Positions 1 to 64,000 of a stretch of DNA of 64,000 nucleotides are shown in pieces. The translations under genes and the position numbers were made by a program. Within the stretch, counting starts at the first letter, position 1. Every line of letters starts with the position of its first letter. Under the pieces are notes generated by a model. The model was given only the letters and a program-made list of their open reading frames with translations. It ran no database searches and had not been told where the DNA came from. Location of the stretch: the NCBI GenBank assembly GCA_018971045.1, contig JAGWVF010000001.1, forward strand, positions 75,480-139,479. The letters are read 5' to 3'. Origin of the DNA: Patescibacteria group bacterium (GTDB lineage Bacteria > Patescibacteriota > Minisyncoccia > Phycocordibacterales > Phycocordibacteraceae).

Positions 1-588
1 TTTGTCGATCAAGCCGTATTTTTTAGCCTCGTCCGCGGTCATGAAGAAATCGCGTTCGACATCTTTCTCGATCTTCGCGAGCGGCTGGCCGGTATTCTTG
101 GAGAGAATCTTGTTGAGCGTCGCGCGCAACTTCAGGATCTGCTTCGCGGTGATCTCGATATCCGTCGCCTGGCCCTCGGCGCCGCCGTGAGGCTGATGGA
201 TCATGACCTCGGCGTTCGGAAGCGCGTGGCGCTTGCCCTGCTCTCCGGAAGAGAGCAGAATCGCCGCGCCCGAAGCCGCCATACCGACGCACACGGTCGA
301 AACCGCCGGCTTGATATGGTTCATAGTGTCGACCATCGCCAAGGTCGCGGTAACCGAGCCGCCGGGGCTGTTGATGTAAAGCGAGATATCCTTCTTCGGA
401 TCTTCGGCTTCGAGAAAGAGAAGCTGGGCAATCACGAGATTTGCGACGTCGTCGTCGATGGGGCCGCCGAGAAATACGATTCTCTCCTTGAGGAGGCGCG
501 AGTAGATATCGTAGGCGCGTTCGCCGAATTGGCTCTTTTCAACCACCATCGGGACAAGCATCGAAGCGCGCGGCTGCATATTTTTCAT
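1..588 (-). CDS. clpP: ATP-dependent Clp protease proteolytic subunit ClpP (C-terminus runs off window start)
   Basis: Reverse-strand translation from ATG ~588 reads [46 protein letters not shown]...[18 protein letters not shown]...YGLIDK, typical ClpP with catalytic Ser/His motifs; no stop before position 1. Confidence 0.9.
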
Positions 589-612
589 AGGATTAAAAAT
601 AAATGATAAATT

Positions 613-864
613 TTACTGGGTAGAAGAAGCGGCGGCGTTGGTAAGCGCGTCATTCTGAGCGATGCGCTTCCCCCACGCATAGAATGCGCCGACGATGATC
701 ATCATCACGATGACCACGATCGAGATCACCACGCCCCACGACTGCGCCTTAGCCGAAGGAACGCCCGCGGCAAGCAAGGCGGCGTCGGGCGTCGGATCCG
801 CTTTCGCCGCAAAGAGCTCGCTCGGCGAGAGCGGGGCGCGTTCGAAACGCGGTTCGGGCTCCAT
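613..864 (-). CDS. small single-TM membrane protein (hypothetical)
   Basis: ORF with one strongly hydrophobic helix (VVISIVVIVMMIIVGAFYAW); start moved to an internal Met so it does not overlap ppa. Confidence 0.3.
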   Translation of the reverse strand: MEPEPRFERAPLSPSELFAAKADPTPDAALLAAGVPSAKAQSWGVVISIVVIVMMIIVGAFYAWGKRIAQNDALTNAAASSTQ

Positions 865-865
865 A

Positions 866-1384
866 CTACTTCGCATTCTGATATTTCGCGCGGCCATCCT
901 CGAATGCGGCTTCGGCTTCGGCGCGGCCCTTAAAGCCGGTTACCGAAACTTCTTTGTTTTGGAGTTTCTTATAGGTTGCGTAGAAGTGTTCGATCTCCTT
1001 GAGCGTATGTTTGTTGATGTCGGAAAGATCCTTTACCTCCTTCCATCGCGGATCGTCAATGGGTACCGCGATGATCTTGTCGTCAACGTCGCCGCTGTCG
1101 ATCATGTTCATAAGCGCAACGGGGCGCGCCCGCACCAAGATTCCCGGAAGGAGCGGGTAGGTCGTGAGGAGAACGACATCGAGCGCGTCTCCGTCGTCCC
1201 AGAGCGTCTGGGGAACGAATCCGTAGTCGAACGGGAAATCCTGCCCCGTGTACGCGACGCGGTCGAGCGCGATAAGACCGTTCTTCTTGTCGATTTCGTA
1301 CTTATTGTGAGACCCTTTGTTGATCTCGACGATCACATTCATCTCTTCTTTCGATCCCGGATCAATATCGTGAAGTAAGTTCAT
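866..1384 (-). CDS. ppa: inorganic pyrophosphatase
   Basis: 172 aa with family I PPase signature (DGDALDVVLL, YGFVPQTLWDDGD). Confidence 0.9.
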   Translation of the reverse strand: MNLLHDIDPGSKEEMNVIVEINKGSHNKYEIDKKNGLIALDRVAYTGQDFPFDYGFVPQTLWDDGDALDVVLLTTYPLLPGILVRARPVALMNMIDSGDVDDKIIAVPIDDPRWKEVKDLSDINKHTLKEIEHFYATYKKLQNKEVSVTGFKGRAEAEAAFEDGRAKYQNAK

Positions 1385-1411
1385 ACGGGTAAGTATACAC
1401 GAACGATTCGA

Positions 1412-2785
1412 TTACTCATCTTTCGCGCTGTCGCGATCCTCTTCGGCATCGGCGGCAGTTTCATCGCTTGCCGGAAGCTCGACTAGCTCTTCTTCAGCCG
1501 GAAGCTCGGTTACCTGCGGAACTTCGTCAGTTACCACCTCGACGCTCTCAGTCGGCATGACGCCCGCGACGTCAGCGGGATCTTCTTCAACGGAGCCGCC
1601 CGCGGCCGCGATGTCGACATAGCCGGCGTCGCTCGCCTCCGCGACCGGCTCGCCGCCGGCCGAGACGATATCGATATTCCACCCCGTGAGCTTGGCGGCG
1701 AGCCGCACATTCTGGCCGCCGCGGCCGATCGCGAGCGACTGCTCGTCTTCGGCGACGGTAACCGTCGCGCGATGATTGGCTTCGTCGAGCGCCACCTCGA
1801 GCGGAGCGGCGGGGGAGAGCGCCTCTTTCACGAAGACCTGCGCATCATCACTCCACTCGATGATATCAATGCGCTCCCCTCCGAGCTCGCTCATCACGGT
1901 CGAGACGCGTACGCCGCGCTGGCCGACGAGAGATCCCACCGGATCCACGTGCGGGTCGAGCGAAGAAAGCGCGATCTTGGTGCGGCTGCCCGGTTCTCGC
2001 GCGAGCGCCTTTACCTCGATGGAACCGGCCGCGAGCTCCGGCGCCTCGAGCTCGAAGAGTTTCACGACAAACTTGGGATGCGCGCGCGAGAGACGCAGGT
2101 ACACGCCGCGGAATCCTTCATCAACGGCATAGAGATAGGCGCGAATGCGCTCGCCCATGCGGTACCGCTCGCCGGGAATCTGCTCCTCGTAGGGAATGAT
2201 GCCGGTCGTACGCCCGAGATCGACGAAGATAGCGCCGCGCTCCATGCGCTGCACGACGCCGCTTACGATCTCGCCCTTCTTTTCGCCGAACTCCTCCATC
2301 ATCGAGAGTTTTTCCGCTTCGCGCACCTTCTGTATCACGACTTGCTTGGCCGTCTGGGCGGCGATTCGGCCGAAATCGTCCTGCGGCTCGAGCGGAAACA
2401 CGATCTCCTCGCCCACTGCCACGCCGCGTTTAATCAGCTTGGCATTCTCGAGAAGAATGTGCTTTTCAGAGTCGAAGCGGGGAAGTTCGCCTTCTGCCAG
2501 ATGTTCTTCCTCGGCGTGGGAGCCGTGCATATGCTCCTCATTCACCACTTCATCGGGTTCAGGGAAGCGCACGGTCGTCTCGTCAACAACCGTCTTCACC
2601 TGTTCGAAGGCGATGGTGCCGGTATTGAGATCGAGCTTCGCGCGAACGACTTGGCCGCGCTTGCCGTATTCACGCTTGTAGGCGGTCGCCATCGCGCTCT
2701 CGATCGCCTCGATCATCGTCGAGCGGGAAATGCCCCGGTCTTCAAATTCGCCGAGGATGGTATTGATGGTTTTCAGATCAATCAT
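1412..2785 (-). CDS. nusA: transcription termination/antitermination factor NusA
   Basis: MIDLKTINTILGEFEDRGISRSTMIEAIESAMATAYKREYGK... N-terminal domain, S1 and KH regions, acidic C-terminal tail; start moved to MIDLK, the upstream 61 codons of the ORF are unlike NusA. Confidence 0.85.
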   Translation of the reverse strand: MIDLKTINTILGEFEDRGISRSTMIEAIESAMATAYKREYGKRGQVVRAKLDLNTGTIAFEQVKTVVDETTVRFPEPDEVVNEEHMHGSHAEEEHLAEGELPRFDSEKHILLENAKLIKRGVAVGEEIVFPLEPQDDFGRIAAQTAKQVVIQKVREAEKLSMMEEFGEKKGEIVSGVVQRMERGAIFVDLGRTTGIIPYEEQIPGERYRMGERIRAYLYAVDEGFRGVYLRLSRAHPKFVVKLFELEAPELAAGSIEVKALAREPGSRTKIALSSLDPHVDPVGSLVGQRGVRVSTVMSELGGERIDIIEWSDDAQVFVKEALSPAAPLEVALDEANHRATVTVAEDEQSLAIGRGGQNVRLAAKLTGWNIDIVSAGGEPVAEASDAGYVDIAAAGGSVEEDPADVAGVMPTESVEVVTDEVPQVTELPAEEELVELPASDETAADAEEDRDSAKDE

Positions 2786-2960
2786 ATGGAATGTGTATGT
2801 AGCGCACGTTTTTGATAAAGAAAGCCCCATTGGGGCGTTTCTGATAATCAGAATATACCTCACGCCGTCAAATTTGCAACTCGTTGTGTAAAACGCAACA
2901 TCGCCTCCAACGGCCTTGCGATTTGTTACACTAACCGTATATTCGTAATTCATTTCACTT

Positions 2961-3200
2961 ATGTCCATGGAAGGCTCTTGGGCGAGCGAAAACGCAAACA
3001 GGCCGGAATTTCACCTAGCCGAAGAAAAGGATCCCGTTCTGGATCTACTCGAGCAAAAGGGTCCGGAGGGCGCAGTTAATCATCTCACCGAACTACTCGA
3101 CAAGGACCCCGATAATGAAGAGATCCGTAGGGAGTTAAAGCTTCTTGAAAACCGCCTCGAAGATCTGCTCGGGATGATAAGAAAAAGAACAGGGAATTAA
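2961..3200 (+). CDS. small acidic hypothetical protein
   Basis: 79-aa ORF divergent from nusA; charged, predicted coiled-coil; no recognisable family. Confidence 0.3.
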   Translation: MSMEGSWASENANRPEFHLAEEKDPVLDLLEQKGPEGAVNHLTELLDKDPDNEEIRRELKLLENRLEDLLGMIRKRTGN

Positions 3201-3256
3201 CGATTCCACAATCAATACGTTTCTTAAACATGTGAAGTCTGTGTGTTGCAACGGCA

Positions 3257-3744
3257 ATGGATAGACTTGAGATTGGCCAAGCATACCTTATCGAATACGA
3301 AGACGCGTCGTACTCCTACGCTAATGAGCTCCCACATGATGCTCGACCAAAAACAGTACTCGTTGTCGGCCGTCTTCGCAGACACACCGATTCTTTTCTC
3401 GATGTCGCGATGACCTGGCTAGACGGAACGGATATCTATCAGGATGGGTGTATCATCCCAAAAAGGGCTGTGTTGCACGTCAATACGCTTACGTACCTAT
3501 GAAGAAAGGTATCGTTGGGGTCTCCTGGAATGATGTTCGCGTGTATCACGATGGCGGACTATACGGACCAACACCTGCTTATACTGAAGGCAGTCTCATT
3601 GTTCAACATGACGAATACGTGATTATACAGAACCCTGAAACCTTGCTCATGAGTCATGAGGGCACTAAGAATCATCCGGTCGAGGCGCCAAGATTTTATT
3701 ACATTCCCCGTTCTCTCATTCAGAAAATCGAGAAGTATGGCTAA
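3257..3744 (+). pseudogene. hypothetical gene in a low-GC islet, apparently split by a frameshift at an A5 run (two ORFs 3257..3502 and 3448..3744)
   Basis: Two overlapping ORFs in different frames meet at ccc-aaaaa-ggg (~3455-3465); composition clearly lower in GC than flanks. Confidence 0.25.
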
Positions 3745-3961
3745 CAAACAGCTTCCTAAAATTGAGCAGATTTGTTGGATAACGAAATTGGGTCTCGAAC
3801 CTCACGTCACTTGTGCCATTGGATTTATACGATCCGAAACGCTTGATGAAATACTATTGGTTTCAACTCTGGGAGTACACGGCGATCTTGATGTTCATAC
3901 AATACCTGTTCCACAAATAGTTAAGCGCCATCAACTTGCTCCTCAAGAGAGGAGGGTGTGA
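3737..3961 (+). CDS. small hypothetical protein (low-GC islet)
   Basis: ATG directly after preceding stop; 74 aa; no recognisable motifs. Confidence 0.25.
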   Translation: MANKQLPKIEQICWITKLGLEPHVTCAIGFIRSETLDEILLVSTLGVHGDLDVHTIPVPQIVKRHQLAPQERRV

Positions 3962-4004
3962 AGTTCCTCCGTTGTCGAGGCGATAGCACGCTATACTTAT
4001 AGTC

Positions 4005-5756
4005 ATGCACGTTTCGGAAGGAGAGCTGAAAGAGTTCATTATCGATTCCGGTCTCGTCGCCAAAAAAGACATTGATGCGGCTGACGAAGAAGCGAAGAGT
4101 CGCGGACAGTCGCTCGGCGACATTCTCGTCGCGCGCGGCGCGCTGACCTCCGACACGCTCCGCCGCATCCAAGCCTACGTTCTCGGCATCCCTTTCATCG
4201 GCTTGAAGGAGACCCATATTCCGGCTGACGTTCTCGCGCTTATTCCCGAGCCGATCGCCCGCACCCACAATATCATCGCCTTCCGCAAAGACGGGGATTC
4301 GCTCGAGGTCGCCATGCTCGACGTCATTGATCTCGTCGCGATTGATTCCGTGCGTAAAAAGACGGGATTGAAGATATTGCCGCGCCTCACCGACACCGAG
4401 AGCATCAAATCATCGCTCCTTCAGTATCAGAAGTCGCTCAAAGACGAATTCGGCGACATCATCTCGGCCGAAGCAGGGAAGATCAAAGTGATTTCCGAGA
4501 ATAATAAAGATCTTTCTGACGTCGATCTTAAAAAAATGGCCGAGGACCTGCCGATCGTGCGCATCGTCGACACGCTTCTGCGCCACGCGATCGTTCAAGA
4601 TGCTTCTGACATTCATATCGAGCCGATGGAGACCGAGGTGCTCGTTCGCTACCGCATCGACGGCATTCTGCATGACGCGATGACCCTGCCGTCATCGGCG
4701 GCGGCCGGTATCGTCGCGCGCATCAAGGTGCTCTCGAATCTCAAGCTTGACGAGAAGCGTCTTCCCCAAGACGGGCGCTTCAAGATGGAAACCGAGGCTG
4801 AAAAAGTCTCCTTCCGCGTATCGATTATGCCGACGTTCTTCGGAGAAAAGACCGTGATGCGCCTCCTGCGCGAGACCGGGGGAGAGGGATTCACACTCGA
4901 AGCGCTCGGCTTCCACGGCGAAAATATGGAGCGTGTCCACCACGCGCTGAAGCAGACGACCGGCATCATCCTTATTTCCGGACCGACCGGCAGCGGCAAG
5001 ACCACCACGCTCTATACCATGCTCGATATCTTGAACCAGCCGGACGTGAATATTTCTACCATCGAAGACCCGATCGAATACCAAATGAAGCGCGTGAACC
5101 AGACCCAGGTCAACCCGCAGATCGGATTCACGTTCGCGAACGGGCTCCGCTCGTTGGTGCGCCAGGATCCGGACATCATCATGGTCGGCGAGATCCGCGA
5201 CGGCGAAACCGCTTCTCTCGCGATCAATGCGGCGCTCACCGGCCACCTCGTGCTCTCCACGATCCATACCAACAGCGCCTCGGGCGCGATTCCGCGGCTT
5301 ATCGATATGGGCGTTGAGCCGTTCCTCCTCGTGTCGACCGTCCGCATCATCGTTGGCCAGCGCCTCGTCCGCAAGCTCTGCGATCCGAAAGAGGAGTATG
5401 CACTTACCAAGGCGGCGCGGGATAAAATCGGCACCGACGAACAGTTCGGAATCGCCTTCAAAGCGTTGGAAGAAGAAAAGCTCGTCAAATCCGGATCAAA
5501 TCTCGACGATCTGGTATTTTACCGCCCCACTCCGTCAACCGAATGCGAGGACGGCTACAAAAGCCGAATCGGAATCCATGAGGTGCTCGCGATCTCTCCA
5601 GCCATCCGCGACGTTATTCTCACCTCAAGCACGAGCGACGCTCTTGAGACTCAAGCGAAGAAAGAAGGCATGCTCACCATGTTTGAAGACGGTATCTACA
5701 AAGCGGCTCGAGGTATCACGAGCATCGAGGAAGTCCTGCGCGCCGTGAGCGAATAA
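4005..5756 (+). CDS. pilB: type IV pilus assembly ATPase PilB / GspE family
   Basis: N-terminal GspII_E domain, Walker A GPTGSGKTTTLYTML, Asp box, Walker B DPDIIMVGEIRD, His box LVLSTIHTN. Confidence 0.9.
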   Translation: MHVSEGELKEFIIDSGLVAKKDIDAADEEAKSRGQSLGDILVARGALTSDTLRRIQAYVLGIPFIGLKETHIPADVLALIPEPIARTHNIIAFRKDGDSLEVAMLDVIDLVAIDSVRKKTGLKILPRLTDTESIKSSLLQYQKSLKDEFGDIISAEAGKIKVISENNKDLSDVDLKKMAEDLPIVRIVDTLLRHAIVQDASDIHIEPMETEVLVRYRIDGILHDAMTLPSSAAAGIVARIKVLSNLKLDEKRLPQDGRFKMETEAEKVSFRVSIMPTFFGEKTVMRLLRETGGEGFTLEALGFHGENMERVHHALKQTTGIILISGPTGSGKTTTLYTMLDILNQPDVNISTIEDPIEYQMKRVNQTQVNPQIGFTFANGLRSLVRQDPDIIMVGEIRDGETASLAINAALTGHLVLSTIHTNSASGAIPRLIDMGVEPFLLVSTVRIIVGQRLVRKLCDPKEEYALTKAARDKIGTDEQFGIAFKALEEEKLVKSGSNLDDLVFYRPTPSTECEDGYKSRIGIHEVLAISPAIRDVILTSSTSDALETQAKKEGMLTMFEDGIYKAARGITSIEEVLRAVSE

Positions 5757-5758
5757 CC

Positions 5759-6976
5759 ATGCTTTTCCGCGTCATCATCCGCAAAGAAGGCCTTCCCGAC
5801 GAAACGCGCACGGTCGAGGCGCCGACCCGTTTCGCCGTATACGATCAGGTGCGCGGCGAAGGCGGCGTTGTCCTCTCGATCAAGGAGCGCACAGGCTTCG
5901 GCCGAATGGTGCTTTCCCGCCTCAATATAACGTTCGGCAGCGGCATCAAGCGGCAGGAAATCATCCGCTTCGCGCGCAATCTCTCCGCAATGATCGTCGC
6001 CGGCCTCTCGATCTCCCGCGCGCTCAGCGTCATCGAGCGGCAATCGAGCAATCCCCGAATGAAGGCCGTGGCTACCGGCCTCTCCGAATCGATTAAAAAA
6101 GGTTCTTCATTTAATGAAGCCTTGGCGCTCTATCCGCGCGTCTTTCCCGAGATCTTCGTGGCGATGGCGCGCGCCGGCGAGGAATCGGGATCGCTCTCGG
6201 AATCTCTGAACGTCGTCGCCCTTCAGATGGGGCGATCCGAAGAGCTGTCGCGGAAGATCCGCGGCGCGATGATCTATCCCTCGATCGTCATTATCGGCGT
6301 TCTCATTGTCGCGATTCTGATGCTCATCTTCGTCGTACCGACGCTCACGAATACCTTTACCTCGCTCGGCGTGCAGGTTCCGCTCGCGACGCGCATTATC
6401 GTGGCGATGTCCGATTTCTTGGTGAATAACGCCGTGCTTATCGCGCCTGTTCTCATTCTTCTCGCCGGCGTCGGCGTATCGTTCGCGCGTTCGCGCATCG
6501 GCGGGAAGCTCTTGCTTCTCGGCTCGCTTCACCTGCCCGTTATCGGCGAACTTATCCGGGAGACCTACACCGCGCGCGCCGCCCGTACGCTCTCCTCGCT
6601 CCTCGTCGCCGGCGTGCCCGTCTTGAACGCGCTCGCGATTACGAAGAGCGTCGTACACGCCGAAGTATTCGCAAATGTCGTTAGCGAAGCCGAAGAGCAT
6701 GTGCGCAAAGGCGACTTGCTCTCGAAGGCGTTCTCCGAACATACCGGACTCTATCCGATACTGATGAGCGATATGCTCGCGGTAGGGGAGGAGACCGGTA
6801 AAGTCGCCGAGATGTTGAAGCAGATCGCCGAATTCTACGAAGATACCGTATCGGAGAAAACCAAAGATCTCTCGACCATCATCGAACCGGTATTGATGCT
6901 CATCATCGGCGCCTTCGTCGGCGTTTTCGCGGTCGCGATGATCGCGCCGATTTATCAGCTCTCCTCGGCTATATGA
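5759..6976 (+). CDS. pilC: type IV pilus inner-membrane platform protein PilC / GspF family
   Basis: 405 aa, two T2SSF repeats, polytopic; directly downstream of pilB. Confidence 0.9.
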   Translation: MLFRVIIRKEGLPDETRTVEAPTRFAVYDQVRGEGGVVLSIKERTGFGRMVLSRLNITFGSGIKRQEIIRFARNLSAMIVAGLSISRALSVIERQSSNPRMKAVATGLSESIKKGSSFNEALALYPRVFPEIFVAMARAGEESGSLSESLNVVALQMGRSEELSRKIRGAMIYPSIVIIGVLIVAILMLIFVVPTLTNTFTSLGVQVPLATRIIVAMSDFLVNNAVLIAPVLILLAGVGVSFARSRIGGKLLLLGSLHLPVIGELIRETYTARAARTLSSLLVAGVPVLNALAITKSVVHAEVFANVVSEAEEHVRKGDLLSKAFSEHTGLYPILMSDMLAVGEETGKVAEMLKQIAEFYEDTVSEKTKDLSTIIEPVLMLIIGAFVGVFAVAMIAPIYQLSSAI

Positions 6977-8676
6977 CGCTCCGATTCCGCGGAATGAGTC
7001 TGATTGATATTATTATCGGAAGCGCTCTTCTCCTTACTGTTTTCCTCTCCATCTTCGCTTCGCTTCGCGGTTCACTCAGCCTTTCGAATCTTGCTCGAGC
7101 GAATGTTATCGCCACAGAACTCGCAAATTCCCAGATCGAATTTATGCGCGGTTTTTCTTACGATGCTCTCGGAACCGTGGGCGGTATCCCGGCTGGATCT
7201 ATTGCTCAAAGTACGACAACAACCATTAGCGGGATCCCTTTCACAACCCGAACTCTGATTGAATATAAAGACGACCCTGCCGATGGTCTCGGTGCCTTGG
7301 ATTCAAACCATGTAACCACTGACTATAAAGTCGTCAAAGTGACGGTTTCTTACCAATTGTATGGGACAACTCATGCGGTCACCTACCTCTCAACGTATAC
7401 TTCTCCTGTTATCGAATCGTCAACCGGGGGCGGTACGCTCTCGATCCATGTTGTAAATGCGACCGGTGCAGATCTTGCAAACGCGGCCGTGCAAATCGTG
7501 AACGCGTCAACCTCTCCAACGGTTAATTTGACTACAAACACCGACAACTCAGGGATGACGATCATTGGAGGAGCGGCGACGTCGACGCAGTACCAAATCT
7601 TGGTCTCTCGGCCAGGCTACTCGAGTGCCCAAACCTATGCCCGCACCGCACTGAACGTAAATCCCACGCCGGGGTATCTGACGGTTGTGAAGGATATGAC
7701 GACAAGTGTGACTTTCGCTATTGACCTCCTCGCGAACCTCACTCTGTCGAGCTTGGCCGTCCCGGCGGTAAACGTTTTTTCAGACACGTTTTTGAACAAC
7801 AATAATCTTGGATCGCAAATTAATACAGTCGTGACCAACAACTCGATTGTGTTGGCCGCCGATCAATTCTCTGGATCCGCGCTATCGATCCCTATTTCTC
7901 CGACCGGACTCCTGGGGTGGGGGGTTCTTTCGGCCGCTATAGCGGCGCCGGCACAAACAAGCGTGATAGTACATGTCGCTGACAGATCGGGAAATCTTCT
8001 ACCCGATACGGTCCTTGCGGGTAATGCCGCCGGATTTTCAGCGTTTCCCGTGTCACTCACTGGAGTCGCAGCCTCAAGTTATCCCAGTCTCACTCTGCGC
8101 ACCGACCTTTCCCGCGTAGCCACCTCATCGAACCCTCAGTTGAATAGTTGGTCGCTCTCCCACACAGACGGACTCACGCCTGTTCCGGCAATCTCCTTTA
8201 CTCTCACCGGCGCGAAGACAATCGGCACGAATGGTAGCGGGCAGTCAATTTATAAAACGAATGTAACCGGTTCGACGGATGCAGGTGGATCCGTTAAAGA
8301 GATGCTCGAGTGGGATGCATATTCGCTCACCCTCTCGAGCTCGACTAGCCTTGAAAGCTGTCCTATCCCGCCGTATGCGCTTTCGCCGGGAACGAATGTT
8401 TCAGCGCAGTGGCAGATTGGTTCTCTCTCGGCGAACACGCTCCCTATTCTGGTACAAGACTCGCTCGGCTCGCCAATCATGAACGCACTCGTTGTACTCT
8501 CGAACGCTTCATTTGCAGAAACAATTCCAACCGACGCGTGTGGAGTCGCTTTCTTCAACGGTCTTTCAAACGCAACCTATTCGGCAACCGCAAGCGCTCC
8601 AGGCCATGCAACGACAACGATCAACTCGCTGTCAGTGTCGGGACATGCCGCGACAACAGCAATTACACTTCCATGA
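6973..8676 (+). CDS. large minor pilin / PilV-like pseudopilin with prepilin-type N-terminus
   Basis: N-terminus RGMSLIDIIIGSALLLTVFLSIFASL (class III signal-like), rest Thr/Ser-rich beta-type; start overlaps pilC stop. Confidence 0.55.
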   Translation: MTLRFRGMSLIDIIIGSALLLTVFLSIFASLRGSLSLSNLARANVIATELANSQIEFMRGFSYDALGTVGGIPAGSIAQSTTTTISGIPFTTRTLIEYKDDPADGLGALDSNHVTTDYKVVKVTVSYQLYGTTHAVTYLSTYTSPVIESSTGGGTLSIHVVNATGADLANAAVQIVNASTSPTVNLTTNTDNSGMTIIGGAATSTQYQILVSRPGYSSAQTYARTALNVNPTPGYLTVVKDMTTSVTFAIDLLANLTLSSLAVPAVNVFSDTFLNNNNLGSQINTVVTNNSIVLAADQFSGSALSIPISPTGLLGWGVLSAAIAAPAQTSVIVHVADRSGNLLPDTVLAGNAAGFSAFPVSLTGVAASSYPSLTLRTDLSRVATSSNPQLNSWSLSHTDGLTPVPAISFTLTGAKTIGTNGSGQSIYKTNVTGSTDAGGSVKEMLEWDAYSLTLSSSTSLESCPIPPYALSPGTNVSAQWQIGSLSANTLPILVQDSLGSPIMNALVVLSNASFAETIPTDACGVAFFNGLSNATYSATASAPGHATTTINSLSVSGHAATTAITLP

Positions 8677-9263
8677 ACACTTCTCGACCCAACGGATTTA
8701 CTCTCGTCGAAGCCCTTGTGGTCGTCTCTCTCACGGCCATTATGTCAATGGCGATTGCGTCGCTTATAGTAATGTTTTATAGAACATCGGGATTCACTCT
8801 TGAGAACACGAAAGCGATTAATATCGCTCGCCAAGGCGTCGAACAAGCTGTGCGCGACATCCGCGAAGCCACGTATGGGAACGATGGCTCGTATTTAATA
8901 ACCTCGGCGGGAACGTCGACTATCGTTATGTATTCTCAAGCTGACGCCGATGCTCAAGTGGAGCGCGTAACGTACACGCTCTCAAACGGGACGCTGTATC
9001 GCTCCACTGCTGAGCCAAGCGGAAACCCTCTCTCGTACACAAATCCAACGTACTCTACAACAACAGTATCCCAATCAGTTACGAACGGAACATCGACTCC
9101 CTTATTTCAATACTATGACACGACAAGTACTGAAATATTTCCCCCCCTTAATGTTACTTCCATTTCGAGTGTTAAAATAACGCTTATTATCGACATCAAC
9201 ACAAATGCGACCCCGCTCCCATTCACCCTCACGGGCTGGGCACACCTGCGTAATCTTCCATGA
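8673..9263 (+). CDS. prepilin-type N-terminal cleavage/methylation domain protein (pilin/pseudopilin)
   Basis: Internal start MNTSRPNGFTLVEALVVVSLTAIMSMAIASL: canonical G|FTLVE prepilin motif; ATGA overlap with upstream gene. Confidence 0.7.
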   Translation: MNTSRPNGFTLVEALVVVSLTAIMSMAIASLIVMFYRTSGFTLENTKAINIARQGVEQAVRDIREATYGNDGSYLITSAGTSTIVMYSQADADAQVERVTYTLSNGTLYRSTAEPSGNPLSYTNPTYSTTTVSQSVTNGTSTPLFQYYDTTSTEIFPPLNVTSISSVKITLIIDINTNATPLPFTLTGWAHLRNLP

Positions 9264-10669
9264 AGAACTTTTTCTCTCGCGGATCAATTACGCTTCTCGT
9301 GCTTGTTTTCGCGGGAATATTTGTAACTGTAATTCTGAGCCTCACGACATTTGTTCTCACGGTGAATCGCGCTCAGAGCGTGACCCAAGAGCGGGGAGAG
9401 GCCTTCGACCTTGCTGAGGCCGGCATTCAATACTACCGCTGGCTTCTCCAACATTACCCGGGTGATATTACGAATCATACTGGACACGGAGGTCCTTACG
9501 TCACAACGTATGCCGACCCGGAGGGCGGTTCTACCGGAACCTATACGCTCTCTGTCACAGGAAATTCCTCATGCGGGATAGTCCAGTCCATCGATGTCAC
9601 GAGTATCGGCTCCCCCTCAGATGCGCCCGGCGTTATTGCCACGATCTCTGCTCGATATGCAGAGCCTTCCGTCGCGGCCTATTCGTACATTATCGGAAGT
9701 AGCGTATGGGCGGGTGCCGATCGTGTTATTAACGGCCCCTACCACAGCAACGGCGGTATTCGTATGGATGGCGTATCAAATGCTCCCGTTACCAGCTCAT
9801 TGTCGACCTGGGATTGTGATGCGAACTTCGGGTGTACACCTGAACAAAAATTAGCACCAGGCGTAGTCGGGAGTGGAGCCAAGCCCCAGTTCTGGTCGTA
9901 TCCAACGCCACAGGTCGATTTCGCAGCCATTTCCTCAAACTTTGGCACATTAAAAACCGCCGCTCAGACAAACGGTCTATATCTCCCGCGCTACAGCACA
10001 TCGAAAAATCCTCATAACGGCTATCACCTCATTTTTAATGCAAACGGGACTGTGACGGTAAGGCGCGTCTCCAAAATCACCACGCTTGCAGTTATACCAG
10101 TTAATAGTACTAATTCCTCCTCTGATTACACGCTTATTAATACTGAGACGGCGTATCAGACTCTCTCTCTCCCTGCTCAATGCGGTCTCATTTTCGTCGA
10201 AGACAATGCGTGGATTGAGGGAACCATTCCCCAGAAGGTTACACTTGTGGTGGCAAATGCGACGACCCCGGGCGTACTGCCGGATGTCGTTCTCCATAAC
10301 AACATTACATATGCAGCGACTGATGGATCCGACGGACTCACGGTTATCGGTGCTCACGATATATTGATCGCTCCTGATTCTCCTCAGGTAATGACCTTGA
10401 ATGGGGTCTTCGTCGCTCAGTCAGGCGCCTTTGGGCGAAATTATTACGGATGCCCGAGCGCCTATGAGCCGCGGACTTCCCTTACCATCCTCGGAACAAC
10501 AGTATCGAACCTGCGTACTGGTACCGCGTGGGAATGGGGGTGTGGTGCGACAAACGCAGGATATCTCTCGCGTATTGATTCTTACGATCGGCAAAATATG
10601 AAGAATCCGCCACCCTTCACTCCCAATACCTCAACGCAATGGCAAATTGTCGACTGGGAACAAAAATAG
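9260..10669 (+). CDS. PilX-like pilus minor pilin / pilus-tip associated protein
   Basis: N-terminal TM followed by ...AFDLAEAGIQYYRWLL typical of PilX-type N-terminal domain; 469 aa. Confidence 0.5.
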   Translation: MKNFFSRGSITLLVLVFAGIFVTVILSLTTFVLTVNRAQSVTQERGEAFDLAEAGIQYYRWLLQHYPGDITNHTGHGGPYVTTYADPEGGSTGTYTLSVTGNSSCGIVQSIDVTSIGSPSDAPGVIATISARYAEPSVAAYSYIIGSSVWAGADRVINGPYHSNGGIRMDGVSNAPVTSSLSTWDCDANFGCTPEQKLAPGVVGSGAKPQFWSYPTPQVDFAAISSNFGTLKTAAQTNGLYLPRYSTSKNPHNGYHLIFNANGTVTVRRVSKITTLAVIPVNSTNSSSDYTLINTETAYQTLSLPAQCGLIFVEDNAWIEGTIPQKVTLVVANATTPGVLPDVVLHNNITYAATDGSDGLTVIGAHDILIAPDSPQVMTLNGVFVAQSGAFGRNYYGCPSAYEPRTSLTILGTTVSNLRTGTAWEWGCGATNAGYLSRIDSYDRQNMKNPPPFTPNTSTQWQIVDWEQK

Positions 10670-10689
10670 AATGATATAGTGAGAATACT

Positions 10690-11433
10690 ATGCTTATTGT
10701 AGCGAATTGGAAAGCGTATATCGAGGATCTCGCGAAAGCGAAAAAAATCTTTCTCGTGAGCCGCAAGCTCGCGAGAGAAACAGAGCATACGATCGTGCTC
10801 GCGCCGCCCGGTCCGTTTCTCGGCGTTTTCACCGAGAAGAAGCAGTCTGAGGTGATGTTCGCCGCGCAGGACGTATCGGCGACTGTCGGCGGAGCCGAAA
10901 CCGGCGAAGCGACGGCCGCGGCCTACGCCGCCGTCGGAACTGCCTATGCGATTATCGGCCATTCGGAGCGCCGCGCGCGCGGCGATACCGACGCAATCGT
11001 GGCCGAGAAACTCGTGCGGGCGCTCGCACAGGGACTCATCCCGATCCTCTGCGTCGGCGAGCGCGAGCGCGACGGAGAAGGGCGTTACCTCGGATCAATA
11101 CGCGAGGAGCTTACGGTCGCGCTCTCGGCACTGCTTCCGAATGAGCGCGCCGCAGTCATCGTCGCGTATGAACCGCTGTGGGCGATCGGCAAGACCGCCG
11201 CTGAATCCATCTCCGTAAATGATCTCGCGGAAATGATCCTCTATATCCACAAAGTGCTCACCGAGCTGTTGCCGGGGAAGAGCTCGGCCAAGTCTCGAGT
11301 ACTCTACGGCGGATCAGTTGAGCCGGGGAATGTTCGTATGCTCGCGGATAATTCCGGCGTTGATGGATTTCTTATCGGCCACGCCTCAGCCGACGCGCCT
11401 ACATTCGCTGCCCTCGTCCGAGAGCTGTCTTAA
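10690..11433 (+). CDS. tpiA: triosephosphate isomerase
   Basis: ANWKAY..., AYEPLWAIGKTA, YGGSV motifs. Confidence 0.9.
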   Translation: MLIVANWKAYIEDLAKAKKIFLVSRKLARETEHTIVLAPPGPFLGVFTEKKQSEVMFAAQDVSATVGGAETGEATAAAYAAVGTAYAIIGHSERRARGDTDAIVAEKLVRALAQGLIPILCVGERERDGEGRYLGSIREELTVALSALLPNERAAVIVAYEPLWAIGKTAAESISVNDLAEMILYIHKVLTELLPGKSSAKSRVLYGGSVEPGNVRMLADNSGVDGFLIGHASADAPTFAALVRELS

Positions 11434-11436
11434 AGC

Positions 11437-12588
11437 ATGCGTACGGTTCGCGATATTCCCGTTTATGAAAACATACCCGTTTTGGTGCGCGCCGCGCTGA
11501 ATGTGCCGGTCGCCTCTCATACCGTCGTTAATGATTACCGTCTGCGCCGCGCGCTTCCGACGATTCAATACCTCACTCAGCGCGGTGCGCGCGTCATTCT
11601 TATTAGCCATATCGGAGAACAAGGAACCGAGACTCTGGAGCCGGTAGCGCGGGCGCTCGGCCGCCTCATCCCGTACGTCTCTTTTTGTCCGGATACGCTC
11701 GGCCCGAATGCGCGGGCGGCTATCCGCGGTCTCACGCCCGGGAAGATCCTGGTACTCGAAAACCTCCGCCGCAATCGCGGAGAACGGGACAATACCGCAT
11801 CGTTTGCGCGCGACGTCGCCGCGCTTGGCGACGTATTCGTCCAGGACTCTTTCGACACGTGCCACCGCCCGCACGCCTCTATCATCGGCATTCCGGCGTT
11901 CCTCCCCTCATACGCCGGCCTTCTGCTTGAAGAAGAGGTGCAGGAGCTCTCCCGCGCGCTCTCGCCCGCGCATCCGGCGCTCGCCGTCATCGCGGGCGCA
12001 AAATTTAATACGAAAGAGCCGGTGCTGCTGCGCCTCCTCGGCGACTACGACCGCGTATTCGTGGGCGGCGCGCTCGCCAATGACTTCCTGAAGGCCGACG
12101 GGCAGGAAGTGGGGAAGTCGCTCGTCTCGATTGCCGACCAAGAAAAGGTGAAGAATGTCCTGCGCAATCCGAAACTCCTGATTCCCGTTGATTCCCGCGT
12201 TGTCGATGCTCGCGCCCTTAAAGAGGCGAATATGCGCGAGACGGCGCGAATTGCCGCGGCTGGACAAATTGAACCTACCGATGTCATCCTCGATCACGGT
12301 CCCGGTACGAGCGCGCTCCTTGCCGATCATGCGGCAAGAGCCAAGACCATCCTCTGGAACGGCCCTCTCGGCATGTATGAAAAAGGATTTGTGGATGCGA
12401 CCGATGCTCTCGCGCGGGCGATTGCCTCGTCAAAAGCGTTCTCGATCGTCGGAGGCGGCGACACCATCGCCGCCATAGAGAAACTCGGCCTTCTGCCGCG
12501 CTTCTCCTTCGTCTCTACGGGCGGCGGCGCGATGCTCGACTTCCTCGCCAAAGGATCGCTCCCCGGCATCGACGCGCTTAATCGCTAG
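11437..12588 (+). CDS. pgk: phosphoglycerate kinase
   Basis: ILISHIGEQG, VGGGDTIAAIEKLGL, STGGGAMLDFLAKG motifs. Confidence 0.9.
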   Translation: MRTVRDIPVYENIPVLVRAALNVPVASHTVVNDYRLRRALPTIQYLTQRGARVILISHIGEQGTETLEPVARALGRLIPYVSFCPDTLGPNARAAIRGLTPGKILVLENLRRNRGERDNTASFARDVAALGDVFVQDSFDTCHRPHASIIGIPAFLPSYAGLLLEEEVQELSRALSPAHPALAVIAGAKFNTKEPVLLRLLGDYDRVFVGGALANDFLKADGQEVGKSLVSIADQEKVKNVLRNPKLLIPVDSRVVDARALKEANMRETARIAAAGQIEPTDVILDHGPGTSALLADHAARAKTILWNGPLGMYEKGFVDATDALARAIASSKAFSIVGGGDTIAAIEKLGLLPRFSFVSTGGGAMLDFLAKGSLPGIDALNR

Positions 12589-12947
12589 CGCAGAGCCGCG
12601 CGAAGCTTCTCGGCATTCTCCTCAAGCGCGTGAACGTCTCCGTGCGCCTCATTGCTCGGGAAGACCCAGATGTGCGCATGCGGGACTTCATCGCCAACGA
12701 TTTTCGACAAGATCCAATCGGTCCCGAACACGCTGCGCTGTGCGACCGCGATCTTCCGCACCACCTCGAAATAGTCGCCGGCATTCGGCACGTCCCAGAC
12801 CCAGCGATAGTGCCGCTTCGGGATTACCTGCGCGTGCCCCGGAGTCTGCGGATGGATATCGAGAAAAGCCATGAAATGTTCGTCTTCATAGATCTTGTGC
12901 GCCGAAATATCGCCCGACACGATGGTGCAAAATATGCAGTCGTCCAT
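12585..12947 (-). CDS. HIT-family (histidine triad) nucleotide hydrolase
   Basis: MDDCIFCTIV...HAHIWVFP histidine triad; start moved to MDDC (upstream part of the ORF is antisense to recJ). Confidence 0.75.
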   Translation of the reverse strand: MDDCIFCTIVSGDISAHKIYEDEHFMAFLDIHPQTPGHAQVIPKRHYRWVWDVPNAGDYFEVVRKIAVAQRSVFGTDWILSKIVGDEVPHAHIWVFPSNEAHGDVHALEENAEKLRAALR

Positions 12948-12990
12948 AAACACAGCATACCTTATTCGATTCCTGCTACAATCCTCACAC

Positions 12991-14715
12991 ATGTTCCCGC
13001 TCCATGACCCGCCCTCCGAGACGATTCGCGCTGAACTCGCGGCGTATGACGATCTCACCGCCGCGCTCCTTGCGCGGCGCGGCATCGAGACGAAAGATGC
13101 CGCCGAGAGATTTCTCTCGCCTTCGTATGACCTCCATCTGCATGATCCGCTTCTCATGACCGATATGCCGAAGGCGGCGGAGCGGCTCGCGCGCGCGATT
13201 TCCGCAGGAGAAAAGATTGCGGTGTGGAGCGACTATGACTGCGACGGCATTCCAGGCGGCGTTCTTCTCCATGACTTTCTGAAGAAATGCGGCGCGGATT
13301 TCGAAAACTACATTCCGCATCGCCACGACGAAGGGTACGGGATGAACGTACCGGGCGTAGAAAAGCTTGCGAAAAACGGCGTGTCTCTCATCGTTACGGT
13401 GGATTCTGGCATTACGGATGTCGAACCAATCGCGCGCGCGAACGCGCTTGGCATGCAGGTAATTGTCACCGATCATCATCTGCCCGGCGCGGCGCTGCCG
13501 GATGCGTTCGCGATAGTGAATCCGAACGCCCGTGATGACGAGCGGTATCCGTTCCGCTCGCTCTGCGGATCGGGCGTCGCGTGGAAGCTCGTCTGCGCGA
13601 CGCTCGCGACCGCCCCCGCTCTCCGCGAGAGCATACCGCTCGGTTGGGAGAAGTGGCTTCTCGACATGGTCGGACTCGCGACCATCGCAGACATGGTTCC
13701 GCTTCTTGACGAGAATCGCGTGCTCGCGGCGTACGGACTTCTCGTGATGCGCAAGTCGCCGCGAGTAGGTCTGCAAAAACTGTGCCGCGGGATGCGCGTC
13801 GAACAGAGAACCATTACCGAAGATGATGTCGGCTTTATGATCGCGCCGCGGATTAACGCGGCGAGCCGGATCGGATCGGCTCGGGACGCCTTTGATCTTT
13901 TCACGACTTCTGACGAGGGCACTGCCGATCTTCTCGCGAAGAAACTCGAGAAGGCGAACCGCGCGCGCAAGGCTGAAGCAGGCGCCATCACGCGTGCGGT
14001 GCACGCGCGTCTCACAGAGCGCGGCGAGATGCGAAGCGTGATCGCGATTGGCGATCCGGAGTGGCGGCCTGCGCTTCTCGGACTCGTCGCGAACACGATC
14101 GCCGACGAATACGAGCGGCCTGTTTTCCTTTGGGGGAGAGAGGGGAACAATCGTCTGAAGGGATCGGTGCGCAGCGGCGGCTCGGTACACGCGCTTGAAC
14201 TCATGCGCGGCGCCGAAAAGGTATTTGAGGACTTCGGCGGGCACGCGGCGGCCGGCGGTTTCACCGTTCTTGATACCGAAATATTTTATTTGGAAGACCA
14301 TTTGGTTGCGGCATACGATCGTCTGGCGACCGAAGGAACTCTCGCCGACGATCTCTCGACGCGCGCCGATATGCTCGTAACGCCGGAAGACATTACCGAT
14401 TCATTTTTACGGCGTATCGAAAAGCTCGCTCCGTTCGGCCAAATGAATCCGAAGCCGGTGTTCTTGCTCCGTGAGGTGATAGCGAGAGAGATTACACGTT
14501 TCGGAAAATCCGAAGAACATTTAAAGATGAGAATCGCATCGGCGGACGGACGCGCGCTTGATGCGGTCGCCTTCTTCGTCAAAGGCGCGATCGCGCGCGC
14601 CGCCGGCGCACTCACCCGGGGCAATCGTGTTCACGTTCTCGCGCATCTCGAGCGCGACGCCTTTTCTCGCGGCAACCCGGTACGATTACGGTTGCTCAAT
14701 CTGAAAGGTGTATAG
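12991..14715 (+). CDS. recJ: single-stranded-DNA-specific exonuclease RecJ
   Basis: DHH motifs (DYDCDGI, VIVTDHHLPG), DHHA1 region; start moved to MFPLHDPP. Confidence 0.85.
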   Translation: MFPLHDPPSETIRAELAAYDDLTAALLARRGIETKDAAERFLSPSYDLHLHDPLLMTDMPKAAERLARAISAGEKIAVWSDYDCDGIPGGVLLHDFLKKCGADFENYIPHRHDEGYGMNVPGVEKLAKNGVSLIVTVDSGITDVEPIARANALGMQVIVTDHHLPGAALPDAFAIVNPNARDDERYPFRSLCGSGVAWKLVCATLATAPALRESIPLGWEKWLLDMVGLATIADMVPLLDENRVLAAYGLLVMRKSPRVGLQKLCRGMRVEQRTITEDDVGFMIAPRINAASRIGSARDAFDLFTTSDEGTADLLAKKLEKANRARKAEAGAITRAVHARLTERGEMRSVIAIGDPEWRPALLGLVANTIADEYERPVFLWGREGNNRLKGSVRSGGSVHALELMRGAEKVFEDFGGHAAAGGFTVLDTEIFYLEDHLVAAYDRLATEGTLADDLSTRADMLVTPEDITDSFLRRIEKLAPFGQMNPKPVFLLREVIAREITRFGKSEEHLKMRIASADGRALDAVAFFVKGAIARAAGALTRGNRVHVLAHLERDAFSRGNPVRLRLLNLKGV

Positions 14716-15142
14716 TACCGCTATGCATTTCACGATTCACGCCGATGGCGGTTCCCGGGGGAACCCCGGACCGAGCGGCGCGGGCGCGATGATCCGCAAC
14801 GGCCTCGGCAATTCGATCGGATCCGTCTCACAGTACCTGGGCATCCGCACCAATAACTTCGCCGAATATGAAGCGGTCATTCTCGCATTTCACGCGCTCG
14901 CTCGTCTCGTGCCGGAAGACCGGCGCGGCAAGGCGAGCGTTGAAGTCAAAATGGACAGCGAACTCGTCGTAAAACAAATGAACGGCCTTTATAAAGTGAA
15001 GCATCCCGTGCTGAAAGATCAGCGAGCGCGTCTCGTGCGTGCCGCCGCCGGCTTCAAATCGGTTATCTTCACTCATGTTCCGCGTGCGCAAAACTCCGAC
15101 GCCGACGCTCTCGCAAATGAAGCGATGGATCGGGGCGCATGA
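14708..15142 (+). CDS. rnhA: ribonuclease HI
   Basis: IHADGGSRGNPGPSG, AEYEAVILAF, HVPRAQNSDADALAN. Confidence 0.8.
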   Translation: MYSTAMHFTIHADGGSRGNPGPSGAGAMIRNGLGNSIGSVSQYLGIRTNNFAEYEAVILAFHALARLVPEDRRGKASVEVKMDSELVVKQMNGLYKVKHPVLKDQRARLVRAAAGFKSVIFTHVPRAQNSDADALANEAMDRGA

Positions 15143-16629
15143 ACGCGCTCATTTCTCTTGTCGCCGGATTCGCGTTTGGCATTTTCACGCGATCATTGCT
15201 TTTTGCGAGCGGGTGGCCGATACTTTTCGTCCTCCTCCTCGCGGCGCTCATTGGCGCCGCGAATGTTCTACGGCCGCGGCGCGCGTATGCGCTCGGCGTT
15301 TTATTTTTTATATTCTGCGCGCTCGGGATGCTGCGCGCGATGACGGCCGACACACCGCCGTCGAAAACCTTCATGGGCGACCTGCGCCACCGCGTCGCCT
15401 ACGACGGCATCGTCGCGGGCGATCCTGACGTGCGCGAGAAGAATCAGCGCATCCCGCTCGTGATCGAAAAGGAGGGAGAGCGGGTCGGCGCGCTCGCGGT
15501 GATGCCGCTTGCTACGCGCGTCGCGGTCGGCGATCGCGTGCGCGTGTATGGGTCGCTCTTTGTTCCCATGGCATTTGAAACTGACAACGGCCGCACGTTT
15601 CGCTATGACAAATATCTGCAAGCGAAGGGGGAACGATTCTTAATCGAGTTCGGATCAATCACCGCGATCGCGCCGGCGCCATGGTACTCGGCGAGCGCCG
15701 CGCTCGCGCGCATTAAGCACGCCCTCCTCGACGGACTCGGTGCGGCGCTCCCTCAGCCCGATGCGGCGCTTGCGGGCGGTATCGTCATCGGCGGAAAGGT
15801 TGGGTTGAGCGCCGAATTACAGGACGCCTTCACTCGATCCGGATTGGTGCAAATCATCGTACTCTCGGGCTACAACGTCATGATCGTCGCTGAGTGGGTG
15901 ATGGCCTTCCTCGCCGCTCTGCGGTTGCCGCGCCGACTGCAGTACGTTGCCGGCGGGGCGGCGCTTCTTCTCTTCGTCGGCATCGCGGGTATCACGTCTA
16001 CGGCGGTGCGCGCGGCGATTATGGCGATCATCGCGCTCTACGCGCGCGCGAGTGGCAAGACGTATGCCGCGAGCCGCGCGCTTCTGGTCGCCGTATTTCT
16101 CATGCTTGCGTGGAATCCGCTTACGCTTTGTTTCGACCCCGGCTTCGATCTTTCGGTCGCGGCGACCGCGGGCGTTATCTGGCTCTCGCCGATAATTGAA
16201 AAGGCTCTGCGCGTCAAGTACGCGTCCTTGAAAAACGCGATCGCCACCACGCTCGCGGCGCAGACGAGCGTTCTGCCGCTTCTTCTCTATATGAGCGGAC
16301 TATTATCGTTTGTCGCGCTCCCCGCGAACCTGCTCGTAAATGCCGTCGTGCCGCTCGCGATGGCGGGAGCGGCCGTCGCGGGAGTGATCGGAATGCTTTT
16401 CGGCGCCGTTGCGCCGCTTCCGGTGCAAATCATCGGTCTGCCGACGCTCGCGCTCACGCGCTACATCATCTTCATCGCAACGAAAAGCGCGGCGCTCCCG
16501 TACGCCGCGCTCACGCTTGAACGGTTTCCTTTCGTGTTCGTCGTGATTGCTTATGCCGCGCTGATCGCATTCGCGAAACGTTTCTCGACAACCGACCAGT
16601 TCACGTTTTCGAAAAACGCATCGACATAA
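15139..16629 (+). CDS. comEC: DNA internalization competence protein ComEC/Rec2 (membrane channel domain only)
   Basis: Polytopic membrane protein with competence-domain signature GLVQIIVLSGYNVMIV; ATGA overlap with rnhA. Confidence 0.75.
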   Translation: MNALISLVAGFAFGIFTRSLLFASGWPILFVLLLAALIGAANVLRPRRAYALGVLFFIFCALGMLRAMTADTPPSKTFMGDLRHRVAYDGIVAGDPDVREKNQRIPLVIEKEGERVGALAVMPLATRVAVGDRVRVYGSLFVPMAFETDNGRTFRYDKYLQAKGERFLIEFGSITAIAPAPWYSASAALARIKHALLDGLGAALPQPDAALAGGIVIGGKVGLSAELQDAFTRSGLVQIIVLSGYNVMIVAEWVMAFLAALRLPRRLQYVAGGAALLLFVGIAGITSTAVRAAIMAIIALYARASGKTYAASRALLVAVFLMLAWNPLTLCFDPGFDLSVAATAGVIWLSPIIEKALRVKYASLKNAIATTLAAQTSVLPLLLYMSGLLSFVALPANLLVNAVVPLAMAGAAVAGVIGMLFGAVAPLPVQIIGLPTLALTRYIIFIATKSAALPYAALTLERFPFVFVVIAYAALIAFAKRFSTTDQFTFSKNAST

Positions 16630-17147
16630 CTCTTTTTATCGGACGATCCGTAGTCAACCATATACGCGTGCTCCCAGAGATCGAGCGCGAGAATGACGGG
16701 AAGCCCCGCGAGCTGTCCGACTTCGTGATCGGCAACGAAAACGACGTGAATCATTTTATTGGCCGGATCGGCGTACGCGACGACCCAGCCGATACCGCGC
16801 GCTCCGGCGACCTCTTTAAGGTGCGATATGAATGTCTCGCCGCCGTACTTCTCTCTAACCGCTTTCGCGAGCGCGGACTCCGGGTCATCGCTCTTGTCTC
16901 CTTCAAACTGTTCGAAGTAATATTCGTGCATCCGCATTCCGTTAAATTCAAACGCGAAGCGGCGGCGAAGCTCGGCGGTTGTATACGGATCGAGCTCGAG
17001 TTTCCCTTCGCGTGCCGCCTGCAGTTTTTCAAGAATAAGGTTCACGTGCTTCACGTAGCCCTCATAGAGGGCAAGGTGCGCCTGTATTTGCTTCTCTGAT
17101 AATCCCTCGAGGGAGGGGAGGGTAAACGTTTTGGGTGTATAGGTCAT
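16551..17147 (-). CDS. sodA: Fe/Mn superoxide dismutase
   Basis: DLWEHAYMVDY metal-binding signature, N-terminal HH region; start moved to MTYTPK. Confidence 0.85.
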   Translation of the reverse strand: MTYTPKTFTLPSLEGLSEKQIQAHLALYEGYVKHVNLILEKLQAAREGKLELDPYTTAELRRRFAFEFNGMRMHEYYFEQFEGDKSDDPESALAKAVREKYGGETFISHLKEVAGARGIGWVVAYADPANKMIHVVFVADHEVGQLAGLPVILALDLWEHAYMVDYGSSDKKSYVDAFFENVNWSVVEKRFANAISAA

Positions 17148-17169
17148 AGATATAAACTGTAGCACAAAA

Positions 17170-17205
17170 AGAAAATCCCCTTGCGGGGAATCGGCGCGGG
17201 AAGCG
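17170..17205 (-). terminator. rho-independent terminator downstream of rpmB
   Basis: Minus-strand hairpin tccccgcaaggggattttctttttg (stem tcccc/gggga plus T-run) just 3' of rpmB. Confidence 0.5.
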
Positions 17206-17209
17206 TACC

Positions 17210-17452
17210 CTAGATCACTCCGGCTTTCTTAAGAGCGGCATAGGCGCCGTTCTTTTTGATGGTCTTGAGGCCTTTCATCGAGACATCCACGATGACGGTT
17301 TTATTCAGTTCGGGAACGTAGATGCGGCGCTTCTGGAGATTGGCCTTGCGGCGAACCTTGCCGGTGGGGTTAAATTGCGTCGCACGGACGCGATTGCTGT
17401 ACCGCCCGCCGATTTGCGTGCTTTTGCCGGTAATGTCGCAGGCGCGTGCCAT
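17210..17452 (-). CDS. rpmB: 50S ribosomal protein L28
   Basis: MARACDITGKSTQIGGRYSNRV...NLQKRRIYVPELNKTVIVDVSMKGLKTI matches L28; start moved to MARACD (upstream ORF portion is spurious). Confidence 0.85.
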   Translation of the reverse strand: MARACDITGKSTQIGGRYSNRVRATQFNPTGKVRRKANLQKRRIYVPELNKTVIVDVSMKGLKTIKKNGAYAALKKAGVI

Positions 17453-17491
17453 AGTCGTCTCATGGTAACATACCGAAGTAATTCGGCAACC

Positions 17492-18127
17492 ATGATCACC
17501 CTTCTCTCGTTCGTCATTCTTATCGTCTCGATCATCGCCCACGAAGTAGCTCACGGCTATGCGGCCGACTCTTTGGGCGACCCGACTCCGAGGATCGCCG
17601 GCCGCCTGACCCTCAACCCGCTTCCGCATATCGATCCTGCGGGGTCGATCCTCATTCCGGCGCTTCTTCTGTTTACTGGCTCGCCCATCTTCTTCGGTTG
17701 GGCCAAGCCGGTGCCGTACAATCCGTACAATTTGAGCAATAAACGCTGGGGCGAAGCCTTGGTCGCGATCGCCGGGAGCGCGACCAACCTCCTTATTGCG
17801 ATTATCTTCGGATTTCTCGCGCACTATGGCGCCGCGATCGGATTCGACGCGACCGCGCTTTCTTTCGCGGCGACGATTTCTTTCGTCAACTTATTCCTCG
17901 GCCTTTTTAACATGATTCCGTTCCCTCCGCTCGACGGCTTCACCGCGCTGCGCGCCGCGCTCCCGTGGAATCTCTCGGCGGGAATGGGCCGTTTCGAGCA
18001 TCGTGTCCGCGGCGCGGGCATCCTTTCTCTGTTGCTGTTTCTCTTTCTCTTTTCCGCTTTTCTTTCGGGACCGTTCTTTCATTTCGTTGCGTGGATCTAC
18101 GGACTGCTCGTTCCTGGCGGGGGATAA
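17492..18127 (+). CDS. site-2 protease family zinc metalloprotease (peptidase M50)
   Basis: HEVAHG (HExxH) in first TM, several further TMs, LDG motif; start moved to MITLLSF. Confidence 0.7.
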   Translation: MITLLSFVILIVSIIAHEVAHGYAADSLGDPTPRIAGRLTLNPLPHIDPAGSILIPALLLFTGSPIFFGWAKPVPYNPYNLSNKRWGEALVAIAGSATNLLIAIIFGFLAHYGAAIGFDATALSFAATISFVNLFLGLFNMIPFPPLDGFTALRAALPWNLSAGMGRFEHRVRGAGILSLLLFLFLFSAFLSGPFFHFVAWIYGLLVPGGG

Positions 18128-18129
18128 CC

Positions 18130-18603
18130 ATGCCGCGAAGTGTTACACTGGAGAAAATGGAGTACCAGGTACCGCAATTTATTGAGGCTGAAGATAAAAT
18201 CGTCGGACCGCTGACGTTTAAACAATTCTTGTATCTCGGCGGCGCGGCCGGAATCTGCGTTATTTCTTTCTTGTACCTGAATATTCTTCTTGCCGTCCTT
18301 ATTGCATTGCCCGTGATTGGACTCGCCGCGGCTCTTGCGTTCTACAAAGTGAACGGAAAGCCCTTTATCGAAGTTCTTGAGGCAGGTTTTAATTATTTCA
18401 TCGGCGCAAAGCTTTTCCTCTGGCGGCGCAATGAGGAAGCCCAGAAGCGGAAGCAGGCCGCCGCGGCAACCGCGGCGGCCGAGGCGGCAACCGCGGCGGC
18501 AGCTCTGCCGCGGAATACCCCGCGGCTTACGAGAGGCAGACTCTCCGAGCTCGCTTGGTCTCTCGACGTGCGAGACTCGGCGAGCAATGAGAATCGATCA
18601 TAA
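18130..18603 (+). CDS. VirB3/PrgI-like small membrane protein of T4SS-like locus
   Basis: 158 aa, long hydrophobic hairpin (FLYLGGAAGICVISFLYLNILLAVLIALPVIGLAAALAFY), directly upstream of VirB4 pieces; low-complexity Ala-rich tail. Confidence 0.45.
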   Translation: MPRSVTLEKMEYQVPQFIEAEDKIVGPLTFKQFLYLGGAAGICVISFLYLNILLAVLIALPVIGLAAALAFYKVNGKPFIEVLEAGFNYFIGAKLFLWRRNEEAQKRKQAAAATAAAEAATAAAALPRNTPRLTRGRLSELAWSLDVRDSASNENRS

Positions 18604-18604
18604 T

Positions 18605-19243
18605 ATGGCAACCGCTCCGCAAGCCAATCCCACACAGCAGTTCGTTCCGGTCAAAGAAATTCGGAACGGCGTCGTAATTCTCAAAGACGGCAGTTACCGG
18701 GGCATTTTGATCTGTTCATCGATAAACTTCGGTCTGAAATCGGAAGAAGAGCAACATGCGATCACGATTGGGTTTCAGAATTTCCTCAATACGCTCGATT
18801 TCTCGATTCAGATCGTGGTGAACTCGCGCCGCATGGATCTGCGGCCGTATCTCGCGCTTCTCGAAGAAAAAGCTTCGGAACAGAAAACCGAGCTTATGCG
18901 TATCCAGCTCCGCGAATACATCGAGTTCGTGCGATCCTTCGCCGATCAAGCGAACATCATGACGAAGTCGTTTTATGTCGTGGTACCGTACGCTCCCCAT
19001 CTCTCGGCCCGCGCCGCGACGGCCGGACTTCTCCATCGCGACACGGCATCGGAAAAGAAGACGGCGGATATGTCATTTGAGACTGATCGCGTACAACTTG
19101 AACAGCGTCTCACGCTCGTCGCCGGCGGACTCGCCGGCACCGGCGTGCGCGCCGTCCCTTTGGGAACCGAGGAGGTGATCGAGCTTTTGTACCGCTCGTT
19201 TAATCCCGGAGAGCTTGAAAACCCTATCCGTCTCGAAGCTTGA
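18605..19243 (+). CDS. VirB4-family N-terminal domain protein (upstream piece of a split VirB4)
   Basis: 212 aa; together with the next ORF reconstitutes VirB4 length and puts the Walker A at a canonical position; separated from the next ORF by 1 nt. Confidence 0.45.
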   Translation: MATAPQANPTQQFVPVKEIRNGVVILKDGSYRGILICSSINFGLKSEEEQHAITIGFQNFLNTLDFSIQIVVNSRRMDLRPYLALLEEKASEQKTELMRIQLREYIEFVRSFADQANIMTKSFYVVVPYAPHLSARAATAGLLHRDTASEKKTADMSFETDRVQLEQRLTLVAGGLAGTGVRAVPLGTEEVIELLYRSFNPGELENPIRLEA

Positions 19244-19244
19244 T

Positions 19245-21068
19245 ATGTCTCTCCTCGACTTTCTCAACAAGAAGAAGGAAATGGAATTGCCGGAAATCGT
19301 ACCGGTGCTCCCGCACGATATCTACAAGCAAGGCGCGCTTGACCTCGTCGACACGATCGCTCCTACGGCGCTCAAGATCGGCTCGCGCGAACTCGAGCTC
19401 GGAGAGAAGTTTGTCCGCGCATTCTATACCATTTCGTATCCGCGATTTCTCGCCGACAGCTGGTTCGCGCCCGTGATCAACCTCGACAAAGTGCTCGATG
19501 TATCGATCTTTATCCACCCTATTGAAACCGAACAGGCGCTCCGCGCCTTTCAGAAGAAGGTCGCTGAATACCAGAGCCAGATCAGCGAACGGGAAACGAA
19601 AGGGCTCGTGCGTGATCCGCTACTCGATACGGGCTATCAGGATCTGGAGCGGCTCCGCGACAGCCTTCAACAAGCGCAGGAAAAGCTTTTCGACGTCGGC
19701 CTCTATCTTGCGCTCTATGGCGATACCAAAGAGGAGATTGATAAAACAGAAGGGGATATCCGCGGCATCCTCGACGCGAAGCTCGTTTATACCAAGCCGG
19801 CGCTCTTCCAGCAGGAGCAGGGATTCAAATCGTGCCTGCCGCTCGGTACCGATGAGTTGCTCGTCAATTCAAAACTCAATTCCTCGCCGCTTTCTTCCAT
19901 TTTCCCGTTCGTCTCCTTCGATCTCACGAGCGATCGCGGCATTCTCTACGGCATCAACCGCCATAACTCCTCGCTGATCCTCTTTGATCGCTTCTCGCTT
20001 GAGAACTATAACTCCGTCATCTTCGCGAAGTCCGGCTCGGGCAAGAGCTACTCAACGAAGCTCGAGATCTTGCGTTCCCTGATGTTCGGCACGGACGTGA
20101 TCGTGATCGACCCGGAACGCGAATATGAACAGCTTGCCGAAGCGACCGGCGGCCGCTCTTTCCATATTTCACTCTCATCAGAAAACCACATCAATCCGTT
20201 CGATCTCCCGCCCGTCAAAGAAGACGAGGATCCCCGGGATATCTTGCGCTCCAATATCATCGCGCTTGTCGGCCTCTTCCGCATCATGCTTTCCGGCCTC
20301 TCGCCCGAGGAAGACGCGATTATTGACCGCGCGATCAGCGAGACCTACGCGCTCAAGGATATCACCGGCGATGCCGACTTCACCGGCGCTGAACCGCCTC
20401 TTCTTTCCGACTTCGAACAGGTGCTCTCTGGCATGGAGGGAAGCGAGTCGCTTATCGAGCGATTGTCGAAGTATACTCGCGGAACCTGGGCCGGCTTTCT
20501 CAACCAGCCGACCAATATCGATCTTAAACAGCAGTTTGCCGTTTTCTCGGTGCGTGATATGGAGGACGAGCTCAAGCCGGTGGCGATGTACATCATCACG
20601 CACTATATTTGGAACGCAATTCGCCACGATCTCAAGAAGCGCCTGCTTATTATTGACGAGGCGTGGTGGATGATGCGCAGCGAGGACACGGCCTCATTCC
20701 TCTACTCTTTGGCGAAGCGCGGCCGCAAATACTATCTCGGCGTATGCACGATCACCCAGGACGTCGAGGACTTCCTCAAGAGCCCGTATGGCCGCCCCAT
20801 TCTGACGAACTCCTCGCTCCAGTTGTTGTTGAAACAATCGCCGACAACGATCGACGTGCTCCAGCAAACCTTCAATCTCACCGACGAGGAGAAATACCTT
20901 CTGCTTGAGGCCGGGGTAGGGGAGGGGCTCTTCTTCGCGGGACTGAAGCATGTCGCGATCAAGATCGTCGCGAGCTACACCGAGGATCAGATCATCACCT
21001 CGGACCCGTCACAGCTCTTGGCGATCAAACAGGAAAAAGAGCGTTATAATGCCGCTGATCGGAAATAA
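19245..21068 (+). CDS. VirB4/TrbE/CagE-family type IV secretion ATPase (C-terminal ATPase portion)
   Basis: Walker A FAKSGSGKSYST, Walker B LLIIDEAWWMM, CagE_TrbE_VirB-like core; start set to the ATG at 19245 (the ORF finder used TTG at 19215). Confidence 0.8.
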   Translation: MSLLDFLNKKKEMELPEIVPVLPHDIYKQGALDLVDTIAPTALKIGSRELELGEKFVRAFYTISYPRFLADSWFAPVINLDKVLDVSIFIHPIETEQALRAFQKKVAEYQSQISERETKGLVRDPLLDTGYQDLERLRDSLQQAQEKLFDVGLYLALYGDTKEEIDKTEGDIRGILDAKLVYTKPALFQQEQGFKSCLPLGTDELLVNSKLNSSPLSSIFPFVSFDLTSDRGILYGINRHNSSLILFDRFSLENYNSVIFAKSGSGKSYSTKLEILRSLMFGTDVIVIDPEREYEQLAEATGGRSFHISLSSENHINPFDLPPVKEDEDPRDILRSNIIALVGLFRIMLSGLSPEEDAIIDRAISETYALKDITGDADFTGAEPPLLSDFEQVLSGMEGSESLIERLSKYTRGTWAGFLNQPTNIDLKQQFAVFSVRDMEDELKPVAMYIITHYIWNAIRHDLKKRLLIIDEAWWMMRSEDTASFLYSLAKRGRKYYLGVCTITQDVEDFLKSPYGRPILTNSSLQLLLKQSPTTIDVLQQTFNLTDEEKYLLLEAGVGEGLFFAGLKHVAIKIVASYTEDQIITSDPSQLLAIKQEKERYNAADRK

Positions 21069-22080
21069 TCCCGCGCCGCCGAAAGTAATGACCTGGACGA
21101 AAGCGTTGCCGGCTCTTTTGGTGGCCGGTATCTTTGACGCGCTTCGCCTCTTCTTTGAGATGTTCTGGTTCTTCGGGCCGGCGCTCGGCGCGGCGCTTTG
21201 CACCGCCGCGGTAAATGACTATGCGGGCACCACGATCGCCGCAACCGGAGGACAAGTCGTAGCCGGACTGTGCACCGCGGCCGCCGCGGCGGCCGGCGTC
21301 GCCTTCGTCGGCCCCTTCGAGATGTTCGGATACCTTATGTCGGATGCGTTCGCTCTTGCCGGATTCTTGATGCTTATTATTCTTCTGTTCGTCACCAATG
21401 CGCGCCTCTTCAAGGCGAATAAAGCCGGCTTGCTCTGGCTTGCGGGGGGGTTGGGAATCGGATCGATTCCGTTTATCGGAGCCATTCCTTCATATAGCAT
21501 CATTCTTTTCAGACTATACGCCCATCAGATCAGGACTGAGAAAGCAGAACTTAAAAAATATATCGAGGAGCGCGCGGCGGCTCAGCTAAAGGAACGCCGC
21601 GAGCAAGAGGCCGTGCTTATTGAACAACGCGCCGCGCAGCAAGAATATGAGGAGGAACAGTATCGACAGGAAGAGGAGGATCGGTATCAACAAGAAGAGG
21701 ATCAGCGGGCCGCGCGCGAGCGCGAGGCACCCGAGGGAAACATCGGCGCAGGGGAGTCTGGAGAGCCGTCAATCGATACTGAGGCGTCGGCGATTCAATT
21801 TGAAACACTTAAAGACGCGCTCTCCGAGCTTAATGCGAAGATGAATCGCACGCCGGAAGAAAACGGACGGCTTAACCGGGCGAGAGAAATCATGAAGAGC
21901 GTGTCGATTAATCCGTATGAGGTCCGCGATCCGGTCTTTCTCGCCGCCTTCGAGCGGGCGCACGCCGGACAGAAAGTGTATGACGGGAGTTATGAAAATC
22001 GTAATGGATTCAAGTTCCTCAATCTGCGGCCGGAACGGCAAGGCTCTCCGAACAATGCCCCGTACAACCCACAAGGGTAG
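21049..22080 (+). CDS. membrane protein with Gln/Glu-rich coiled-coil tail (T4SS-like locus component)
   Basis: Four Gly/Ala-rich TM helices then EQRAAQQEYEEEQYRQEEEDRYQQEE coiled coil; overlaps VirB4 stop. Confidence 0.45.
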   Translation: MPLIGNNPAPPKVMTWTKALPALLVAGIFDALRLFFEMFWFFGPALGAALCTAAVNDYAGTTIAATGGQVVAGLCTAAAAAAGVAFVGPFEMFGYLMSDAFALAGFLMLIILLFVTNARLFKANKAGLLWLAGGLGIGSIPFIGAIPSYSIILFRLYAHQIRTEKAELKKYIEERAAAQLKERREQEAVLIEQRAAQQEYEEEQYRQEEEDRYQQEEDQRAAREREAPEGNIGAGESGEPSIDTEASAIQFETLKDALSELNAKMNRTPEENGRLNRAREIMKSVSINPYEVRDPVFLAAFERAHAGQKVYDGSYENRNGFKFLNLRPERQGSPNNAPYNPQG

Positions 22081-22126
22081 CAAAAAACTGCATAGCCACC
22101 CGCCCGATACGCGATATACTAAGACC

Positions 22127-23122
22127 ATGCGCCTTTGTCTTCTCGCCCTTGGTGCCGTCGCTCTCCTCCCGCTCACGGCGTCTGCGCAGCTTATGGGAAC
22201 CGCGAATTCGGTCGGGCAGACGCCCTTCACGATTACCGTCAACCCTCAGTCTCCGGTACCCTTCGGCTCCGCTTCGCTCTCTTTTCTCTCCGACACGATG
22301 CTCCTCGCAAACGCGACGATGACCGTCTCGGTAAACGGTAAAAAGACTTATGCCGGGAGCGTCCAGACTACCGCCGTCCCGCTCGGAAAGGCGGGGGTGC
22401 CCGTAGTTGTCGCTGTAACCATCACATCAAACGGCGCCGGATATTCCCAGTCAGTAACGATTCAGCCGCAGGATGTTTCGCTTATCGCCGAACCCGTCTC
22501 CTCGGCGCCGCCTCTCTACCCCGGCAAGCCGCAGGTGCCGCTTGATGGGAGCGTGCGCGTTGTCGCGATCGCGAATCTGAAAAACGCCGCGGGCAAGACC
22601 ATTGACCCCGCGAACCTCTCATATACTTGGACTGTCGACGGTACCATGATCGCGAACTCCTCCGGCATCGGAAAACAGGTCCTTCTTGTCGCCTCTCCGC
22701 TCCAATACCGCAACCGCGATGTCTCGGTAGCGGTTATGAGTCAGGACGGAACGCTCAGCGGCGGGGCCGCCATCACCCTTATCGCTGAAAAGCCCACTAT
22801 ACAGATCTATGAAAACGACCCCCTCCTCGGTATTCGCTTCGACCATGCCCTTGGAACGTCCTACACGATAGCCGGCGCGGAATCCACGCTCTATGCCGCT
22901 CCCTTCTCGTTCTCGATATCGAGCAGTCCGCCGTCGCTCCAGTGGTTCTTGAATGATGCGGCAGCGCAGACCGGCAATTCAATCACTCTGCGCCCGGCAG
23001 GATCGGGGTCGGGAAACGCATCTCTCTCCTTAACCGCTTCGGCAGGAGATTATAATACGGCGAGTGCGAGCATCTCGCTCCTGTTCGGCTCTTCCGGCAG
23101 AACTAATCTCTTTGGCTTATGA
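22127..23122 (+). CDS. secreted protein (signal peptide) of T4SS-like locus
   Basis: MRLCLLALGAVALLPLTASAQ signal peptide; Ser/Thr-rich beta-type protein. Confidence 0.45.
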   Translation: MRLCLLALGAVALLPLTASAQLMGTANSVGQTPFTITVNPQSPVPFGSASLSFLSDTMLLANATMTVSVNGKKTYAGSVQTTAVPLGKAGVPVVVAVTITSNGAGYSQSVTIQPQDVSLIAEPVSSAPPLYPGKPQVPLDGSVRVVAIANLKNAAGKTIDPANLSYTWTVDGTMIANSSGIGKQVLLVASPLQYRNRDVSVAVMSQDGTLSGGAAITLIAEKPTIQIYENDPLLGIRFDHALGTSYTIAGAESTLYAAPFSFSISSSPPSLQWFLNDAAAQTGNSITLRPAGSGSGNASLSLTASAGDYNTASASISLLFGSSGRTNLFGL

Positions 23123-24096
23123 AAAAACTGACTCTTGGTGTCGCGTTTCTCATATTCGCAATGCTCTGCGCGGCTCCCGTCGTCTTTGCCGAAAGTTCTC
23201 CCTCTCCAGCCGCGCCCGGCGCTCCGAGCGGCTTCGTCGCGCTCGCGCCGATACTCGGGTTGACCGACGCCAATTCGACCAGCGTCATCAACTCGGGATC
23301 GTTCGCAAATTTTTTCAATAATCTCTATAAATATCTCATCGGCCTCGCGGCGATACTCGCCATCATCGAGATCATCTGGGGCGGACTCGAGATCTCGACC
23401 CAGGATTCGGTAAGCAAGCAGAGCAATGGTAAAGAACGCATCACGCAGGCGATTATCGGTCTTATCCTCGTCCTCTCCCCCGTCCTCGTCTTCTCTATCA
23501 TCAACCCCAGTATTTTGAATCTATCGCTTGGCATTGATAAGCTCGATACAGTCACTCCCGCGAGTAATAATAGCGACGGGTCAACTGGAAATCAGCCATC
23601 AGTCATTGATCCTGCCAGTGGGTGCAACGTTGTTGGCTCGAATGGGCTCTTTAAAACAGCGTCCTGCCCAAACCAGGCTGCGGCGAATAGCTTTAATTGT
23701 AATGATCCAGCTCTGTCTCAAGTCGTTCCTGCCTGTAAATCAATTGATCCAATCACACACGCGTGCCTTGATCAAACAATTACTATTTATTGTGCCGGGG
23801 GGAAGAGTCCAACACTAACTTATTATATCTACCTTGGTAAACTCTCATTATCGACTCCATCGGTGGCAAAGCAAACGATTATTTCTAGCCAGAAGGCGAC
23901 ATTTGATTCGTTTATAGCCAGTTGCAAAGCTGCTGGTGGGGTTCCGAGTGATCCTCCTTCGACAGTATTTACTGGCATGTCCACAATCCCATGTACAGCC
24001 GATATGAATATTCCTCCCATCAATGTGTCCATATATGGAACGAATGGTGAGGCGCGGTGTCTCACAAGTAAGTTGACTTGTAACGCGCCTTCATAA
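23119..24096 (+). CDS. VirB2/TrbC-like pilin domain fused to a Cys-rich C-terminal domain
   Basis: Signal peptide; two hydrophobic helices (LIGLAAILAIIEIIWGGLEI, AIIGLILVLSPVLVFSII) resembling T4SS pilins; ~10 Cys in the C-terminal 170 aa. Confidence 0.4.
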   Translation: MKKLTLGVAFLIFAMLCAAPVVFAESSPSPAAPGAPSGFVALAPILGLTDANSTSVINSGSFANFFNNLYKYLIGLAAILAIIEIIWGGLEISTQDSVSKQSNGKERITQAIIGLILVLSPVLVFSIINPSILNLSLGIDKLDTVTPASNNSDGSTGNQPSVIDPASGCNVVGSNGLFKTASCPNQAAANSFNCNDPALSQVVPACKSIDPITHACLDQTITIYCAGGKSPTLTYYIYLGKLSLSTPSVAKQTIISSQKATFDSFIASCKAAGGVPSDPPSTVFTGMSTIPCTADMNIPPINVSIYGTNGEARCLTSKLTCNAPS

Positions 24097-24097
24097 T

Positions 24098-25282
24098 ATG
24101 CGGCGCACCCTTACCATCCTTGCAGTACTGATAGTGATCCTCGGGATTGTTCTTGCCGTGTACTTCTTCTACTTCCGCACCACCGCCACGGTTACCGTCT
24201 CGCCGACCGGCGGCACGCTCCCTTCTGCCGGCCAGACGACTTCCTCCAGCACCGCTGTCATACCTGCTGTTACAAATAGCCCGGTCGCGGTCTCGCCGCG
24301 ACTCGTGAAGATCGCGTCCGGTCCGATCGTACCCGGCATGGTCATTGTCGACACTCCGGCGGCTTCGGCGAGTTCCTCTCCCGAGACGATAGTGAGCTAT
24401 ATCGAGCGCCAAAGCGGCAATATCTACACCTACAGCGTCCAGAGCCAGACGACGACCCGAACGAGTAATAAGACGGTGCCGGGCATCCAATCCGCTTCGT
24501 GGCTCCCCGACGGCTCGCTCGCCTTTGTCCGCTATCTCACCGGTACCGATTTCAGTACGGTCAACACCTACGGACTTCCTTCAAACGGATCAAACGGATT
24601 CTTCTTAAACCAGGATCTCGCCGGCCTCGCCGTCTCTTCAAGCTCGGTATTGATGCTCGCGTCGGGCGTGAATGGTTCGGTCGGCCTGCTCGCCCATACG
24701 GACGGCACGAGCTCAAAGTCAGTTTTTACGTCTCCGCTCTCTTCGCTCCGAGTCTCCTTCGCGGGGAGGGGGTATCTCGCTTTCACCAAGCCCTCGGCGC
24801 TTCTTGACGGGGACGCCTTCCTTGTCGACAGCTCCGGGCGCTTCTCCCGCATCGCCGGCCCCGCAAGCGGATTGGTCGCGCTCGCCAGTCCTTCAGGAAA
24901 ATGGGTGCTCGTGAGTTCATCCCATGACGGAACGATGCAAATGCAGCTTATTAACACTGCAACCGGTGAAGCGCTCCCGCTCCCGGTCGCGACGATTGCC
25001 GATAAATGCGTCTGGACGGCTAATGAGTCAGCAATCTATTGCGGCATACCGATGAATCCTCCGAGCGCCTCCTATCCCGATGACTGGTATCAAGGAGTCG
25101 TGTCGTTCTCTGATCGCCTATGGAAGATTGACGTGGCCGGCCGCTATGCCGCGCTCGTTCTCGACTTTTCGAAAGAAACCAAAACATCGCTTGACGCTAC
25201 CGCACTCACCCTCGATAGCGGGAATACGACGATCGCCTTTATTAATAAAAATGACGGTTCGCTCTGGAGTTTCTCTCTATAA
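24098..25282 (+). CDS. N-terminally anchored extracytoplasmic protein (beta-rich) of T4SS-like locus
   Basis: N-terminal TM (ILAVLIVILGIVLAVYFFYF), Ser/Thr-rich; function unknown. Confidence 0.4.
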   Translation: MRRTLTILAVLIVILGIVLAVYFFYFRTTATVTVSPTGGTLPSAGQTTSSSTAVIPAVTNSPVAVSPRLVKIASGPIVPGMVIVDTPAASASSSPETIVSYIERQSGNIYTYSVQSQTTTRTSNKTVPGIQSASWLPDGSLAFVRYLTGTDFSTVNTYGLPSNGSNGFFLNQDLAGLAVSSSSVLMLASGVNGSVGLLAHTDGTSSKSVFTSPLSSLRVSFAGRGYLAFTKPSALLDGDAFLVDSSGRFSRIAGPASGLVALASPSGKWVLVSSSHDGTMQMQLINTATGEALPLPVATIADKCVWTANESAIYCGIPMNPPSASYPDDWYQGVVSFSDRLWKIDVAGRYAALVLDFSKETKTSLDATALTLDSGNTTIAFINKNDGSLWSFSL

Positions 25283-26008
25283 GGCTTCGTCTGCTTTAAG
25301 AGTCCGGCGCACATGCCATTCCTGAAATGAACCGGCGATATTGGTCGTGACGAAATACAGCGCGACGGCTCCGGAAGTGGTGTAGGAAATGGTTCCGATA
25401 AGAAAGGGAAATATGTATTTTAATTGCATCCCCATCACGCGCTGAAAATCGTTCTGCATTCCTTTTCCTTCCGCAGGCTTCATCGTTCCGGAGAGGGCGA
25501 GATGCGCCTGAAAATACTGAGTAATGCCGGCGAGCACCGCAAGCACCGTGCTTTTCCCCGTCACTGAAATGAGGCCGATGAACTGGAGCGACACTGCGTG
25601 CGGCAGAGGGGTAAAGGAGTAGAGCCGCGCCGAATCAAGGGTGGAGAACGGCTCATATCGAAAGACCCAGTAAAGCGCGAGGAGGACGGGGATCTGGATA
25701 AAAACAGTGGCGATGCTCGCGAAGGGGTTTACCTTCGCCTCCCGGTAGAGCGCGAGCGTTTCGAGCGCTTCCTTCTCTTTGTCGCCTTTATGCCTCTCTT
25801 TCAATTCTTTTATTCTCGGCTCGAGTTCTTTCATCGCCCGCTGGGTGCGTGCCGCCGAAAGGGAGAACGGGAGGAGTACGAGCCGGATAATGATCGTAAC
25901 GAGGATGACCGCGATCCCGACATCCCCGCCGGGAACGATCGCGATAAGCGCCACGAGCGCGTTGTAGATCGGATTATAAAAAGCGGCGTGGAAGAAAGCT
26001 GAAATCAT
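25277..26008 (-). CDS. yidC: membrane protein insertase YidC (short form)
   Basis: 243 aa, conserved YidC/Oxa1 core TMs; classic rpmH-rnpA-yidC arrangement. Confidence 0.85.
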   Translation of the reverse strand: MISAFFHAAFYNPIYNALVALIAIVPGGDVGIAVILVTIIIRLVLLPFSLSAARTQRAMKELEPRIKELKERHKGDKEKEALETLALYREAKVNPFASIATVFIQIPVLLALYWVFRYEPFSTLDSARLYSFTPLPHAVSLQFIGLISVTGKSTVLAVLAGITQYFQAHLALSGTMKPAEGKGMQNDFQRVMGMQLKYIFPFLIGTISYTTSGAVALYFVTTNIAGSFQEWHVRRTLKADEAL

Positions 26009-26041
26009 AGGGGTATTGTACGCTAAAACGCCTCGAATTAT

Positions 26042-26358
26042 CTACTTACTCATCGCCCGTCCGAGAAGCGCGGCGAGATCGGAACGTAAATGCAGTGAAT
26101 CAAGCCTAAACGCCGACGGTTTCGGAAAAATGATGAGAGATTTCGGAAGAAGAGGAAAGGATTGGAGCGCTCCGATGACTTGGCGCTTCATTCGGTGGCG
26201 CGCTACCGAGAGGCGGGCGATTTTCTTTGGAACAACAACGGCGTATCCGCTCGTTTTTTCCGGAATGACGGCCGTAAAATACTCAGAAGAGATCCTCCGT
26301 CCGTTCCTTAAGGCGGAAGGGAAAAGGGTCCGGCTAATTCGTTTTCGGCGCGGGAACA
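26042..26358 (-). CDS. rnpA: ribonuclease P protein component
   Basis: LRNGRRISSEYFTAV...KKIARLSVARHRMKRQ RnpA signature; start trimmed to a GTG overlapping the rpmH stop, because the annotated ORF N-terminus overlaps rpmH in another frame. Confidence 0.75.
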
Positions 26359-26359
26359 C

Positions 26360-26498
26360 GCTAGGGAGTAAGGCGTTTACGCCCGACGCGCCGACGCGCC
26401 TGGACGATTTTACGGCCTGAAGGCGTGGCACTGCGTGAGAGGAACCCGTGCGTTTTAGCGCGTTTCCGCTTCTTTGGTTGATAGGTTCGTTTGGCCAT
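26360..26498 (-). CDS. rpmH: 50S ribosomal protein L34
   Basis: Minus-strand translation [45 protein letters not shown]: canonical L34 (absent from the ORF track because it is <60 aa). Confidence 0.85.
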
Positions 26499-26590
26499 GA
26501 AGCTCTGAAAATTTAGATTATACACAGGATAGTACCAGTTTTTCCGCGAAATGCCACTCGTGCCTTGTTTCTCATATCGGCGTATACTCC
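26499..26590. promoter_or_regulatory. dnaA upstream region with DnaA box
   Basis: TTATACACA (fits TTATNCACA) at ~26517-26525 between rpmH and dnaA. Confidence 0.45.
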
Positions 26591-27955
26591 ATGGTACTTA
26601 TGGATAAGAGAAATCCGAAAGAACTGTGGGAGTACGTTTTGACGCAAGTGGAGCTCTCTATTTCATCAGCTAATTTCAATACATGGTTCCGCAATAGTTT
26701 CATCGTGAGGATCGGGGACGACGGTGTCTTGTACGTCGGCGTTCCCAGCCAATTCTTCAAAGATTGGTATTTAAAAAAATTTCACACCCTTCTCTTGAAG
26801 ATCGTCCGCGATATATCGTATGAGTTTCGCAATATTGACTACCTTATTGTGAAAGACGAACGCCGAAAGGCGCAATCGAGAGAAATAAAAAATCCCCGCG
26901 GAGCGATTGAATTGCCGCTTGATGAATTCTATATCAACAAAAGCGATAATTTGAATCCACGATATACCTTCGATACGTTCGTTATCGGCGCCTTTAATAA
27001 TCTTGCCTATGCGGCGTCGCAAGCGGTGCTCGCTCGCCCCGGTATCACCTATAACCCGCTTTTCATTTACGGCGATACCGGGCGGGGGAAGACCCATTTG
27101 ATACAGGCGATTGGGAATCAATTTAAGAAACAGTATCCCGGACGGAAGGTCTTTTATCTCACTTCGGAGAAATTCACGATTGATTATACGGATTCCGTGC
27201 AGGCGGGAACCGCAAACCGCTTCAAAGATAAATACCGCCAATTCGATCTTCTCATTATGGATGACGTTCAATTCCTCTCAAAAAAACAGAAGACGGAGGA
27301 GGAGCTCTTTCATCTCTTCAATACGCTTCACGACACGAATAAACAAATTATTTTTTCATCGGATCGCGCGCCAGCCGCTATTCCCGACATCGCGGAACGG
27401 TTGAAGGGCCGTTTGGCGAGCGGTATGACGATTGATATCGGAGAACCCGATCCTGAATCGCGTATGGCGATCGTGCGGAAGAAAGCCGCCCTGCACGGCA
27501 TAATTCTCTCCGACGAAGTCATTGAATACGTTTCAACGACGATAAGCGGCTCAATCCGCGAGCTGGAAGGAATGGTGAATAACATTATCTGTCACGCCCA
27601 AGTAAAAGGGGCGGCTCCTGATATCGCCGAAGTTCGCCAATCACTGCGCTCTTTCACCCGCCCACAGAAAAGTATTTCAGTGAAGAACGTCGTTGATAAA
27701 GTCGCGTCGTTTTACGGGATTGATGAAGAGAGTATTTACGAGAAAACACGAAGAAGGGAAGTGGTGCGGCCGCGCCAGGTGATCATGTATATTCTGCGCG
27801 AAGATTTTAACATTTCCTATCCGACTATCGGAACAAAGCTCGGGGGCCGCGATCACACGACAGTTATCCACTCTTGTGAGAAGATAAAGCGTGAAGTAGT
27901 TGTGGATACCGAGCTCGCAAAGGAGATTCAGAATATTCGCACCCTTCTCGTATGA
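26591..27955 (+). CDS. dnaA: chromosomal replication initiator DnaA
   Basis: AAA+ Walker [11 protein letters not shown], Walker [12 protein letters not shown]-terminal DNA-binding domain. Confidence 0.95.
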
Positions 27956-28067
27956 AGTTATTCGCCGCGTTATACCCACATTACCGGAGATTACAATATG
28001 AAAATAGCTTCATTCTTCCGCTCTTTTCCGGCTTATCCCCATTATTCACACCCCTAATAAATCCCGT
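27956..28067. promoter_or_regulatory. putative oriC (dnaA-dnaN intergenic) with DnaA-box cluster
   Basis: TTATACCCA, TTATCCCCA, TTATTCACA boxes and an AT-rich stretch between dnaA and dnaN. Confidence 0.5.
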
Positions 28068-29168
28068 ATGAATATTTCCATAGAAAAAAGAAAATTTTCT
28101 GAAGCAGTGTATATCGTCGCGCGATTTGCCGAGCGGAAAAGCGCAACACTTCCCGTGCTCGGCTCAATCCTTATCCTGGTTGGCGATGAAGGAATTAAGA
28201 TGCGCGCGACGAACCTTGAAACAGGCATCGATCTCAAGATCGAAGGCGCGTGTACCGCGAAAGGAGCCGTTGCGATTCCGGCGGCGATTTTACAACAGAT
28301 CGCTTCTTCTCTCGCGGGCGAAGGAAAGATTACTCTCGATCATACCGGAGATATCGTTACGCTTACAAGCGGCACAGGAAAGAGCAGTGTCAGGACAGTT
28401 CCGTATGATGATTTTCCTTCCATTCCCTTTCCGGAAAACCCGAAGAATCGAATCATTCTCCCCGGGGCGCTATTGAAAAATCTATTCCAAACGATCGCTT
28501 CATGCGCATCAACTTCGACTATCCGGCCGGAACTCGCGAGTATCTATCTCTCAATCGAGGGAGGCGTACTTACGGCGGTCGCTACCGACTCATTCCGCCT
28601 CGCCGAAAAGAAAGTGCCGCTCTCCAATAAAGGCACTCAAGGCAAGTTTCTTATTCCCGCAAAAAATGCTCTAGATATCGCCCAGGCGCTTCCCGATGAT
28701 GAAATTATCCTGTCATTTGACGAGCACCAATGCGCCTTCGTCAGTACTATCGGCATGATAGTGTCGCGGCTCACGAATGCCGTGTATCCCGATTATCGCC
28801 AGATAATCCCGAAAGAATCCGTCGTCGAGGCGGTGGTGTTGCGTAAGGATTTTGAAATGGCGCTCAAGCGAACAACCATCTTCGCGGATTCGTTCCAAAA
28901 AGTACGTCTCAGTTTTGATCCGAAGAAAAACACTTTTTCGTTCTTCGCGCGCAATTCGGATATTGGAGAATCTTCAGAAACGCTTGCCGCCCGCATAACG
29001 GGGAGTCCGCTCGAATTATCTTTTAATCATCGGTATCTCTCTGCCGCGCTCTCGCTCACAGCCGCGGAGAGCCTCTCTCTCACAGCCGCGGGGATCGGCC
29101 GCCCGCTTCTTATGAAAGGGGTTGGCGATACGTCGCTTCTGTACCTCATCTCGCCGATGAATCAATAA
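28068..29168 (+). CDS. dnaN: DNA polymerase III beta sliding clamp
   Basis: 366 aa, three-domain clamp architecture, N-terminus MNISIEKRKFSEAV..., follows dnaA. Confidence 0.9.
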   Translation: MNISIEKRKFSEAVYIVARFAERKSATLPVLGSILILVGDEGIKMRATNLETGIDLKIEGACTAKGAVAIPAAILQQIASSLAGEGKITLDHTGDIVTLTSGTGKSSVRTVPYDDFPSIPFPENPKNRIILPGALLKNLFQTIASCASTSTIRPELASIYLSIEGGVLTAVATDSFRLAEKKVPLSNKGTQGKFLIPAKNALDIAQALPDDEIILSFDEHQCAFVSTIGMIVSRLTNAVYPDYRQIIPKESVVEAVVLRKDFEMALKRTTIFADSFQKVRLSFDPKKNTFSFFARNSDIGESSETLAARITGSPLELSFNHRYLSAALSLTAAESLSLTAAGIGRPLLMKGVGDTSLLYLISPMNQ

Positions 29169-31349
29169 TTATATACCGGTGCTTGTCGCGGTACTCGCCG
29201 CTTGAGGAGTGTCGGGAGTGAGAGGAACCGGAAGCATTACGCCGCCGAAGAGTTCAGGATGAGAAGCGTACCACGCCGCAATACCGTATTCCCAATAGGC
29301 AAATTGAGGATCAGAAGCGGGATTGCTCGGCGGCGGACCTGTGGGATTATTTTTATCAGTCCAATAAAGGAGATCGTGGGGAGCGATCGATCCGGCCGCG
29401 TCTTTTATGCGCCAATTGCCCTGGAGCATCGGAGGAACCGAGGAGAAAATAGGATCGGCTTCGCCGAAGTAAGTTTTTGGGTACTTTGAGAGCGCATAAG
29501 ACATCGCTTCATGCCACATCGGTACGGCGATAAAACCGGCGATCGTCTTCACCATCGGCGTATTGTCGTTGTTACCCACCCAGACGCCTATAGTGATTGA
29601 CGGAGTATAGCCGACGGTCCATGCGTCGCGCGTGTCATTCGTGGTTCCTGTTTTCACCGCGACTTCATACCCGGGAAATGAAAGAGGAGAATTGAGAGCG
29701 TATTCAGGAACGCGCGCCGGCGCGTCAGAGAGCATTGCCGACATATCGCGCGCGATATTCACAGGAATCACTTGCATCGGCGCCTGATTGTATTTTTCAA
29801 GGACGTTTCCTTGGGCGTCGTCGACCTCGAGTATGCCGGCCGGATGGTTTTGAACCCCGTCATTCGCGAAAACGGAATAGGCGCTCGTGAGGTCAAGAAG
29901 GCGCACTTCGCCGCCGCCAAGAACGAGAGTAAGTCCGTATTGGTTCGGATCGCCGAGCGAGGTAAGGCCGAATGATTTTGCGAGATTGATAGCGTTTTGG
30001 ATGCCTACGAGATACAGCACTTTGACGGCCGGAACGTTAATTGACTGTGCGAGAGCCGTTTCAAAGGTCATGGGACCGCGGAAAGTGTTATCGAAGTTGC
30101 CCGGAGAATAGCAGGGAGGGGTGCCGTTATATATGTCGGAGGGCAAACATTTCGTTGAAAATTGAGTCGGCGTATCGAAGACGACAGTATCCCGCGTATA
30201 TCCGTGCATAAGCGCAAGGGCATAGATAAAAGGCTTCATTGTGGAACCTGGCTGCCGAAGTGCGAGCGTAGCGTTGTACTGCCCGTCGATTTTCGTGTCA
30301 AAGAAATCGCGCGACCCTACCATAGCGAGAATTTGACCCGTCGAGGGTTCGATAGCGATCAGTGACGCATTGGTTGCCTTGAATTTTTCCACGTTATCAA
30401 GCGCATACCGGTTTACAATCGACTCCGCTTTCGTTTCCAAATCGGCATCAAGCGTGGTTGTTACCTTTAATCCAGACATCAATGCCTGCGTTCCATACGT
30501 TTGTTCCAATTGGTTCAGGATATAAAAGACGAAGTGAGGAGCAATAATCGCGTTGGTGCTTGCCGGAGCGAAGGACACCTTCTCTGTCTTCGCCGCCGCA
30601 TATTCCGCGTCATCAATAAAACCAAGGGTATGCATACGCTCGAGAACAAGATCTTTTCGAGCGGCGAGTTCGGTTCGGTGCGTGCCATTCGGCGAGTAAT
30701 AGGAGGGCGCTTGAATCATTGCGGCCAGATACGAGGCTTCAGCGAGCGTGATATCCTTAGCCGGTACTCCGAAATAAGCTTCTGATGCCGCTTCGACGCC
30801 GTAGAGCGTCCCCCCGTACGGAATGTTATTGAGATACGTTTCCAGAATCTGATCCTTGGTGTAGATTTGTTCGAGCTTAATGGCGAGGATCCACTCATTG
30901 ATTTTGCGTACGACGCTCTTCTTATTGGTCAGAAGTTCATTTTTTACCACTTGTTGGGTGATTGTTGACCCTCCTTGCGCGAGCGATCCTCCGAGCGCAT
31001 CGACAACTATGGCGCGAAGAATCGAGGTAAAACGAATGCCGCCGTGCTGATAGAAACTCGAATCCTCAATCGCGACGGTTGCTTTAATGATATTCGGAGA
31101 GATCTCGTCAATAGGGATGATGCTGCGTTTTGCATCACGATTGTAATCAAAGAGGAGAACTTGCCCGGTTCGATCGTAAATCTTCGTCGATTGGTTGATC
31201 TGCCGCGCCGAGAAGGAGTTGATATCAGGAACAGGAGTGAGCGCGACCATAATCGCGATACCGCCGACCGCGACAAGCAAAAGGCCGAAAAGAACCAGAG
31301 CGCCCGCAAGAAGCGCGTGCCGCCACGAGAAGTGTCGACGGGAAGTCAT
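29169..31349 (-). CDS. class A penicillin-binding protein (transglycosylase/transpeptidase) PBP1A
   Basis: GT51 motifs (EDSSFYQHGGIRF, GGSTITQQVVKN), transpeptidase motifs, N-terminal TM. Confidence 0.9.
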   Translation of the reverse strand: MTSRRHFSWRHALLAGALVLFGLLLVAVGGIAIMVALTPVPDINSFSARQINQSTKIYDRTGQVLLFDYNRDAKRSIIPIDEISPNIIKATVAIEDSSFYQHGGIRFTSILRAIVVDALGGSLAQGGSTITQQVVKNELLTNKKSVVRKINEWILAIKLEQIYTKDQILETYLNNIPYGGTLYGVEAASEAYFGVPAKDITLAEASYLAAMIQAPSYYSPNGTHRTELAARKDLVLERMHTLGFIDDAEYAAAKTEKVSFAPASTNAIIAPHFVFYILNQLEQTYGTQALMSGLKVTTTLDADLETKAESIVNRYALDNVEKFKATNASLIAIEPSTGQILAMVGSRDFFDTKIDGQYNATLALRQPGSTMKPFIYALALMHGYTRDTVVFDTPTQFSTKCLPSDIYNGTPPCYSPGNFDNTFRGPMTFETALAQSINVPAVKVLYLVGIQNAINLAKSFGLTSLGDPNQYGLTLVLGGGEVRLLDLTSAYSVFANDGVQNHPAGILEVDDAQGNVLEKYNQAPMQVIPVNIARDMSAMLSDAPARVPEYALNSPLSFPGYEVAVKTGTTNDTRDAWTVGYTPSITIGVWVGNNDNTPMVKTIAGFIAVPMWHEAMSYALSKYPKTYFGEADPIFSSVPPMLQGNWRIKDAAGSIAPHDLLYWTDKNNPTGPPPSNPASDPQFAYWEYGIAAWYASHPELFGGVMLPVPLTPDTPQAASTATSTGI

Positions 31350-31574
31350 GTCCCGTATGGTACCACTCTCCGCATTTCAAATATATTCTTCCTCGCTTTC
31401 ATCATCGGGAATCTCGAGATCTTCTTCGGAAAAATCTTCCTCGAAGTCGCTATCCTCCTCGTTGTCCGGTAAGGCGAAGGCCAGCGGCTCGTCTACGTGC
31501 TGATTATCATCCATATAGGAATATATGTAGCAAAAAATATTCAGCGCGCAAGTGGGGGCAATCCGGTATGTGGA

Positions 31575-32051
31575 CTACTTTTTACGGAGTCCGAAAGCGA
31601 GCGCGGTGATGCCGATGGCGATAGCATCAGCCTCATCGTCAAGGCGATTCTTTTTTGGCAGCGAGAGAAGGTGGGGAAGTATCAGAGCCACGGCCGCTTT
31701 TGACGATCCGCCGTGACCGGTAACCGCGAGTTTCACTTGCTGAGGCGAGCACTCGATAACAGGAAGTCCGGCGATTCCGGCAACCGCGAGAATGGCCCCG
31801 CGCGCTTCGGCGACGCCAATCGCGGTCTTTACATTAGCGCTGAAAAATAAAGTTTCGAGCGAGAGCGCCGCCGGCGCGTATTCGTTGATCGCGTCGCTTA
31901 TGGCGCGCGAAACATGCGCGAGACGCGCCTCGCGCGAGCCTTTCTCCGGCTGTACGCACGCGCTCATACATAAGACGGGGCGCGAGGGATCTCCCTCCAC
32001 CACGGCGATGCCGAGCCGGTCGTAACCGGGATCAATCGCCAGTACTCTCAT
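31575..32051 (-). CDS. ruvC: Holliday junction resolvase RuvC
   Basis: MRVLAIDPGYDRLGIAVV...DEADAIAIGI catalytic residues; start moved to the MRVLAIDPG-type N-terminus. Confidence 0.85.
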   Translation of the reverse strand: MRVLAIDPGYDRLGIAVVEGDPSRPVLCMSACVQPEKGSREARLAHVSRAISDAINEYAPAALSLETLFFSANVKTAIGVAEARGAILAVAGIAGLPVIECSPQQVKLAVTGHGGSSKAAVALILPHLLSLPKKNRLDDEADAIAIGITALAFGLRKK

Positions 32052-32586
32052 AATCGCGCGCATTCGTGAAGACTTGCTGTACGTCGTCGTGTTCGTCAAG
32101 CGCCTCGAGAATGGCGCCGAGCCGGGTCCCGTCTTCTTCGTTCAGATCGATGCGAGGTTCGTTCGGGATATAGGTCGCGCCGGTTTTAGTAAAAGCCCAG
32201 CTCGCCGCTCCCGGATTCGAAAGTTCGACTTCCTGGAGCGCCAAAAGGTGCTTTATTTCCTGCGTTGTACGATTTTTATTATCAGTTAGTGCGTCGACGA
32301 TCACCGCGACGCCGCCGGGTCCGTAACACTCGTACACGACCTGTTCGAGACTGCCGGAATCCTTCGACAATCCCTTCGCGATCGCGCGCTCGATATTGTC
32401 CTTCGGCATATTAACCGCCTTGGCGCGGGCAATGGCGACCGCGAGGCCGGGGGCCGAGAGCACCCCATTCGCCTTTTTCGACTCAAGCGTGATCAGTCGC
32501 GCGAAGCGCGAGAAGACACGACTCTTCGCCGAGTCGGTAACCGCCTTTTGGCGCTTGATCTGCGACCATTTACTGTGTCCGGACAT
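32032..32586 (-). CDS. yebC: YebC/PmpR-family DNA-binding regulator
   Basis: MSGHSKWSQIKRQKAVTDSAKSRVFSRFARLI N-terminal signature. Confidence 0.85.
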   Translation of the reverse strand: MSGHSKWSQIKRQKAVTDSAKSRVFSRFARLITLESKKANGVLSAPGLAVAIARAKAVNMPKDNIERAIAKGLSKDSGSLEQVVYECYGPGGVAVIVDALTDNKNRTTQEIKHLLALQEVELSNPGAASWAFTKTGATYIPNEPRIDLNEEDGTRLGAILEALDEHDDVQQVFTNARDYESTGD

Positions 32587-32591
32587 GATAA

Positions 32592-33593
32592 TTAGAACAT
32601 ACCACCGGATTTTTCTTCATTCAAATACTCACGGCCCTTTTGGGTAAGGATGCGGCCGCGCGGGGAGCGCTCGATGAAGCCGAGCCGCAGGAGATACGGC
32701 TCATAGACGTGCTCCATCGTGTCCACGTCCTCGTGAAGCGCGGCCGCCAAGGCGGCGACGCCCGCCGGCCCGCCACGAAATCCGGTGAGGAGGGTCTCGA
32801 GATAACGGCGATCGTCCTTGGTAAGGCCGAAATCATCAATACCAAAGAGCGCGAACGCCTCGTCACAGAGCTCGCCCGAGAGCGGGCGTTCATGCACCTC
32901 GGCGTAGTCGCGAACGCGCTTCAGAAGCGCGTTCGCGACGCGCGGGGTCGCTCGACTGCGCGCGGCAATGTGCTCAATTACCGTTTCAGGCGCATGAAGC
33001 CCGAGTAGATGCGCCGATCGGCGGATGATGTCTTTCAAGTCCTCATTATTATAAAAATCAAGCTGATAGACGCCTCCGCCGAAGCGCGAGCGCAGGGGGC
33101 CGGAGAGCTCGGCGACGCGCGTGGTTGCCCCCACGAGGGTGAAGGGCGGCAGAGCGAGCTCGACGGTGCGCGCCGACGGCCCCTTCCCAAGCACGATATC
33201 GAGATGTCCCGACTCGAGAGCGGGATAAAGAAGTTCCTCGATTTTGCGCGAGAGGCGGTGGATCTCGTCGATGAAGAGAACCGTATGGGGATCGAGATTG
33301 GTGAGGATCGCGGCGAGGTCTCCGGCGCGCTCAATAGCAACGCCCGAGGTGCTCTTCAGAGGCGATTTAAGCGTCGCCGCGACCAAATGCGCGAGGGTGG
33401 TTTTACCGACGCCCGGCGGTCCGTAGAAGAGGATATGCTCGGGCATGCTCCCGCGCTTCTTGGCGGCGTCGATGGCGATACGAACGTTCGCTTTGACTTG
33501 TTTTTGGCCGACATACTCTTCCCAATCGGCAGGGCGGAGCGCCGCATCGAGCGATTGGGAGAGAGGAAGAGTAGTTTCCGAGAGGGTTGACAT
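32592..33593 (-). CDS. ruvB: Holliday junction branch-migration helicase RuvB
   Basis: AAA+ Walker A GPPGVGKTTLA, Walker B LFIDEIHRL, sensor motifs. Confidence 0.9.
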   Translation of the reverse strand: MSTLSETTLPLSQSLDAALRPADWEEYVGQKQVKANVRIAIDAAKKRGSMPEHILFYGPPGVGKTTLAHLVAATLKSPLKSTSGVAIERAGDLAAILTNLDPHTVLFIDEIHRLSRKIEELLYPALESGHLDIVLGKGPSARTVELALPPFTLVGATTRVAELSGPLRSRFGGGVYQLDFYNNEDLKDIIRRSAHLLGLHAPETVIEHIAARSRATPRVANALLKRVRDYAEVHERPLSGELCDEAFALFGIDDFGLTKDDRRYLETLLTGFRGGPAGVAALAAALHEDVDTMEHVYEPYLLRLGFIERSPRGRILTQKGREYLNEEKSGGMF

Positions 33594-34163
33594 AGAAATA
33601 CTATAATGCTAACATTCTATCACAGTTTGTTGATCCTATTCATACTCCTCTAGGCAAGGCTTGACGGCTTCGGGCGTTTCCCCAAGGACTCTCTGGTCTG
33701 CGATTTCGGTCGTGGCGCTGGGGACATCCTCAGGTGTCTCGTTCACCCCGCGATTTGTTGCGGGATTTGCCTTGAGGACTATGGACGGGATCAGTTTTCA
33801 GGAAGCCGCCCGCGGGCGGCTTCTGTTTTATCAGAATGGCGGTAAGATACGTTCACGACTCGCGGGGAGTCGGCGAAAGGAGATCCAGGTGAGTAAAAAG
33901 GAAGTTCTCTTTTGGGAAGGATGGTTCAAGTCTGTTCCTCCAACGTCTGAAGAATCCGCACACGGCGTCATTCAGGTCATCGTGGCCGGTCCGGGCATGA
34001 TTCGACGCCATCCAGGATCGGTCGAGGAACTCTGCTTATTTCTCGAGATGCTCGATCTTGATTTAAGTCAGGCGCGAATTCCGGAAGGAATAAAAATCGC
34101 CGTATACAGAAAAAGAGACAAGAAATAAGCCGTTCGGGCGGAGCCGCCCGGACGGCTTCGATC

Positions 34164-35846
34164 TTAACGCGGGAGATTGACCGTCGCGATGACCTCCGAG
34201 AGGGAAGTGGCGCCCGCGAGCGCTTTCAGCACCCCGTCTTGGGCCATCGTGAGATATCCTTGTTTTTCGGCGAGTTTCGCAATTTCATTCTCGGGAGGAT
34301 TATCGCGGAGGAAAGAGGCGAGCTCGTCGTCCATAAAGACGGCTTCATAGAGTCCGACGCGGCCGTGATAACCGGTTTCATCCTCGCTTGCGGGCGCGGG
34401 CTCCCACGTGGTCTCGATTTTCTCTGGGAGAAGCGAGACATCGGTAATAGTAGAAAGGATTTTATGGATCAGTTCTTTTTCGTCAGCGGTCAGCGGACGT
34501 TGTTTCTTCTTTTTCGGATCGAGTTTGCGCACCAGCCGCTGTGCCATCGAGACGGTGACTGCCGAACCGAATGATTTAGGGTCGGCGCCGAGATCAACGA
34601 GGCGGGGGAAGGTTCCTGCGGCATTGTTCGTGTGGAGCGTCGAGAAAACGAAGTGGCCGGTAAGCGCCGCCTGAATCGCAATATTCGCGGTCTCGCCGTC
34701 GCGGATCTCGCCGACCATGATGATGTCCGGGTCCTGGCGCACGATCGATCTCAATCCCTCGGCAAACGTGTATTTTTCACCCGCCACCTGCGTCTGCACG
34801 ATCCCGTCAAGGTGGTATTCGACGGGATCTTCAATCGTAATAATTTTTATCTCCGGCGTATGGATCTCGCGGAGGAAGGAGTAGAGAGTCGTCGTTTTGC
34901 CGCTTCCCGTTGGTCCGGTGGTGAGAAGCATTCCATTTGGCCGCCGGATCTCAGACTCGAGGCGCGCGAGAAGCTTCGGATGAATGCCGAGATCCCGATA
35001 CGAGACCATCGTCGCCTCCGGGTCGAGAATACGCATCACGATCGACTCCCCGAAGTTTCCGGGAATGAACGATACGCGGATCTCAACCTGGTTCGATCCT
35101 TTCATCACGGAGAAGCGGCCATCCTGCGCCTGATGAGTGATATTAATCTTCACGCCCGAGAGGAGCTTGATGCGCGAATTAAATTGGCGGAAGATTTCGT
35201 GTTCAAAAAGATAGGTATCCGAGAGAATGCCGTCGATGCGGAGCCGCAATAACACCTTCTTTTCCCCCGATTCAAAATGAATGTCAGAAGCACGGAGCGC
35301 AAATGCTCCGGCCATCACGATTTCAAAGAGGCGGGAGATGCGATCAAGCGGCTTGAGTTCGAGCGCCGCGTCGAGTTCTTCCTTAACGGCGGTCTTGGTG
35401 CCGCCGCGCTTCGCGATAGCCGCGAGCGCTTCTTCAGAAACCGAGAGAACTCCTGCTTTTTTTGCCACTGCGAACGAGAGATCATGATAGCGGTCAAAAG
35501 CTTTTTCGAGGCTCTTCTTCGACGCGAGAAAAAATGAAGAGGAATAGCCGCGCTCGCGAAGTTCATTCACGAGCTTCGCGAGCGCGGGCGTGTCGGGATT
35601 GCGGACGGCGAGCGAGAGCGCCTTGGCCGTCTTCGCGAAGGCGGCCGCATCGGCCTCGCGCGCTTGCGCTTCGGGAATGACGCGCAGTGCGTCGCTGTCG
35701 ATTTCCCTAAGCGAGAGATCGACGTACGGAAGGCCGTACTTCTCAGAGATGATGCGCGCCACGTCCTCCTCCTCGCGCTCGCGGATCTCTGTAATCTTGG
35801 AGTTCTCCTCTTCGGTATTAAACGGTAAATCCATAGCGAGCATCAT
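34164..35846 (-). CDS. second GspE/PilB-family secretion ATPase
   Basis: Walker A GPTGSGKTTTLYSFL, DPDIIMVGEIRD, FVFSTLHTN; 560 aa paralog of pilB. Confidence 0.85.
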   Translation of the reverse strand: MMLAMDLPFNTEEENSKITEIREREEEDVARIISEKYGLPYVDLSLREIDSDALRVIPEAQAREADAAAFAKTAKALSLAVRNPDTPALAKLVNELRERGYSSSFFLASKKSLEKAFDRYHDLSFAVAKKAGVLSVSEEALAAIAKRGGTKTAVKEELDAALELKPLDRISRLFEIVMAGAFALRASDIHFESGEKKVLLRLRIDGILSDTYLFEHEIFRQFNSRIKLLSGVKINITHQAQDGRFSVMKGSNQVEIRVSFIPGNFGESIVMRILDPEATMVSYRDLGIHPKLLARLESEIRRPNGMLLTTGPTGSGKTTTLYSFLREIHTPEIKIITIEDPVEYHLDGIVQTQVAGEKYTFAEGLRSIVRQDPDIIMVGEIRDGETANIAIQAALTGHFVFSTLHTNNAAGTFPRLVDLGADPKSFGSAVTVSMAQRLVRKLDPKKKKQRPLTADEKELIHKILSTITDVSLLPEKIETTWEPAPASEDETGYHGRVGLYEAVFMDDELASFLRDNPPENEIAKLAEKQGYLTMAQDGVLKALAGATSLSEVIATVNLPR

Positions 35847-35987
35847 ACCACTTCACTGAGGCGGTTTGGACGGGGGCTGATATGATATTGACCAGAAGTA
35901 GAAATAGTGTATAGTATCATTGAGGATGGCTTTCCGTTTAGGATTTCCCGAAAACGCAGCTATTTCCTCGTGAAGGAGATGGATGGT

Positions 35988-36143
35988 ATGAATGCAAACA
36001 AGTCCGCTGCTTCGGTAGCACCAGCAACAGGCACAGTTCCACTCGCTTTCGATCTGGCTGTCGTCGCTGAGCCGCAGGAAGGGGATCACGAGTTGATTTC
36101 TACTCCGACTGGTAGCGGATATCCGCCGGAGGACGATGCCTGA
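35988..36143 (+). CDS. putative graspetide (omega-ester/amide RiPP) precursor peptide
   Basis: 51-aa ORF MNANKSAASVAPATGTVPLAFDLAVVAEPQEGDHELISTPTGSGYPPEDDA; AAGGAG RBS 9 nt upstream; stop 14 nt before the ATP-grasp ligase; C-terminal T/S...YPPEDD resembles microviridin-type core logic. Confidence 0.4.
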   Translation: MNANKSAASVAPATGTVPLAFDLAVVAEPQEGDHELISTPTGSGYPPEDDA

Positions 36144-36157
36144 CGGGGCCGCATGCC

Positions 36158-36856
36158 TTGAATGAAGAGGACGGTTGTCGCATGCGACCGTCCTCTCTAC
36201 GTACCCTCATGCGTTTAAGGAGAAAGAATGATTCTCATATGGACATGCCGGGGGATAAGACGGTCGATTGGTTCATCGATCGATATCTGGTCCGAAGTGG
36301 ATTGTCATGGGTCCGGTTTGATTCCGACGCTTTCCCTGAAAACTACAAGATCGATGGAGGATTAGACCGCGTGCTCATACATGATCAGTACGGAGAGATG
36401 GTTCTTAACTCAACAGAAATATCTTCGGTGTGGTATCGAAGGAATCTGCCAAGCGTATTCCAAGCGACAGTGCTCGCGGCTGATGTCTTGGGGTACGCAC
36501 GCTCCGAAGCTCAAGCAGCATTGCGCGCACTCAACACGGCCTTATCTGGCGCGTACTTTGTGAATAAACCAGATGCCAATCACACTGCCTCAGACAAGCT
36601 CGGCCAATTGTTGGATGCGAGTGCGAGGGGGCTGCGAGTACCAAAAACGCTCATCACCAACGATAAGTCACTCGCATTGGAGTTCGTGGATACTTGCGGT
36701 GGCGAGGTGATTGTCAAACCGCTGCGTAAAGGAACAATCGCTCCGGGCAAGGTCTTCTACTCAACTCTTATAAGAGCTGTCGACCTGGAAACACGCGGGA
36801 ACGCGATTGCCATCGCACCCGTAATTTTCCAGGAGCCGATTAAGAAAGCCTATGAA
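36158..36856 (+). pseudogene. MdnC/MdnB-type graspetide ATP-grasp ligase, N-terminal 2/3 (disrupted by IS30 insertion)
   Basis: RFDSDAFPENYKIDG, EISSVWYRR, VIFQEPIKKAYE follow microviridin ligase MdnC almost position by position; the reading frame runs into the IS after ...KKAYE. Confidence 0.7.
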
Positions 36857-37972
36857 TGTAGTTTCAAGAATATAATGCAACACCCGTTGCCTTGAAGAAT
36901 ACCTCCTCAGGAGTGAGTCCGCCATGTCGTCTGCGTGGCCGGGTGTTGATCAGATACTCAGCACGCGCAATCTCCTCGCCAGTGAGCAGTGCGAGATCAG
37001 TTTTCTTCGGGAAGAACCTTCTGATGAGTCCATTGGTATTCTCGTTGGTACCACGCTCATGTGAACAGTATGGGTGAGCGAAGAACACATCGAGTCCGAG
37101 CGATTGCTCAACCTCTTGCCAGCGCAGATTCTCTTTTCCTCGATCACGAGTGAGTGTCTTGCGAACTGATGAAGGGAGTGCTCCCAGCCGATGGATGAGC
37201 ACGGCATCACAGTTCTCGGCGGTACCATCATCCGTCTTGCCAAAGAGGGTGACGCCGCTCCTGCGTTCCGTGACATTCTTGATTCTCGCTAGAGAAGCTC
37301 GCGACACGAGCGTATCATCCTCCCAGTCGCCAATGCGAGAACGTTTCTCGACGACGAGCGGGCGTCTCTCTATGGACGGCAGTGAAGCATCGCGTTCGGC
37401 TTTCTGTACTTTCCTGAAGCCCTTTTTCGCTCTTTGCTTGTGTCGCCTTGCAAGGTACGGCCGCAGATCAAGCGTGCCTTTCTTCACCGCGCCATTGCCG
37501 CCCCGATACACTCTTCGGTATACCTCCTGATATATGGTCTCGGGAGCCACGCGCATGCGTGAGTCATTGGGGAATTCGATCGGCAGTCGCAAGCTCACCT
37601 GCTCGGGTGACCATCGCTCATCGCGCATCTTCGTCTCAATATATGACCGCAATAGTTCGTGCTTCACCGTTTTCGGCACATTGCCACGACTACCGATACG
37701 ATCCAACGCCTTCGCATGGGCACGATCGGCATCATATTTCCCGCTGCCGATCCGGGGCTTTCCATCGAGCTCACGAGAGATTGAGCTCTTATTCCTTCCC
37801 AGTTCGTCTGCGATCTCGGTGACCGTCCTGCCATCTCGACACCACCGAAGCTCGATGATGCTTCGTTCTCTGAGTGAAAGGGGTTTGCCACCTCGTCTTT
37901 TCCTCTGTTTCTTCTGCATACCCAATCAGCTTACCTGCTAATGGGGTGTTGCAATTAATTCTGGAACTCATG
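36857..37972. mobile_element. IS30-family insertion sequence (~1.1 kb) inserted in the ATP-grasp ligase gene
   Basis: Imperfect terminal inverted repeats (left tgtagtttcaaGAATATAATGCAACACCC, right rc catgagttccaGAATTAATTGCAACACCCC), 3-bp direct repeat GAA at 36854-36856 and 37973-37975; contains an IS30 transposase. Confidence 0.7.
36864..37925 (-). CDS. IS30-family DDE transposase
   Basis: N-terminal HTH (RERSIIELRWCRDGRTVTEIADELGRNKSSISREL), DDE region (IGDWEDDT...HPYCSHERGTNENTNGLIRRFFPKKTDL). Confidence 0.85.
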   Translation of the reverse strand: MGMQKKQRKRRGGKPLSLRERSIIELRWCRDGRTVTEIADELGRNKSSISRELDGKPRIGSGKYDADRAHAKALDRIGSRGNVPKTVKHELLRSYIETKMRDERWSPEQVSLRLPIEFPNDSRMRVAPETIYQEVYRRVYRGGNGAVKKGTLDLRPYLARRHKQRAKKGFRKVQKAERDASLPSIERRPLVVEKRSRIGDWEDDTLVSRASLARIKNVTERRSGVTLFGKTDDGTAENCDAVLIHRLGALPSSVRKTLTRDRGKENLRWQEVEQSLGLDVFFAHPYCSHERGTNENTNGLIRRFFPKKTDLALLTGEEIARAEYLINTRPRRRHGGLTPEEVFFKATGVALYS

Positions 37973-37975
37973 GAA

Positions 37976-38296
37976 CTGAGGATTGCAGTGGTGGACGAAG
38001 AGTGCTTCGGGGTAAAGATCTTTTCCCAGGAGCACGGAATTACTTCTATCGACTGGCGCAGATCCCCGTTGCTCATCAGGCATGAGATTGCAGAACTACC
38101 TCAACATATTGCTTCGGCATGTGTCGAGATGGTGAAGGCAAGCGGTCTGGTCTATAGCGCTTTTGACTTCATTGTCTCTCCCGAGGGAGAGCACGTCTTT
38201 CTTGAGCACAATCCAGGAGGTCAATTCGCATGGTTAGAGGAATTGACGGGTATTCCGATTGGTCGCGGACTCCTCGGTGCTCTGAGCAAGTCGTGA
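37976..38296 (+). pseudogene. MdnC/MdnB-type ATP-grasp ligase, C-terminal third (resumes in frame right after the IS)
   Basis: LRIAVVDEECFGVKI...IDWRR...AFDFIVSPEGEHVFLEHNPGGQFAWLEELTG matches the MdnC C-terminus; removing IS plus one GAA copy restores ...KKAYELRIAVV... (340 codons). Confidence 0.7.
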
Positions 38297-38315
38297 TAAA
38301 TAGCAGTATAATTGA

Positions 38316-38996
38316 GTGGCGAGCATGCTCGCCACTCCTCATTTCATACTCTCCATGAATTTTAAAAGAAACGCTCAAGAAAAGTTTAATACTCTCTTTG
38401 AGAGGGAACTTACAAATTATAAATACGCAGAAGGAGTCAAGAAACTGCAAACTTTCCTGGACACCCATAGCTTTCTTAAAGAGAATCCAGAAAATCTGAC
38501 CAAATTGGGCCTCCTGTACGACCACGCAGCGATGGTCGACAAGAAAGATCAGAAATCACTTGAAGGTAAAGCGAGAGGGAATTACAAAAAAGCACTGAGT
38601 CTCAACAGCATTTTTCCACCTGCGTGGTGGGGTCTCGCCAGAATTTATTGGCACAATGGCGATAAGCGCGCGGTACCCCTCGCACTAAAAGCGTATCGAT
38701 ATGCGAAGGCGGCTGCACGTAAAGATGATGGCCAGTATGCTCAAAATATAGGACTTGTATACCATAAGTTGGGCAATAACCGACGTGCTAAATATTGGCT
38801 TGAGCGAGGAGTCGCCAAGTCTCCACGTGAGTGGGGCGTCCATTATAATTTGATGCGATTTTATTTGGATACGCAAAACCACAATGCTGCAAGGAAATCA
38901 GCAAGAAAAGTGCTTTCGCTACTCACAAACGAGAAAAATAGTCAGTGGACCAAAGATGTGCGTAGGCTGGCAGAGGCGACACTTGCCGGCCTTTGA
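38316..38996 (+). CDS. tetratricopeptide-repeat (TPR) protein
   Basis: 226 aa with repeated W/Y-LG-Y-A-P TPR-like helices; low-GC composition. Confidence 0.55.
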   Translation: MASMLATPHFILSMNFKRNAQEKFNTLFERELTNYKYAEGVKKLQTFLDTHSFLKENPENLTKLGLLYDHAAMVDKKDQKSLEGKARGNYKKALSLNSIFPPAWWGLARIYWHNGDKRAVPLALKAYRYAKAAARKDDGQYAQNIGLVYHKLGNNRRAKYWLERGVAKSPREWGVHYNLMRFYLDTQNHNAARKSARKVLSLLTNEKNSQWTKDVRRLAEATLAGL

Positions 38997-39076
38997 CGCT
39001 CTCGCTCTCCGCAAAAGTGGAGGTCAAATAGGAGAGTTTGACTTCCCCAATACCACATTCCGAGCGGATGGTAAGC

Positions 39077-39106
39077 TTGACAAAGTTGTCATATTAGCGG
39101 TATAAT
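39077..39106 (+). promoter_or_regulatory. near-consensus sigma70-type promoter
   Basis: TTGACA (39077-39082), 18-nt spacer, TATAAT (39101-39106), ~25 nt upstream of the small lipopeptide ORF. Confidence 0.4.
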
Positions 39107-39131
39107 AAAAAAAGATAAAAGGAGATCCTGA

Positions 39132-39308
39132 ATGAAGGTATTTTTTGTTTTCTCCGCCCTCCTGACGCTCCTGGTGATTTCCGGGTGCATGATTGTTCCA
39201 CCGGCGCCAAATACGTGTTCGGTGATGATAGTACAGCGTGGCAACAATGTTGTTGCCACGCGGAATGGCCCCTGCGGCCATTCCTACTATATGCAGTGGG
39301 GCCGGTAA
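39132..39308 (+). CDS. small secreted Cys-containing lipoprotein/peptide (58 aa)
   Basis: MKVFFVFSALLTLLVISGC lipobox signal then MIVPPAPNTCSVMIVQRGNNVVATRNGPCGHSYYMQWGR; AAAGGAG RBS 8 nt upstream; below the ORF-track length cutoff. Confidence 0.4.
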   Translation: MKVFFVFSALLTLLVISGCMIVPPAPNTCSVMIVQRGNNVVATRNGPCGHSYYMQWGR

Positions 39309-39311
39309 ATC

Positions 39312-39355
39312 GCGCCCGTTTCCGCAAGGAAACGGGCGCGCACTCATTTTTGACG
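39312..39355 (+). terminator. rho-independent terminator
   Basis: gcgcccgtttcc-gcaa-ggaaacgggcgc perfect hairpin followed by a T run (ctcattttt). Confidence 0.55.
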
Positions 39356-39370
39356 GTACAATAAGCCGGT

Positions 39371-39805
39371 ATGGGAAAAGAAATCCAGACTCCTGCGGAT
39401 CTCGAGCTTGAAGCCAGACGTTTCGTGGAGTCGCTTGAACCCGGGGAGGCGGCGACCCTCATTACGCTCTCGGGAGAGCTTGGAGCAGGGAAAACCGCAT
39501 TTGTGAAGGCGGTCGCCCGCGCGCTTCAGATCGAGAGCGTAGTGACGAGCCCGACATTTGTTTTGGAAAAAATTTACAATCTTCCCGAAGACAAGCCTTT
39601 TAAACGCCTGATTCACATTGACGCCTACCGTCTTGAAAGCGGATCCGAACTCGCGCCGCTCGGTTTTGACGAGCTTCTTCGCGACCCGGGGAATTTAATA
39701 CTGCTTGAGTGGCCCGAGAAGGTGGCGGAGACGCTTCCCGCTCCTGCGGCGCGTATCTCTTTCCAACTGCTTCCAAATGGTTTCCGCGACGTTTCGTATG
39801 ATTAA
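39371..39805 (+). CDS. tsaE: tRNA t6A37 biosynthesis ATPase TsaE (YjeE)
   Basis: P-loop LSGELGAGKTAFVKAV, SPTFVL motif. Confidence 0.8.
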   Translation: MGKEIQTPADLELEARRFVESLEPGEAATLITLSGELGAGKTAFVKAVARALQIESVVTSPTFVLEKIYNLPEDKPFKRLIHIDAYRLESGSELAPLGFDELLRDPGNLILLEWPEKVAETLPAPAARISFQLLPNGFRDVSYD

Positions 39806-42188
39806 AAAATCTCTTACTAAAAAACGCATCGTCCTGCTCGATACGCACGCGATCATTCACCGCGCGTATCACGCCCTGCCTGAATTCACGGGTCCCGACG
39901 GCGCGCCCACCGGCGCGCTCTACGGCCTCGTGACGATGCTTCTCAAGATCATCGCCGATCTCAAACCAGACTATATCGCCGCGTGCTATGACCTGCCGAA
40001 GCCGACGATTCGCCACGAGGCGTACGACGGGTATAAAGCGACGCGCGTGAAGACGGAGGACGCGCTCGCGCTCCAGATCAACCAGTCGCGCAAGGTCTTT
40101 GAGGCGTTTTCAATACCCGTCTACGAGCGGGAAGGGTTTGAGGCGGATGATCTTCTCGGCACCATCGCGGGCAAGCTGCGCGCCGAAGGGGTCGACGTGA
40201 TCATCGCTTCCGGCGATATGGATACGCTTCAGCTCGTCGATGATGATCGAGTACGCGTGTACACTCTCAAAAAGGGAATGAACGACGCGATCCTCTATGA
40301 CGAGAAGGCGGTGATCGAACGATTCGGCTTCGGCCCCGCGCTCATTCCCGACTGGAAAGGATTGCGCGGCGACCCCTCGGACAACATCAAGGGAATTCCC
40401 GGTATCGGCGAGAAGACAGCGACCGAACTCATTACGGCTTTCGGTTCGATTGAAAAAATATACGCCGCGCTTCGGAAGAAAAACGGTGAAGCGATCTTTT
40501 TGAAAAAAGGAATAAAGGCGCGGATGATTGCGCTCCTTCAAGAGCATGAAGAGGACGCGCGTTTCTCGAAGTCGCTTGCGACCATACGCCTCGACGCGCC
40601 TATCGCCTTTGCACTCCCTCAGCGCCCCTGGCAGGAAACAGTGATGACGTCGAAGGTGCTCTCGATGTGCGGTGAATTCGGCTTCCGATCGCTGCGCGAT
40701 CGGGTGCAGCGGATTCTCGCGAATAATCGCGGCGGCGAGATTGACGAGGAAGAAGCGCCGATACCCGACGCGGAGACCGTTGATCCGGCGGCGCTTGCCG
40801 AGGCGCAGGTGATGCTCTGGCTGATCTCGTCAGAATTTACCAATCCCTCGCTTGACGATATTCTCGCTTTTTCTAAAGAACGTACGTTTGAGGCGGCGCG
40901 GGCTGAACTGGAGAAGCAGTTGTCTGCTATGGGGCGGGTGCAGGACGTGTATCGCGATATCGAGAGGCCGCTCATACCGGTGGTGCGCCGTATGGAGGAA
41001 CGCGGAGTGCTGATTGATCCCGCGGCGCTCGACGATCTTGCCGTCACCTATCGTGCCGAGCTCGAGGCTATCGAGAAGCGCATCTACGCGGCCGCCGGAC
41101 ACGAGTTTAACGTGAGCTCGCCCAAACAGCTCGGCGACGTGCTTTTTGACGAGTTGCAGATTATTCCCGAGAAGCAGAAGAAGACGGCAGGCGGCCAGCG
41201 TTCGACCCGCGAGAGCGAACTGGAGAAGATCCGCGATAAGCATCCGATCGTCGCAGATATTCTGGAATACCGCGAGCTCAAGAAGCTCCTTTCAACCTAT
41301 ATCGAGAATCTGCCGCCGCTTCTCGACGCCCGCCATCGGCTCCATGCGGAGTTTCTTCAGACCGGCACCACGACCGGGCGCATGGCGAGCCAGAATCCCA
41401 ATCTCCAAAATATCCCGCTTCACTCTGAGCGCGGACGCGCGATCCGCCACGCGTTCATCGCTTCACCGGACTTCTCGCTTGTCGGACTCGATTATTCGCA
41501 GATCGAACTGCGGCTCGCGGCGATTCTCTCGGGCGACGAGAAGCTCTGCGCGATTTTCAAAAGCGGACGCGACGTGCACGCCGAGGTCGCGTCGTTTGTC
41601 TTTCATGTGCCGCCTGAACAGATCGATCTCGAGATGCGCCGCCGCGCGAAGGTGATTAACTTCGGCATTCTCTACGGAATGGGAGTGAATGCGCTTCGAG
41701 CGGAGCTCGGTTCGACGACGGCCGAGGCGCATCGGTATCTCGAGGAGTATTTCACGACCTTTAAGACATTGTCCGAATATTTGGAGAGCACGCGCGGCTT
41801 CGCGCGGAAGCACGGCTACACCGAGACGCTCTTCGGCCGCCGCCGGCAATTTCCGGAGATGAAGTCGTCGCTCCCGTACGTCAGGGCGCAGGCCGAGCGG
41901 ATGGCGATCAATGCGCCTCTGCAGGGCACTCAAGCGGATATCATCAAGCTGGCGATGGTGCGCGTGGACGACATGCTTAAAAAAGAACAGGCCGATAACG
42001 ACGCCTATCTGCTTCTGCAGGTGCACGACGAGCTCGTCTATGAGATTCGCCGTTCGCGCGCGAGCGATTTGGGCTCGAAGATACGGCGAATTATGGAGAC
42101 GATCCTCTCGAGAGAGGAGACGCGCGCGGTTCCGATTATTGCGAAGATAAAGATCGGTCCCGACTGGGGTTCGATGCACGAGGCATGA
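39798..42188 (+). CDS. polA: DNA polymerase I (5'-3' exonuclease + polymerase domains)
   Basis: 5'-nuclease N-terminus (VLLDTHAIIHRAYHAL), polymerase motifs A/B/C (DYSQIELR, RRAKVINFGILYGMG, LLQVHDELVYE); ATGA-type overlap with tsaE. Confidence 0.9.
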   Translation: MIKKSLTKKRIVLLDTHAIIHRAYHALPEFTGPDGAPTGALYGLVTMLLKIIADLKPDYIAACYDLPKPTIRHEAYDGYKATRVKTEDALALQINQSRKVFEAFSIPVYEREGFEADDLLGTIAGKLRAEGVDVIIASGDMDTLQLVDDDRVRVYTLKKGMNDAILYDEKAVIERFGFGPALIPDWKGLRGDPSDNIKGIPGIGEKTATELITAFGSIEKIYAALRKKNGEAIFLKKGIKARMIALLQEHEEDARFSKSLATIRLDAPIAFALPQRPWQETVMTSKVLSMCGEFGFRSLRDRVQRILANNRGGEIDEEEAPIPDAETVDPAALAEAQVMLWLISSEFTNPSLDDILAFSKERTFEAARAELEKQLSAMGRVQDVYRDIERPLIPVVRRMEERGVLIDPAALDDLAVTYRAELEAIEKRIYAAAGHEFNVSSPKQLGDVLFDELQIIPEKQKKTAGGQRSTRESELEKIRDKHPIVADILEYRELKKLLSTYIENLPPLLDARHRLHAEFLQTGTTTGRMASQNPNLQNIPLHSERGRAIRHAFIASPDFSLVGLDYSQIELRLAAILSGDEKLCAIFKSGRDVHAEVASFVFHVPPEQIDLEMRRRAKVINFGILYGMGVNALRAELGSTTAEAHRYLEEYFTTFKTLSEYLESTRGFARKHGYTETLFGRRRQFPEMKSSLPYVRAQAERMAINAPLQGTQADIIKLAMVRVDDMLKKEQADNDAYLLLQVHDELVYEIRRSRASDLGSKIRRIMETILSREETRAVPIIAKIKIGPDWGSMHEA

Positions 42189-42874
42189 TCTATTTCTTTC
42201 ACGGATCGGATAGTGAAAAAGTGCGAACTAAGGCGTTTGCATGGGTCGCGGTAGCGCGCGCGAAAGAGCCGAATCTGGTGTATTCGCGCTTGGCGCGCGA
42301 GGATCTCTCGCCGGCGGTACTTCAGGAAACGGCGGCGTCAGGCGGACTTTTTGTGAATCGGCTCCTCATTCTGCTTGATGAGCCGTTTCCCCAAAATGTG
42401 GATTTCGTACACCCACAATATGATGAAGGGAGTGCGAAGTCCGGAAGCGTTGTTGAAGAGTACCTTGACCTGCTCGCCGAATCAGACAACGTATTCATTA
42501 TCCTCGCTCCCCGGCTCGCGGCGGCAAAGGCTAAGAGCGTGAGCGCGAAAGCAAAGAAGGTTTACGAATACGCGAAGACCGAGCGCGATGAATCGCGAGG
42601 ATTTAACAGCGCGCTCGTAAACGCGCTTGCGGCGCGAGAGAGGGAAAGGTTCTGGCTCGAGCTCATGCGCGCGCTTCGGGCGGGGGACGCGCCCGAGATG
42701 CTTCACGGCCTTCTTCATTGGAAAGCGCGCGATTTGATGGAGAAAGGCTCTCGCGCATATTCGAGAGCCGAGGCGCGCGCTCTCTCGCTCCGGCTTATCG
42801 ACCTCCTCCAATCCTCGCGCCGCGGCGGTCTCTCGCTCCCGCTCCTCCTCGAGCGCTTCGCTCTCTCGATCTGA
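42185..42874 (+). CDS. holA: DNA polymerase III delta subunit (HolA)-like
   Basis: N-terminus MIYFFHGSD... and overall helical pattern typical of HolA; weak similarity judged by eye. Confidence 0.45.
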   Translation: MIYFFHGSDSEKVRTKAFAWVAVARAKEPNLVYSRLAREDLSPAVLQETAASGGLFVNRLLILLDEPFPQNVDFVHPQYDEGSAKSGSVVEEYLDLLAESDNVFIILAPRLAAAKAKSVSAKAKKVYEYAKTERDESRGFNSALVNALAARERERFWLELMRALRAGDAPEMLHGLLHWKARDLMEKGSRAYSRAEARALSLRLIDLLQSSRRGGLSLPLLLERFALSI

Positions 42875-42877
42875 CTC

Positions 42878-42952
42878 GGTGCGCCCAGCAGGTTACGATC
42901 CTGCGACCTTCTCCTTAAAAGGGAGCTGCTCTACCAGCTGAGCTATGGGCGC
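42878..42952 (-). tRNA. tRNA-Lys (anticodon UUU)
   Basis: Minus-strand GCGCCCATAGCTCAGCTGGTAGAGCAGCTCCCTTTTAAGGAGAAGGTCGCAGGATCGTAACCTGCTGGGCGCACC: perfect 7-bp acceptor stem, 4-bp D stem, 5-bp T stem, anticodon loop CTTTTAA. Confidence 0.8.
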
Positions 42953-42986
42953 GTTCCTATACCGTACCCTTTCCAGAGGGTTTTTT

Positions 42987-43943
42987 CTAGTAGGTGAACG
43001 CGTCAACGGTATTCCCCTTGCTGTCGAGAAGCTTAACGACTTCGTTCTTTGTGCGCCACATCGAATTGTTGCGGCCGAGATAGACGCGCCAGACGGTTCC
43101 TTCAAAATCGGCGTCAGACTGGTGAGCATCGACGCAGCCATTGTAGTTGAGATACTTTACGATGAAGCTCTGGCACGCGCCCGACACGTTGACCGGCGGC
43201 GAGAGAGCTACCTGACACCGCGAGAGAGTATTCACGTAGTTGATGCACGCGGCATCGCGGATATAGCCGTTGCCGTAAAATGCGGATAACTCATCCGAAG
43301 GCGAGGGGCAGTTTTGCGGCAGGGAGGGGGAGAAATTTTGGAACGTGCTGAAATAGCCGATACATTTATTCTCTCGGAATGAGGCGCCGATGGGCGATTG
43401 GCCGGAGATAATGATCACGCGCTCGCCCGGGGAGAGCACGATATCCTGGACAGGATTCACGATGCCGGAGGTCGGTACCTCGGTCCCTTTCGGGATGACG
43501 ACCGCATTTCCGGTCGCTTCGCTCATAAGCGTCCATCCGGAGATGTCGACCGGTACGCCCGCGTCCTGGGCGACTGAAATAGTCAGATATTCATTTCGAG
43601 GATCCAGCGAGCCGGCGCCCGAGACGTAATGGCTCATCGAAACGCCGCTGCTATAGATGGAAGAGTTGCCGAAAGAGACGCCCTTAAGCATGGGTATGGA
43701 TCCCTTTGAACCTGCCGTGCCGATAGCCCCGCCGCCGTTTGAGGATCCGGGGAGTGAAATATTCGTGCCGCCGACCACAAAGGCTGAACGGGGAAGTTGA
43801 AGATAAGAACCGCCGCCAAGCTCCTGCGGTTGGGCAAGCGTCGGGCCGGTGAACGAGATCGGGCGCGTGGGGCCGCCGATCGCGATCCAAATGAGAAATA
43901 TGAACACGAATATTCCTAAGAAGAACCAGGCGTCGTGTTCCAT
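42987..43943 (-). CDS. membrane-anchored lamin-tail-domain (LTD)-containing protein
   Basis: N-terminal TM; ...DISGWTLMSEATGNAVVIPKGTEV...VLSPGERVIIISG resembles LTD motif; Cys-rich C-terminus. Confidence 0.45.
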   Translation of the reverse strand: MEHDAWFFLGIFVFIFLIWIAIGGPTRPISFTGPTLAQPQELGGGSYLQLPRSAFVVGGTNISLPGSSNGGGAIGTAGSKGSIPMLKGVSFGNSSIYSSGVSMSHYVSGAGSLDPRNEYLTISVAQDAGVPVDISGWTLMSEATGNAVVIPKGTEVPTSGIVNPVQDIVLSPGERVIIISGQSPIGASFRENKCIGYFSTFQNFSPSLPQNCPSPSDELSAFYGNGYIRDAACINYVNTLSRCQVALSPPVNVSGACQSFIVKYLNYNGCVDAHQSDADFEGTVWRVYLGRNNSMWRTKNEVVKLLDSKGNTVDAFTY

Positions 43944-43961
43944 ACGGGAATAGTAGCAAAT

Positions 43962-44504
43962 TTATTTGGAAGAGAGTGCCGCTTTCAGACGATTATCCTT
44001 GCCCGCGACCGTGTCGGGGACGGATTGAAGAGCTTTGCGCGCCTCCCGCTCGGTATAGCCGAGCGCGACGAGAGTGTCGAAGACCTCTCCGTCGGCGTTG
44101 TCGTGCGTGCGCGGCCCCACCTTGTCGGCGAGCTCGACCAGCATCTTTTCCGCGCTCTTTTTCCCGAGCCCGACCACTTTGGTGAGATAATCGAGATCGC
44201 GCTTTCCGATCGCGCCCTCGAGCGCCTCGCGCGGAGCGCGCCGGAGCGCGCCAAGAGCCGTTTTTGGCCCGACGCCGGCTACCGTCAAGAGGAGCTCGAA
44301 GAAATCGCGATCGCCGTCAGCGGGGAAGCCGTAGAGTTCGAGCCCGTCCTGTTTAAGCGCGAGGTGCGTCGCAAGGGTCGCTTCACTCCCGATCGAGAGC
44401 GCCTCGGGAGCGCTCATCCGCACCTCAATGCCGAAGCCGGCCGCCTCGATAGTGGCACTCGCTGGCCCCACCGAGAGCACCTTCCCGCGAATCTGGCGAA
44501 TCAT
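43962..44504 (-). CDS. ruvA: Holliday junction DNA helicase subunit RuvA
   Basis: MIRQIRGKVL... OB-fold, HhH motifs (VAGVGPKTALGAL), C-terminal domain III. Confidence 0.85.
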   Translation of the reverse strand: MIRQIRGKVLSVGPASATIEAAGFGIEVRMSAPEALSIGSEATLATHLALKQDGLELYGFPADGDRDFFELLLTVAGVGPKTALGALRRAPREALEGAIGKRDLDYLTKVVGLGKKSAEKMLVELADKVGPRTHDNADGEVFDTLVALGYTEREARKALQSVPDTVAGKDNRLKAALSSK

Positions 44505-44558
44505 GAGATTATCGTACCATCCTTGCGCGGATCGGCTGAGTACAGTAGATTGAGCGCT

Positions 44559-44828
44559 ATGGCTATCACCCGTTCAGCGAAGAAGGCGGCGCGCTCCTCG
44601 GCGCGCAAGCGCGTCTTTAACCTGCGCCGGAAAGACGCTCTGCGCGACACGACGAAGCTCCTCACCAAGGCGCTCGCGAAGAAGGATGTCGCCGGAGCGG
44701 AAAAACTCCTCCCGGCCGCCTATCAGGCGATCGACAAAGCGAAGAAGCGCGGGGTCATCAAGGCGAATACCGCCGATCGTAAAAAGTCTCGGCTTACCGC
44801 CGCGATCACTCGCGCCAAGGCGCTCTAG
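44559..44828 (+). CDS. rpsT: 30S ribosomal protein S20
   Basis: MAITRSAKKAARSSARKRVFNLRRKDALRDTTKLL...AITRAKAL; start moved to MAITRS (the rest of the 297-aa ORF is antisense to ruvA). Confidence 0.85.
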   Translation: MAITRSAKKAARSSARKRVFNLRRKDALRDTTKLLTKALAKKDVAGAEKLLPAAYQAIDKAKKRGVIKANTADRKKSRLTAAITRAKAL

Positions 44829-45416
44829 AAAGAGGTGCCCCCGCTCGGTCTCGACCCTAGCACAGTGAGACCCTGCAAGGGTTCTTTGGCGACTTTCAGA
44901 ATAGCACAGCGAAGCCTCTCGGTCAGGGGTCTGCGCCCCGGATTATGACAAACCGAACACAAAAGCGAACTTTCGCAGTGTTCGCTTCCTGTTCGCCTTT
45001 CTTCAAAACAGCAAGAGGATAAAAGGCAATCTACGCAAACACGCCCATTGTTGCAGCCGCGGCTTATCCACACCACCAGCTTGCTCGCATACGCTGCGCC
45101 AATAGTCACAGACCGGTACAATGTAAGTACGCGAGTCCGGAAGGCAAACCCTGAAAGACATCGGCGACCGATTGCAAAGGCAAATGCAGTCGTTGAACGG
45201 AACAGAAGACTCGACGGACAGCCTCTTAGAGAATTCCCGTTCAAGCGAATCTAAGAAACAGAGTACGGCAACCCCGGAATCTAGAACTTCTTACCTTCGA
45301 GCCGGATCTCCCACGCCACAAGGCTAAGGATCCAAGCAAAAGCATTAGCGTCTGCGAGTATAGCGAGATCGCTCTGCACTCCTGCTTGGTTTTTCTTATG
45401 TACCTAACAACTGAAT

Positions 45417-46742
45417 ATGACAAAGCACGATCTAAAGATAGAGTACGTGGCGCTCTCCTCCCTCCGCCACCCTGAACGAAATCCTCGCATATGGTCGAAG
45501 GAGGCGACCGCACAACTCAAAGAAAGTATCGAACAAAACGGAATCGTTGACCCGCTCATCGTGAACAATGCGCCAGAGAGAAAAGGAATCATCGTCGGTG
45601 GAAATTTTCGCGCAGAGGTCTTGAAAGAAATGGGGTATGACACGGTGCCGGTCGTATACGTGAATATCCCTGATCCCGCGAAAGAAGCTGCTCTCATAAT
45701 CCGCCTCAATAAGAACACTGGGGACTGGGATCTCAACTTGCTTGCTGAATTCGATTCCTTTCTACTCTCTGGCATTGGATTCACCTCCGAAGAACTGGAT
45801 GGGATATTTCCAGCTGAGGAGAATCCTGAGGTGTTCGACCTCCAGCGCGAACTCGCCAAACTCGAAATTACGAATGTCGATATCAAGCCCGGCGACAAGT
45901 TCGCATTCGGCGATTCATTCGTACGGTGCGGCGACAGCATGAGTGAAGCAGACATGCTCGCGCTCATGGGTGGCGAGCAGGCGGATATGGTGTGCACAGA
46001 TCCTCCGTACATACTTGATTATCTCAAAGGGAAAAAGAAGCAGGATGGCAAGGTGACTGAAGGATTCGGTCTGAAACGTGATCGCATCTATCTCGGCACA
46101 ACATCGCTCCCAGACAATTTCAGCGACCTATGGATGGCAGCCGTGGCGAAAGTGCAGAAGCCAGACTTCTCGATTCTCATCTTCGAGCACCCCAAGAACC
46201 TGAAGACCATCTGGACCGCGCTTGAGAAGCATTGGAAGTACCGCAACACCATCACCTGGCACGTCCCGAATCGCGTCCAAGGATTCGCAGCTAAGCACAA
46301 GTTCTTTAACAAACAGGATATTGCTCTTGTGGGCACGGGCGGCGAAGTATCGCTCAATCTCGAAGCCGAGGACGAGTTGTTCCAGAACGAGTACGAGAAT
46401 GCGATTTATGCCACTTCGGGCAAACCGCACTTCGAGTCGTACGAGAAGGGCAAGAAAATCTGCCCCACAGACTTCATTGAACATATCGCTGCCGATGCAA
46501 AATCCTCGGGCCAAAGCATTATCTTCGGCACGAAACCAATCGAGCTACTCATCCCGTACATCAAGGTGCTCACAAAGCGTGGCGACATCGTACTTGAGCC
46601 ATTTGGGGGTAGTGGTTCAAGTGCCGTGGCCGCATGGAAGCTCGGCCGACGATTTTTCCTGATGGAAAAATCGCCCGTGTACACGGCTGTCATCTTGAAA
46701 AGGCTCGAGAAGGTTACCGGCATCAAGCACAAGAAGGTATGA
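45417..46742 (+). CDS. ParB-like nuclease domain fused to N6-adenine/N4-cytosine DNA methyltransferase (phage-type)
   Basis: N-terminal ParB motif (GIVDPLIVNN, GGNFRAEV); MTase motif IV TDPPY and motif I EPFGGSGSS. Confidence 0.8.
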   Translation: MTKHDLKIEYVALSSLRHPERNPRIWSKEATAQLKESIEQNGIVDPLIVNNAPERKGIIVGGNFRAEVLKEMGYDTVPVVYVNIPDPAKEAALIIRLNKNTGDWDLNLLAEFDSFLLSGIGFTSEELDGIFPAEENPEVFDLQRELAKLEITNVDIKPGDKFAFGDSFVRCGDSMSEADMLALMGGEQADMVCTDPPYILDYLKGKKKQDGKVTEGFGLKRDRIYLGTTSLPDNFSDLWMAAVAKVQKPDFSILIFEHPKNLKTIWTALEKHWKYRNTITWHVPNRVQGFAAKHKFFNKQDIALVGTGGEVSLNLEAEDELFQNEYENAIYATSGKPHFESYEKGKKICPTDFIEHIAADAKSSGQSIIFGTKPIELLIPYIKVLTKRGDIVLEPFGGSGSSAVAAWKLGRRFFLMEKSPVYTAVILKRLEKVTGIKHKKV

Positions 46743-47128
46743 GAGGTGCGCACTGCAAGAAGATCCTCATCGAGGAGCTTAAGAAGAAGCCCGTTGTTGA
46801 GGCGGCGTGCCTGAAAGCAGGTGTCGGCAGAACCGCCTTCTACGATTGGAAAAAGAAGGACCCGAAATTTGCAAAAGCCGTTGAGCTGGCACTTCAATTC
46901 GGCAAGGACTTTGTCTCGGACATCGCCGAAATGCAACTCCTGAATGCCATAAAGTCGGGAGACTTTCGAGCTCTCGCTCTGTGGCTTAAGACGCATAAAA
47001 AGGAATACGGAAACCGGATGGAAATCGAAGGCGCACTCACCCTCATCGAGGAACTATCACCTGAAAAGAAAGAGGTCGTAAAAAGATCGCTCGCTCTAGC
47101 AAACCTAACTCTCAACAACCATGAATAA
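46739..47128 (+). CDS. phage terminase small subunit (HTH type)
   Basis: CLKAGVGRTAFYDWKKKDPKFAKAVELA HTH signature common in TerS proteins; ATGA overlap upstream and 8-nt overlap with TerL. Confidence 0.5.
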   Translation: MRGAHCKKILIEELKKKPVVEAACLKAGVGRTAFYDWKKKDPKFAKAVELALQFGKDFVSDIAEMQLLNAIKSGDFRALALWLKTHKKEYGNRMEIEGALTLIEELSPEKKEVVKRSLALANLTLNNHE

Positions 47129-48668
47129 CGACACTGCAAAGAAACCGTTAGACGATGACTCTTTGGACGCCGTATTGAACGACCGCGCCGTACGGCAAGC
47201 CGTCACGCGAGAGAGCCATCTGATGTTCTTTCATCTGTACTTCCCGCACTACGTGAAGTATGCGATTGCGGAATTTCAGAAAGATATCTTCCGCATCACA
47301 GAGGATTTGTCGAACCGTCTCGCCTGTATCGTTGCATTCAGAGGATCCGGCAAGTCGACTCTTGTGACCTTCTCGTATTCACTCTGGGCGATTCTCGGCA
47401 TCCAGCAGAAACGTTTCGTGCTCATCATCTGCCAGACCCAAGCACAGGCACGACAGCATATGAGCAACCTGAAATATGAGCTTGAACATAACGCACTGCT
47501 CAAGAGCGACCTCGGACCCTTCCGCGAGGATCAGACAAGCGGCGACTGGGCGATGTCATCGCTCGTCTTCCAGAACACGGGTGCTCGCATCATGATCGCA
47601 TCGGTGGATCAGAGTATTCGCGGTATCCGTCATCGAGAGTACCGACCTGACCTCATGATTCTCGACGATATCGAGGACATGCAGTCGGCAAAGACCATGG
47701 ACAGTCGTGCGAAGCTCTTCGATTGGTTCACCCGCGAGGTCGTGCCGCTTGGCGATGTTGGAACGCGCATCATCATTGTCGGGAACTTGCTCCATGAGGA
47801 CGCGCTCGTGATGAAGCTGCGGCGGTTGATAGACAAGAAAGAACTCAAAGGCGTGTACCGCTGGTTTCCATTCCTCGATGAATTTGGCGGCTCGATGTGG
47901 CCGGGCAAGTTCGATACCAAGGAGAAGATAGAGGAACTGCAGCAGAGCGTCGCAAATGAACTTGCATGGCGGCAGGAGTACCTCCTTGAGATTGTCTCTG
48001 ACGCAACGCGCGTCATTCATCCCGAGTGGATCCATCACTACAAGAAAATGCCCGCGACCACTGCTGCCAATGTCTACCGCGAGGCATACATCGGCATGGA
48101 CTTGGCGATCTCAGAACGGGAGAAGGCGGACAAGACCGCCATGGTCGTCGGACGGGTATTCGGCTGGGGTACCGATATGCGCATATACATTCAACCGAAT
48201 CCTGTGAACGAGAGGATGGACTTCCCGACGTCGCTTGAGAAAGCAAAGGTTCTGTCATCGACGCTTGATAACGGCAGGAAGGCGAAGATGTATATCGAGG
48301 ACAATATGTATCAGCGCGCTCTACCGCAGATGCTACAACTCGCCGGATATCCTGCCTTCGGTGTTGTGTCGCTCGGAGACAAGCGGTCGCGTATCGCGCT
48401 CATCAGCCACCTCATCAAGCAAGGCGTCGTCCTATTCCCCGAGACTGGGTGCGAGGAGATGATCTCTCAACTCACTGACCTCGGCAGAGAGCCGCATGAT
48501 GACTTGGCGGATGCCCTCGCGCTTCTCGTGTCAGAAGTGTCGAAATTGAATCAGGTGTATCAGCCATTTCCTGACCCGAGCAGATACTGGTCGAAAGAGC
48601 CCGGTGAGGAAGACGGTCTTGATAACAGCTACCCGATTACGAGAGGTATGAGAGACATGATTTTTTAG
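47121..48668 (+). CDS. phage terminase large subunit
   Basis: Walker A AFRGSGKST, Walker B MILDDIED, C-terminal RNaseH-like nuclease region (IGMDLA, ...DD); 515 aa. Confidence 0.8.
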   Translation: MNNDTAKKPLDDDSLDAVLNDRAVRQAVTRESHLMFFHLYFPHYVKYAIAEFQKDIFRITEDLSNRLACIVAFRGSGKSTLVTFSYSLWAILGIQQKRFVLIICQTQAQARQHMSNLKYELEHNALLKSDLGPFREDQTSGDWAMSSLVFQNTGARIMIASVDQSIRGIRHREYRPDLMILDDIEDMQSAKTMDSRAKLFDWFTREVVPLGDVGTRIIIVGNLLHEDALVMKLRRLIDKKELKGVYRWFPFLDEFGGSMWPGKFDTKEKIEELQQSVANELAWRQEYLLEIVSDATRVIHPEWIHHYKKMPATTAANVYREAYIGMDLAISEREKADKTAMVVGRVFGWGTDMRIYIQPNPVNERMDFPTSLEKAKVLSSTLDNGRKAKMYIEDNMYQRALPQMLQLAGYPAFGVVSLGDKRSRIALISHLIKQGVVLFPETGCEEMISQLTDLGREPHDDLADALALLVSEVSKLNQVYQPFPDPSRYWSKEPGEEDGLDNSYPITRGMRDMIF

Positions 48669-48695
48669 AAAAAATCATGTTTCTATCCAACGCAA

Positions 48696-48727
48696 AAAGC
48701 TCGTAGATACCTGCGAGCTTTTTCGTC
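48696..48727. terminator. bidirectional rho-independent terminator between convergent genes
   Basis: aaaaagctcg-tagatacctg-cgagcttttt hairpin flanked by A/T runs on both sides. Confidence 0.5.
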
Positions 48728-48729
48728 CA

Positions 48730-49449
48730 CTATTTGAGTAGACCAAAATCTTTTTGCACCAGAGCGAAATCCGCATCTACGCTCGTCTCGTCTTTCATCA
48801 GTTGCGCGGTCGTCTTGCCGCTAACCTGCCAGTCGATCGCGTCCGATCCCCAAGTATTGAGGTCGCTATCAAGCTGCGCCATGTCATCACGCCAGGTACC
48901 GAGCGCGTCGGGTTCCGTCTGATTGCTGCCTGAGTAGCAATCGGAGGCTGTGGTGTATGCCTTGACGATTGAGTCGTAGAAGGAGGGTTCGTATGTAGAC
49001 CATGTCTTGCGCCACGCTGAGAAGTTGCTGGCCGCAGAACCCGGCACGGTGAGCGCCTGAAGGCCCGTAGAGCTGTTTGGGTACTGAGACGTACCAAGAG
49101 CGTCTTTCCCGTCCTTGTATGCCTTTGCATAGGCAGCAGTGACCTTCGGGAAAGAAGCGAGTATCGCTTGGGTACAAGAACTCGGCGTAGGTGCCGCTTT
49201 ATCGGTTGCTGGAGCTGGCGCTGTCGTTATAGGCGTCTCCGTTACAGCTTGCGCCACTGGCTGCGACAATGATTCTGCCGTTGGAGAAATAAGCGGTCTG
49301 GTAAATGCGTATCCGAGAAACGCGACGATCATTGTGGCGATAAGAAGATCGCGAGATCGAGGAATCGATTTAAGCAGTTCAGGTTTGGTAAAGGAGAGGA
49401 TAAAGCCGATAACGGACGCTACAAGAAGTAGCGCAAAGAAAGTGCTCAT
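48730..49449 (-). CDS. membrane-anchored hypothetical protein
   Basis: Start moved to MSTFFALLLVASVIGFILSF (single N-terminal TM); Thr/Pro/Ala-rich linker then soluble domain. Confidence 0.45.
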   Translation of the reverse strand: MSTFFALLLVASVIGFILSFTKPELLKSIPRSRDLLIATMIVAFLGYAFTRPLISPTAESLSQPVAQAVTETPITTAPAPATDKAAPTPSSCTQAILASFPKVTAAYAKAYKDGKDALGTSQYPNSSTGLQALTVPGSAASNFSAWRKTWSTYEPSFYDSIVKAYTTASDCYSGSNQTEPDALGTWRDDMAQLDSDLNTWGSDAIDWQVSGKTTAQLMKDETSVDADFALVQKDFGLLK

Positions 49450-49610
49450 GGTTTGCTGGTCGCGATTTGTAATGCCCGGAGGAGAGACGCACTGAACCCG
49501 CCACCGGGTGGGTCTTGCGACCCGACAAGGATTTCTCCCTGCCACGCGACCAGCGTTCCCCGATGACGGGTTCAGTACGCTGGTCGCGATTTTCGGCCAT
49601 GCCGGGAGAA
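49450..49610 (-). promoter_or_regulatory. structured 5' leader with alternative helices (putative attenuator/riboregulator)
   Basis: Minus-strand leader carries AATCGCGACCAGCG ... CGCTGGTCGCG ... AATCGCGACCAGC (segment 2 can pair with 1 or 3; segment 3 ends ~6 nt before the ATG), plus CTGAACCCG/CGGGTTCAG and a duplicated ATCCTTGT. Confidence 0.3.
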
Positions 49611-49902
49611 TCACAAGGATCCTCAAGCCGGTTTAGGCCTCTTTATTCGGTTTACAAGAACATGATAGCTCATTCGGGACTATCGTTGTAGACCCTAGCT
49701 TAGTATTGGAGGCTTGCGAAGGTGGTAGCTTTGCGTCCTTATGTAGGGCTCGGAATTCTGGTTCCGCACCCCTTCTGTTCCTGGTGGATTTGTGTGTGGT
49801 GAATGTTGAAAGTGGCAAGGTCATGGAATTGCCTGTGCGGGGTACCTAATCAGCTACTCATTTCGATATAAATCTGGTAAACTACAGGTAAGTTGGATTT
49901 AC

Positions 49903-50103
49903 ATGTCAAATCGCAAACAAATACCCAAAGACGAGATTATTACCCTGCAAGAGGCGTGCGAGATTTTCAATAGTCATTTGAATACGCTTCATAACGGGGA
50001 CAACAAAAAGGATACTTTAAGCGGTTTGTTTTGGTATGAGACGTGTCCAGAAATATCGAAAAGTTCAGGTGCTAAATCTTTTACGCAAAAGAAAATGATA
50101 TGA
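49903..50103 (+). CDS. small hypothetical protein at 5' edge of the AT-rich gene cluster
   Basis: 66 aa; first ORF after the GC drop; no family recognised. Confidence 0.3.
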   Translation: MSNRKQIPKDEIITLQEACEIFNSHLNTLHNGDNKKDTLSGLFWYETCPEISKSSGAKSFTQKKMI

Positions 50104-51614
50104 ACTTCTTTACTTCAGCTCGTCGAAATAGGGAACCTGCGGCATCATTTGTTGTTGAATCAACTGGATCAGTATTTACCTACTCCCATTTAGATGCGTT
50201 ATCAGCTCAATTCGTCAACACTCTTGTCAAGCTTGGAGTAAGAAAAGGAGATAGGGTAATGGTATGTGCAGAAAAAAGCCTAGAAGCATTAGTAGTGTAT
50301 ATTGCTTGTTTGCGCGCAGGGTTTATTTTTGTACCAATTAATCCAGCATACACCAAAGCCGAATTAGAGTATTTTATTACAGATGCGCGCCCTGCGATAA
50401 TTATTGTTGATCCAGATAAGAAGAAAGACATCCATTCAATTCCACGAGCACTAAATATGCTTATTGAAACTCTTGGGGTGGATGGGAGAACAGGATCCTT
50501 CTTAGAGAAGGTAAGAGAAATGCCTGCCAAGTTCAACGATGTTGAATGTGATGATGATGATTTGGCAGCAATAGTCTATACGTCTGGAACAACCGGGAGG
50601 TCTAAGGGTGCAATGATTAGCCATAATAACCTGCGATCAAATGCGGAGGCACTTTGTCAAAGTTGGCGATTCTCAAATTCGGATGTGTTACTTCACGCAC
50701 TACCGATTTTCCATGTCCACGGACTTTTTGTTGCAACTAATGTAACACTTACAGCGGGCTCATCAATGATCTTTCTTCCCAGTTTTGAGGTTAATGAAGT
50801 CATCAGTCATTTGCCGCGTGCCACAGTTATGATGGGCGTGCCAACCTTCTACACTCTACTTCTGCAGGATGGACGGCTTACGCGGGATTTGGTCGAGCAT
50901 ACTAGATTATTTATTTCCGGTTCGGCCCCGTTATTGGTGGAAACACATAGAGAGTGGTTGGAGAGAACGGGGCATGAAATATTGGAGCGCTATGGCATGA
51001 CAGAGGCCGGCATGATAACTTCCAATCCTTATAATGGAGAACGTGTTCCTGGTGCAGTTGGATTTCCTCTGCCAGGCATAATTCTGCGCATAGTCGATCA
51101 GAACACCAAGGAACTTCTAGCTAATGGTCAAGTTGGCTCAATTGAAATCAAAGGGCCTAACGTTTTTAAGGGATATTGGCAAATGCCGGAAAAGACCAAG
51201 GATGAATTTCGAGAAGATGGTTTCTTTGTGACTGGTGATTTGGGGTTTATAGACGACAAAGAGTATGTTCATGTCATAGGTAGGCAGAAAGATTTAATCA
51301 TTACATGCGGACTTAATGTATATCCTAAAGAAATAGAGGAAAATCTTAACAAGATTCTCGGAATAACTGAAAGTGCTGTCATAGGCGTGCCGCATCATGA
51401 ATTTGGGGAAGGTGTTGTTGGGGTGGTAGTCAGTAAAAAGCACAACTTGTCAGAAGAGCAAATATTAGTTGAATTAAAGAAGAATCTGGCACCTTATAAA
51501 ATCCCACTAAAGATATTTCTGGTTGACGTACTCCCAAGAAATATTATGGGAAAGGTCCAGAAAAGCGCCTTGCGGGCATCGTACAGTAATTTATTTACGC
51601 GAAAATATGAATAG
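50100..51614 (+). CDS. matB: malonyl-CoA synthetase (MatB-type acyl-CoA synthetase)
   Basis: AMP-binding motifs YTSGTTGRSKGAM, ...ALPIFHVHGLFVATNVTL..., GPNVFKGYW, GKVQK; long stretches near-identical in pattern to rhizobial MatB as recalled. Confidence 0.8.
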   Translation: MNFFTSARRNREPAASFVVESTGSVFTYSHLDALSAQFVNTLVKLGVRKGDRVMVCAEKSLEALVVYIACLRAGFIFVPINPAYTKAELEYFITDARPAIIIVDPDKKKDIHSIPRALNMLIETLGVDGRTGSFLEKVREMPAKFNDVECDDDDLAAIVYTSGTTGRSKGAMISHNNLRSNAEALCQSWRFSNSDVLLHALPIFHVHGLFVATNVTLTAGSSMIFLPSFEVNEVISHLPRATVMMGVPTFYTLLLQDGRLTRDLVEHTRLFISGSAPLLVETHREWLERTGHEILERYGMTEAGMITSNPYNGERVPGAVGFPLPGIILRIVDQNTKELLANGQVGSIEIKGPNVFKGYWQMPEKTKDEFREDGFFVTGDLGFIDDKEYVHVIGRQKDLIITCGLNVYPKEIEENLNKILGITESAVIGVPHHEFGEGVVGVVVSKKHNLSEEQILVELKKNLAPYKIPLKIFLVDVLPRNIMGKVQKSALRASYSNLFTRKYE

Positions 51615-53055
51615 CAACAACGATAGAAACGAACGGAAGGAAATAACAAAACGTAGCGAAGATTATTCGCAATGGTATCTGGACGTCATCGCCGCGGCAG
51701 ATCTTGCAGAAAATGGTCCGGTACGCGGCACCATGATAATAAAGCCGTATGGCTATGCGATTTGGGAGCGCATACAGCGTATTCTTGATGAACATTTCAA
51801 GGAGCTAAACATAAAAAATGCCTATTTCCCTTTATTTATTCCAGAAAGGTTGCTCAAGCGTGAGACAGAGCATGTAGAAGGTTTTGCACCGGAGGTTGCT
51901 GTTGTGACTCATGCTGGTGGCAAGAAGCTTGAGGAACCACTGGTGGTGCGTCCAACGTCCGAGACAATCATGTACGAGACGTTTTCAAACTGGGTACAAT
52001 CATATCGCGATCTGCCACTTCTTATAAACCAGTGGGCAAATGTGGTGAGGTGGGAAATGCGTCCACGTCTCTTTTTGCGCACAACCGAATTTCTATGGCA
52101 AGAGGGGCATACGGTACACGAATCAATGAAGGAAGCAGATGCGTGGGCTCGACAAATGCTTAGTGTCTATCAGTATCTAGCAGAACAGGTGATGGCCATT
52201 CCGGTTATCCCAGGAATAAAATCGGAGTCCGAGAAATTTGCCGGAGCGTTCTGCACCTACACGATTGAGGCAATGATGCAGGACGGCAAAGCACTTCAAT
52301 TCGCAACGTCCCACAACTTAGGTACAAACTTCGCGAAAGTATTCAACGTGTCTTTTTTGGACCGAGATGGAAATCGTCAATACGGTTCGCAGACAAGCTG
52401 GGGATTATCTACGCGTACGATTGGTGGTCTCATTATGGCCCACAGCGACGACAAAGGGCTTGTCTTGCCCCCCTGGCTCGCCCCTATTCAGGTAGTTATT
52501 ATAACCATCGGACATGCCGACAGTACTGGTGTGGTCGAACAAAAAGCTAGAGAAATTGCTGAAGAGCTTAAAAAGGCGGGTATTCGAGTTGAAATTGATG
52601 CGCGGCAACTGCGTCCTGGAGAGAAGTTTTATGAATGGGAGAAGAAAGGGGTTCCAGTACGGATTGAGCTCGGCCCTAAGGATCTCGCAAACAATGAGGC
52701 GATTCTTGCTCGGCGAGATGGTGGTGAAAAAGTTAGCATCCCAGTTAACTTTCTAGCTAGAAAAATAAATTCCCTTCTGGCAGACATTCAAACGAATTTA
52801 TACAAAAAGGCTTCGCAAAACATGGTATCCAAAATCAAGAAAGTCGATACTTGGGACGAATTCTCTCGAGCCGTTGAGGCAGGCAACTTCGTTCTTGCTC
52901 ATTGGTGTGGTGACGCAGAGGTCGAGAAGCAAATTAAAGAGGAGACGGGTGCAACTATACGATGCATTCCGTTTGAACAAAAGGCTGAGGATGGTGAATG
53001 TGTGAAGAGTGGGAAACCATCCGTTACGCGTGTAATATTTGCCAAGGCGTATTAA
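51607..53055 (+). CDS. proS: prolyl-tRNA synthetase (archaeal/eukaryote-like class II type)
   Basis: Class II motifs and ProRS-specific region RPTSETIMYETFSNWVQSYRDLPLLINQWANVVRWEMRPRLFLRTTEFLWQEGHT; start at MNSNNDR overlapping the matB stop. Confidence 0.85.
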   Translation: MNSNNDRNERKEITKRSEDYSQWYLDVIAAADLAENGPVRGTMIIKPYGYAIWERIQRILDEHFKELNIKNAYFPLFIPERLLKRETEHVEGFAPEVAVVTHAGGKKLEEPLVVRPTSETIMYETFSNWVQSYRDLPLLINQWANVVRWEMRPRLFLRTTEFLWQEGHTVHESMKEADAWARQMLSVYQYLAEQVMAIPVIPGIKSESEKFAGAFCTYTIEAMMQDGKALQFATSHNLGTNFAKVFNVSFLDRDGNRQYGSQTSWGLSTRTIGGLIMAHSDDKGLVLPPWLAPIQVVIITIGHADSTGVVEQKAREIAEELKKAGIRVEIDARQLRPGEKFYEWEKKGVPVRIELGPKDLANNEAILARRDGGEKVSIPVNFLARKINSLLADIQTNLYKKASQNMVSKIKKVDTWDEFSRAVEAGNFVLAHWCGDAEVEKQIKEETGATIRCIPFEQKAEDGECVKSGKPSVTRVIFAKAY

Positions 53056-53069
53056 GTGTAGTAATTAAT

Positions 53070-53864
53070 ATGCTTGAAAATGTTTTGGAGCTAAAGAATT
53101 TGCCAATTCCGCAACCAGGTTTTGATGTTGAATTGGTCAGAAATTATCAAGGTGTGAAGATCAATAAGGAAGGTTCGTTCTTCCGAGAAGAATTAGTTGA
53201 TATTCGAACCCTTGGTGTGAAGGGGTTGAACTACTATAATTCCACCTTCAATCCACCTTACTATCAATCCATTCCTGGATCTATTTCTTCATTGAAAGTG
53301 CGTAAGACAGTAGCTGAGAAGCTAGCGGCAGTAAATGAGAAGTTAAAAACAATCGGCCTCGAAATTTTTGTTTTTGATGCTTTCCGGCCGCTTGCTGTTC
53401 AGAACTATTTTTATTATGAGTGGGTCCCACGATATTTGCGCTCGATATATCCAGATAAAGATGAATTGTGGATTCTCCAGGAGTCCAATGCCTATTGGGC
53501 TAAGGGGGCCAGAAACAAAGATGAGCTATTGGCGTCTGCTCCGCCACATTCGACTGGTGGAGCGGTGGATATGACGTTTTGTTTTAAGGAGACGGGACAT
53601 TTGCTTGAAATGGGATCCATTTTTGATGATATAACAGAAAAATCCCACACTATTTTCTTCGAAAAAGATTTGGATCTCAAGAGCTTTACGGCCACAGAAG
53701 CGATGAAGAATCGTCGATTACTTTATCACCTGATGACGACGGAAGGGTTCGCTTCTCACCCGAAAGAATGGTGGCACTTCAGTTATGGGGATCAAATGTG
53801 GGCATTAATTACTAACCAGGCTGAAGCATTATATGGTTATGCAGGCAATGACTTCCAAACATAA
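53070..53864 (+). CDS. VanX-family D-Ala-D-Ala dipeptidase (peptidase M15D)
   Basis: Zn-ligand motifs SAPPHSTGGAVDMTF (SxHxxGxAxD) and KEWWHFSYG (EWWH); start moved to MLENVLELK. Confidence 0.75.
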   Translation: MLENVLELKNLPIPQPGFDVELVRNYQGVKINKEGSFFREELVDIRTLGVKGLNYYNSTFNPPYYQSIPGSISSLKVRKTVAEKLAAVNEKLKTIGLEIFVFDAFRPLAVQNYFYYEWVPRYLRSIYPDKDELWILQESNAYWAKGARNKDELLASAPPHSTGGAVDMTFCFKETGHLLEMGSIFDDITEKSHTIFFEKDLDLKSFTATEAMKNRRLLYHLMTTEGFASHPKEWWHFSYGDQMWALITNQAEALYGYAGNDFQT

Positions 53865-54636
53865 ATTCTGGCAGATTACGCCCCGTTTCTCGCCAGACAC
53901 AAAAAGTCTGATGGATGTTTGCGTTCATATCGCTCGGGTTCCCACAGACGGCTTGCTGTTGGAGGATTGTCTTAAAGTTTTGGACAGAACAGAACGTGAG
54001 AGAGCGCAGTCTTTTCGATTTGTCGAGGACAGAAATGCCTATATTACCGCACACGCATTACTGCGTTTTGCAATGAGCCATCGTTCCCGAGTTCTTCCAG
54101 AAGATTGGATTTTCAGAACATCACCTTCAGGGAAGCCGGAGCAAATTAATCTGCCAGGGCAGATGTATTTCAATATATCCCATACGCGAGGAATGGTCTG
54201 TTGCGCGTTATCCTCCACTAGTGTAGGAGTCGACATAGAAAATATTGATGCGCTGAGTAATTTTGGAAACCTGGATCCCCTCTTCAACAAGGAGGAAATC
54301 AATGAGGTCAGTTGTTTACCGGAACGGGACAGGAATTTCCGGTTTATAATTTACTGGACTCTACGAGAATCTTTGCTCAAGGGCACGGGAGAGGGAATTG
54401 GCGGTATTTCAAGGGACTTCTCCTTTTTTGTTAGTGACAATAAGGAAATCTTCCTCAAGGAGGCACGGCACCCTTCTTTACTGAACGGGTGGAAATTTGC
54501 CACTTTTCTGGTTGATAACCATTACATTGTTTCGGTTTCTACGTGTAATCTTACTAATAAGACTCAGAATATTTATCCGAATTTTAGAGGTGAGGTCGAG
54601 CTGATTGGTGCGTCGCAATATATCAAATCTTTTTGA
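53848..54636 (+). CDS. Sfp-type 4'-phosphopantetheinyl transferase
   Basis: PPTase motifs FNISHTRG, GVDIENI, WTLRESLLKGTGEG. Confidence 0.8.
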   Translation: MTSKHKFWQITPRFSPDTKSLMDVCVHIARVPTDGLLLEDCLKVLDRTERERAQSFRFVEDRNAYITAHALLRFAMSHRSRVLPEDWIFRTSPSGKPEQINLPGQMYFNISHTRGMVCCALSSTSVGVDIENIDALSNFGNLDPLFNKEEINEVSCLPERDRNFRFIIYWTLRESLLKGTGEGIGGISRDFSFFVSDNKEIFLKEARHPSLLNGWKFATFLVDNHYIVSVSTCNLTNKTQNIYPNFRGEVELIGASQYIKSF

Positions 54637-54648
54637 ATTCATAGTCAT

Positions 54649-55491
54649 ATGAACTATTTATCTTCAGAAACATTCGGGGCGGGCGACCTAAACTCAATTG
54701 GATATTTATATCGCCTTGTAGACTTTAAGAACAGGATTGAACTCATTCCCGCCTGTACAGAAAACAATGAAAAATTTATTGCGACAATGACAGAATTGTG
54801 GGCCTTTCTAACGTCCATAGAGGATGATGATGTCATCATTGAATTGCAGGGCGATAAACGATTTCCGTTAGTTCAGCAATATCTGGCTAAAAAATGGCAC
54901 GAGTATATAAGTATCATTGAAACCGATGAGGCCGAGAGATTTCTCTCGAAGACAGATTCCAAAGAGGCTAATTCAATGCTAGCTGAGGAAGACTATATGG
55001 GCGTGAATTATGAATTATCGCTACTCAGCGAAAAATTAACAGGCCTTAGCGTAATCATGGTTGGCTGCGGCCCGTTTCCAGAGACACTAATGGAAGTTTA
55101 TAAAGACAATAAGGATATAAAGTATGCAATCGGAATTGAGGGGAGAAATGACGTATCGCAGCTTGCAAATAGGATTGTCACGAAGGTATTCCCAGGTGTC
55201 GAGAATGTCAAAGCAGTAGCATCGGATGCGGAATCATTTGATTATAGAGATGCTGATGTTATTTTTCTTGCTAATGGACTAATAAAGAAGGACTTAATTC
55301 TCCAAAGAATCTACGATACCGCAAAGGATGGCGTAAAAATTTTAGCCAGAAACCCAATCTTGATGGGCAGGTTGTTTTACGAGGATCTATACTCTTTGCC
55401 TTCCATCCAGTACTTTGTTATTTGCGGTTCGGTAAGGGCAAGTAAATTGAGTGAAACTATTTTGTTCAGGAAGCGTGATAAAATTATATGA
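54649..55491 (+). CDS. nicotianamine-synthase-like (CntL/NAS family) SAM-dependent 3-amino-3-carboxypropyl transferase
   Basis: VIMVGCGPFPETL (cf. NAS VAFVGSGPLPLTS), DADVIFLANGL, VKILARNPILMGRLFY align with conserved NAS blocks by eye. Confidence 0.5.
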   Translation: MNYLSSETFGAGDLNSIGYLYRLVDFKNRIELIPACTENNEKFIATMTELWAFLTSIEDDDVIIELQGDKRFPLVQQYLAKKWHEYISIIETDEAERFLSKTDSKEANSMLAEEDYMGVNYELSLLSEKLTGLSVIMVGCGPFPETLMEVYKDNKDIKYAIGIEGRNDVSQLANRIVTKVFPGVENVKAVASDAESFDYRDADVIFLANGLIKKDLILQRIYDTAKDGVKILARNPILMGRLFYEDLYSLPSIQYFVICGSVRASKLSETILFRKRDKII

Positions 55492-57362
55492 CTAACGCAT
55501 GCTCGCATTTCTTTAAATGTGCCTCAAAATGGCCTAACAAAACGGCACTGGTTTTTGATTGTCAAGAAATAAGCTATAAGGACTTAGCAGATCGTGCGAA
55601 TGTTCTCGCTCACAGGCTAAACATTCTTGGGGTTAAGAGCGGGACTCTTGTTGGGGTGTATCTTCCCAGATCAGTTGATCTAATAGCATCAATACTCGCC
55701 GTATTGAAGATTGGCGCTGGATACGTTCCTCTCGACGTTTCTCTTCCAGAGGGACGTATCAAATACATCCTATCTAATTCTGGAGTGAAAGTTGTTGTCA
55801 CAAGCAGGGAACCTGGTTCAAAAAATACAGCCCCCATTATTGAGGGGGTAGGGTTACTGTATGTAGATGATCTAATGGCCTCTCATTTCAATGAGACGGA
55901 GATAGCAGAGGGGAAGACTGCTTACGTGATGTATACCTCAGGGTCTACTGGTTTGCCAAAGGGGGTTCAAATGGGACATAGTGTGCTTATTAATTTAGTT
56001 GAGTGGCAAAGTAAGGTCACCAATATTTCCGATGGCATTACATTACAGTATGCGCCAGCAAGCTTCGATGTCTCTTTCCAAGAAATATTTTCCACCCTCT
56101 CATTTGGTGGGACTTTGATCTTGTGCAATGAAGACACTCATCGTGATCCAGAGAGGTTGTTGTACCTAATTGCATCTGAAAAGATTGAAAGGATTTTCCT
56201 GCCTTTCATTGCGCTTCAGCAGTTGGCAGAAATTGCGCAAATAGGACAGGTCCCCAGCAACTTGCGTGAGGTGATTACTGCAGGTGAGCAGCTACGAATC
56301 ACCCCAGCGATAAGGGCCTTCTTCAAAGCATCGCAGGATTGTAGGTTAATCAATCAGTACGGCCCAACAGAAACTCATGTAGTCACAGCCTACGAGCTTT
56401 TGGGAGACCCGGTGCGGTGGCCGCCCTTGCCTCCGATTGGGAAACCAATACAGAATGTTCAGGGATTTATATTCGACGAATTCAAACAGGAGGTACTAGC
56501 TGGTGAGATTGGTGAGTTGTATATTGGCGGAACCTGTTTGTCGGAGGGGTACATTAATAATCCATCTCTTACTGATGCCAGTTTTGTCCAACACCCTCTC
56601 TCGGGAGAGAGATTATATAAGACCGGGGATCTCGCACGACTTCTTGAAGACGGGAATCTTGAATTTGTGGGAAGAAAGGATAACCAGGTTAAGATACGGG
56701 GATATAGAATTGAACTGGGAGAAGTTGAGATAGTACTGGCCGAGCATCCAGCTATACGAGAGTGTGTTGTTGACGCAAGAAAAGATGTTTTTGACCGGAC
56801 TAAGCTAGTGGCGTATCTTGTAATTCGAGAAGAATATAAGATGCGTTTAACATCCACCCTATATGACGGTGCCGAATGGACTTCTTTTTTAAGAGAAAGA
56901 GTGCCTGATTATATGATTCCCTCAACGTTTATAGTGTTATCGTCCTTACCACTCACTACAACAGGGAAGGTCGACCGAAAATCTCTTCCAACCCCATCAA
57001 AACAAAGGCCGGAACTCGTGTCTACTTGGGTGGCGCCTGGAAATGAAATGGAAATGAAAATAGCCAAGACCTGGAGAAATGCACTTGAATTGAATGACGT
57101 CGGTGTAAATGACAATTTCTTCGAAATTGGCGGCAATTCTTTACTTGTCGCGTTTGTGCAGCAAGAACTCATGCAGGTGCTGTCAACAAAAATTTCGGTC
57201 GCTGATCTATTTCAATACCCGACTATCCGATCCCTTGCAGAAGAGATAGAAAACCGGCGGAATACCCCTTATACGCACAAACCGCTCTATGGTCACCCGA
57301 AAACAGGCAATCTTTCGCCCGCATCGAAGAGAATAAACGCAAGAAAACGTTATGAGAAGTGA
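55488..57362 (+). CDS. stand-alone NRPS loading didomain (adenylation + peptidyl carrier protein)
   Basis: A-domain cores (YTSGSTGLPKGV, FDVS, GELYIGG, YKTGDLAR, GRKDNQVKIRGYRIELGEVE, TGKVDRKSL) and PCP motif FFEIGGNSLL; no C or TE domain. Confidence 0.85.
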   Translation: MTNACSHFFKCASKWPNKTALVFDCQEISYKDLADRANVLAHRLNILGVKSGTLVGVYLPRSVDLIASILAVLKIGAGYVPLDVSLPEGRIKYILSNSGVKVVVTSREPGSKNTAPIIEGVGLLYVDDLMASHFNETEIAEGKTAYVMYTSGSTGLPKGVQMGHSVLINLVEWQSKVTNISDGITLQYAPASFDVSFQEIFSTLSFGGTLILCNEDTHRDPERLLYLIASEKIERIFLPFIALQQLAEIAQIGQVPSNLREVITAGEQLRITPAIRAFFKASQDCRLINQYGPTETHVVTAYELLGDPVRWPPLPPIGKPIQNVQGFIFDEFKQEVLAGEIGELYIGGTCLSEGYINNPSLTDASFVQHPLSGERLYKTGDLARLLEDGNLEFVGRKDNQVKIRGYRIELGEVEIVLAEHPAIRECVVDARKDVFDRTKLVAYLVIREEYKMRLTSTLYDGAEWTSFLRERVPDYMIPSTFIVLSSLPLTTTGKVDRKSLPTPSKQRPELVSTWVAPGNEMEMKIAKTWRNALELNDVGVNDNFFEIGGNSLLVAFVQQELMQVLSTKISVADLFQYPTIRSLAEEIENRRNTPYTHKPLYGHPKTGNLSPASKRINARKRYEK

Positions 57363-60300
57363 TACAAACAATCGAATAAAGGAAACTGACATTGCAATAA
57401 TAGGCATGTCTTGTCGTTTTCCGGGTGCTCAAAATGTAGAAGTATTTTGGGAAAATTTAAAAAATAGCAAGGAGTCCATTTCATTTTTCACTAATGACGA
57501 ATTGGAAAATGGGGACAAGGAGATAGTAAAAGATCCACACTTTGTTAAAGCTGGCTCCGTATTGGATGAAGTGAAATCTTTCGACGCTGGTTTCTTTGGT
57601 TTTTCTGAACAAGACGCAAAGATTTTAGATCCTCAGCACCGGAAGTTCCTTGAGTGTTCATGGGAAGCGTTGGAGGATGGGGGATACAACCCCGACGTCT
57701 TTAAAGGAAGCATCGGTGTTTTTGGCGGTTCAGGTATGAGTACGTATTTTTTGAATAACGTCCATCCGAACATCGGATACCATCCAAATCGGACGTTCCT
57801 TGAATCAATGGGGGATTTGCAGCTATTAACAGCAAACGACAGGGATTATCTTACTACACGTGCTGCATACAAACTTAATTTGCGCGGTCCGAGTATTAAC
57901 GTACAAACAGCCTGTTCCACTTCATTAGTCGCAGTTCATCTTGCATGCCAAAGTATTCTGAACGGAGAGTGTGATATGGCTCTTGCAGGGGCGGTAACAA
58001 TCTTGTGTCCGCAAAAAACCGGCTATTTATATCAGCAGGACATGATTCTTTCCCCTGATGGCCATTGTCGCCCATTTGATGCGAAGGCAAAAGGAACAGT
58101 TTTCGGTAGCGGTGTAGGGGTCATACTGCTCAAAAGATTTTCCGATGCAATCCATGATGGGGACGCTATTCATGCAGTCATTAAGGGAACGGCAGTAAAT
58201 AATGATGGGGCAGTTAAAGTGGGGTATTCTGCGCCAAGCGTAAATGGACAATCGGCAGTAATTGAAGAGGCTATGGCGGTTGCCGATGTTGAACCGACGA
58301 ATGTTACTTACATTGAGGCACACGGGACGGCAACACAGATTGGTGATCTTGTGGAAGTCACAGCGCTTAAACAGGCGTTTCAAACTGAAAAAAGAAATTT
58401 TTGTGCACTCGGTAGCGTAAAATCGAATGTTGGGCACCTTGCTTGGGCTTCAGGGATGGCGGGGCTTATAAAAGTTATTCTCGCGCTTAAACATAAAAAG
58501 ATTCCAGCTACTCTCAATTTCGAGAAGGCGAATTCTCAGATAGATCTTGAGAACTCCCCTTTCTATGTCAATGCCGACCTTGTTGACTGGGAGACAGACA
58601 GCACAAGAACCGCAGGAGTCAGCGCTTTTGGTCTTGGTGGCACAAACGCACACATAGTTTTAAGCGAGGTTTCGGGAGCAAAAACCTCTGATCTCAAAAA
58701 AGACGACAGTCATATTTTCACATTGAGTGCCAGAAACGAAGGGGATCTCAGAACGCTTGCTGAGCGATATGTACAATTCTTAAACAAAACAACAGAAGTG
58801 TCCTTAGTCGATATTTGCTATACGTCGAATATAGGTAGAAGGCACCTCGATAAGAGGTTGGGATTCGTAGTCTCATCGGTGTCTGAACTTCAAGAGAAGT
58901 TGCGGTGTTTCATTGATTGCGTTTCTATACAAAAATACGTTCAGTCACGACTACAAAGTAGTGCAGCAATACATATGAGCGAGAGGGCACAAGTATTGGT
59001 TCGTCTGGCACAACAGTATGAATCTGGTGTGAATGTTGATTGGGGGACTGTATATACCGGATGGGCGGGACAGAGAGTTCACATGCCAACCTACCCATTT
59101 CAACGAAATGAATACTGGATAGAATCTATTGCAAAACTCAGACCAGCACAGAGGAATGAACAGATGGACTTGGCGGGTAACCTGTATGATATGCAGTATG
59201 AAAAACTGCCGCTATACGGAAGCGCCTCACGATATCTACCAAGTGTTCAACAGCTAAGCAGGGAATTGAATAAGAGATTTAAGGAGATAGCCGTGTCGTC
59301 TGGAATGAAGGGCTACACTAAAGAGTTGAATTTGCTGGAGAAAATCAGTTACCAAATGATTATTAACGCTTTTGTTCAACTCGGCTGTAAGTTTGATGTA
59401 AAGAACATCACAACAGAAGAGTTCGTGCGGCGATTTAATGTAGTTCCTCAATACAAGAAACTCATAGATAGATTTTTTGAGATTCTTGAGGAAGAGGGGG
59501 TTGCGAGCCGGGATGATTTTCACTGGAAGTTGCTCAAAAAGCCAAAAATTGCGGACGTTTTATTAACAGGGCAGAAGCATAGTTTATGTGAATTTGATTT
59601 TCTAAATCGTTGTGGTTCTAATCTCGCAGATGTTCTGCGTGGAGTAAAAAGTCCATTGGATTTGCTGTTTCCAAATGGAGACACTTCTCTTCTAAAAAAG
59701 CTGTATAGTGAATCACCCACCCTGAAAGCAATGAATATGCTTGTCGCCGAAGCAGTTTCATTGCTGGAACAGAGTACTCCGAAAAAAATGGGTTTAAGGA
59801 TCTTAGAGATAGGCTCTGGGACTGGTAGTGCCACCGCATCTGTTTTGTCGAAACTCTCATCCAGTAAGACCGACTACACATTCACCGACTTATCAAACAG
59901 CTTCATATCGGAAGCGAAAAATAATTTTGTAGATTATTCTTGCATATCATATGCGCAGCTTGATATAGAAAAAACCCCAAGTACCCAAGGTTTTTCTGAG
60001 GAGAAGTATGATGTAATTATTGCTGCAAATGTTTTACACGCGACTCAAGATTTGAGGGGGGCCATTTCTAATGTCAATAAATTATTGGCTCCTGGCGGAA
60101 TATTGATCCTTCTTGAAGGAACGGCACCTGTACGTTGGGTCGATCTCACCTTTGGTTTAACAGATGGGTGGTGGCATTTTACTGATTATGACCTAAGATC
60201 TCGCTATCCACTTTTACCGCCCAAAGAATGGGAAAGGGAATTGCTAAATCATGGCTTTGCTGAGGTAGAAACTCTGACGTCAGAGGAAATTGGTTCCTCA

Positions 60301-63300
60301 ATTAAAATTGATGGAGGCTTGCCGCAAGCAGTCATTCTTGCCAAGAAAAATTCTACAGTCTATCAGTCCACCCATCAAACCTGGGTTATTTTTGCGGACA
60401 GAAGCGGCACGAGCGACATTTTGATTAAACGGCTTACAGAGCGCGGCGATAACTGCATTGTAGTTCAAAGGGGAGATTTCTTCAGAGAAGAAGTTGCTAA
60501 TCAGAAATACACAATCAATCTTTTTAGACCGGAAGATTTTGAGGATTTGTTTGAGCATATACAGCAGCCTATTCATAATGTTCTTTATTTGTGGTCTTTG
60601 GATGAAATATCTGACCTGATTTCTAATCTTGAGCTTCTAAAGCGTCAATATCTGCAGGATTGTGGAGGGTTACTTAATACAGTGAAATCGATACTAAATA
60701 AGTTACCGACACCGCCAGCTCTCTTCGTGATAACGCAGGGAGCCCAGTGCCTGGATGCCAGTTCCGGCCTAGGCGGACTACTACAATCATCTGTCTGGGG
60801 CATGCATAGAGTTATTACAGTCGAACACCCTGAACTTTGTTGCAAAATTATTGATATTGAATCAACCAAACAAGTCACTGATCTCGTAGACGAGTTGTTT
60901 GCTAGAGACAAAGAACATCAGGTGATATTAAAGTCTGACTCTCGATATGTATCGCGAATAACCCGCGCGAGTGTTAATTTAACATCCTCAGGTACCCAAC
61001 CTCTCTTCAAAGAGGATGCGGTCTATATAATTACAGGTGGTTTAGGGGGCCTTGGTATAAAAGTTGCCGAGTGGATGGCGGGTATCGGCGCTAGACATAT
61101 CGCGCTTGTCGGACGACATGAGCCGACAGACGATGTTAAAGAAAAAATAAATCTTTTGATTAAAAAAGGTATAGATATACACGTTGCAAAATGTGATGTA
61201 TCCAATTACGAGTCCCTAAAAAGCTTATTTTTCAACCTGAAGCAGATAGGGCCTGTAAAAGGTATTATTCATGCGGCGGGTGTTATCGACGACGGAATTT
61301 TGCTACAGCAAGATTTTGAACGTTTGCTCAAGCCTGCTTATGCTAAAGTATTTGGTTCTTGGAATTTGCATATTCTTTCTCAGGATGAATCAATAAATCT
61401 TGATTTTTTCATCCTGTTCTCTTCAGTTGTTAGTACGATTGGCAATGTCGGGCAATCAAATCATGCGTCAGCAAACAGTTTCATGAACAACTTGGCGCTA
61501 TATCGTAAATATCAAGGGCTACCGGCAACCGTTATTCAATGGGGTGCGTGGGCCGACATCGGTACATTGGCAAAATATCCCGATGTTGTAGAGAAACTCA
61601 ACACTATTGGCTTTGGGCTAATACAGCCAGCCGAAGGTGTCAAAGTACTTGAGTTCATTTTACGTAAAGGTATTACAGCAGCAATCTTTGCTCCTATAAA
61701 TTGGGAGCGATTCCTCAAATTCAATAAATCAGAAGAAACCCATCTTTTTGCATCACTAGTGTCATCGTCCCAACGGAAGCCAGAGGAATTGTTTGTGGAA
61801 AATTTTGTATCAAGGCTTGCGTTGCTAACGGGGGCAGAGCAGCTTGCACTCATTGAAAGAAAGGTCGCGGAGAATGTTAGTCGAATTCTCGGCCTCCAGC
61901 AGGAGAGTGGCTTTGAGGATAAAGATTTCTTTGATTATGGGATGGATTCCCTGACTTCAATTCAGTTGAGAAATAATTTGCAATCAGATTTTAAATGTTC
62001 TTTGCATCCGACGCTTGCATACAAGTACCCGACAGTACGAAAGTTGTCGGAATATATAGTCAGTGTTGTTAGGCTAGATAGTCGCAGCGGTATTATTTCA
62101 ACAAATCAAAAAGAATTCACGTCTGTTTCTGGTACGAGAGAAATTTCAATGCAACAGAGAAGATGGATACGACTTGCTGCAAAAGATTATGGGCGCCTCC
62201 TTGTCCCCATCTTGTTCCATGCAGAATTGAACAAGAAAGCCTTCCTTTCGGCGCTTGAGCAGGTGGTAAATAGACACGAGGTGCTTAAGTACAGGTTCTT
62301 AAATGATCAGGCTTTTGTTGTCGATGCCGGAACCTTTCTGCTAAATGACCCCGAGTTGTTTGTCGACGCAAGTAACGAGACTGATCAAGCCCTAGTGATT
62401 AAGCAACAGGCCGATAATCTACGATTCTCTCCCCCAGATCCGCGGGACAGACCCACGTGGATGATTCGGTGCATAAGACTCAATAAAGATAAGTTCCTTG
62501 TGCTCCTACATATCCAACACCTCGAATTCGATGGGGCTTCAATATCAATCTTTGTGGACGATTTAAGAATGTTTTATTCGGATTTTGTAAATGGTATTGA
62601 CGCAACATACTTACCCGCTGTTCAATACGCAGACTATGTCGAATGGCAGAAACACTATCTAAATTCAGATATTTCTGAGGATCGAGAATTCTTCAAAAAG
62701 TTATTTTCTGATACCCTCTCCTCTACGATTTTGCCAAACCATTCTGGTCGTAGTTCAACTGAAAGTTACCCATCAGCTTGTTATACGCCATCGCAAATCA
62801 AGGGTCTTTGGAGAAAGCTTCAGGCGGTCGGGAAGAAAATGAAAACATCACCTTTCGCAATTCTTTGTTCAACGTACGCTCAACTGGTTGGAGAAATTGT
62901 AAATAATGACCATGTCGTCATTGGAACGATTGTAAGTAGTAGGCCATCTTGTGAATTCGAAAGGACCATAGGTCCTTTCGTTCAGCCTTTCCCAATGAAA
63001 ATATCCCTCAATGATCCTTTGCGGGATATGATTTCTACGGTACATACCTTAGTCACGGAGATTAATGAAAGAAGTGGGTATCCAGTTGCGGATATGATCA
63101 ACCATATTCCGGCTTTTAAAGAAATGGAAATCGACACTTATTTCACAGATTCGTTTATTATGCTTAATAATTATTCTCGTGAAGCAGATACTCAACCAAG
63201 AGTGGAGGTGTTTGAGTCACTCGGACCAATTTTGGAAGATGGACTGTCAGGCATAAGTCCTAAAAAGATCAACGAAATTGCCGGACTATTCCTAATAGTT

Positions 63301-63432
63301 GATTATTATGAAGGAGAAATGAGGTTCAATTTTTGGTACCATTCACATCGCTTCTTTAAGAAGCAGGTTCAAGAGTGGGCTGATAGATATTCAGATCTTC
63401 TCAAACAAAATATACAGTCACTAGAAGGCTAA
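57352..63432 (+). CDS. hybrid PKS-NRPS megasynthase, AT-less: KS - flanking subdomain - C-methyltransferase - KR (Tyr->His) - ACP - condensation domain
   Basis: KS triad (TACSTSLVAVH, EAHGTATQIGD, KSNVGHL); no GHSxG acyltransferase motif anywhere; cMT LEIGSGTGSAT; KR Rossmann TGGLGGLG but GQSNHASAN instead of NYAAAN; ACP DYGMDSLTS; C-domain His motif HIQHLEFDG; 2026 aa. Confidence 0.9.
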   Translation: MRSDTNNRIKETDIAIIGMSCRFPGAQNVEVFWENLKNSKESISFFTNDELENGDKEIVKDPHFVKAGSVLDEVKSFDAGFFGFSEQDAKILDPQHRKFLECSWEALEDGGYNPDVFKGSIGVFGGSGMSTYFLNNVHPNIGYHPNRTFLESMGDLQLLTANDRDYLTTRAAYKLNLRGPSINVQTACSTSLVAVHLACQSILNGECDMALAGAVTILCPQKTGYLYQQDMILSPDGHCRPFDAKAKGTVFGSGVGVILLKRFSDAIHDGDAIHAVIKGTAVNNDGAVKVGYSAPSVNGQSAVIEEAMAVADVEPTNVTYIEAHGTATQIGDLVEVTALKQAFQTEKRNFCALGSVKSNVGHLAWASGMAGLIKVILALKHKKIPATLNFEKANSQIDLENSPFYVNADLVDWETDSTRTAGVSAFGLGGTNAHIVLSEVSGAKTSDLKKDDSHIFTLSARNEGDLRTLAERYVQFLNKTTEVSLVDICYTSNIGRRHLDKRLGFVVSSVSELQEKLRCFIDCVSIQKYVQSRLQSSAAIHMSERAQVLVRLAQQYESGVNVDWGTVYTGWAGQRVHMPTYPFQRNEYWIESIAKLRPAQRNEQMDLAGNLYDMQYEKLPLYGSASRYLPSVQQLSRELNKRFKEIAVSSGMKGYTKELNLLEKISYQMIINAFVQLGCKFDVKNITTEEFVRRFNVVPQYKKLIDRFFEILEEEGVASRDDFHWKLLKKPKIADVLLTGQKHSLCEFDFLNRCGSNLADVLRGVKSPLDLLFPNGDTSLLKKLYSESPTLKAMNMLVAEAVSLLEQSTPKKMGLRILEIGSGTGSATASVLSKLSSSKTDYTFTDLSNSFISEAKNNFVDYSCISYAQLDIEKTPSTQGFSEEKYDVIIAANVLHATQDLRGAISNVNKLLAPGGILILLEGTAPVRWVDLTFGLTDGWWHFTDYDLRSRYPLLPPKEWERELLNHGFAEVETLTSEEIGSSIKIDGGLPQAVILAKKNSTVYQSTHQTWVIFADRSGTSDILIKRLTERGDNCIVVQRGDFFREEVANQKYTINLFRPEDFEDLFEHIQQPIHNVLYLWSLDEISDLISNLELLKRQYLQDCGGLLNTVKSILNKLPTPPALFVITQGAQCLDASSGLGGLLQSSVWGMHRVITVEHPELCCKIIDIESTKQVTDLVDELFARDKEHQVILKSDSRYVSRITRASVNLTSSGTQPLFKEDAVYIITGGLGGLGIKVAEWMAGIGARHIALVGRHEPTDDVKEKINLLIKKGIDIHVAKCDVSNYESLKSLFFNLKQIGPVKGIIHAAGVIDDGILLQQDFERLLKPAYAKVFGSWNLHILSQDESINLDFFILFSSVVSTIGNVGQSNHASANSFMNNLALYRKYQGLPATVIQWGAWADIGTLAKYPDVVEKLNTIGFGLIQPAEGVKVLEFILRKGITAAIFAPINWERFLKFNKSEETHLFASLVSSSQRKPEELFVENFVSRLALLTGAEQLALIERKVAENVSRILGLQQESGFEDKDFFDYGMDSLTSIQLRNNLQSDFKCSLHPTLAYKYPTVRKLSEYIVSVVRLDSRSGIISTNQKEFTSVSGTREISMQQRRWIRLAAKDYGRLLVPILFHAELNKKAFLSALEQVVNRHEVLKYRFLNDQAFVVDAGTFLLNDPELFVDASNETDQALVIKQQADNLRFSPPDPRDRPTWMIRCIRLNKDKFLVLLHIQHLEFDGASISIFVDDLRMFYSDFVNGIDATYLPAVQYADYVEWQKHYLNSDISEDREFFKKLFSDTLSSTILPNHSGRSSTESYPSACYTPSQIKGLWRKLQAVGKKMKTSPFAILCSTYAQLVGEIVNNDHVVIGTIVSSRPSCEFERTIGPFVQPFPMKISLNDPLRDMISTVHTLVTEINERSGYPVADMINHIPAFKEMEIDTYFTDSFIMLNNYSREADTQPRVEVFESLGPILEDGLSGISPKKINEIAGLFLIVDYYEGEMRFNFWYHSHRFFKKQVQEWADRYSDLLKQNIQSLEG

Positions 63433-63557
63433 CTTCGTTCGTGATATGAAGAACTAAATAAATCACCGAATTTAATAGCAAAGGTTTATCTGCTCCAAAT
63501 GGAACTGAAGCAAAGCAGCATAGACCTCCAAGAAGGAGGTGCCAAATGGTACATATG

Positions 63558-64000
63558 TCAGCGAATAGGTGTTTTACGAGCAGTTTGTAAATTTTCCTTT
63601 AAAGTATTTGCCAACTCGTCGCTTTGGATAATCAGAGCAAATTTTTCTGCGGGCGCGATAAGAGCAATCTTGTTTTTAAGAATCCTCACCTCAGCGGATT
63701 GATTATTTGCTGCCACATTTTTGGCTCCAAGTATTTCCTGGCGCGCCGCTTCTATACCCTCGTCACCATCAAAAAACTGCACCCGTGGCTTTTGCTTCGC
63801 CCCGCTCTGCATCGCTCTCAGTTTAGGCAGCAGGGACTTAGTTGTGGCAGTCAACTCTTTATATTTATCAGCAGACTCCTGCGCAATCTTCACCAGTCTC
63901 TCTGGAGATGCAGCAGTGTACAGCCTGACATTCTGCACATCTGAAGTGCTCACAAATCCGCGCTTCGCTAGAAAACTGAGCACGACATACACGGTACTCC
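63558..64000 (-). CDS. hypothetical protein, N-terminus beyond window end (possible regulator)
   Basis: Open frame continues past position 64000 (the M in the ORF track is a GTG); no transposase or enzyme motifs. Confidence 0.35.
   Translation of the reverse strand, partial: STVYVVLSFLAKRGFVSTSDVQNVRLYTAASPERLVKIAQESADKYKELTATTKSLLPKLRAMQSGAKQKPRVQFFDGDEGIEAARQEILGAKNVAANNQSAEVRILKNKIALIAPAEKFALIIQSDELANTLKENLQTARKTPIR

Follow-up and report, generated by a model that had tools for sequence, protein, structure and literature searches.

T4SSs of Patescibacteria have been described as consisting of PrgI, TrsD, VirB4, and VirB2-like pilins, without relaxases, and as being located near dnaA, with TrsD as the most abundant component reported (PMC12102498). 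C-terminal extensions of the pilins are not mentioned in that survey (PMC12102498). For Southlakia, the T4SS and pilins were shown by Tn-seq to be essential for epibiotic growth (PMC10633639). Tubular structures at the parasite–host interface have also been reported and may be T4SS pili (bioRxiv 10.64898/2026.06.21.733656).

In the window, by which the whole analysed stretch of 64 kb is meant, seven tightly packed genes on the + strand occupy positions 18130–25282, the same coordinates as in the initial annotation. These genes, the parts of gene F, and the adjacent origin region are as follows:

18130..18603, + strand: PrgI/VirB3-like small membrane protein (gene A), 157 aa, PF12666
18605..19243, + strand: TrsD-like protein (gene B) encoded by its own gene, 212 aa, matches to NF045971 and NF041427
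19245..21068, + strand: VirB4 ATPase of MPF-FATA-related type (gene C), 607 aa, NF045971 and PF19044
21049..22080, + strand: small polytopic membrane protein with charged helical tail (gene D), by hydropathy
22127..23122, + strand: secreted beta-rich, probably tandem Ig-like protein (gene E), 331 aa, signal-like segment
23119..24096, + strand: VirB2-like pilin with 10-cysteine C-terminal domain (gene F), 325 aa, PF18895
23119..23529, + strand: pilin part of gene F, by PF18895, AF2 helices, and hydropathy
23530..23604, + strand: low-complexity S/T/G/N/P linker of gene F, residues 138–162, by pLDDT
23605..24096, + strand: 10-cysteine alpha/beta domain of gene F, residues 163–325 and stop codon, pLDDT 90–96
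24098..25282, + strand: membrane-anchored extracytoplasmic beta-propeller (gene G), 394 aa, by AF2 and Foldseek
25277..29168, both strands: origin-region context from yidC to dnaN, Pfam assignments
25277–26008, − strand: yidC, Pfam
26042–26431, − strand: rnpA, Pfam
26361–26525, − strand: rpmH, Pfam
26591–27955, + strand: dnaA, Pfam
28068–29168, + strand: dnaN, Pfam

The locus as a whole is ordinary for a Paceibacteria genome. It is a core-chromosomal, origin-proximal, non-conjugative T4SS typical of Patescibacteria, in a Paceibacteria/Kaiserbacteria-like genome, and the locus type, the absence of a relaxase, and the dnaA-adjacent position have already been published (Wang 2023; Quinonero-Coronel 2025). 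What is new is the C-terminal domain of the pilin, which had not been described before. The reading that we somewhat favour is that of a non-conjugative Patescibacteria T4SS with the C-terminal domain of its pilin as a host-recognition module.

With the Patescibacteria T4SS (PMC12102498) and with genes SEML1_0006-0019 of Southlakia epibionticum (PMC10633639), the locus shares PrgI/VirB3-like, TrsD-like, and VirB4 genes in a row, a nearby VirB2-like pilin of PF18895, the lack of a relaxase or coupling protein nearby, and a chromosomal site beside dnaA, dnaN, rnpA, and rpmH. The Southlakia locus differs in six short divergent pilin paralogues (103–185 aa), large VirB6-like proteins, and lysozymes, whereas in the window locus a single pilin bears a large, variable module at its C-terminus, a small polytopic protein takes the place of a recognisable VirB6, an Ig-like secreted protein and an anchored beta-propeller are encoded, and a VirB1-like hydrolase is lacking. 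The MPF-FATA systems of monoderms (pCF10 PrgI/PrgJ, pGO1 TrsC/TrsD/TrsE, and CTn2 CD1110) also have PrgI and TrsD homologues in the same order, and the VirB4 of the window passes the curated cut-off set for the CD1110 family. Unlike these systems, the window locus is not on a mobile element, it lacks a relaxase, T4CP, VirB1-like hydrolase, VirB8-like protein, and PrgB-type adhesin, and it has a VirB2-like pilin, which is absent from monoderm conjugation systems.

The PrgI protein matched PF12666 with 40.9 bits (E 3e-10, cut-off 27) and has one strong hydrophobic segment at residues 52–70 according to hydropathy; among 80 related loci, 76 have its gene upstream of TrsD/VirB4. VirB4 matched model positions 183–733 of NF045971 (CD1110 family) with 372 bits (cut-off 325) and PF19044 with E 9e-26, and has Walker A (KSGSGKS) and Walker B (LLIIDEAW) motifs. 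The PrgI/VirB3-like and VirB4 assignments proposed earlier are thus borne out by profile searches. Weak similarity to CedB and CedD in the NCBIfam scan is due to the shared ATPase fold. The TrsD-like protein matched positions 1–165 of NF045971, the CD1110-type VirB4 model, with E 1.9e-8, and NF041427 TrsD with E 5e-5, both below the curated cut-offs; judged from its sequence, it is a homologue of the VirB4 N-terminal domain encoded by a separate gene. The initial annotation described a VirB4 ATPase in two pieces. Two ORFs are indeed present, but they are not a split gene: of 78 related loci, all 78 encode TrsD-like protein and VirB4 in separate ORFs, a conserved pair for which all three relative frames occur, and a broken or pseudogenised virB4 was rejected for this reason.

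For comparison, 80 species-level genomes were retrieved from the at least 575 loci that matched. Most of these 80 genomes share the order PrgI-TrsD-VirB4-(D)-E-pilin-G-yidC(−)-dnaA-dnaN. The position beside dnaA is conserved, as dnaA lies downstream of the locus in 59 of the 80 genomes, and many of the remaining loci end at a contig boundary. VirB4 (74–93% identity across the 80 genomes) is more conserved than DnaA (52–93%) or DnaN (33–82%). In the window, dnaA starts 1.3 kb downstream of the end of the locus, the minimum of the cumulative GC skew is at 24–26 kb, and 7 of the 16 DnaA-box-like matches of the window are located at 25693–28050. The siting of the locus beside the replication origin, as first proposed, is supported by this minimum, by the DnaA-box-like cluster, and by the gene order yidC-rnpA-rpmH(−)/dnaA-dnaN(+).

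Pfam scans of about 50 window ORFs gave no relaxase, T4CP, or VirB11, in agreement with the initial annotation. Two PF00437 ATPases are coded in the window, and they were rejected as VirB11 because they are of PilB type with an MshEN N-terminal domain; the one at 4005–5756 adjoins a PilC-like gene. A mobile element, conjugative or integrative, or what is left of one after decay, is an extremely improbable reading of the locus. In its favour, VirB4 is matched best by the CD1110 family of conjugative transposon CTn2, PrgI and TrsD stem from conjugative plasmids of Gram-positive bacteria, and the locus has a phage- or MGE-like region about 20 kb away. Against it, dozens of species share the fixed synteny beside dnaA, conservation of VirB4 exceeds that of DnaA, the locus does not differ from its flanks in GC content, and the scanned window ORFs include no relaxase, T4CP, or integrase at the locus or next to it. 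Published work comes to the same conclusion (PMC12102498), and the earlier view of a VirB4-centred apparatus of episymbionts rather than a conjugative element agrees with the published description (PMC12102498, PMC10633639) as well as with the dnaA synteny and the lack of relaxase and T4CP.

The pilin gene F starts 2 kb downstream of virB4. Its product matched PF18895 (T4SS_pilin) at residues 61–120 with 37.2 bits, above the gathering threshold of 26.6, and PF04956 with 18.6 bits, below the cut-off of 27.9, so profiles support the VirB2-like assignment as they do those of VirB3 and VirB4. The pilin part consists of a signal peptide (residues 1–24), a short exposed N-terminus, and helices 59–94 and 98–128 (AF2, hydropathy), which form a VirB2-like helical hairpin with a short K/R-containing loop. 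In signal peptide, two hydrophobic helices, and short basic loop it is like the VirB2/TraA/TrbC pilins of diderms (F, T, and P pili). Known pilins of these types have roughly 70–130 residues when mature and no extra globular domain, whereas gene F codes for 325 aa with an additional folded, probably disulfide-rich C-terminal domain of 165 residues without a fold match, and gene F was therefore rejected as a small single-domain pilin. The linker has pLDDT <50 for residues 137–156 and a mean pairwise identity of 30%, while that of the pilin core is 76% across 82 homologues.

The C-terminal domain was initially described as about 10 cysteines in the C-terminal 170 aa of a pilin-like protein. There are exactly 10 cysteines between residues 169 and 321 (169, 183, 194, 206, 216, 225, 269, 292, 314, and 321). 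Eight of them are conserved at ≥99% despite an overall identity of 29%, and the domain diverges far faster than the pilin core (29% versus 76% identity). The cysteine number is even (10) in most of 120 homologues, and the roughly 165 residues of the domain would probably be held together by five disulfides. The scan of the window ORFs revealed no enzyme of disulfide formation. Structure prediction of the fusion gave a confident C-terminal domain (AF2, pLDDT 90–96) with no Foldseek match in PDB or BFVD and no PDB sequence-profile match. Among 1.84e9 representative proteins, only 71 clusters carry the domain, and of the 48 checked, 45 carry the pilin domain and three are fragments; as far as sequence comparison reaches, the domain is confined to the C-terminus of this pilin within the 1.84 billion representatives.

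When the tails of 189 syntenic pilins were compared, 179 were at least 50 aa long. The domain of gene F was present in 102 of these 179 tails, 66 were without detectable similarity, and 11 were partial matches; a further eight of the 189 pilins are essentially tail-less. Close relatives either lack the domain or have unrelated small cysteine-rich modules in its place, and the tail types are interleaved among genomes with VirB4 88–93% identical to that of the window. The extension, earlier called unusual, is exclusive to this pilin and hypervariable, but it is not peculiar to this genome and represents a family-wide module.

Some homologues of gene F bear cysteine-rich inserts at the N-terminus, which fits both pilin termini being extracytoplasmic. 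If both ends face outward while the pilin is in the membrane, as the predicted topology suggests, the C-terminal domain on its flexible linker would be placed outside the filament or on the cell surface. There it could act as a surface-displayed host-recognition (adhesin) module, and the variable outer domain probably determines to what the cell attaches. Instead of host matching, relaxed constraint or pressure of a phage or immune type could likewise make an exposed domain evolve fast.

Type IV pilus minor pilins TcpB and CofB, which have C-terminal adhesin or lectin-like domains, offer an analogy and not a homology, with a pilin-fold N-terminus, a linker, and a globular binding domain; they belong to an unrelated filament system and are minor tip subunits beside a separate major pilin. 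In the VirB2 paralogue arrays of Bartonella, Anaplasma, and Saccharimonadia/Microgenomatia, the exposed pilin is likewise the variable part of a conserved T4SS, and this variation has been read as adaptation to different host surfaces (PMC12102498). These arrays vary through several tandem pilin genes, whereas the window locus varies through the appended module of a single pilin. More tentatively, the single Paceibacteria T4SS pilin could be pilin and adhesin in one, with the cassette swapped among close species and acting as the main determinant of host attachment and feeding. If so, the cassette type read from a metagenome would predict the host range of uncultured Patescibacteria, and this would be the first T4SS pilus with a globular domain on every subunit.

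We know of no solved VirB2/TraA filament with a globular domain of about 19 kDa on every pilus subunit. The bulky domain on each F subunit would suit a protein that does not polymerise, i.e., a two-helix membrane protein, possibly in the translocon, that presents a cysteine-rich ectodomain. Alternatively, the window covers 64 kb of a 150 kb contig, and a short major pilin could lie elsewhere in the genome, which would make F a minor pilin or the pilin of the tip; in Saccharibacteria, several pilins are used in arrays and are short (103–185 aa). T4SSs of monoderms, moreover, are generally without pili (PMC12857230). Such a non-polymerising or minor F is nonetheless rather unlikely. The window contains a single pilin gene, each related locus but one likewise has a single one, and in more distant relatives the same syntenic gene codes for a bare pilin with a tail of only 7–28 residues, which suggests that the core functions as a pilin. 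The 76% identity of the core is also as expected of an assembly interface.

In RP4 TrbC, C-terminal residues are trimmed off, and C-terminal processing and cyclisation are known from P-type and T-type pilins. By this precedent, the C-terminal domain could be a pro-region or chaperone-like module removed in pilin maturation and without a surface role, and an intramembrane M50 protease gene does stop 3 nt before the PrgI gene. This is very unlikely, as one would hardly expect eight invariant cysteines to persist in a discarded part whose other residues diversify, or such a part to be exchanged for other cysteine-rich modules. The M50 gene is unlinked to the locus in more distant relatives, and no TraF-like maturation peptidase was found at the locus with Pfam or NCBIfam.

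The start of gene D is uncertain (21049 or 21088). Its product, annotated initially as a coiled-coil membrane protein, shows four to five hydrophobic segments in the hydropathy analysis, and a helical stretch rich in E, Q, and R comes after them. A D-like gene is directly 3′ of virB4 in at least 51 loci, and the proteins keep motifs FDxL(R/Q) and E(V/L)xPxI(N/G)xxPxxT. No relative was found in Pfam, NCBIfam, or PDB profile searches, and all 38 of 38 database homologues are unnamed and without a Pfam domain. Proteins of the VirB6/TrbL/PrgH kind are polytopic, with at least five helices, and resemble VirB6 profiles. Gene D was not accepted as one of them, as these searches gave no VirB6-profile similarity, but a functional analogy is possible, and the protein is a candidate channel component.

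Gene E, present in 75–76 of 80 loci, has a signal-like hydrophobic segment at its N-terminus (residues 3–21), as expected of the secreted protein proposed earlier. Its profile weakly matched the Ig-like Hoc protein 3shs (E 5e-4), with weak BiPBP_C and Cadherin-like matches in Pfam, and the product is probably a secreted beta-rich protein of tandem Ig-like beta-sandwich domains. Gene G is present in 62 of 80 loci and is 60–73% identical across Kaiserbacteria-like genomes. What had been annotated as an anchored beta-rich protein has a transmembrane helix (2–26), a disordered S/T/P linker (27–96), and a propeller (98–394) in the AF2 model (pTM 0.63, propeller pLDDT 75–90). It has no Pfam family and no match in the PDB sequence-profile search, and Foldseek recognised generic propellers (TolB, oligogalacturonate lyase, DCAF1; E about 1e-9). 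TolB has an N-terminal alpha/beta domain and a C-terminal six-bladed propeller, and binds Pal. Gene G was rejected as TolB, because the fold match is only generic (7mx5, E 2e-9, among lyases and WD40 proteins) and its N-terminus is a transmembrane helix with a disordered linker instead of an alpha/beta domain.

In the favoured reading of a host-recognising T4SS, PrgI, TrsD-like protein, and VirB4 would form a membrane-associated ATPase module, and the membrane channel would probably be supplied by D. This module would pull the VirB2-like pilin F out of the membrane, and F would then polymerise into a pilus-like tube or form the outer part of a short conduit. The pilin core would be the conserved assembly scaffold, and the appended C-terminal module a fast-evolving, exchangeable cassette matching the symbiont to the host surface. 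The Ig-like E and the anchored propeller G may be extracytoplasmic accessories, either wall-spanning or for host contact.

Genes for ComEC, RecJ, and type IV pili are located 1.5–14 kb upstream of the locus in the window. Together with the lack of nucleotide synthesis in Patescibacteria, they could point to an apparatus that mainly imports host DNA, RNA, or nucleotides (cf. ComB, Ced), with the variable domain as an incidental decoration. The feeding on host RNA that has been linked to the tubes of possible T4SS pili (bioRxiv 10.64898/2026.06.21.733656) would fit this, as would the CedB/CedD similarity, weak and reflecting a common fold as it is. Such an import device is possible, though doubtful: deletion of comEC in Southlakia abolished competence and kept viability, while the T4SS is essential (PMC12857230), and the sequence carries no indication of transport direction. 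Import is a matter of the substrate, and an adhesin role of the pilin domain would not conflict with it.

Seven T4SS genes (A to G) lie on the + strand at 18130-25282, separated by gaps of 1-46 nt or overlapping, and are followed by housekeeping genes of the replication origin region.

Genes of the T4SS locus and its origin-side neighbours
18130-18603, + strand: A, PrgI/VirB3-like (PF12666, 40.9 bits, cut-off 27)
18605-19243, + strand: B, TrsD-like (TrsD model, E 5e-5, under the curated cut-off)
19245-21068, + strand: C, VirB4 ATPase (NF045971, 372 bits, cut-off 325, model positions 183-733)
21049-22080, + strand: D, four to five hydrophobic segments, then an E/Q/R-rich helical stretch
22127-23122, + strand: E, signal-like N-terminal segment
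23119-24096, + strand: F, pilin (T4SS_pilin PF18895, residues 61-120, 37.2 bits vs 26.6)
24098-25282, + strand: G, transmembrane helix, disordered linker of about 70 residues, beta-propeller
directly 3' of the locus, - strand: yidC, rnpA, rpmH
after rpmH, + strand: dnaA, dnaN

The initial annotation of a seven-gene T4SS-like locus beside the origin was borne out in every particular (coordinates, profile matches and neighbours), and HMM searches placed the PrgI/VirB3-like, VirB4 and VirB2-like pilin (PF18895) matches above their cut-offs. Walker A and Walker B motifs are legible in the VirB4 sequence. Over 17.0-26.7 kb, predicted promoters and terminators were no more numerous than in shuffled sequence, so the operon structure is proposed from gene spacing only. 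Pilin F is identical to NCBI protein KGM48_00555, and its relatives are labelled in the database as Kaiserbacteria, Paceibacterota or Minisyncoccota.

The VirB4 ATPase had been described as being in two pieces. Two ORFs are indeed present, but they represent a conserved two-gene arrangement: the TrsD-like gene and virB4 are distinct ORFs in 78 of 78 related loci, all three relative frames occur, and the spacing is mostly 1-12 nt. A frameshifted VirB4 or pseudogene is thereby ruled out. The pair agrees with the published abundance of TrsD, the most abundant component of Patescibacteria T4SSs (PMC12102498). The B protein also matched a CD1110-type VirB4 model at positions 1-165 (E 1.9e-8, under the curated cut-off) and the terminase large subunit phrog_2666 over residues 28-126 (E 6e-7). 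The latter was the sole hit of a PHROGs search that yielded nothing useful, and possibly reflects a P-loop-related N-terminal fold shared with packaging ATPases.

A VirB4 genome scan yielded at least 575 loci, of which the best 80 were fetched. Across these 80, the order PrgI-TrsD-VirB4-(D)-E-pilin-G-yidC(-)-dnaA-dnaN is repeated, with TrsD in 78, PrgI in 76, E in 75-76, G and yidC in 62 each, and dnaA in 59, many of the absences being contig ends. Identity across the same set is 74-93% for VirB4, 52-93% for DnaA, and 33-82% for DnaN; in the most distant group it is about 75%, 54%, and 36%, respectively. Judged from these sequence identities, VirB4 is the most conserved of the three and is constrained at least at housekeeping level, which is unusually strong for a secretion ATPase.

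A conjugative element was rejected, as the G+C content of the locus equals that of its flanks and the gene order beside yidC and dnaA recurs across loci. Pfam scans of about 50 ORFs of the 64 kb window detected no relaxase, coupling protein or VirB11, as had been noted from the sequence at the outset. The two PF00437 ATPases in the window are PilB-type: each has an MshEN domain, and a PilC-like gene adjoins that of 4005-5756. The cumulative GC skew has its minimum at 24-26 kb, and 7 of the 16 DnaA-box-like matches of the window fall within 25693-28050. The T4SS operon thus lies left of the inferred origin and, being on the + strand, is transcribed towards it, head-on to the leftward fork. It is convergent with yidC, and this arrangement is kept in most related loci that reach yidC and dnaA.

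Such loci are known. In the catalogue of Quinonero-Coronel et al. 2025 (PMC12102498), the Patescibacteria VirB4 clade is related to MPF-FATA; PrgI, TrsD and VirB2-like pilins are close to virB4; relaxases are rare; and the locus is near dnaA, dnaN, rnpA, and rpmH, above all in Paceibacteria. Wang et al. 2023 (PMC10633639) found by Tn-seq that epibiotic growth requires the Southlakia T4SS cluster SEML1_0006-0019 together with its pilins; this cluster is without recognisable coupling protein or relaxase. A 2025 review regards Patescibacteria T4SSs as unique among monoderm T4SSs in being essential and possibly pilus-making, and a 2026 preprint (bioRxiv 10.64898/2026.06.21.733656) describes a parasite-host interface with tubular structures, maybe T4SS pili. 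The literature therefore already accounts for the locus type, its non-conjugative character and its place beside the origin and, together with the synteny, supports the earlier reading of a VirB4-centred episymbiont apparatus. As a whole, the locus holds nothing new; it is ordinary for the phylum and a textbook case of the 2023-2025 publications.

The C-terminal part of pilin F is different in this respect, as the survey paper (PMC12102498) is silent on any cysteine-rich region, fusion or extension of the pilins, and those of Southlakia are short, at 103-185 aa. Ten cysteines of F are within residues 169-321. In an AlphaFold2 model built with 82 homologues, a long helical hairpin (59-94 and 98-128) and a disordered linker (137-156) precede a confidently predicted alpha/beta domain at residues 160-325 (the C-domain, pLDDT 90-96), in agreement with the proposed fusion of a pilin to a cysteine-rich domain. 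Foldseek searches with the C-domain against PDB and BFVD gave nothing at E <= 0.001 (best 1.3 and 0.06), and neither the C-domain sequence profile nor the single pilin sequence had a meaningful match in PDB. Searched against 1.84 billion representative proteins, the C-domain profile recovered only 71 clusters. Beyond the pilin homologues, 48 of these were new; in 45 the match is preceded by a pilin domain and 3 are fragments, and so the C-domain is not known outside fusions to the C-terminus of F-type pilins.

Among 82 full-length homologues, mean pairwise identity is 76% in the pilin core (residues 59-137) vs 29% in the C-domain, where eight cysteines are at least 99% conserved; most family members have exactly ten tail cysteines. 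The tails of 189 pilins, comprising syntenic genes of related loci and database hits, were classed by HMM coverage, and short tails by inspection. Single-linkage BLAST clustering of the tails was uninformative, giving one large cluster, probably via shared linker residues.

C-terminal tails of 189 pilins
Tail of at least 50 aa, full C-domain: 102
Tail of at least 50 aa, N- or C-terminal half of the C-domain only: 11
Tail of at least 50 aa, similarity undetectable (54-256 aa, usually even cysteine number): 66
Tail under 30 aa: 8

Short tails include several visibly distinct types of small cysteine-rich modules. In a neighbour-joining VirB4 tree, full-domain and other tail types interleave where VirB4 is 88-93% identical to that of the window, and bare pilins are mostly in a more distant clade (about 75%). 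An independent preprint reports that PF18895 dominates freshwater-specific structure clusters (69 in all), which fits many different appended structures. The cysteine-rich, modular and hypervariable ectodomain is apparently an undescribed variant feature of a T4SS pilin, and it is worth experimental follow-up.

The C-domain itself looks bipartite. Tails from loci L034, L043, and L051 and pilin homologues P0019, P0099, and P0113 match either only the N-terminal half (positions about 1-80 of the profile) or only the C-terminal half (about 90-163), a pattern suggestive of sub-domain shuffling, although some of the N-half-only cases may be truncated contigs. P0002, P0007, P0015, P0021, and other homologues have an extra 4-cysteine insert between signal peptide and pilin core (columns 60-110 of alignment A1) and so bear cysteine-rich modules at both exposed termini.

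VirB2/TraA pilins become mature by signal-peptide cleavage and have both termini outside and a basic loop inside. By analogy, F would have the same topology. Extraction and assembly of the pilin would fall to VirB4 with TrsD and PrgI, and the linker-tethered C-domain, probably oxidised, would be on the outer face of the filament or cell. Chances are about even that the C-domain is a host-recognition surface; the invariant cysteine scaffold, the very low identity elsewhere, the unrelated replacements in sister species, and the restriction to pilins point to this role. Pilin genes are one per locus in all loci but one, with one in the window. F may be a decorated major pilin, a minor or tip pilin, or a non-polymerising membrane protein. 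A large part of bacterial diversity belongs to the Patescibacteria, most of which are uncultured for want of a known host. Among their envelope machines, the T4SS is the only one whose necessity for epibiotic life has been shown. The variable pilin-borne domain and the alternative cassettes of sister species are concrete candidates for host recognition and targets for structural work.

The conserved unnamed partners D, E, and G are likewise candidates. Small polytopic D-type proteins are encoded directly 3' of virB4 in at least 51 loci and share the motifs FDxL(R/Q) and E(V/L)xPxI(N/G)xxPxxT, with variable tails. Pfam, NCBIfam and PDB yielded no relative of D, and the database search gave no homologue with a name; no similarity to VirB6 or PrgH was detected by Pfam on 38 family members, by PDB profile or by database search. 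Matches to a copper-storage four-helix bundle (E 0.005) look compositional. From position and topology, D could be guessed to be a VirB6 analogue. The E family profile gave a weak match to Hoc, an Ig-like protein (E 5e-4). For G, which belongs to no Pfam family, identity across Kaiserbacteria-like genomes is 60-73%, and the likeness of its propeller to TolB, lyases, and WD40 proteins is only a generic one. A gene for an intramembrane metalloprotease of the M50 (site-2 protease) family (17375-18127, + strand) ends 3 nt ahead of the PrgI gene. It is upstream in the 26 closest loci and absent there in more distant ones, and its product could conceivably take part in pilin processing. No disulfide oxidoreductase turned up in the scanned ORFs of the 64 kb window.

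Type IV pilus and competence genes flank the T4SS at 4005-9263, 15139-16629, and 34164-35846. They encode a PilB-like ATPase, a PilC-like platform protein, a CarboxypepD_reg-domain protein, a prepilin-like ORF with N_methyl motif, ComEC, and a second PilB-like ATPase; RecJ is at 12895-14715. A possible prophage or mobile-element remnant (42878-49640) lies between core genes and a low-GC island:

42878-42952, - strand: tRNA-Lys
45417-46742: ParB_N and N6/N4 DNA methylase fusion
47121-48668: terminase-large-subunit-like protein
49510-49639, - strand: LOOT RNA (70 bits vs 46)

The island (50100-64000, + strand) has about 42-45% G+C vs about 55% elsewhere. It contains a hybrid NRPS/PKS cluster extending to the window end, with an AMP-binding enzyme, a ProRS paralogue, an M15 D-Ala-D-Ala dipeptidase, a phosphopantetheinyl transferase, a protein with A-domain and PCP, and a megasynthase of 2026 aa (KS-MT-KR-ACP-C, without AT domain). 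Such a secondary-metabolite cluster is unexpected for a reduced Patescibacteria genome, and it looks horizontally acquired.

Follow-up and report, generated by a model that had tools for sequence, protein, structure and literature searches.

Genes and features of the locus

The window, a stretch of 64,000 nt of contig JAGWVF010000001.1 from an uncultured Patescibacteria group bacterium, contains a cluster of three genes in the same orientation, encoding a short precursor peptide, an ATP-grasp ligase and a TPR-repeat protein. The ligase gene is split by an insertion sequence (IS). The cluster comprises the following features (window coordinates):

35888-35915, + strand: promoter-like site TTGACC-16-TATAGT, 5' of the precursor gene; 10/12 consensus matches, a putative function from the consensus match only
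35988-36143, + strand: precursor peptide gene, 51 aa, beginning MNANK; leader with PLAFDLAV, core LISTPTGSGYPPEDDA
36167-36195, + strand: GC-rich hairpin with a perfect 12-13 bp stem between the precursor and ligase genes; putative attenuator- or terminator-like role
36228-36856, + strand: 5' part of the ATP-grasp ligase gene; start ATG 36228 (MILIWTCRG), frameshift, then DKTVDW...KKAYE; PF21068 match
36250-36254, + strand: G5 run with a 1-nt deletion, shifting the ligase frame at codon 9-10
36854-36856, no strand: left copy of the target-site duplication GAA, single in contig L028
36857-37972, - strand: IS30-family insertion sequence of 1116 bp, its terminal inverted repeats at 36857/36863-36885 and 37944-37966/37972
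36864-37925, - strand: intact IS30-family transposase ORF; 351 aa if started at ATG 37919, 353 aa if started at TTG 37925
37973-37975, no strand: right copy of the target-site duplication GAA, single in L028
37976-38296, + strand: 3' part of the ligase gene, LRIAVVDEE...GALSKS and stop, joining the 5' part in frame
38325-38996, + strand: intact TPR-repeat protein gene, 223 aa, with Pfam TPR matches; third conserved gene of the cluster

The 51-aa ORF was described in the first-pass annotation as having a strong ribosome binding site, and a Shine-Dalgarno sequence AAGGAG is indeed located 9 nt 5' of its ATG. The peptide matched none of the Pfam and NCBIfam models, and a search of a collection of 5.8 billion proteins retrieved only the peptide itself. 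Since this index does not reach short peptides, the precursor family was assembled from the loci around ligase homologues. Precursor homologues, ORFs of 36-59 aa, were found 64-98 nt 5' of intact ligase genes in 8 other distinct loci. All 9 distinct loci have in common the leader motif P[LI]AFxL and the core [ST]xPTGxG[YST]P[PS]..DD, and in all of them the distance and orientation of the precursor relative to the ligase are constant. Within the core, the DD pair and PTG (with T41) are invariant, and the core is kept at the amino-acid level, many of the codon differences being synonymous. Judged by this conservation, for which the earlier annotation had suggested a check, the small ORF is a real precursor gene. 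The RNA of the intergenic region folds with -31.8 kcal/mol (z = -2.6), and four other loci (L001, L002, L019 and L023) carry a comparable hairpin of differing sequence at the same position. The cluster family is found almost only in metagenome bins of Patescibacteria/CPR. The scans of the ligase alignment yielded 8 loci in genome contigs and 6 in metagenome contigs; the window's own genome is in neither set.

The cluster had been described as a two-gene locus and has to be extended by the TPR gene. In tblastn searches, wherever a locus extends far enough, a TPR homologue lies directly 3' of the ligase (L001, L002, L023, L019/L011, L013 and L004/L012, with partial matches in L005 and L014), and because it follows the ligase in every one of these loci we assign it to the cluster. 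A protease or exporter gene is not conserved in the cluster. A protein identical to the window's TPR protein is deposited at NCBI as MBU6214341.1 (KGM48_00640, 'Patescibacteria group bacterium'). The AF2 model of the TPR protein, with a pLDDT of 94.7, shows a TPR solenoid made of helices only, similar to TPR domains that bind peptides. The fold search with this model returned generic solenoids only (designed consensus TPR repeat proteins, KLC, PilF, OGT, MamA), which point to peptide or protein binding but to no more specific function. A paralogue of the TPR protein, 77% identical (P0035, KGM48_03165), is encoded in the same metagenome-assembled genome (MAG). It was considered as a second graspetide locus and rejected: its context (L030-L032) contains neither ligase nor precursor, and its first ~60 codons are missing, which marks it as an orphan relic and not as a back-up copy.

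The segment had also been called lower in GC than the core genome. This holds in comparison with the adjacent housekeeping genes (GC 0.56-0.61), but the cluster without the IS has a GC content of 0.495 against a window mean of 0.523 +/- 0.057, which places it at the 26th percentile and not among the outliers. Only the TPR gene is clearly low on its own (0.447). We therefore reject a low-GC island as a significant signal and regard base composition as a weak argument.

The ATP-grasp ligase

Joining positions 36239-36856 and 37976-38296 yields an in-frame protein of 312 aa. Among the NCBIfam models of ATP-grasp RiPP maturases it matches TIGR04187 (1.7e-61), MvdC (9.5e-51) and MvdD (7.6e-46), and among PDB sequences AMdnB (1.3e-31), MdnB (5.2e-31) and MdnC (2.5e-30). 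The MvdD pre-ATP-grasp domain (Pfam PF21068) is detected with 33.4 bits at a cutoff of 27. These profile and sequence comparisons bear out the earlier description of the enzyme as MdnC-like. TIGR04187, the SAV_5884-type ATP-grasp ribosomal peptide maturase, is the best-scoring model, yet its 208.2 bits stay below the cutoff of 350, as do the scores for the NCBIfam equivalogs MvdC (172.8 bits, cutoff 425) and MvdD (156.7 bits, cutoff 475). Such low scores relative to the cutoffs curated for named graspetide ligases argue for a distinct ligase subfamily. The 3' part of the ligase keeps the family-invariant motifs E-x-R, DWR and FLEHNPxGQF.

The best intact match among 5.8 billion protein clusters is P0001, which is 67% identical; no full-length ligase 100% identical to that of the window is present among them. 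An AF2 model of P0001 (pLDDT 91.8) retrieved MdnC, AMdnB, CdnC, PruB, MdnB and PsnB as top PDB structures with TM scores of 0.74-0.84, while RimK and LysX rank lower.

The start of the ligase gene could be placed by its homologues, all of which begin MILIWTCRGDKT or MLLIW..., equivalent to ATG 36228; P0001 and P0002, for example, begin MILIWTCRGDKTVDW and MILVWTCRGDKTVDW. The pattern M-[IL]-L-[IVL]-[WI]-[TS] opens 13/13 close homologues, and M1, L3 and D10 are invariant in a 14-sequence alignment (A1) that includes the repaired window ligase. In the P0001 model, residues 2-6 form strand beta-1 (pLDDT 96). ATG 36228 is preceded by AAGGAG at 5-7 nt and lies 84 nt after the precursor stop. The 14 nt between the two genes given in the first-pass annotation go back to a TTG-started ORF (36158) in the shifted frame. 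At the 89 highly conserved columns the repaired window ligase (316 aa) deviates 5 times, intact homologues 0-11 times; the deviations are thus within the range of intact homologues, which fits a recent inactivation.

Frameshift and IS30-family insertion

The window genome carries no intact ligase gene, since the reading frame is broken at 36250-36254 and split again at 36857-37972. At the first site, the window reads TGC CGG GG- GAT AAG, where L001 reads TGC CGA GGT GAT AAA and L002 reads TGT CGA GGT GAC AAA. The 1-nt deletion in this G-run, absent from the first-pass annotation, is seen relative to every homologue. It separates the conserved first beta-strand MILIW from the reading frame of the remaining enzyme, and translation from ATG 36228 would give a 45-aa out-of-frame peptide. 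This would abolish ligase activity. In the frameshifted gene, ATG 36239 opens a 312-aa protein with all catalytic motifs, which is accepted by gene callers, and some residual ligase function may have persisted through this protein before the IS insertion.

The second lesion is an IS30-family element, of which the window holds one copy only. Its transposase covers NCBIfam NF033563 (IS30) over positions 1-267/267 (9.3e-64, 215.7 bits, cutoff 80) and has an HTH_38 domain at the N-terminus; Pfam rve gave no match at E<=0.1. The element resembles the IS30 family in its length (~1.1 kb), in a single DDE transposase with an N-terminal HTH, in imperfect terminal inverted repeats of 20-30 bp (here 23 nt, 83% complementary) and in a 3-bp target duplication. 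As proposed earlier, it splits the ligase after KKAYE and is flanked by GAA on both sides; it sits after Glu210, within the conserved K-x-x-E-L-R strand.

The same annotation had predicted that removal of the element and one GAA restores ...KKAYELRIAVVDEE..., and had called the insertion recent. Both statements are corroborated by a natural empty-site allele from another sample. The uninterrupted locus was found in contig L028 (Logan assembly of SRR33452761), which matches window positions 35972-36856 joined to 37973-39329 with 100% identity and has one GAA only. The identical flanks and the single GAA prove the IS boundaries, the 3-bp duplication and the recent insertion. Both junctions were independently assembled across three other runs, the left one in SRR32006846 and the right one in SRR32006844, SRR32006837 and SRR32006846. 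Logan contigs that end at the IS termini (L018 at 37972, L024 at 36856) delimit the element as well; this pattern fits additional copies of the element elsewhere in those samples.

L018 (SRR32006846) has the same five-G sequence as the window, and so does the empty-site allele L028, so that alleles with and without the IS both carry the frameshift. The frameshift is therefore older than the IS, and to judge from these alleles the ligase was probably crippled before the IS arrived. The statement that the pathway was inactivated by the insertion is thus not supported in this form: the gene was already out of frame at codon 9-10, and the IS most likely hit a gene that was impaired before. Our main reading, to which we assign a probability of about 80%, is a three-gene graspetide (omega-ester RiPP) module whose ligase in the window is dead through two lesions in turn, an older frameshift and a recent IS30-family insertion.

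Three other explanations were weighed against it. The ligase might have worked until the IS arrived, the frameshift being harmless because ATG 36239 would give a working enzyme of 312 aa. The empty-site allele does contain this ORF uninterrupted and accepted by a gene caller, all invariant catalytic residues are kept and there are no surplus substitutions at conserved columns. However, such a protein would lack the N-terminal segment shared by the 13 close homologues, which is beta-1 of the N-domain, and AAGGAG is spaced for ATG 36228, whereas ATG 36239 would be about 17 nt away; initiation at 36228 would in turn yield only the 45-aa peptide. We consider this course of events unlikely.

It is far less probable that assembly or sequencing errors account for the frameshift, for the IS junctions or for both, and that the true ligase is intact. 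Some platforms make errors in homopolymer runs, and repeats can give rise to chimeric MAG contigs, but the window and two Logan contigs agree on the five-G run, the junctions recur in separate runs and the best intact ligase in the protein clusters is only 67% identical. No more credible is a RimK/LysX-type ligase that is not a macrocyclase, next to a small ORF that arose by chance or is unrelated. RimK-family (2.7e-12) and LysX (6e-6) matches exist and are weak, and no Pfam or NCBIfam model recognises the precursor. Against this, graspetide-ligase models and structures match better by 30-50 orders of magnitude, the ligase has the MvdD-type pre-ATP-grasp domain, and the small ORF is kept in 9 loci with a Ser/Thr...Asp/Glu core.

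Proposed pathway and comparison with known graspetide systems

Graspetides are macrocyclic peptides of the protease-inhibitor type. The locus shows what characterises their gene clusters: an MdnB/MdnC-type ligase with an MvdD-type N-domain, and adjacent to it a conserved precursor with a leader and a donor/acceptor core. We propose that the module consists of the precursor, a single MdnB/MdnC-type ATP-grasp macrocyclase and the TPR protein. In intact relatives, by analogy with the characterised enzymes MdnC, CdnC and PsnB, the leader, whose P[LI]AFxL is a motif of the 'Phhx(1,2)h' type, would dock on the ligase. The ligase would then use ATP to phosphorylate the C-terminal acidic side-chain carboxylates (E48/D49/D50 in the window peptide), and the conserved hydroxyls S38 and T41 (of PTG) would attack them to form about two macrolactone rings. 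From the conserved residues alone, two ester rings are predicted; a lactam is not possible, because the core has no Lys. The TPR protein probably binds the peptide or the enzyme as a partner. Decay in the window would have proceeded by the 1-nt G-run deletion at codon 9-10, followed by the IS30-family insertion with GAA duplication. Neither the precursor gene nor the TPR gene is damaged, which points to an early stage of decay.

A more far-reaching interpretation is offered as speculation and is rather doubtful as a whole. It holds that the loci form an undescribed, Patescibacteria-restricted graspetide group with the core [ST]xPTGxG[YST]PPxDD, whose products are probably bicyclic di-lactones, that the TPR protein is an obligatory partner of the synthetase, and that a symbiont lineage is caught discarding the module (the frameshift being in every recovered assembly, the IS in some samples and absent in another). 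If true, TPR dependence would make this the second graspetide system that needs a partner protein, with a partner of another structure.

Secondary-metabolite genes are commonly hit by IS elements, and the decay described here is ordinary gene decay in an uncharacterised peptide family; it changes no concept. The locus adds a small precursor family that is apparently not yet catalogued and is strictly linked to a TPR protein, and precursor, ligase and TPR protein make a concrete three-gene set for expression and testing. Since the window copy is non-functional, its value lies mainly in being a dated example of stepwise loss, frameshift first and IS second, with the empty-site allele still circulating. 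What graspetides do in host-dependent CPR bacteria with tiny genomes is a question already posed (PMC8939145).

Microviridin biosynthesis (MdnA, MdnB, MdnC; PDB 5IG8, 5IG9, 7M4S) resembles the window cluster in the fold and domain order of the enzyme, including the pre-ATP-grasp domain (28-30% identity at E about 1e-30 for the window ligase, TM 0.80-0.84 for the P0001 model). Both systems have a short precursor just 5' of the ligase, a hydrophobic leader motif beginning with Pro, Tyr-Pro in the core and hydroxyl donors before C-terminal acidic acceptors. Microviridins have two ligases, of which MdnB makes the lactam and MdnC the lactones; the window cluster has one, and a TPR gene takes the place of the microviridin GNAT and ABC-transporter genes. 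The microviridin consensus is PFFARFL in the leader and TxKxPSDx(D/E)(D/E) in the core, with Lys for the lactam. The window leader reads PLAFDLAV, and the family core [ST]xPTGxGYPPEDD differs from TxKYPSDWEE; the window core STPTGSGYPPEDDA has neither Lys nor PSD and is not a microviridin core. This agrees with the first-pass annotation, which saw Ser/Thr donors and Glu/Asp acceptors in the peptide but no known core.

In the searchable parts of the supplements to two large graspetide surveys, none of the strings GYPPEDD, PPEDD, PTGGG, PTGPG and PTGDGSPSEDD occurs; matches to PTGSG were discarded, as in this searchable text they lie inside unrelated Streptomyces ligase sequences only. The window core motif is likewise not found in the searchable supplementary data on rosaritide (MirA/MirB/MirC; Carter et al. 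2026, PMC13097080), where absence is not proof. Rosaritide is nevertheless similar in that a non-enzymatic gene strictly co-occurs beside the synthetase, and in a core rich in Pro, Gly and Asp with macrolactones only, as predicted for the window family; its partner is SurA/PPIase-like, whereas that of the window is a TPR solenoid (PMC13097080).

Among the closest known systems are the CPR graspetide loci of 'branches 1 and 2', TPR-linked and described in silico (Makarova et al. 2022, PMC8939145). The window-family core strings and the name Brennerbacteria with its accessions do not appear in the searchable part of that supplement, an absence that is not proof. These loci resemble the window cluster in their candidate-phyla (Patescibacteria) hosts, in the single ATP-grasp ligase, in a short 5' precursor whose leader has the signature Phhx(1,2)h, and in the TPR-repeat genes that often lie nearby (PMC8939145). 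The leader of a Yanofskybacteria precursor, LPLTFEF, is close to PLAFDL of the window (PMC8939145). Their core signature TxxxTx(6-10)Dx(1-4)D, in contrast, does not match [ST]xPTGxG.P...DD of the window family (PMC8939145). TPR-linked CPR graspetide loci are therefore already known, and it is the core motif [ST]xPTGxG[YST]P[PS]..DD that, as far as the surveys are searchable, is apparently new.

Organisation of the cluster

The graspetide cluster of the window is a compact plus-strand unit between a secretion ATPase gene and tsaE/polA, and it consists of three genes, encoding the precursor, the ligase and a TPR protein.

Features of the cluster and its flanks
34164-35846, minus: type II/IV secretion ATPase gene (PF00437, 8e-103), divergent from the cluster
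35888-35915, plus: promoter-like TTGACC-16-TATAGT, consensus match
35988-36143, plus: precursor ORF, 51 aa, AAGGAG 9 nt upstream
36167-36195: perfect GC-rich hairpin between precursor and ligase genes
36228-36856 and 37976-38296, plus: ATP-grasp ligase gene in two pieces, 1116 bp between them
36857-37972: 1116-bp insert splitting the ligase gene, transposase gene on the minus strand
38325-38996, plus: TPR gene, 223 aa
from 39371: tsaE/polA, far flank of the cluster

The two-gene cluster of the first-pass annotation lacked the TPR gene, a homologue of which (30-60% identity) lies 3' of the ligase wherever the locus extends far enough. Only eight clusters of this protein occur in a large protein collection. 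Modelled with pLDDT 94.7, the protein folds as a TPR solenoid without further features, resembling the TPR domains that bind peptides in KLC, OGT and PilF. No protease or transporter gene is conserved across the compared loci. In L019, a contig shared with L011 and L020, extra genes flank an intact module (2687-4483 and 6591-9738): an S9/Tricorn-like peptidase gene directly 5' of the precursor, possibly a leader peptidase, and downstream ThiF-like and nitroreductase-like genes, which may form a second peptide-modification set. Another contig of the window's MAG encodes an orphan, 5'-truncated TPR paralogue of 155-161 aa that shares 77% identity with residues 62-221 of the cluster's TPR protein (L030 4553-5038, also L031 and L032; MBU6214813.1, KGM48_03165). 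Neither ligase nor precursor was found near it in L030-L032, and it looks like the relic of a second, already deleted module copy.

The cluster had also been described as low in GC. Without the IS its value (0.495) is below the mean of same-size windows (0.523 +/- 0.057) but within their spread (26th percentile); the TPR gene alone stands out (0.447), and composition hints weakly at a foreign origin. Downstream of the TPR gene, a perfect sigma-70 consensus (TTGACA-18-TATAAT, 39077-39106, plus) is followed by a 58-aa ORF (39132-39308, plus) with a lipobox-like LLVISGC and by a 13-bp-stem terminator (39311-39340). This ORF has no Pfam match and is absent from the other graspetide loci compared.

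The precursor peptide

The small ORF proposed as precursor is one of a set of 36-59-aa ORFs that precede the ligase start by 64-98 nt in nine distinct loci.

Precursors of the window and of four other loci
Window: ...VPLAFDLAV...LISTPTGSGYPPEDDA
L001: ...PLAFEFAV...LISTPTGGGYPPEDDPA
L019: ...PLAFALAV...LISQPTGSGYPPEDDPG
L004: PIAFLF...ITDPTGDGSPSEDDE
L005: PLPFRF...SVPTGPGTPPAGDDE

The core pattern [ST]-x-P-T-G-x-G-[YST]-P-[PS]-[EA]-(G)-D-D is kept across loci. Codons vary synonymously while the peptide stays constant, which argues for selection on the peptide itself; judged by this conservation, the ORF is a real precursor. Constant candidate cross-link residues are the hydroxyl donors S38 and T41 (window numbering) and the DD pair; T39 and S43, previously counted as donors, are not conserved. 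Since the core is devoid of Lys, only ester rings are possible, and about two per peptide would be predicted from the conserved residues. A hairpin separates precursor and ligase genes in five loci, always at the same position although the sequences are unrelated, and may act as an attenuator setting the precursor-to-enzyme ratio.

The ligase gene and its interruption

Removal of 36857-37972 and one GAA yields, as the first-pass annotation had proposed, an in-frame product, 312 aa when read from ATG 36239; a natural joined allele exists in L028, a Logan contig of run SRR33452761. The joined ligase matches the NCBIfam ATP-grasp RiPP maturases TIGR04187 (1.7e-61), MvdC (9.5e-51) and MvdD (7.6e-46), all three far under the curated cutoffs, and Pfam PF21068 (MvdD pre-ATP-grasp domain) above threshold. 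Among solved structures it matches AMdnB, MdnB, MdnC, CdnC and PruB (1e-31 to 6e-22), whereas RimK and LysX reach no better than 2e-4. P0001, at 67% identity the nearest of the intact homologues, has an AF2 model (pLDDT 91.8) whose top PDB folds are MdnC, AMdnB, CdnC, PruB, MdnB and PsnB (TM 0.74-0.84). Homologues (39-67% identity) come without exception from metagenomes or MAGs, with Brennerbacteria, Saccharibacteria and 'Patescibacteria group' as named hosts.

The transposase belongs to the IS30 family (215.7 bits, cutoff 80, whole model covered, N-terminal HTH_38). The element ends in imperfect terminal inverted repeats with GAA at either side. Decisive is L028, which equals window 35972-36856 plus 37973-39329 at 100% identity, the segments sharing one GAA, and thus represents the allele before insertion. 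Independent assemblies of the allele with the IS come from SRR32006846 (L018, 35746-37972), SRR32006844 (L024, 36856-39298) and SRR32006837 (L026, starting at 37944). The insertion is therefore genuine, exactly bounded, polymorphic among samples and, as had been claimed, recent.

Inactivation by the IS is, however, probably only part of the history. Every homologue starts with M-[IL]-L-[IVL]-[WI]-[TS]-C-x-x-D-x-T. From ATG 36228, with a well-placed AAGGAG ahead, the window ligase reads MILIWTCRG and then loses frame (TGC CGG GG- GAT AAG, against TGC CGA GGT GAT AAA in L001), the G-run 36250-36254 being one base short. The 14-nt gap to the precursor reported earlier came from a TTG-started ORF, the shifted frame read back to the previous stop. 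L018 has the 5-G run as well, and so does L028, whose site is empty; the frameshift therefore predates the IS. The gene thus carries two lesions, frameshift first and IS second. Strand beta-1 (residues 2-6, pLDDT 96 in the P0001 model) would be detached, most likely destabilising the N-domain. The joined ligase deviates from the family at 5 of 89 columns of high conservation, a number in the range seen among intact homologues, and is otherwise undegraded; precursor and TPR genes are intact, and a 312-aa product from ATG 36239 is conceivable. That the enzyme still functioned when the IS arrived is nevertheless unlikely.

Other window features and known systems

A PKS/NRPS line (53833-63432, plus) runs on towards the window end. 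Such a line is not usual in genomes carrying the label 'Patescibacteria group bacterium', and binning or taxonomy may be in doubt.

PKS/NRPS line
53833-54636, plus: phosphopantetheinyl transferase
55488-57362, plus: adenylation + carrier loading protein
57352-63432, plus: 2026-aa ORF with KS, CurL/RhiE-like linker, C-methyltransferase, KR, ACP, Condensation; trans-AT-like, because no AT match

Apart from these genes, an AMP-binding enzyme is encoded at 50100-51614. A full-length Rfam LOOT RNA (RF03000, 49510-49639, minus; 70.2 bits, gathering score 46.4) sits within the lowest-GC stretch (about 0.41-0.45 at 49-51 kb), and 45417-46742 (plus) encodes a ParB-N domain fused to an N6/N4 DNA methylase.

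The original observation on the graspetide locus is genuine and its interpretation largely correct, with three amendments: two lesions, three genes and the ligase start. Overall the locus, of modest interest, represents a new member of a known system type, one that is already inactivated. Graspetide loci are on record for CPR bacteria, where the leaders show the signature Phhx(1,2)h and a TPR gene of unknown role is often adjacent (Makarova et al. 2022, PMC8939145). Forty-three graspetide groups have been distinguished, candidate phyla contributing some of them, and a non-enzymatic protein whose gene co-occurs with the ligase can be an essential partner (Carter et al. 2026, PMC13097080). Core strings of window-type precursors do not occur in the searchable supplement text of either paper. 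Compared with the microviridin enzymes, the window ligase is alike in kind, MdnC-like as first noted, but stands outside the microviridin equivalogs.

Follow-up and report, generated by a model that had tools for sequence, protein, structure and literature searches.

A compact methylase-terminase island beside rpsT in a Patescibacteria genome belongs to a family of capsid-less elements

We analyzed a stretch of 64,000 nucleotides from a Patescibacteria group bacterium (GCA_018971045.1, JAGWVF010000001.1:75480-139479), referred to here as the window. At 45417-48668 on the + strand it carries a translationally coupled operon encoding a ParB-domain DNA methyltransferase, a small terminase subunit (TerS) and a large terminase subunit (TerL). 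Three co-oriented phage-type genes had been proposed here in an initial annotation, and Pfam, PHROG and the fold of TerL bear this out. The first gene (45417-46742, + strand) encodes a 441-aa N6-N4 DNA methyltransferase with a ParB-N domain, which matched Pfam ParB_N (6.9e-10), N6_N4_Mtase (2e-19) and phrog_498 (3.4e-69) and contained the motifs DPPY and FGGSGS in its translation. Orthologues with 56-77% identity occupied the same position in 13 other loci, and the remaining loci had an unrelated methylase or methylase pair in place of this type. No cognate restriction enzyme was found near the gene, so that the window locus lacks the adjacent endonuclease of a type II restriction-modification system, and PADLOC returned only methyltransferase models, with zero matches of its defence models to TerS, TerL or the membrane protein described below.

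The mechanical ORF for TerS begins at 46634; we chose the ATG at 46739, which overlaps the methylase stop codon (ATGA) and gives a 129-aa HTH protein (46739-47128, + strand). It is coupled on its other side as well, by an 8-nt overlap with terL. The protein matched PHROG TerS families (1.9e-7 to 7e-5); its Pfam HTH_Tnp_1_2 score of 27 bits fell slightly below the cut-off. As a small HTH protein directly 5' of terL it has the form and position of a TerS, and a homologue lay directly 5' of TerL in nearly all loci with sequence there.

TerL (47121-48668, + strand, 515 aa) combines an ATPase domain with an RNase-H-like nuclease domain. It matched phrog_38 at 3.7e-73, and residues 324-469 matched Pfam Terminase_6C at 23.2 bits (cut-off 22.6). 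The Walker A motif (FRGSGKST, residues 73-80) and Walker B region (LMILDDIED, 178-186) are those of an ASCE ATPase. Across 19 homologues K78, S79, T80, D182, D183 and E185 were invariant and G75 was at least 90% conserved; the acidic residues D327, D460, D461 and D464, consistent with a nuclease domain, were also invariant, the catalytic residues having been assigned individually by inference and not by superposition. An AlphaFold model (pLDDT 74.6) showed the two-domain terminase fold, and when it was compared with the PDB using Foldseek the top 23 matches were all phage large terminases (3e-19 to 1e-10), with the PhiV-1, D6E, T4, HK97 and Sf6 terminases among the fold matches; it also matched the nuclease domains of the G20c, RB49 and HCMV terminases. 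A sequence profile of TerL alone found zero PDB entries. Judged by these residues and the predicted fold, TerL is apparently intact.

No portal, capsid or tail gene followed TerL in ORF and Pfam listings or in a comparison with phage proteins, in agreement with the initial annotation, which had also correctly placed a bidirectional terminator at the end of the module. This intrinsic terminator (48690-48726, both strands), between terL and a convergent gene, is a hairpin that folds at -20.9 kcal/mol (z = -7.5) when read on the + strand and at -18.3 kcal/mol when read on the - strand, with an A5 run on one side and a T5 run on the other; a simple terminator scan did not pick it up. The convergent membrane-protein gene had been drawn as far as 49626. 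The gene exists, but it occupies 48730-49449 on the - strand, and what remains of the ORF as drawn is a LOOT RNA (Rfam RF03000; 49510-49639, - strand) lying 60 nt upstream of the start codon. From its translation and AlphaFold model, the membrane-anchored protein is predicted to begin with two hydrophobic helices, followed by a linker rich in Pro, Thr and Ala and, at the C-terminus, a four-helix bundle, with pLDDT >85 across residues 90-239. The model had zero significant matches in the PDB, and homologues formed only 8 clusters. The LOOT RNA scored 70.2 bits, the gathering score being 46.4, and covered model positions 1-121, which makes it a full member of that family. Upstream of it lies a conserved stretch (49640-49721, - strand) that forms the right end of homology to L003, the corresponding locus of the closest relative. 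Since this homology (96% identity over 49540-49721) ends at 49721, we take that position as the junction with an inserted gene cluster.

On the left, the non-coding stretch reported at 44829-45416 proved real. It measures 588 nt and opens with a conserved non-coding element of ~100 nt, UP100 (44830-44934, + strand), directly 3' of the rpsT stop codon. The left edge of the island had been predicted to fall within this stretch, and we place it at UP100. The element holds two CTCGGTC direct repeats ~74 nt apart and is 70-81% identical to the left-end sequence of modules in other genera. A UP100 HMM gave 32 matches, every one on the + strand and upstream of TerL, which fall into ~24 non-redundant loci. 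Identity to L003 was 81% over 99 nt, compared with 65-76% for the flanking core genes; we found no structure with RNAalifold and no match in Rfam. UP100 is a candidate packaging site, but it may not serve as one, because two relatives (L228 and L238) have it next to rpsT but have no module there, and because it is the same in the window and L003 despite TerS proteins that are only 49% identical. Between UP100 and the methylase gene runs a non-coding leader (44935-45416, + strand) with no credible ORF and no Rfam match better than E = 7; blastn, blastx and tblastx detected nothing similar in any locus. In many other copies this position is taken by an additional ORF.

The GC content of the module was 51-53%, against 56-62% immediately to its left and 42% to its right. 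Although the intermediate value given in the initial annotation was thus measured, it lies within normal scatter, as module GC followed host GC across 63 loci (r = 0.87), a match that fits long residence as well as transfer among relatives. Among the ORFs and Pfam matches listed for 42-64 kb there was no lysis gene, and no homologue of a recombinase or S24 repressor occurred anywhere in the 64-kb window. The integrase, lysogeny switch and structural genes of an integrated prophage are therefore missing from the window, as are lysis genes from 42-64 kb, and with neither recombinase nor repressor in the window this copy would be unable to transfer itself.

The window copy of the island spans 44830-49721, directly 3' of rpsT. 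TerL was absent after rpsT in at least 19 metagenome loci that had RuvA 77-88% identical and at least 6 kb of sequence beyond rpsT, and which keep PolA-HolA-LTD-RuvA-S20. The terminase module is thus an accessory island, as first suggested, and not part of a conserved core synteny; it is absent at rpsT from many equally close relatives. Loci from three samples (L002-L004) carried the same island at the same site. Between the window and L003, TerL was 96% identical and RuvA 82%, and dN/dS was 0.03 for TerL and 0.086 for RuvA; the membrane protein was 81% identical with a dN/dS of 0.13. The dN/dS value indicates that TerL is under very strong purifying selection. Synonymous differences were 0.47-0.48 in TerL and the membrane gene and 0.53-0.68 in flanking core genes, in line with an island that has moved. 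The methylase-TerS cassette, by comparison, has been replaced between UP100 and approximately codon 19 of TerL, and the best match to the window TerS (L027, 57%) was also the best match to its methylase (72%). In sequence comparison TerL, UP100 and LOOT are strongly conserved against a diverged relative despite the absence of recombinase and repressor from the window.

We searched for the module more widely. TerL had more than 2,400 homologues, in 927 clusters (50% identity, E <= 1e-30). The best 120 were 56-96% identical; the few of these with a named source were Patescibacteria, and several lay on contigs of 150-430 kb. There were 156 matches in species-representative genomes, complete chromosomes among them, and complete genomes with the module include CP175956.1 and OY970175.1. 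The order methylase(s)-TerS-TerL was found in ~80 Patescibacteria species genomes, and in almost all loci with upstream sequence the three were on one strand; two had no detected methylase. Genes in the collected loci are simple ORF calls, and the collection scans used few peptide patterns, so these counts do not come from unbiased samples. The family core reads UP100, one or more methyltransferases, TerS and TerL, usually followed by LOOT RNA and an opposite-strand membrane- or secreted-protein gene, variable cargo and a large serine recombinase with the Pfam domains Resolvase, Recombinase and Zn_ribbon_recom. Where at least 9 kb of downstream sequence was available, the recombinase lay 3' in 41 of 56 loci, on the same strand in 40 and within 300 nt of TerL in 20. 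An S24 (LexA-like/CI-type) repressor forming a divergent switch lay upstream in 23 of 63 loci, and other loci had an ImmA/ImmR-like pair as the switch. Some assemblies carried two copies of the module. L074 and L082 share the element to ~40 nt past the recombinase stop codon, beyond which their right flanks differ, while L053 and L056 share the core only (93%).

Neighbourhood clustering showed no recurrent structural genes, and none occurred within 10 kb in ~90 loci; the capsid, portal and connector genes of capsid-forming PICIs were absent from every locus. When 1,790 ORFs of 73 real phage contigs were compared with the loci there was no structural match; the matches were to TerL, methylase and TerS and, beyond these, to a handful of proteins with no relation to them, including a helicase-type type I restriction subunit and a reverse transcriptase. 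All IMG/VR contigs with a TerL at least 39% identical had the same capsid-less layout, and the next match (L096, TerL 32%) had the all-one-strand layout of a phage. For GenBank phage TerLs, identity was mostly 22-25% across the greater part of the protein and reached at most 30% over part of it. Neither a helper phage nor a phage with a close TerL was found among GenBank phages and IMG/VR. Recurrent families included no replication module, the first ORFs of the operon being without Pfam or PHROG match, and none of 17 whole contigs was circular, as an excised element would be. Capsid-less methylase-terminase elements thus form a compact genomic island family that recurs in Patescibacteria.

SaPI/PICI-type and PICMI islands are small integrative elements with a terminal recombinase, a prophage-like repressor switch, their own TerS with which packaging is redirected, and accessory or defence cargo; they have no capsid genes and so require a helper phage. 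The family described here resembles them in its repressor, recombinase, TerS and cargo. It differs in encoding TerL in complete form alongside one or two DNA methylases, in using a large serine recombinase where PICIs use a tyrosine integrase, in having no recognisable primase/replicase module and in being confined to Patescibacteria; for the window copy, neither the recombinase that most of the family has nor the repressor was present within the 64 kb. Satellites with both terS and terL are known as cfPICIs, but these encode capsid, portal, protease and head-tail connector, none of which was present in the family's loci. The PLEs of Vibrio cholerae, which to our knowledge encode no terminase, have a large serine recombinase in common with the family, and their gene content is otherwise unrelated. 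One account of PLEs describes a phage-parasitic island that its large serine recombinase integrates and excises (PMC6002521). The late operon of tailed temperate phages opens with these three gene types, likewise in this order (phrog_498, TerS PHROGs, phrog_38 and the TerL fold), but in phages portal, protease and capsid genes come next, whereas the window continues with a terminator and a convergent gene, and its TerL is at most ~30% identical to any GenBank phage TerL.

The comparisons above show that 44830-49721 is a copy of this compact Patescibacteria island, and on balance we favor this account over its rivals. We are more tentative about its mode of action, and regard a helper-dependent, phage-satellite-like use of its own complete terminase as a plausible possibility. 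On that model, the operon would be switched on by induction or by helper-phage infection, the methylase would pre-modify DNA, and a TerS-TerL holoenzyme would recognise a site on the element, cut the DNA and pump it into helper-phage procapsids. Copies bearing a recombinase would excise before packaging; those lacking one, the window's included, would be restricted to in situ packaging, as in lateral transduction, or to interference with helper packaging, and such interference would benefit the host and account for the purifying selection. Lateral transduction, in one description, involves in situ packaging by non-excised prophages and PICIs, with adjacent chromosomal DNA packaged directionally (PMC12829572); by analogy, it could be how the window's non-excising terminase module acts.

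The initial annotation had gone further, suggesting that a phage-like vehicle may have brought in the terminase module and the adjoining PKS-NRPS cluster as a single composite island (45.4-64+ kb). The two are adjacent, the cluster occupies the island's usual cargo position, since the variable cargo of the family sits 3' of TerL, and its left junction holds a fragment like an excisionase-type HTH gene, of the type that adjoins the recombinase in L017. The cluster extends from 49722 to ~63.7 kb, with a GC of 42% versus 52% in the module. Because homology to L003 stops at 49721 and resumes at 63734, with both junctions inside the window, it is a separate insertion of ~14 kb, and L002-L004 have the island at the same site without it. 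The cassette also occurs in L169, on a contig that begins inside it, with no terminase gene in the following 4 kb; no terminal repeats were found at the cluster and no recombinase in the window. The PKS-NRPS cluster is thus a later, independent insertion at the cargo end of the island, and joint delivery, already contradicted by L002-L004, is hardly credible. Nor does a prophage remnant, also suggested at the outset, fit well. On that view a full temperate phage was reduced by deletion to the start of its late operon; the genes are indeed phage-type, phage late operons commonly begin with methylase-terS-terL, and the window has neither integrase nor structural genes. Against such decay, the same short layout, never longer and never with structural genes, recurs in the ~80 species genomes, TerL retains a dN/dS of 0.03 and invariant catalytic residues, the overlapping start and stop codons of the operon are preserved, and no phage in GenBank or IMG/VR has a close TerL. 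We regard this explanation as largely refuted and very improbable.

The module might also be a domesticated, gene-transfer-agent-like packaging unit whose head and tail genes lie at another place in the genome. Conservation of TerL above that of a core gene (61% versus 35% for RuvA in L007, besides the L003 values) and the agreement between module and host GC would fit; absence of the island at rpsT from many close relatives, two copies in some assemblies, the own recombinase and repressor of most copies, and the finding of no structural genes, either in the 64-kb window or within 10 kb at any locus, make it improbable. Another reading is a defence or addiction system complete in itself: the methylase would mark host DNA, TerS would recognise sequence, and TerL would cut or translocate unmarked phage DNA with no capsid, methylase and TerS serving as an exchangeable specificity cassette. 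The joint swap of methylase and TerS beside a TerL still 96% identical, and their shared best match in L027, point this way. So do the frequent defence neighbours (type I restriction-modification, ThsB-TIR, reverse transcriptase) and the continued selection on TerL without a recombinase. TerS and methylase identities were correlated at 0.48, as against 0.29 for TerL and methylase, but TerS and TerL correlated equally well (0.50). PADLOC, moreover, recognises only the methylases, methylases beside terminase genes are ordinary in phages too, and inducible mobile elements are typically marked by S24 or ImmA/ImmR switches and a serine recombinase, so that we consider a defence system unlikely. Similarly doubtful is its more specific form, a capsid-free, methylation-gated terminase that would recognise (TerS) and cut or translocate (TerL) foreign or unmodified DNA, in which the methylase-TerS pair would be the interchangeable specificity unit and a LOOT-controlled surface protein would act as partner; if true, it would represent a novel type of machine, derived from phage and used for defence or DNA handling, that is retained in ultra-small bacteria with few known defences.

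Patescibacteria account for a large part of bacterial diversity, and almost nothing is known of their phages, mobile elements or defences. If the family is a real element family, it would give them a widespread, recognisable mobile element with conserved TerL as its marker, a serine recombinase that might be turned into a genetic tool, and a well-defined place for cargo where defence, metal-resistance and, here, biosynthetic genes collect. It raises the question of what keeps a complete TerL under stronger constraint than RuvA in capsid-less cells. For genome mining, a lone TerL in a Patescibacteria genome should not count as a prophage. The family also gives a taxonomic and genomic home to LOOT, which was described as a metagenome-based RNA family in the Rfam 14 paper (PMC7779021): the RNA scored above the Rfam gathering score in 8 of 8 further loci tested, and a custom covariance model recovered it from 40 of the 89 sources, for the most part at 0.4-3 kb 3' of TerL.

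The three co-oriented genes that the initial annotation reported were recovered, at 45417-48668, and no portal, capsid or tail gene follows them. The first encodes a protein of 441 aa in which Pfam recognises an N-terminal ParB domain (6.9e-10) and a domain of N6/N4 DNA methylases (2e-19); it also matched phrog_498 at 3.4e-69. The second encodes TerS, a small HTH protein matching several small-terminase PHROG families (best 1.9e-7), and the third encodes TerL, a protein of 515 aa that matched the large-terminase family phrog_38 at 3.7e-73 as well as Pfam Terminase_6C. Because the TerS start overlaps the methylase stop (ATGA at 46739-46742) and the TerL start overlaps the TerS stop, the three genes form one translationally coupled operon. 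The hairpin beyond them (48690-48726) has A and T runs at its sides and can form on either strand (-20.9 and -18.3 kcal/mol). A sequence-profile search of the PDB gave no match for TerL, so a fold search was needed; the top PDB matches of an AlphaFold model (pLDDT 74.6) were solely phage large terminases (PhiV-1, D6E, T4 gp17, HK97 and Sf6), and the ATPase and nuclease domains were each also matched separately. Across 19 homologues there was no variation at the Walker A and B residues or at the nuclease domain's acidic positions. A defence-system scan by PADLOC returned methylases only. To the left of the module lie core genes for PolA, a HolA-like protein, tRNA-Lys, a lamin-tail-domain protein, RuvA and ribosomal protein S20.

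The end first assigned to the convergent membrane-protein gene beyond the hairpin was wrong: the gene ends at 49449, and 49510-49639 (-) is occupied by a LOOT RNA (Rfam RF03000; 70.2 bits, gathering score 46.4). The protein begins with two helices at its N-terminus, continues with a Pro/Thr-rich linker and ends in a four-helix bundle that AlphaFold modelled with confidence and for which a fold search returned generic four-helix-bundle matches only, nothing informative on function. LOOT is a metagenome-based RNA family according to the Rfam 14 paper (PMC7779021); here it is tied to Patescibacteria. Rfam's model matched all eight further loci tested, and with a covariance model built from the Rfam matches LOOT was detected in 40 of 89 sources. 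Its usual place is on the strand opposite to TerL, 0.4-3 kb downstream of that gene, and often just before a recombinase gene. Examples are 12371-12500 in L003, the relative with a 96%-identical TerL, 12304-12422 in L013, and 12992-13124 and 15967-16081 in L060, among others. LOOT lies 5' of genes for small membrane-anchored or secreted proteins of varied kinds (staphylococcal-nuclease homologues, DUF4352, tRNA_anti-like OB folds, peptidoglycan-binding proteins), a position that suggests a leader acting in cis and not a free sRNA.

More than 2,400 TerL homologues were present in the protein collection, the best 120 being 56-96% identical, and an exhaustive profile search (E <= 1e-30) gave 927 clusters at 50% identity. 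The few of the best 120 with a named source were from Patescibacteria (Paceibacterota, Parcubacteria, Nomurabacteria), several on contigs of 150-430 kb. Scanning species-representative genomes yielded 156 TerL relatives, and the 80 loci kept came from many Patescibacteria lineages, complete chromosomes included. The collection scans were based on a few peptide patterns, and ORFs of all loci, which derive from metagenome-assembled genomes, came from a simple greedy caller and were then clustered. Almost every locus having upstream sequence carried one or more methylase genes, then TerS, then TerL, all on one strand. A ParB-methylase akin to that of the window (56-77% identity) occurred in 13 loci; in the others the methylase was unrelated to it, and a second one of 257 aa often came next.

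The sole other widely recurring family in the ORF clustering was a large serine recombinase (Pfam Resolvase, Recombinase and Zn_ribbon_recom). It lay downstream of TerL in 41 of the 56 loci having at least 9 kb of downstream sequence, on the same strand in 40 of these 41. Its start was less than 300 nt past the TerL stop in 20 loci, and elsewhere 0.8-9 kb of variable genes intervened. In 23 of 63 loci a divergent HTH-peptidase-S24 (LexA/CI-like) gene preceded TerL by 2-4 kb, and others had an IrrE/ImmA-type peptidase with an HTH_3 partner; the operon's first ORFs in other loci gave no match in Pfam and PHROGs searches. In its fuller members the family thus carries a recombinase, a switch of SOS type and a region for cargo. 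Among the variable genes are type I restriction-modification systems (L013, L015, L017, L032, L074, L089), a ThsB-like TIR protein (with DUF2188; L037-L038, L040, L047), reverse transcriptases (L053, L066, L078) and a metal-homeostasis cluster with a P-type ATPase (L081, 3343-9947). Genes for defence and stress resistance gather in the module flanks and in the interval between TerL and recombinase, so the element acts as an island that carries cargo. None of 17 whole contigs was an excised form present as a circle.

Some loci departed from this pattern. Two terminase modules stand in tandem on single contigs at L045 1235-7588 and L094 911-11560, the latter with ribonucleotide reductase and PfkB kinase genes between them, and assembly PLSR01 has two modules on separate contigs (L027, L032). 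Six close TerL homologues (P0241, P0243-P0246, P0249) have 680-760 aa against about 500; the roughly 200 extra residues are mostly C-terminal and may reflect a gene fusion, an intein or an artefact of gene calling. Typical Patescibacteria-type modules also occurred in assemblies labelled "uncultured Gammaproteobacteria", "Flavobacteriaceae", "Bacteroidota", "Omnitrophota" or "Bacillota" (for example L019-L021, L030, L037, L039, L045 and L054), which are probably mislabelled or contaminated bins.

No structural gene was found in any module locus examined. When the loci were compared with 1,790 ORFs of 73 genuine phage contigs carrying distant TerL relatives, they matched only through TerL, methylase and TerS, plus a few unrelated proteins. 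Seven IMG/VR contigs with TerL 39-61% identical had the same capsid-less layout; the next match (TerL 32%) looks like a real phage. GenBank phage TerLs were mostly 22-25% identical over most of the protein, and at most 30% over part of it. Within the literature on Patescibacteria or candidate phyla radiation terminases, serine-recombinase satellites and LOOT, for which full-text coverage was incomplete, no description of the module or its association with LOOT was found.

The loci with the closest TerL (L002-L006, 96%) share the core neighbourhood of PolA, HolA, lamin-tail protein, RuvA and S20, followed by the module, membrane gene and LOOT, and RuvA-S20 also lies upstream in a Nomurabacteria contig with TerL 61% and RuvA 35% identical. 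These neighbourhoods first suggested a fixed, vertically inherited synteny, conserved in all relatives. That idea was ruled out by scanning metagenomes with the window's RuvA as anchor, which gave 80 loci, counted without dereplication, with RuvA 77-88% identical and thus at least as close as L003. All of the longer loci keep the PolA-HolA-LTD-RuvA-S20 order. In 19 of the 19 having at least 6 kb beyond S20, TerL, methylase, TerS and UP100 (the conserved non-coding element at the module's left border) were absent there, and other genes stood in their place, several of them recurrent between loci (seven examined). The module is therefore accessory at the rpsT site, and its left edge falls where the initial annotation had placed it, in the non-coding stretch after S20. 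Between window and L003, proportions of synonymous differences, which are near saturation, were 0.47-0.48 for TerL and the membrane gene and 0.53-0.68 for four flanking core genes; against six other relatives tested the core genes were at or near saturation. The element, or its core alone, is also common to other genome pairs at 88-93% nucleotide identity in different flanks. The lower synonymous difference and the recurrence in different flanks argue for a module that moved rather than was simply inherited. Module GC tracks flank GC (r = 0.87, 63 loci), which counts against recent long-range transfer. The intermediate GC noted in the initial annotation is uninformative, because the window's module (52.4%, host 55.3%) is inside the usual scatter. 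As for the core region itself, L003 1352-4729 compared with window 42878-42952 (-) and 42987-44504 has the tRNA-Lys in reversed orientation, and includes a LAGLIDADG-like ORF and, between the lamin-tail-domain gene and ruvA, a Mur-ligase gene, both missing from the window.

UP100 (44830-44934, +), about 100 nt of non-coding sequence, was found at the module's left side in about 24 non-redundant loci, always on the module strand and upstream of TerL. Within it, two direct repeats (CTCGGTC) lie about 74 nt from each other and vary in concert from locus to locus. It is neither a tRNA nor a tmRNA, and no Rfam hit was better than E = 7. A structured RNA was also rejected: RNAalifold with six sequences gave no covarying pairs on either strand, and with 14 sequences the + strand was without any structure. 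UP100 lies near S20 in six relatives. It is not strictly element-borne, as L228 and L238 have module-less copies next to rpsT followed by other genes (a P-type ATPase in L228). In four further relatives (L207, L209, L194 and L235; RuvA 78-82% identical) the contig ends about 70-620 nt past an UP100 beside rpsT, the pattern expected if assembly breaks at a strain-variable or repeated element. UP100 is a candidate promoter/operator, packaging site or recombination site.

Comparison with L003 gave dN/dS values of 0.03 for TerL (dS 0.77), 0.086 for RuvA, 0.13 for the membrane gene and 0.21 for S20. Nucleotide identity was 87% over 47178-49721, 96% for LOOT with the 80 nt upstream of it, and 81% over 99 nt of UP100, against 65-76% for core genes. 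Between UP100 and about codon 19 of TerL there was no nucleotide similarity, and the encoded proteins were 27% (methylase) and 49% (TerS) identical. The methylase-TerS cassette was therefore replaced by another family allele, with its borders still conserved. The window's best match for both TerS (57%) and methylase (72%) is L027, despite a TerL of no more than 58% identity. In 64 loci the correlation of TerS identity with methylase identity (0.48) was about as strong as that with TerL identity (0.50). No recombinase or S24 repressor homologue was found within the 64-kb window, and in L003 the 10 kb around TerL contain no recombinase, so in the sequence seen the conserved parts are maintained without means of self-excision.

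We are highly confident that the module is an intact operon encoding a methylase together with a complete terminase, that its family is capsid-less, accessory in distribution and subject to cassette exchange, and that TerL is strongly constrained. The element may be a phage satellite carrying its own terminase, an interpretation that we advance tentatively. After induction, DNA would be methylated, recognised by TerS, cut by TerL and pumped into procapsids from a helper phage. A copy lacking the recombinase, like that in the window, could only package in situ or disturb the helper's packaging; such disturbance would protect the host population, which could explain the selection on TerL. PICI/SaPI-type satellites and their capsid-forming relatives are the nearest known kinds; like the module family, they are integrative and have a repressor switch, packaging genes and cargo. 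The module family differs in its complete TerL without any capsid gene, its methylases, its serine recombinase, the lack of a recognisable replication module and its restriction to Patescibacteria.

As the main rival to a satellite we consider a defence or addiction system gated by methylation and independent of capsids, with methylase and TerS acting as its specificity cassette; we regard it as rather unlikely. A gene-transfer-agent-like system, with structural genes elsewhere in the genome, seems more doubtful still. The suggestion in the initial annotation of a prophage remnant is very hard to sustain, as a decaying prophage would not be expected to show a TerL dN/dS of 0.03 and module parts conserved with L003. 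Equally improbable is its proposal that module and biosynthetic cluster form one composite island. Homology to L003 stops at 49721 (L003 12582) and resumes at 63734-63782 (L003 12645-12693, 82%), so the stretch of about 14 kb between, with 42% GC, is an insertion relative to L003, and no terminal repeats of at least 10 nt surround it. The cluster was inserted separately: it landed at the family's usual cargo position but did not arrive together with the module.

At the cluster's left junction, 49873-50007 (+) covers the first 45 codons of a small ORF, which are 49% like an HTH_17/MerR excisionase-family protein adjoining the recombinase in L017; the ORF, for which Pfam gave no match, resembles a truncated remnant. 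It is unusual for reduced genomes of this kind to carry biosynthetic clusters. This one, a hybrid PKS-NRPS with its own phosphopantetheinyl transferase, also encodes an acyl-CoA-ligase-like enzyme, a prolyl-tRNA synthetase, an M15 dipeptidase, a 280-aa protein without Pfam match, an adenylation-carrier protein and a 2,026-aa KS-methyltransferase-KR-carrier-condensation protein. The same gene cassette, synthetase and dipeptidase included, stands on an unrelated contig of 37% GC (L169), where the large protein is 58% identical; that contig starts inside the cassette, and no terminase gene occurs in the 4 kb following it. The M15 dipeptidase is a D-Ala-D-Ala dipeptidase homologue, and the prolyl-tRNA synthetase may be a self-resistance copy.
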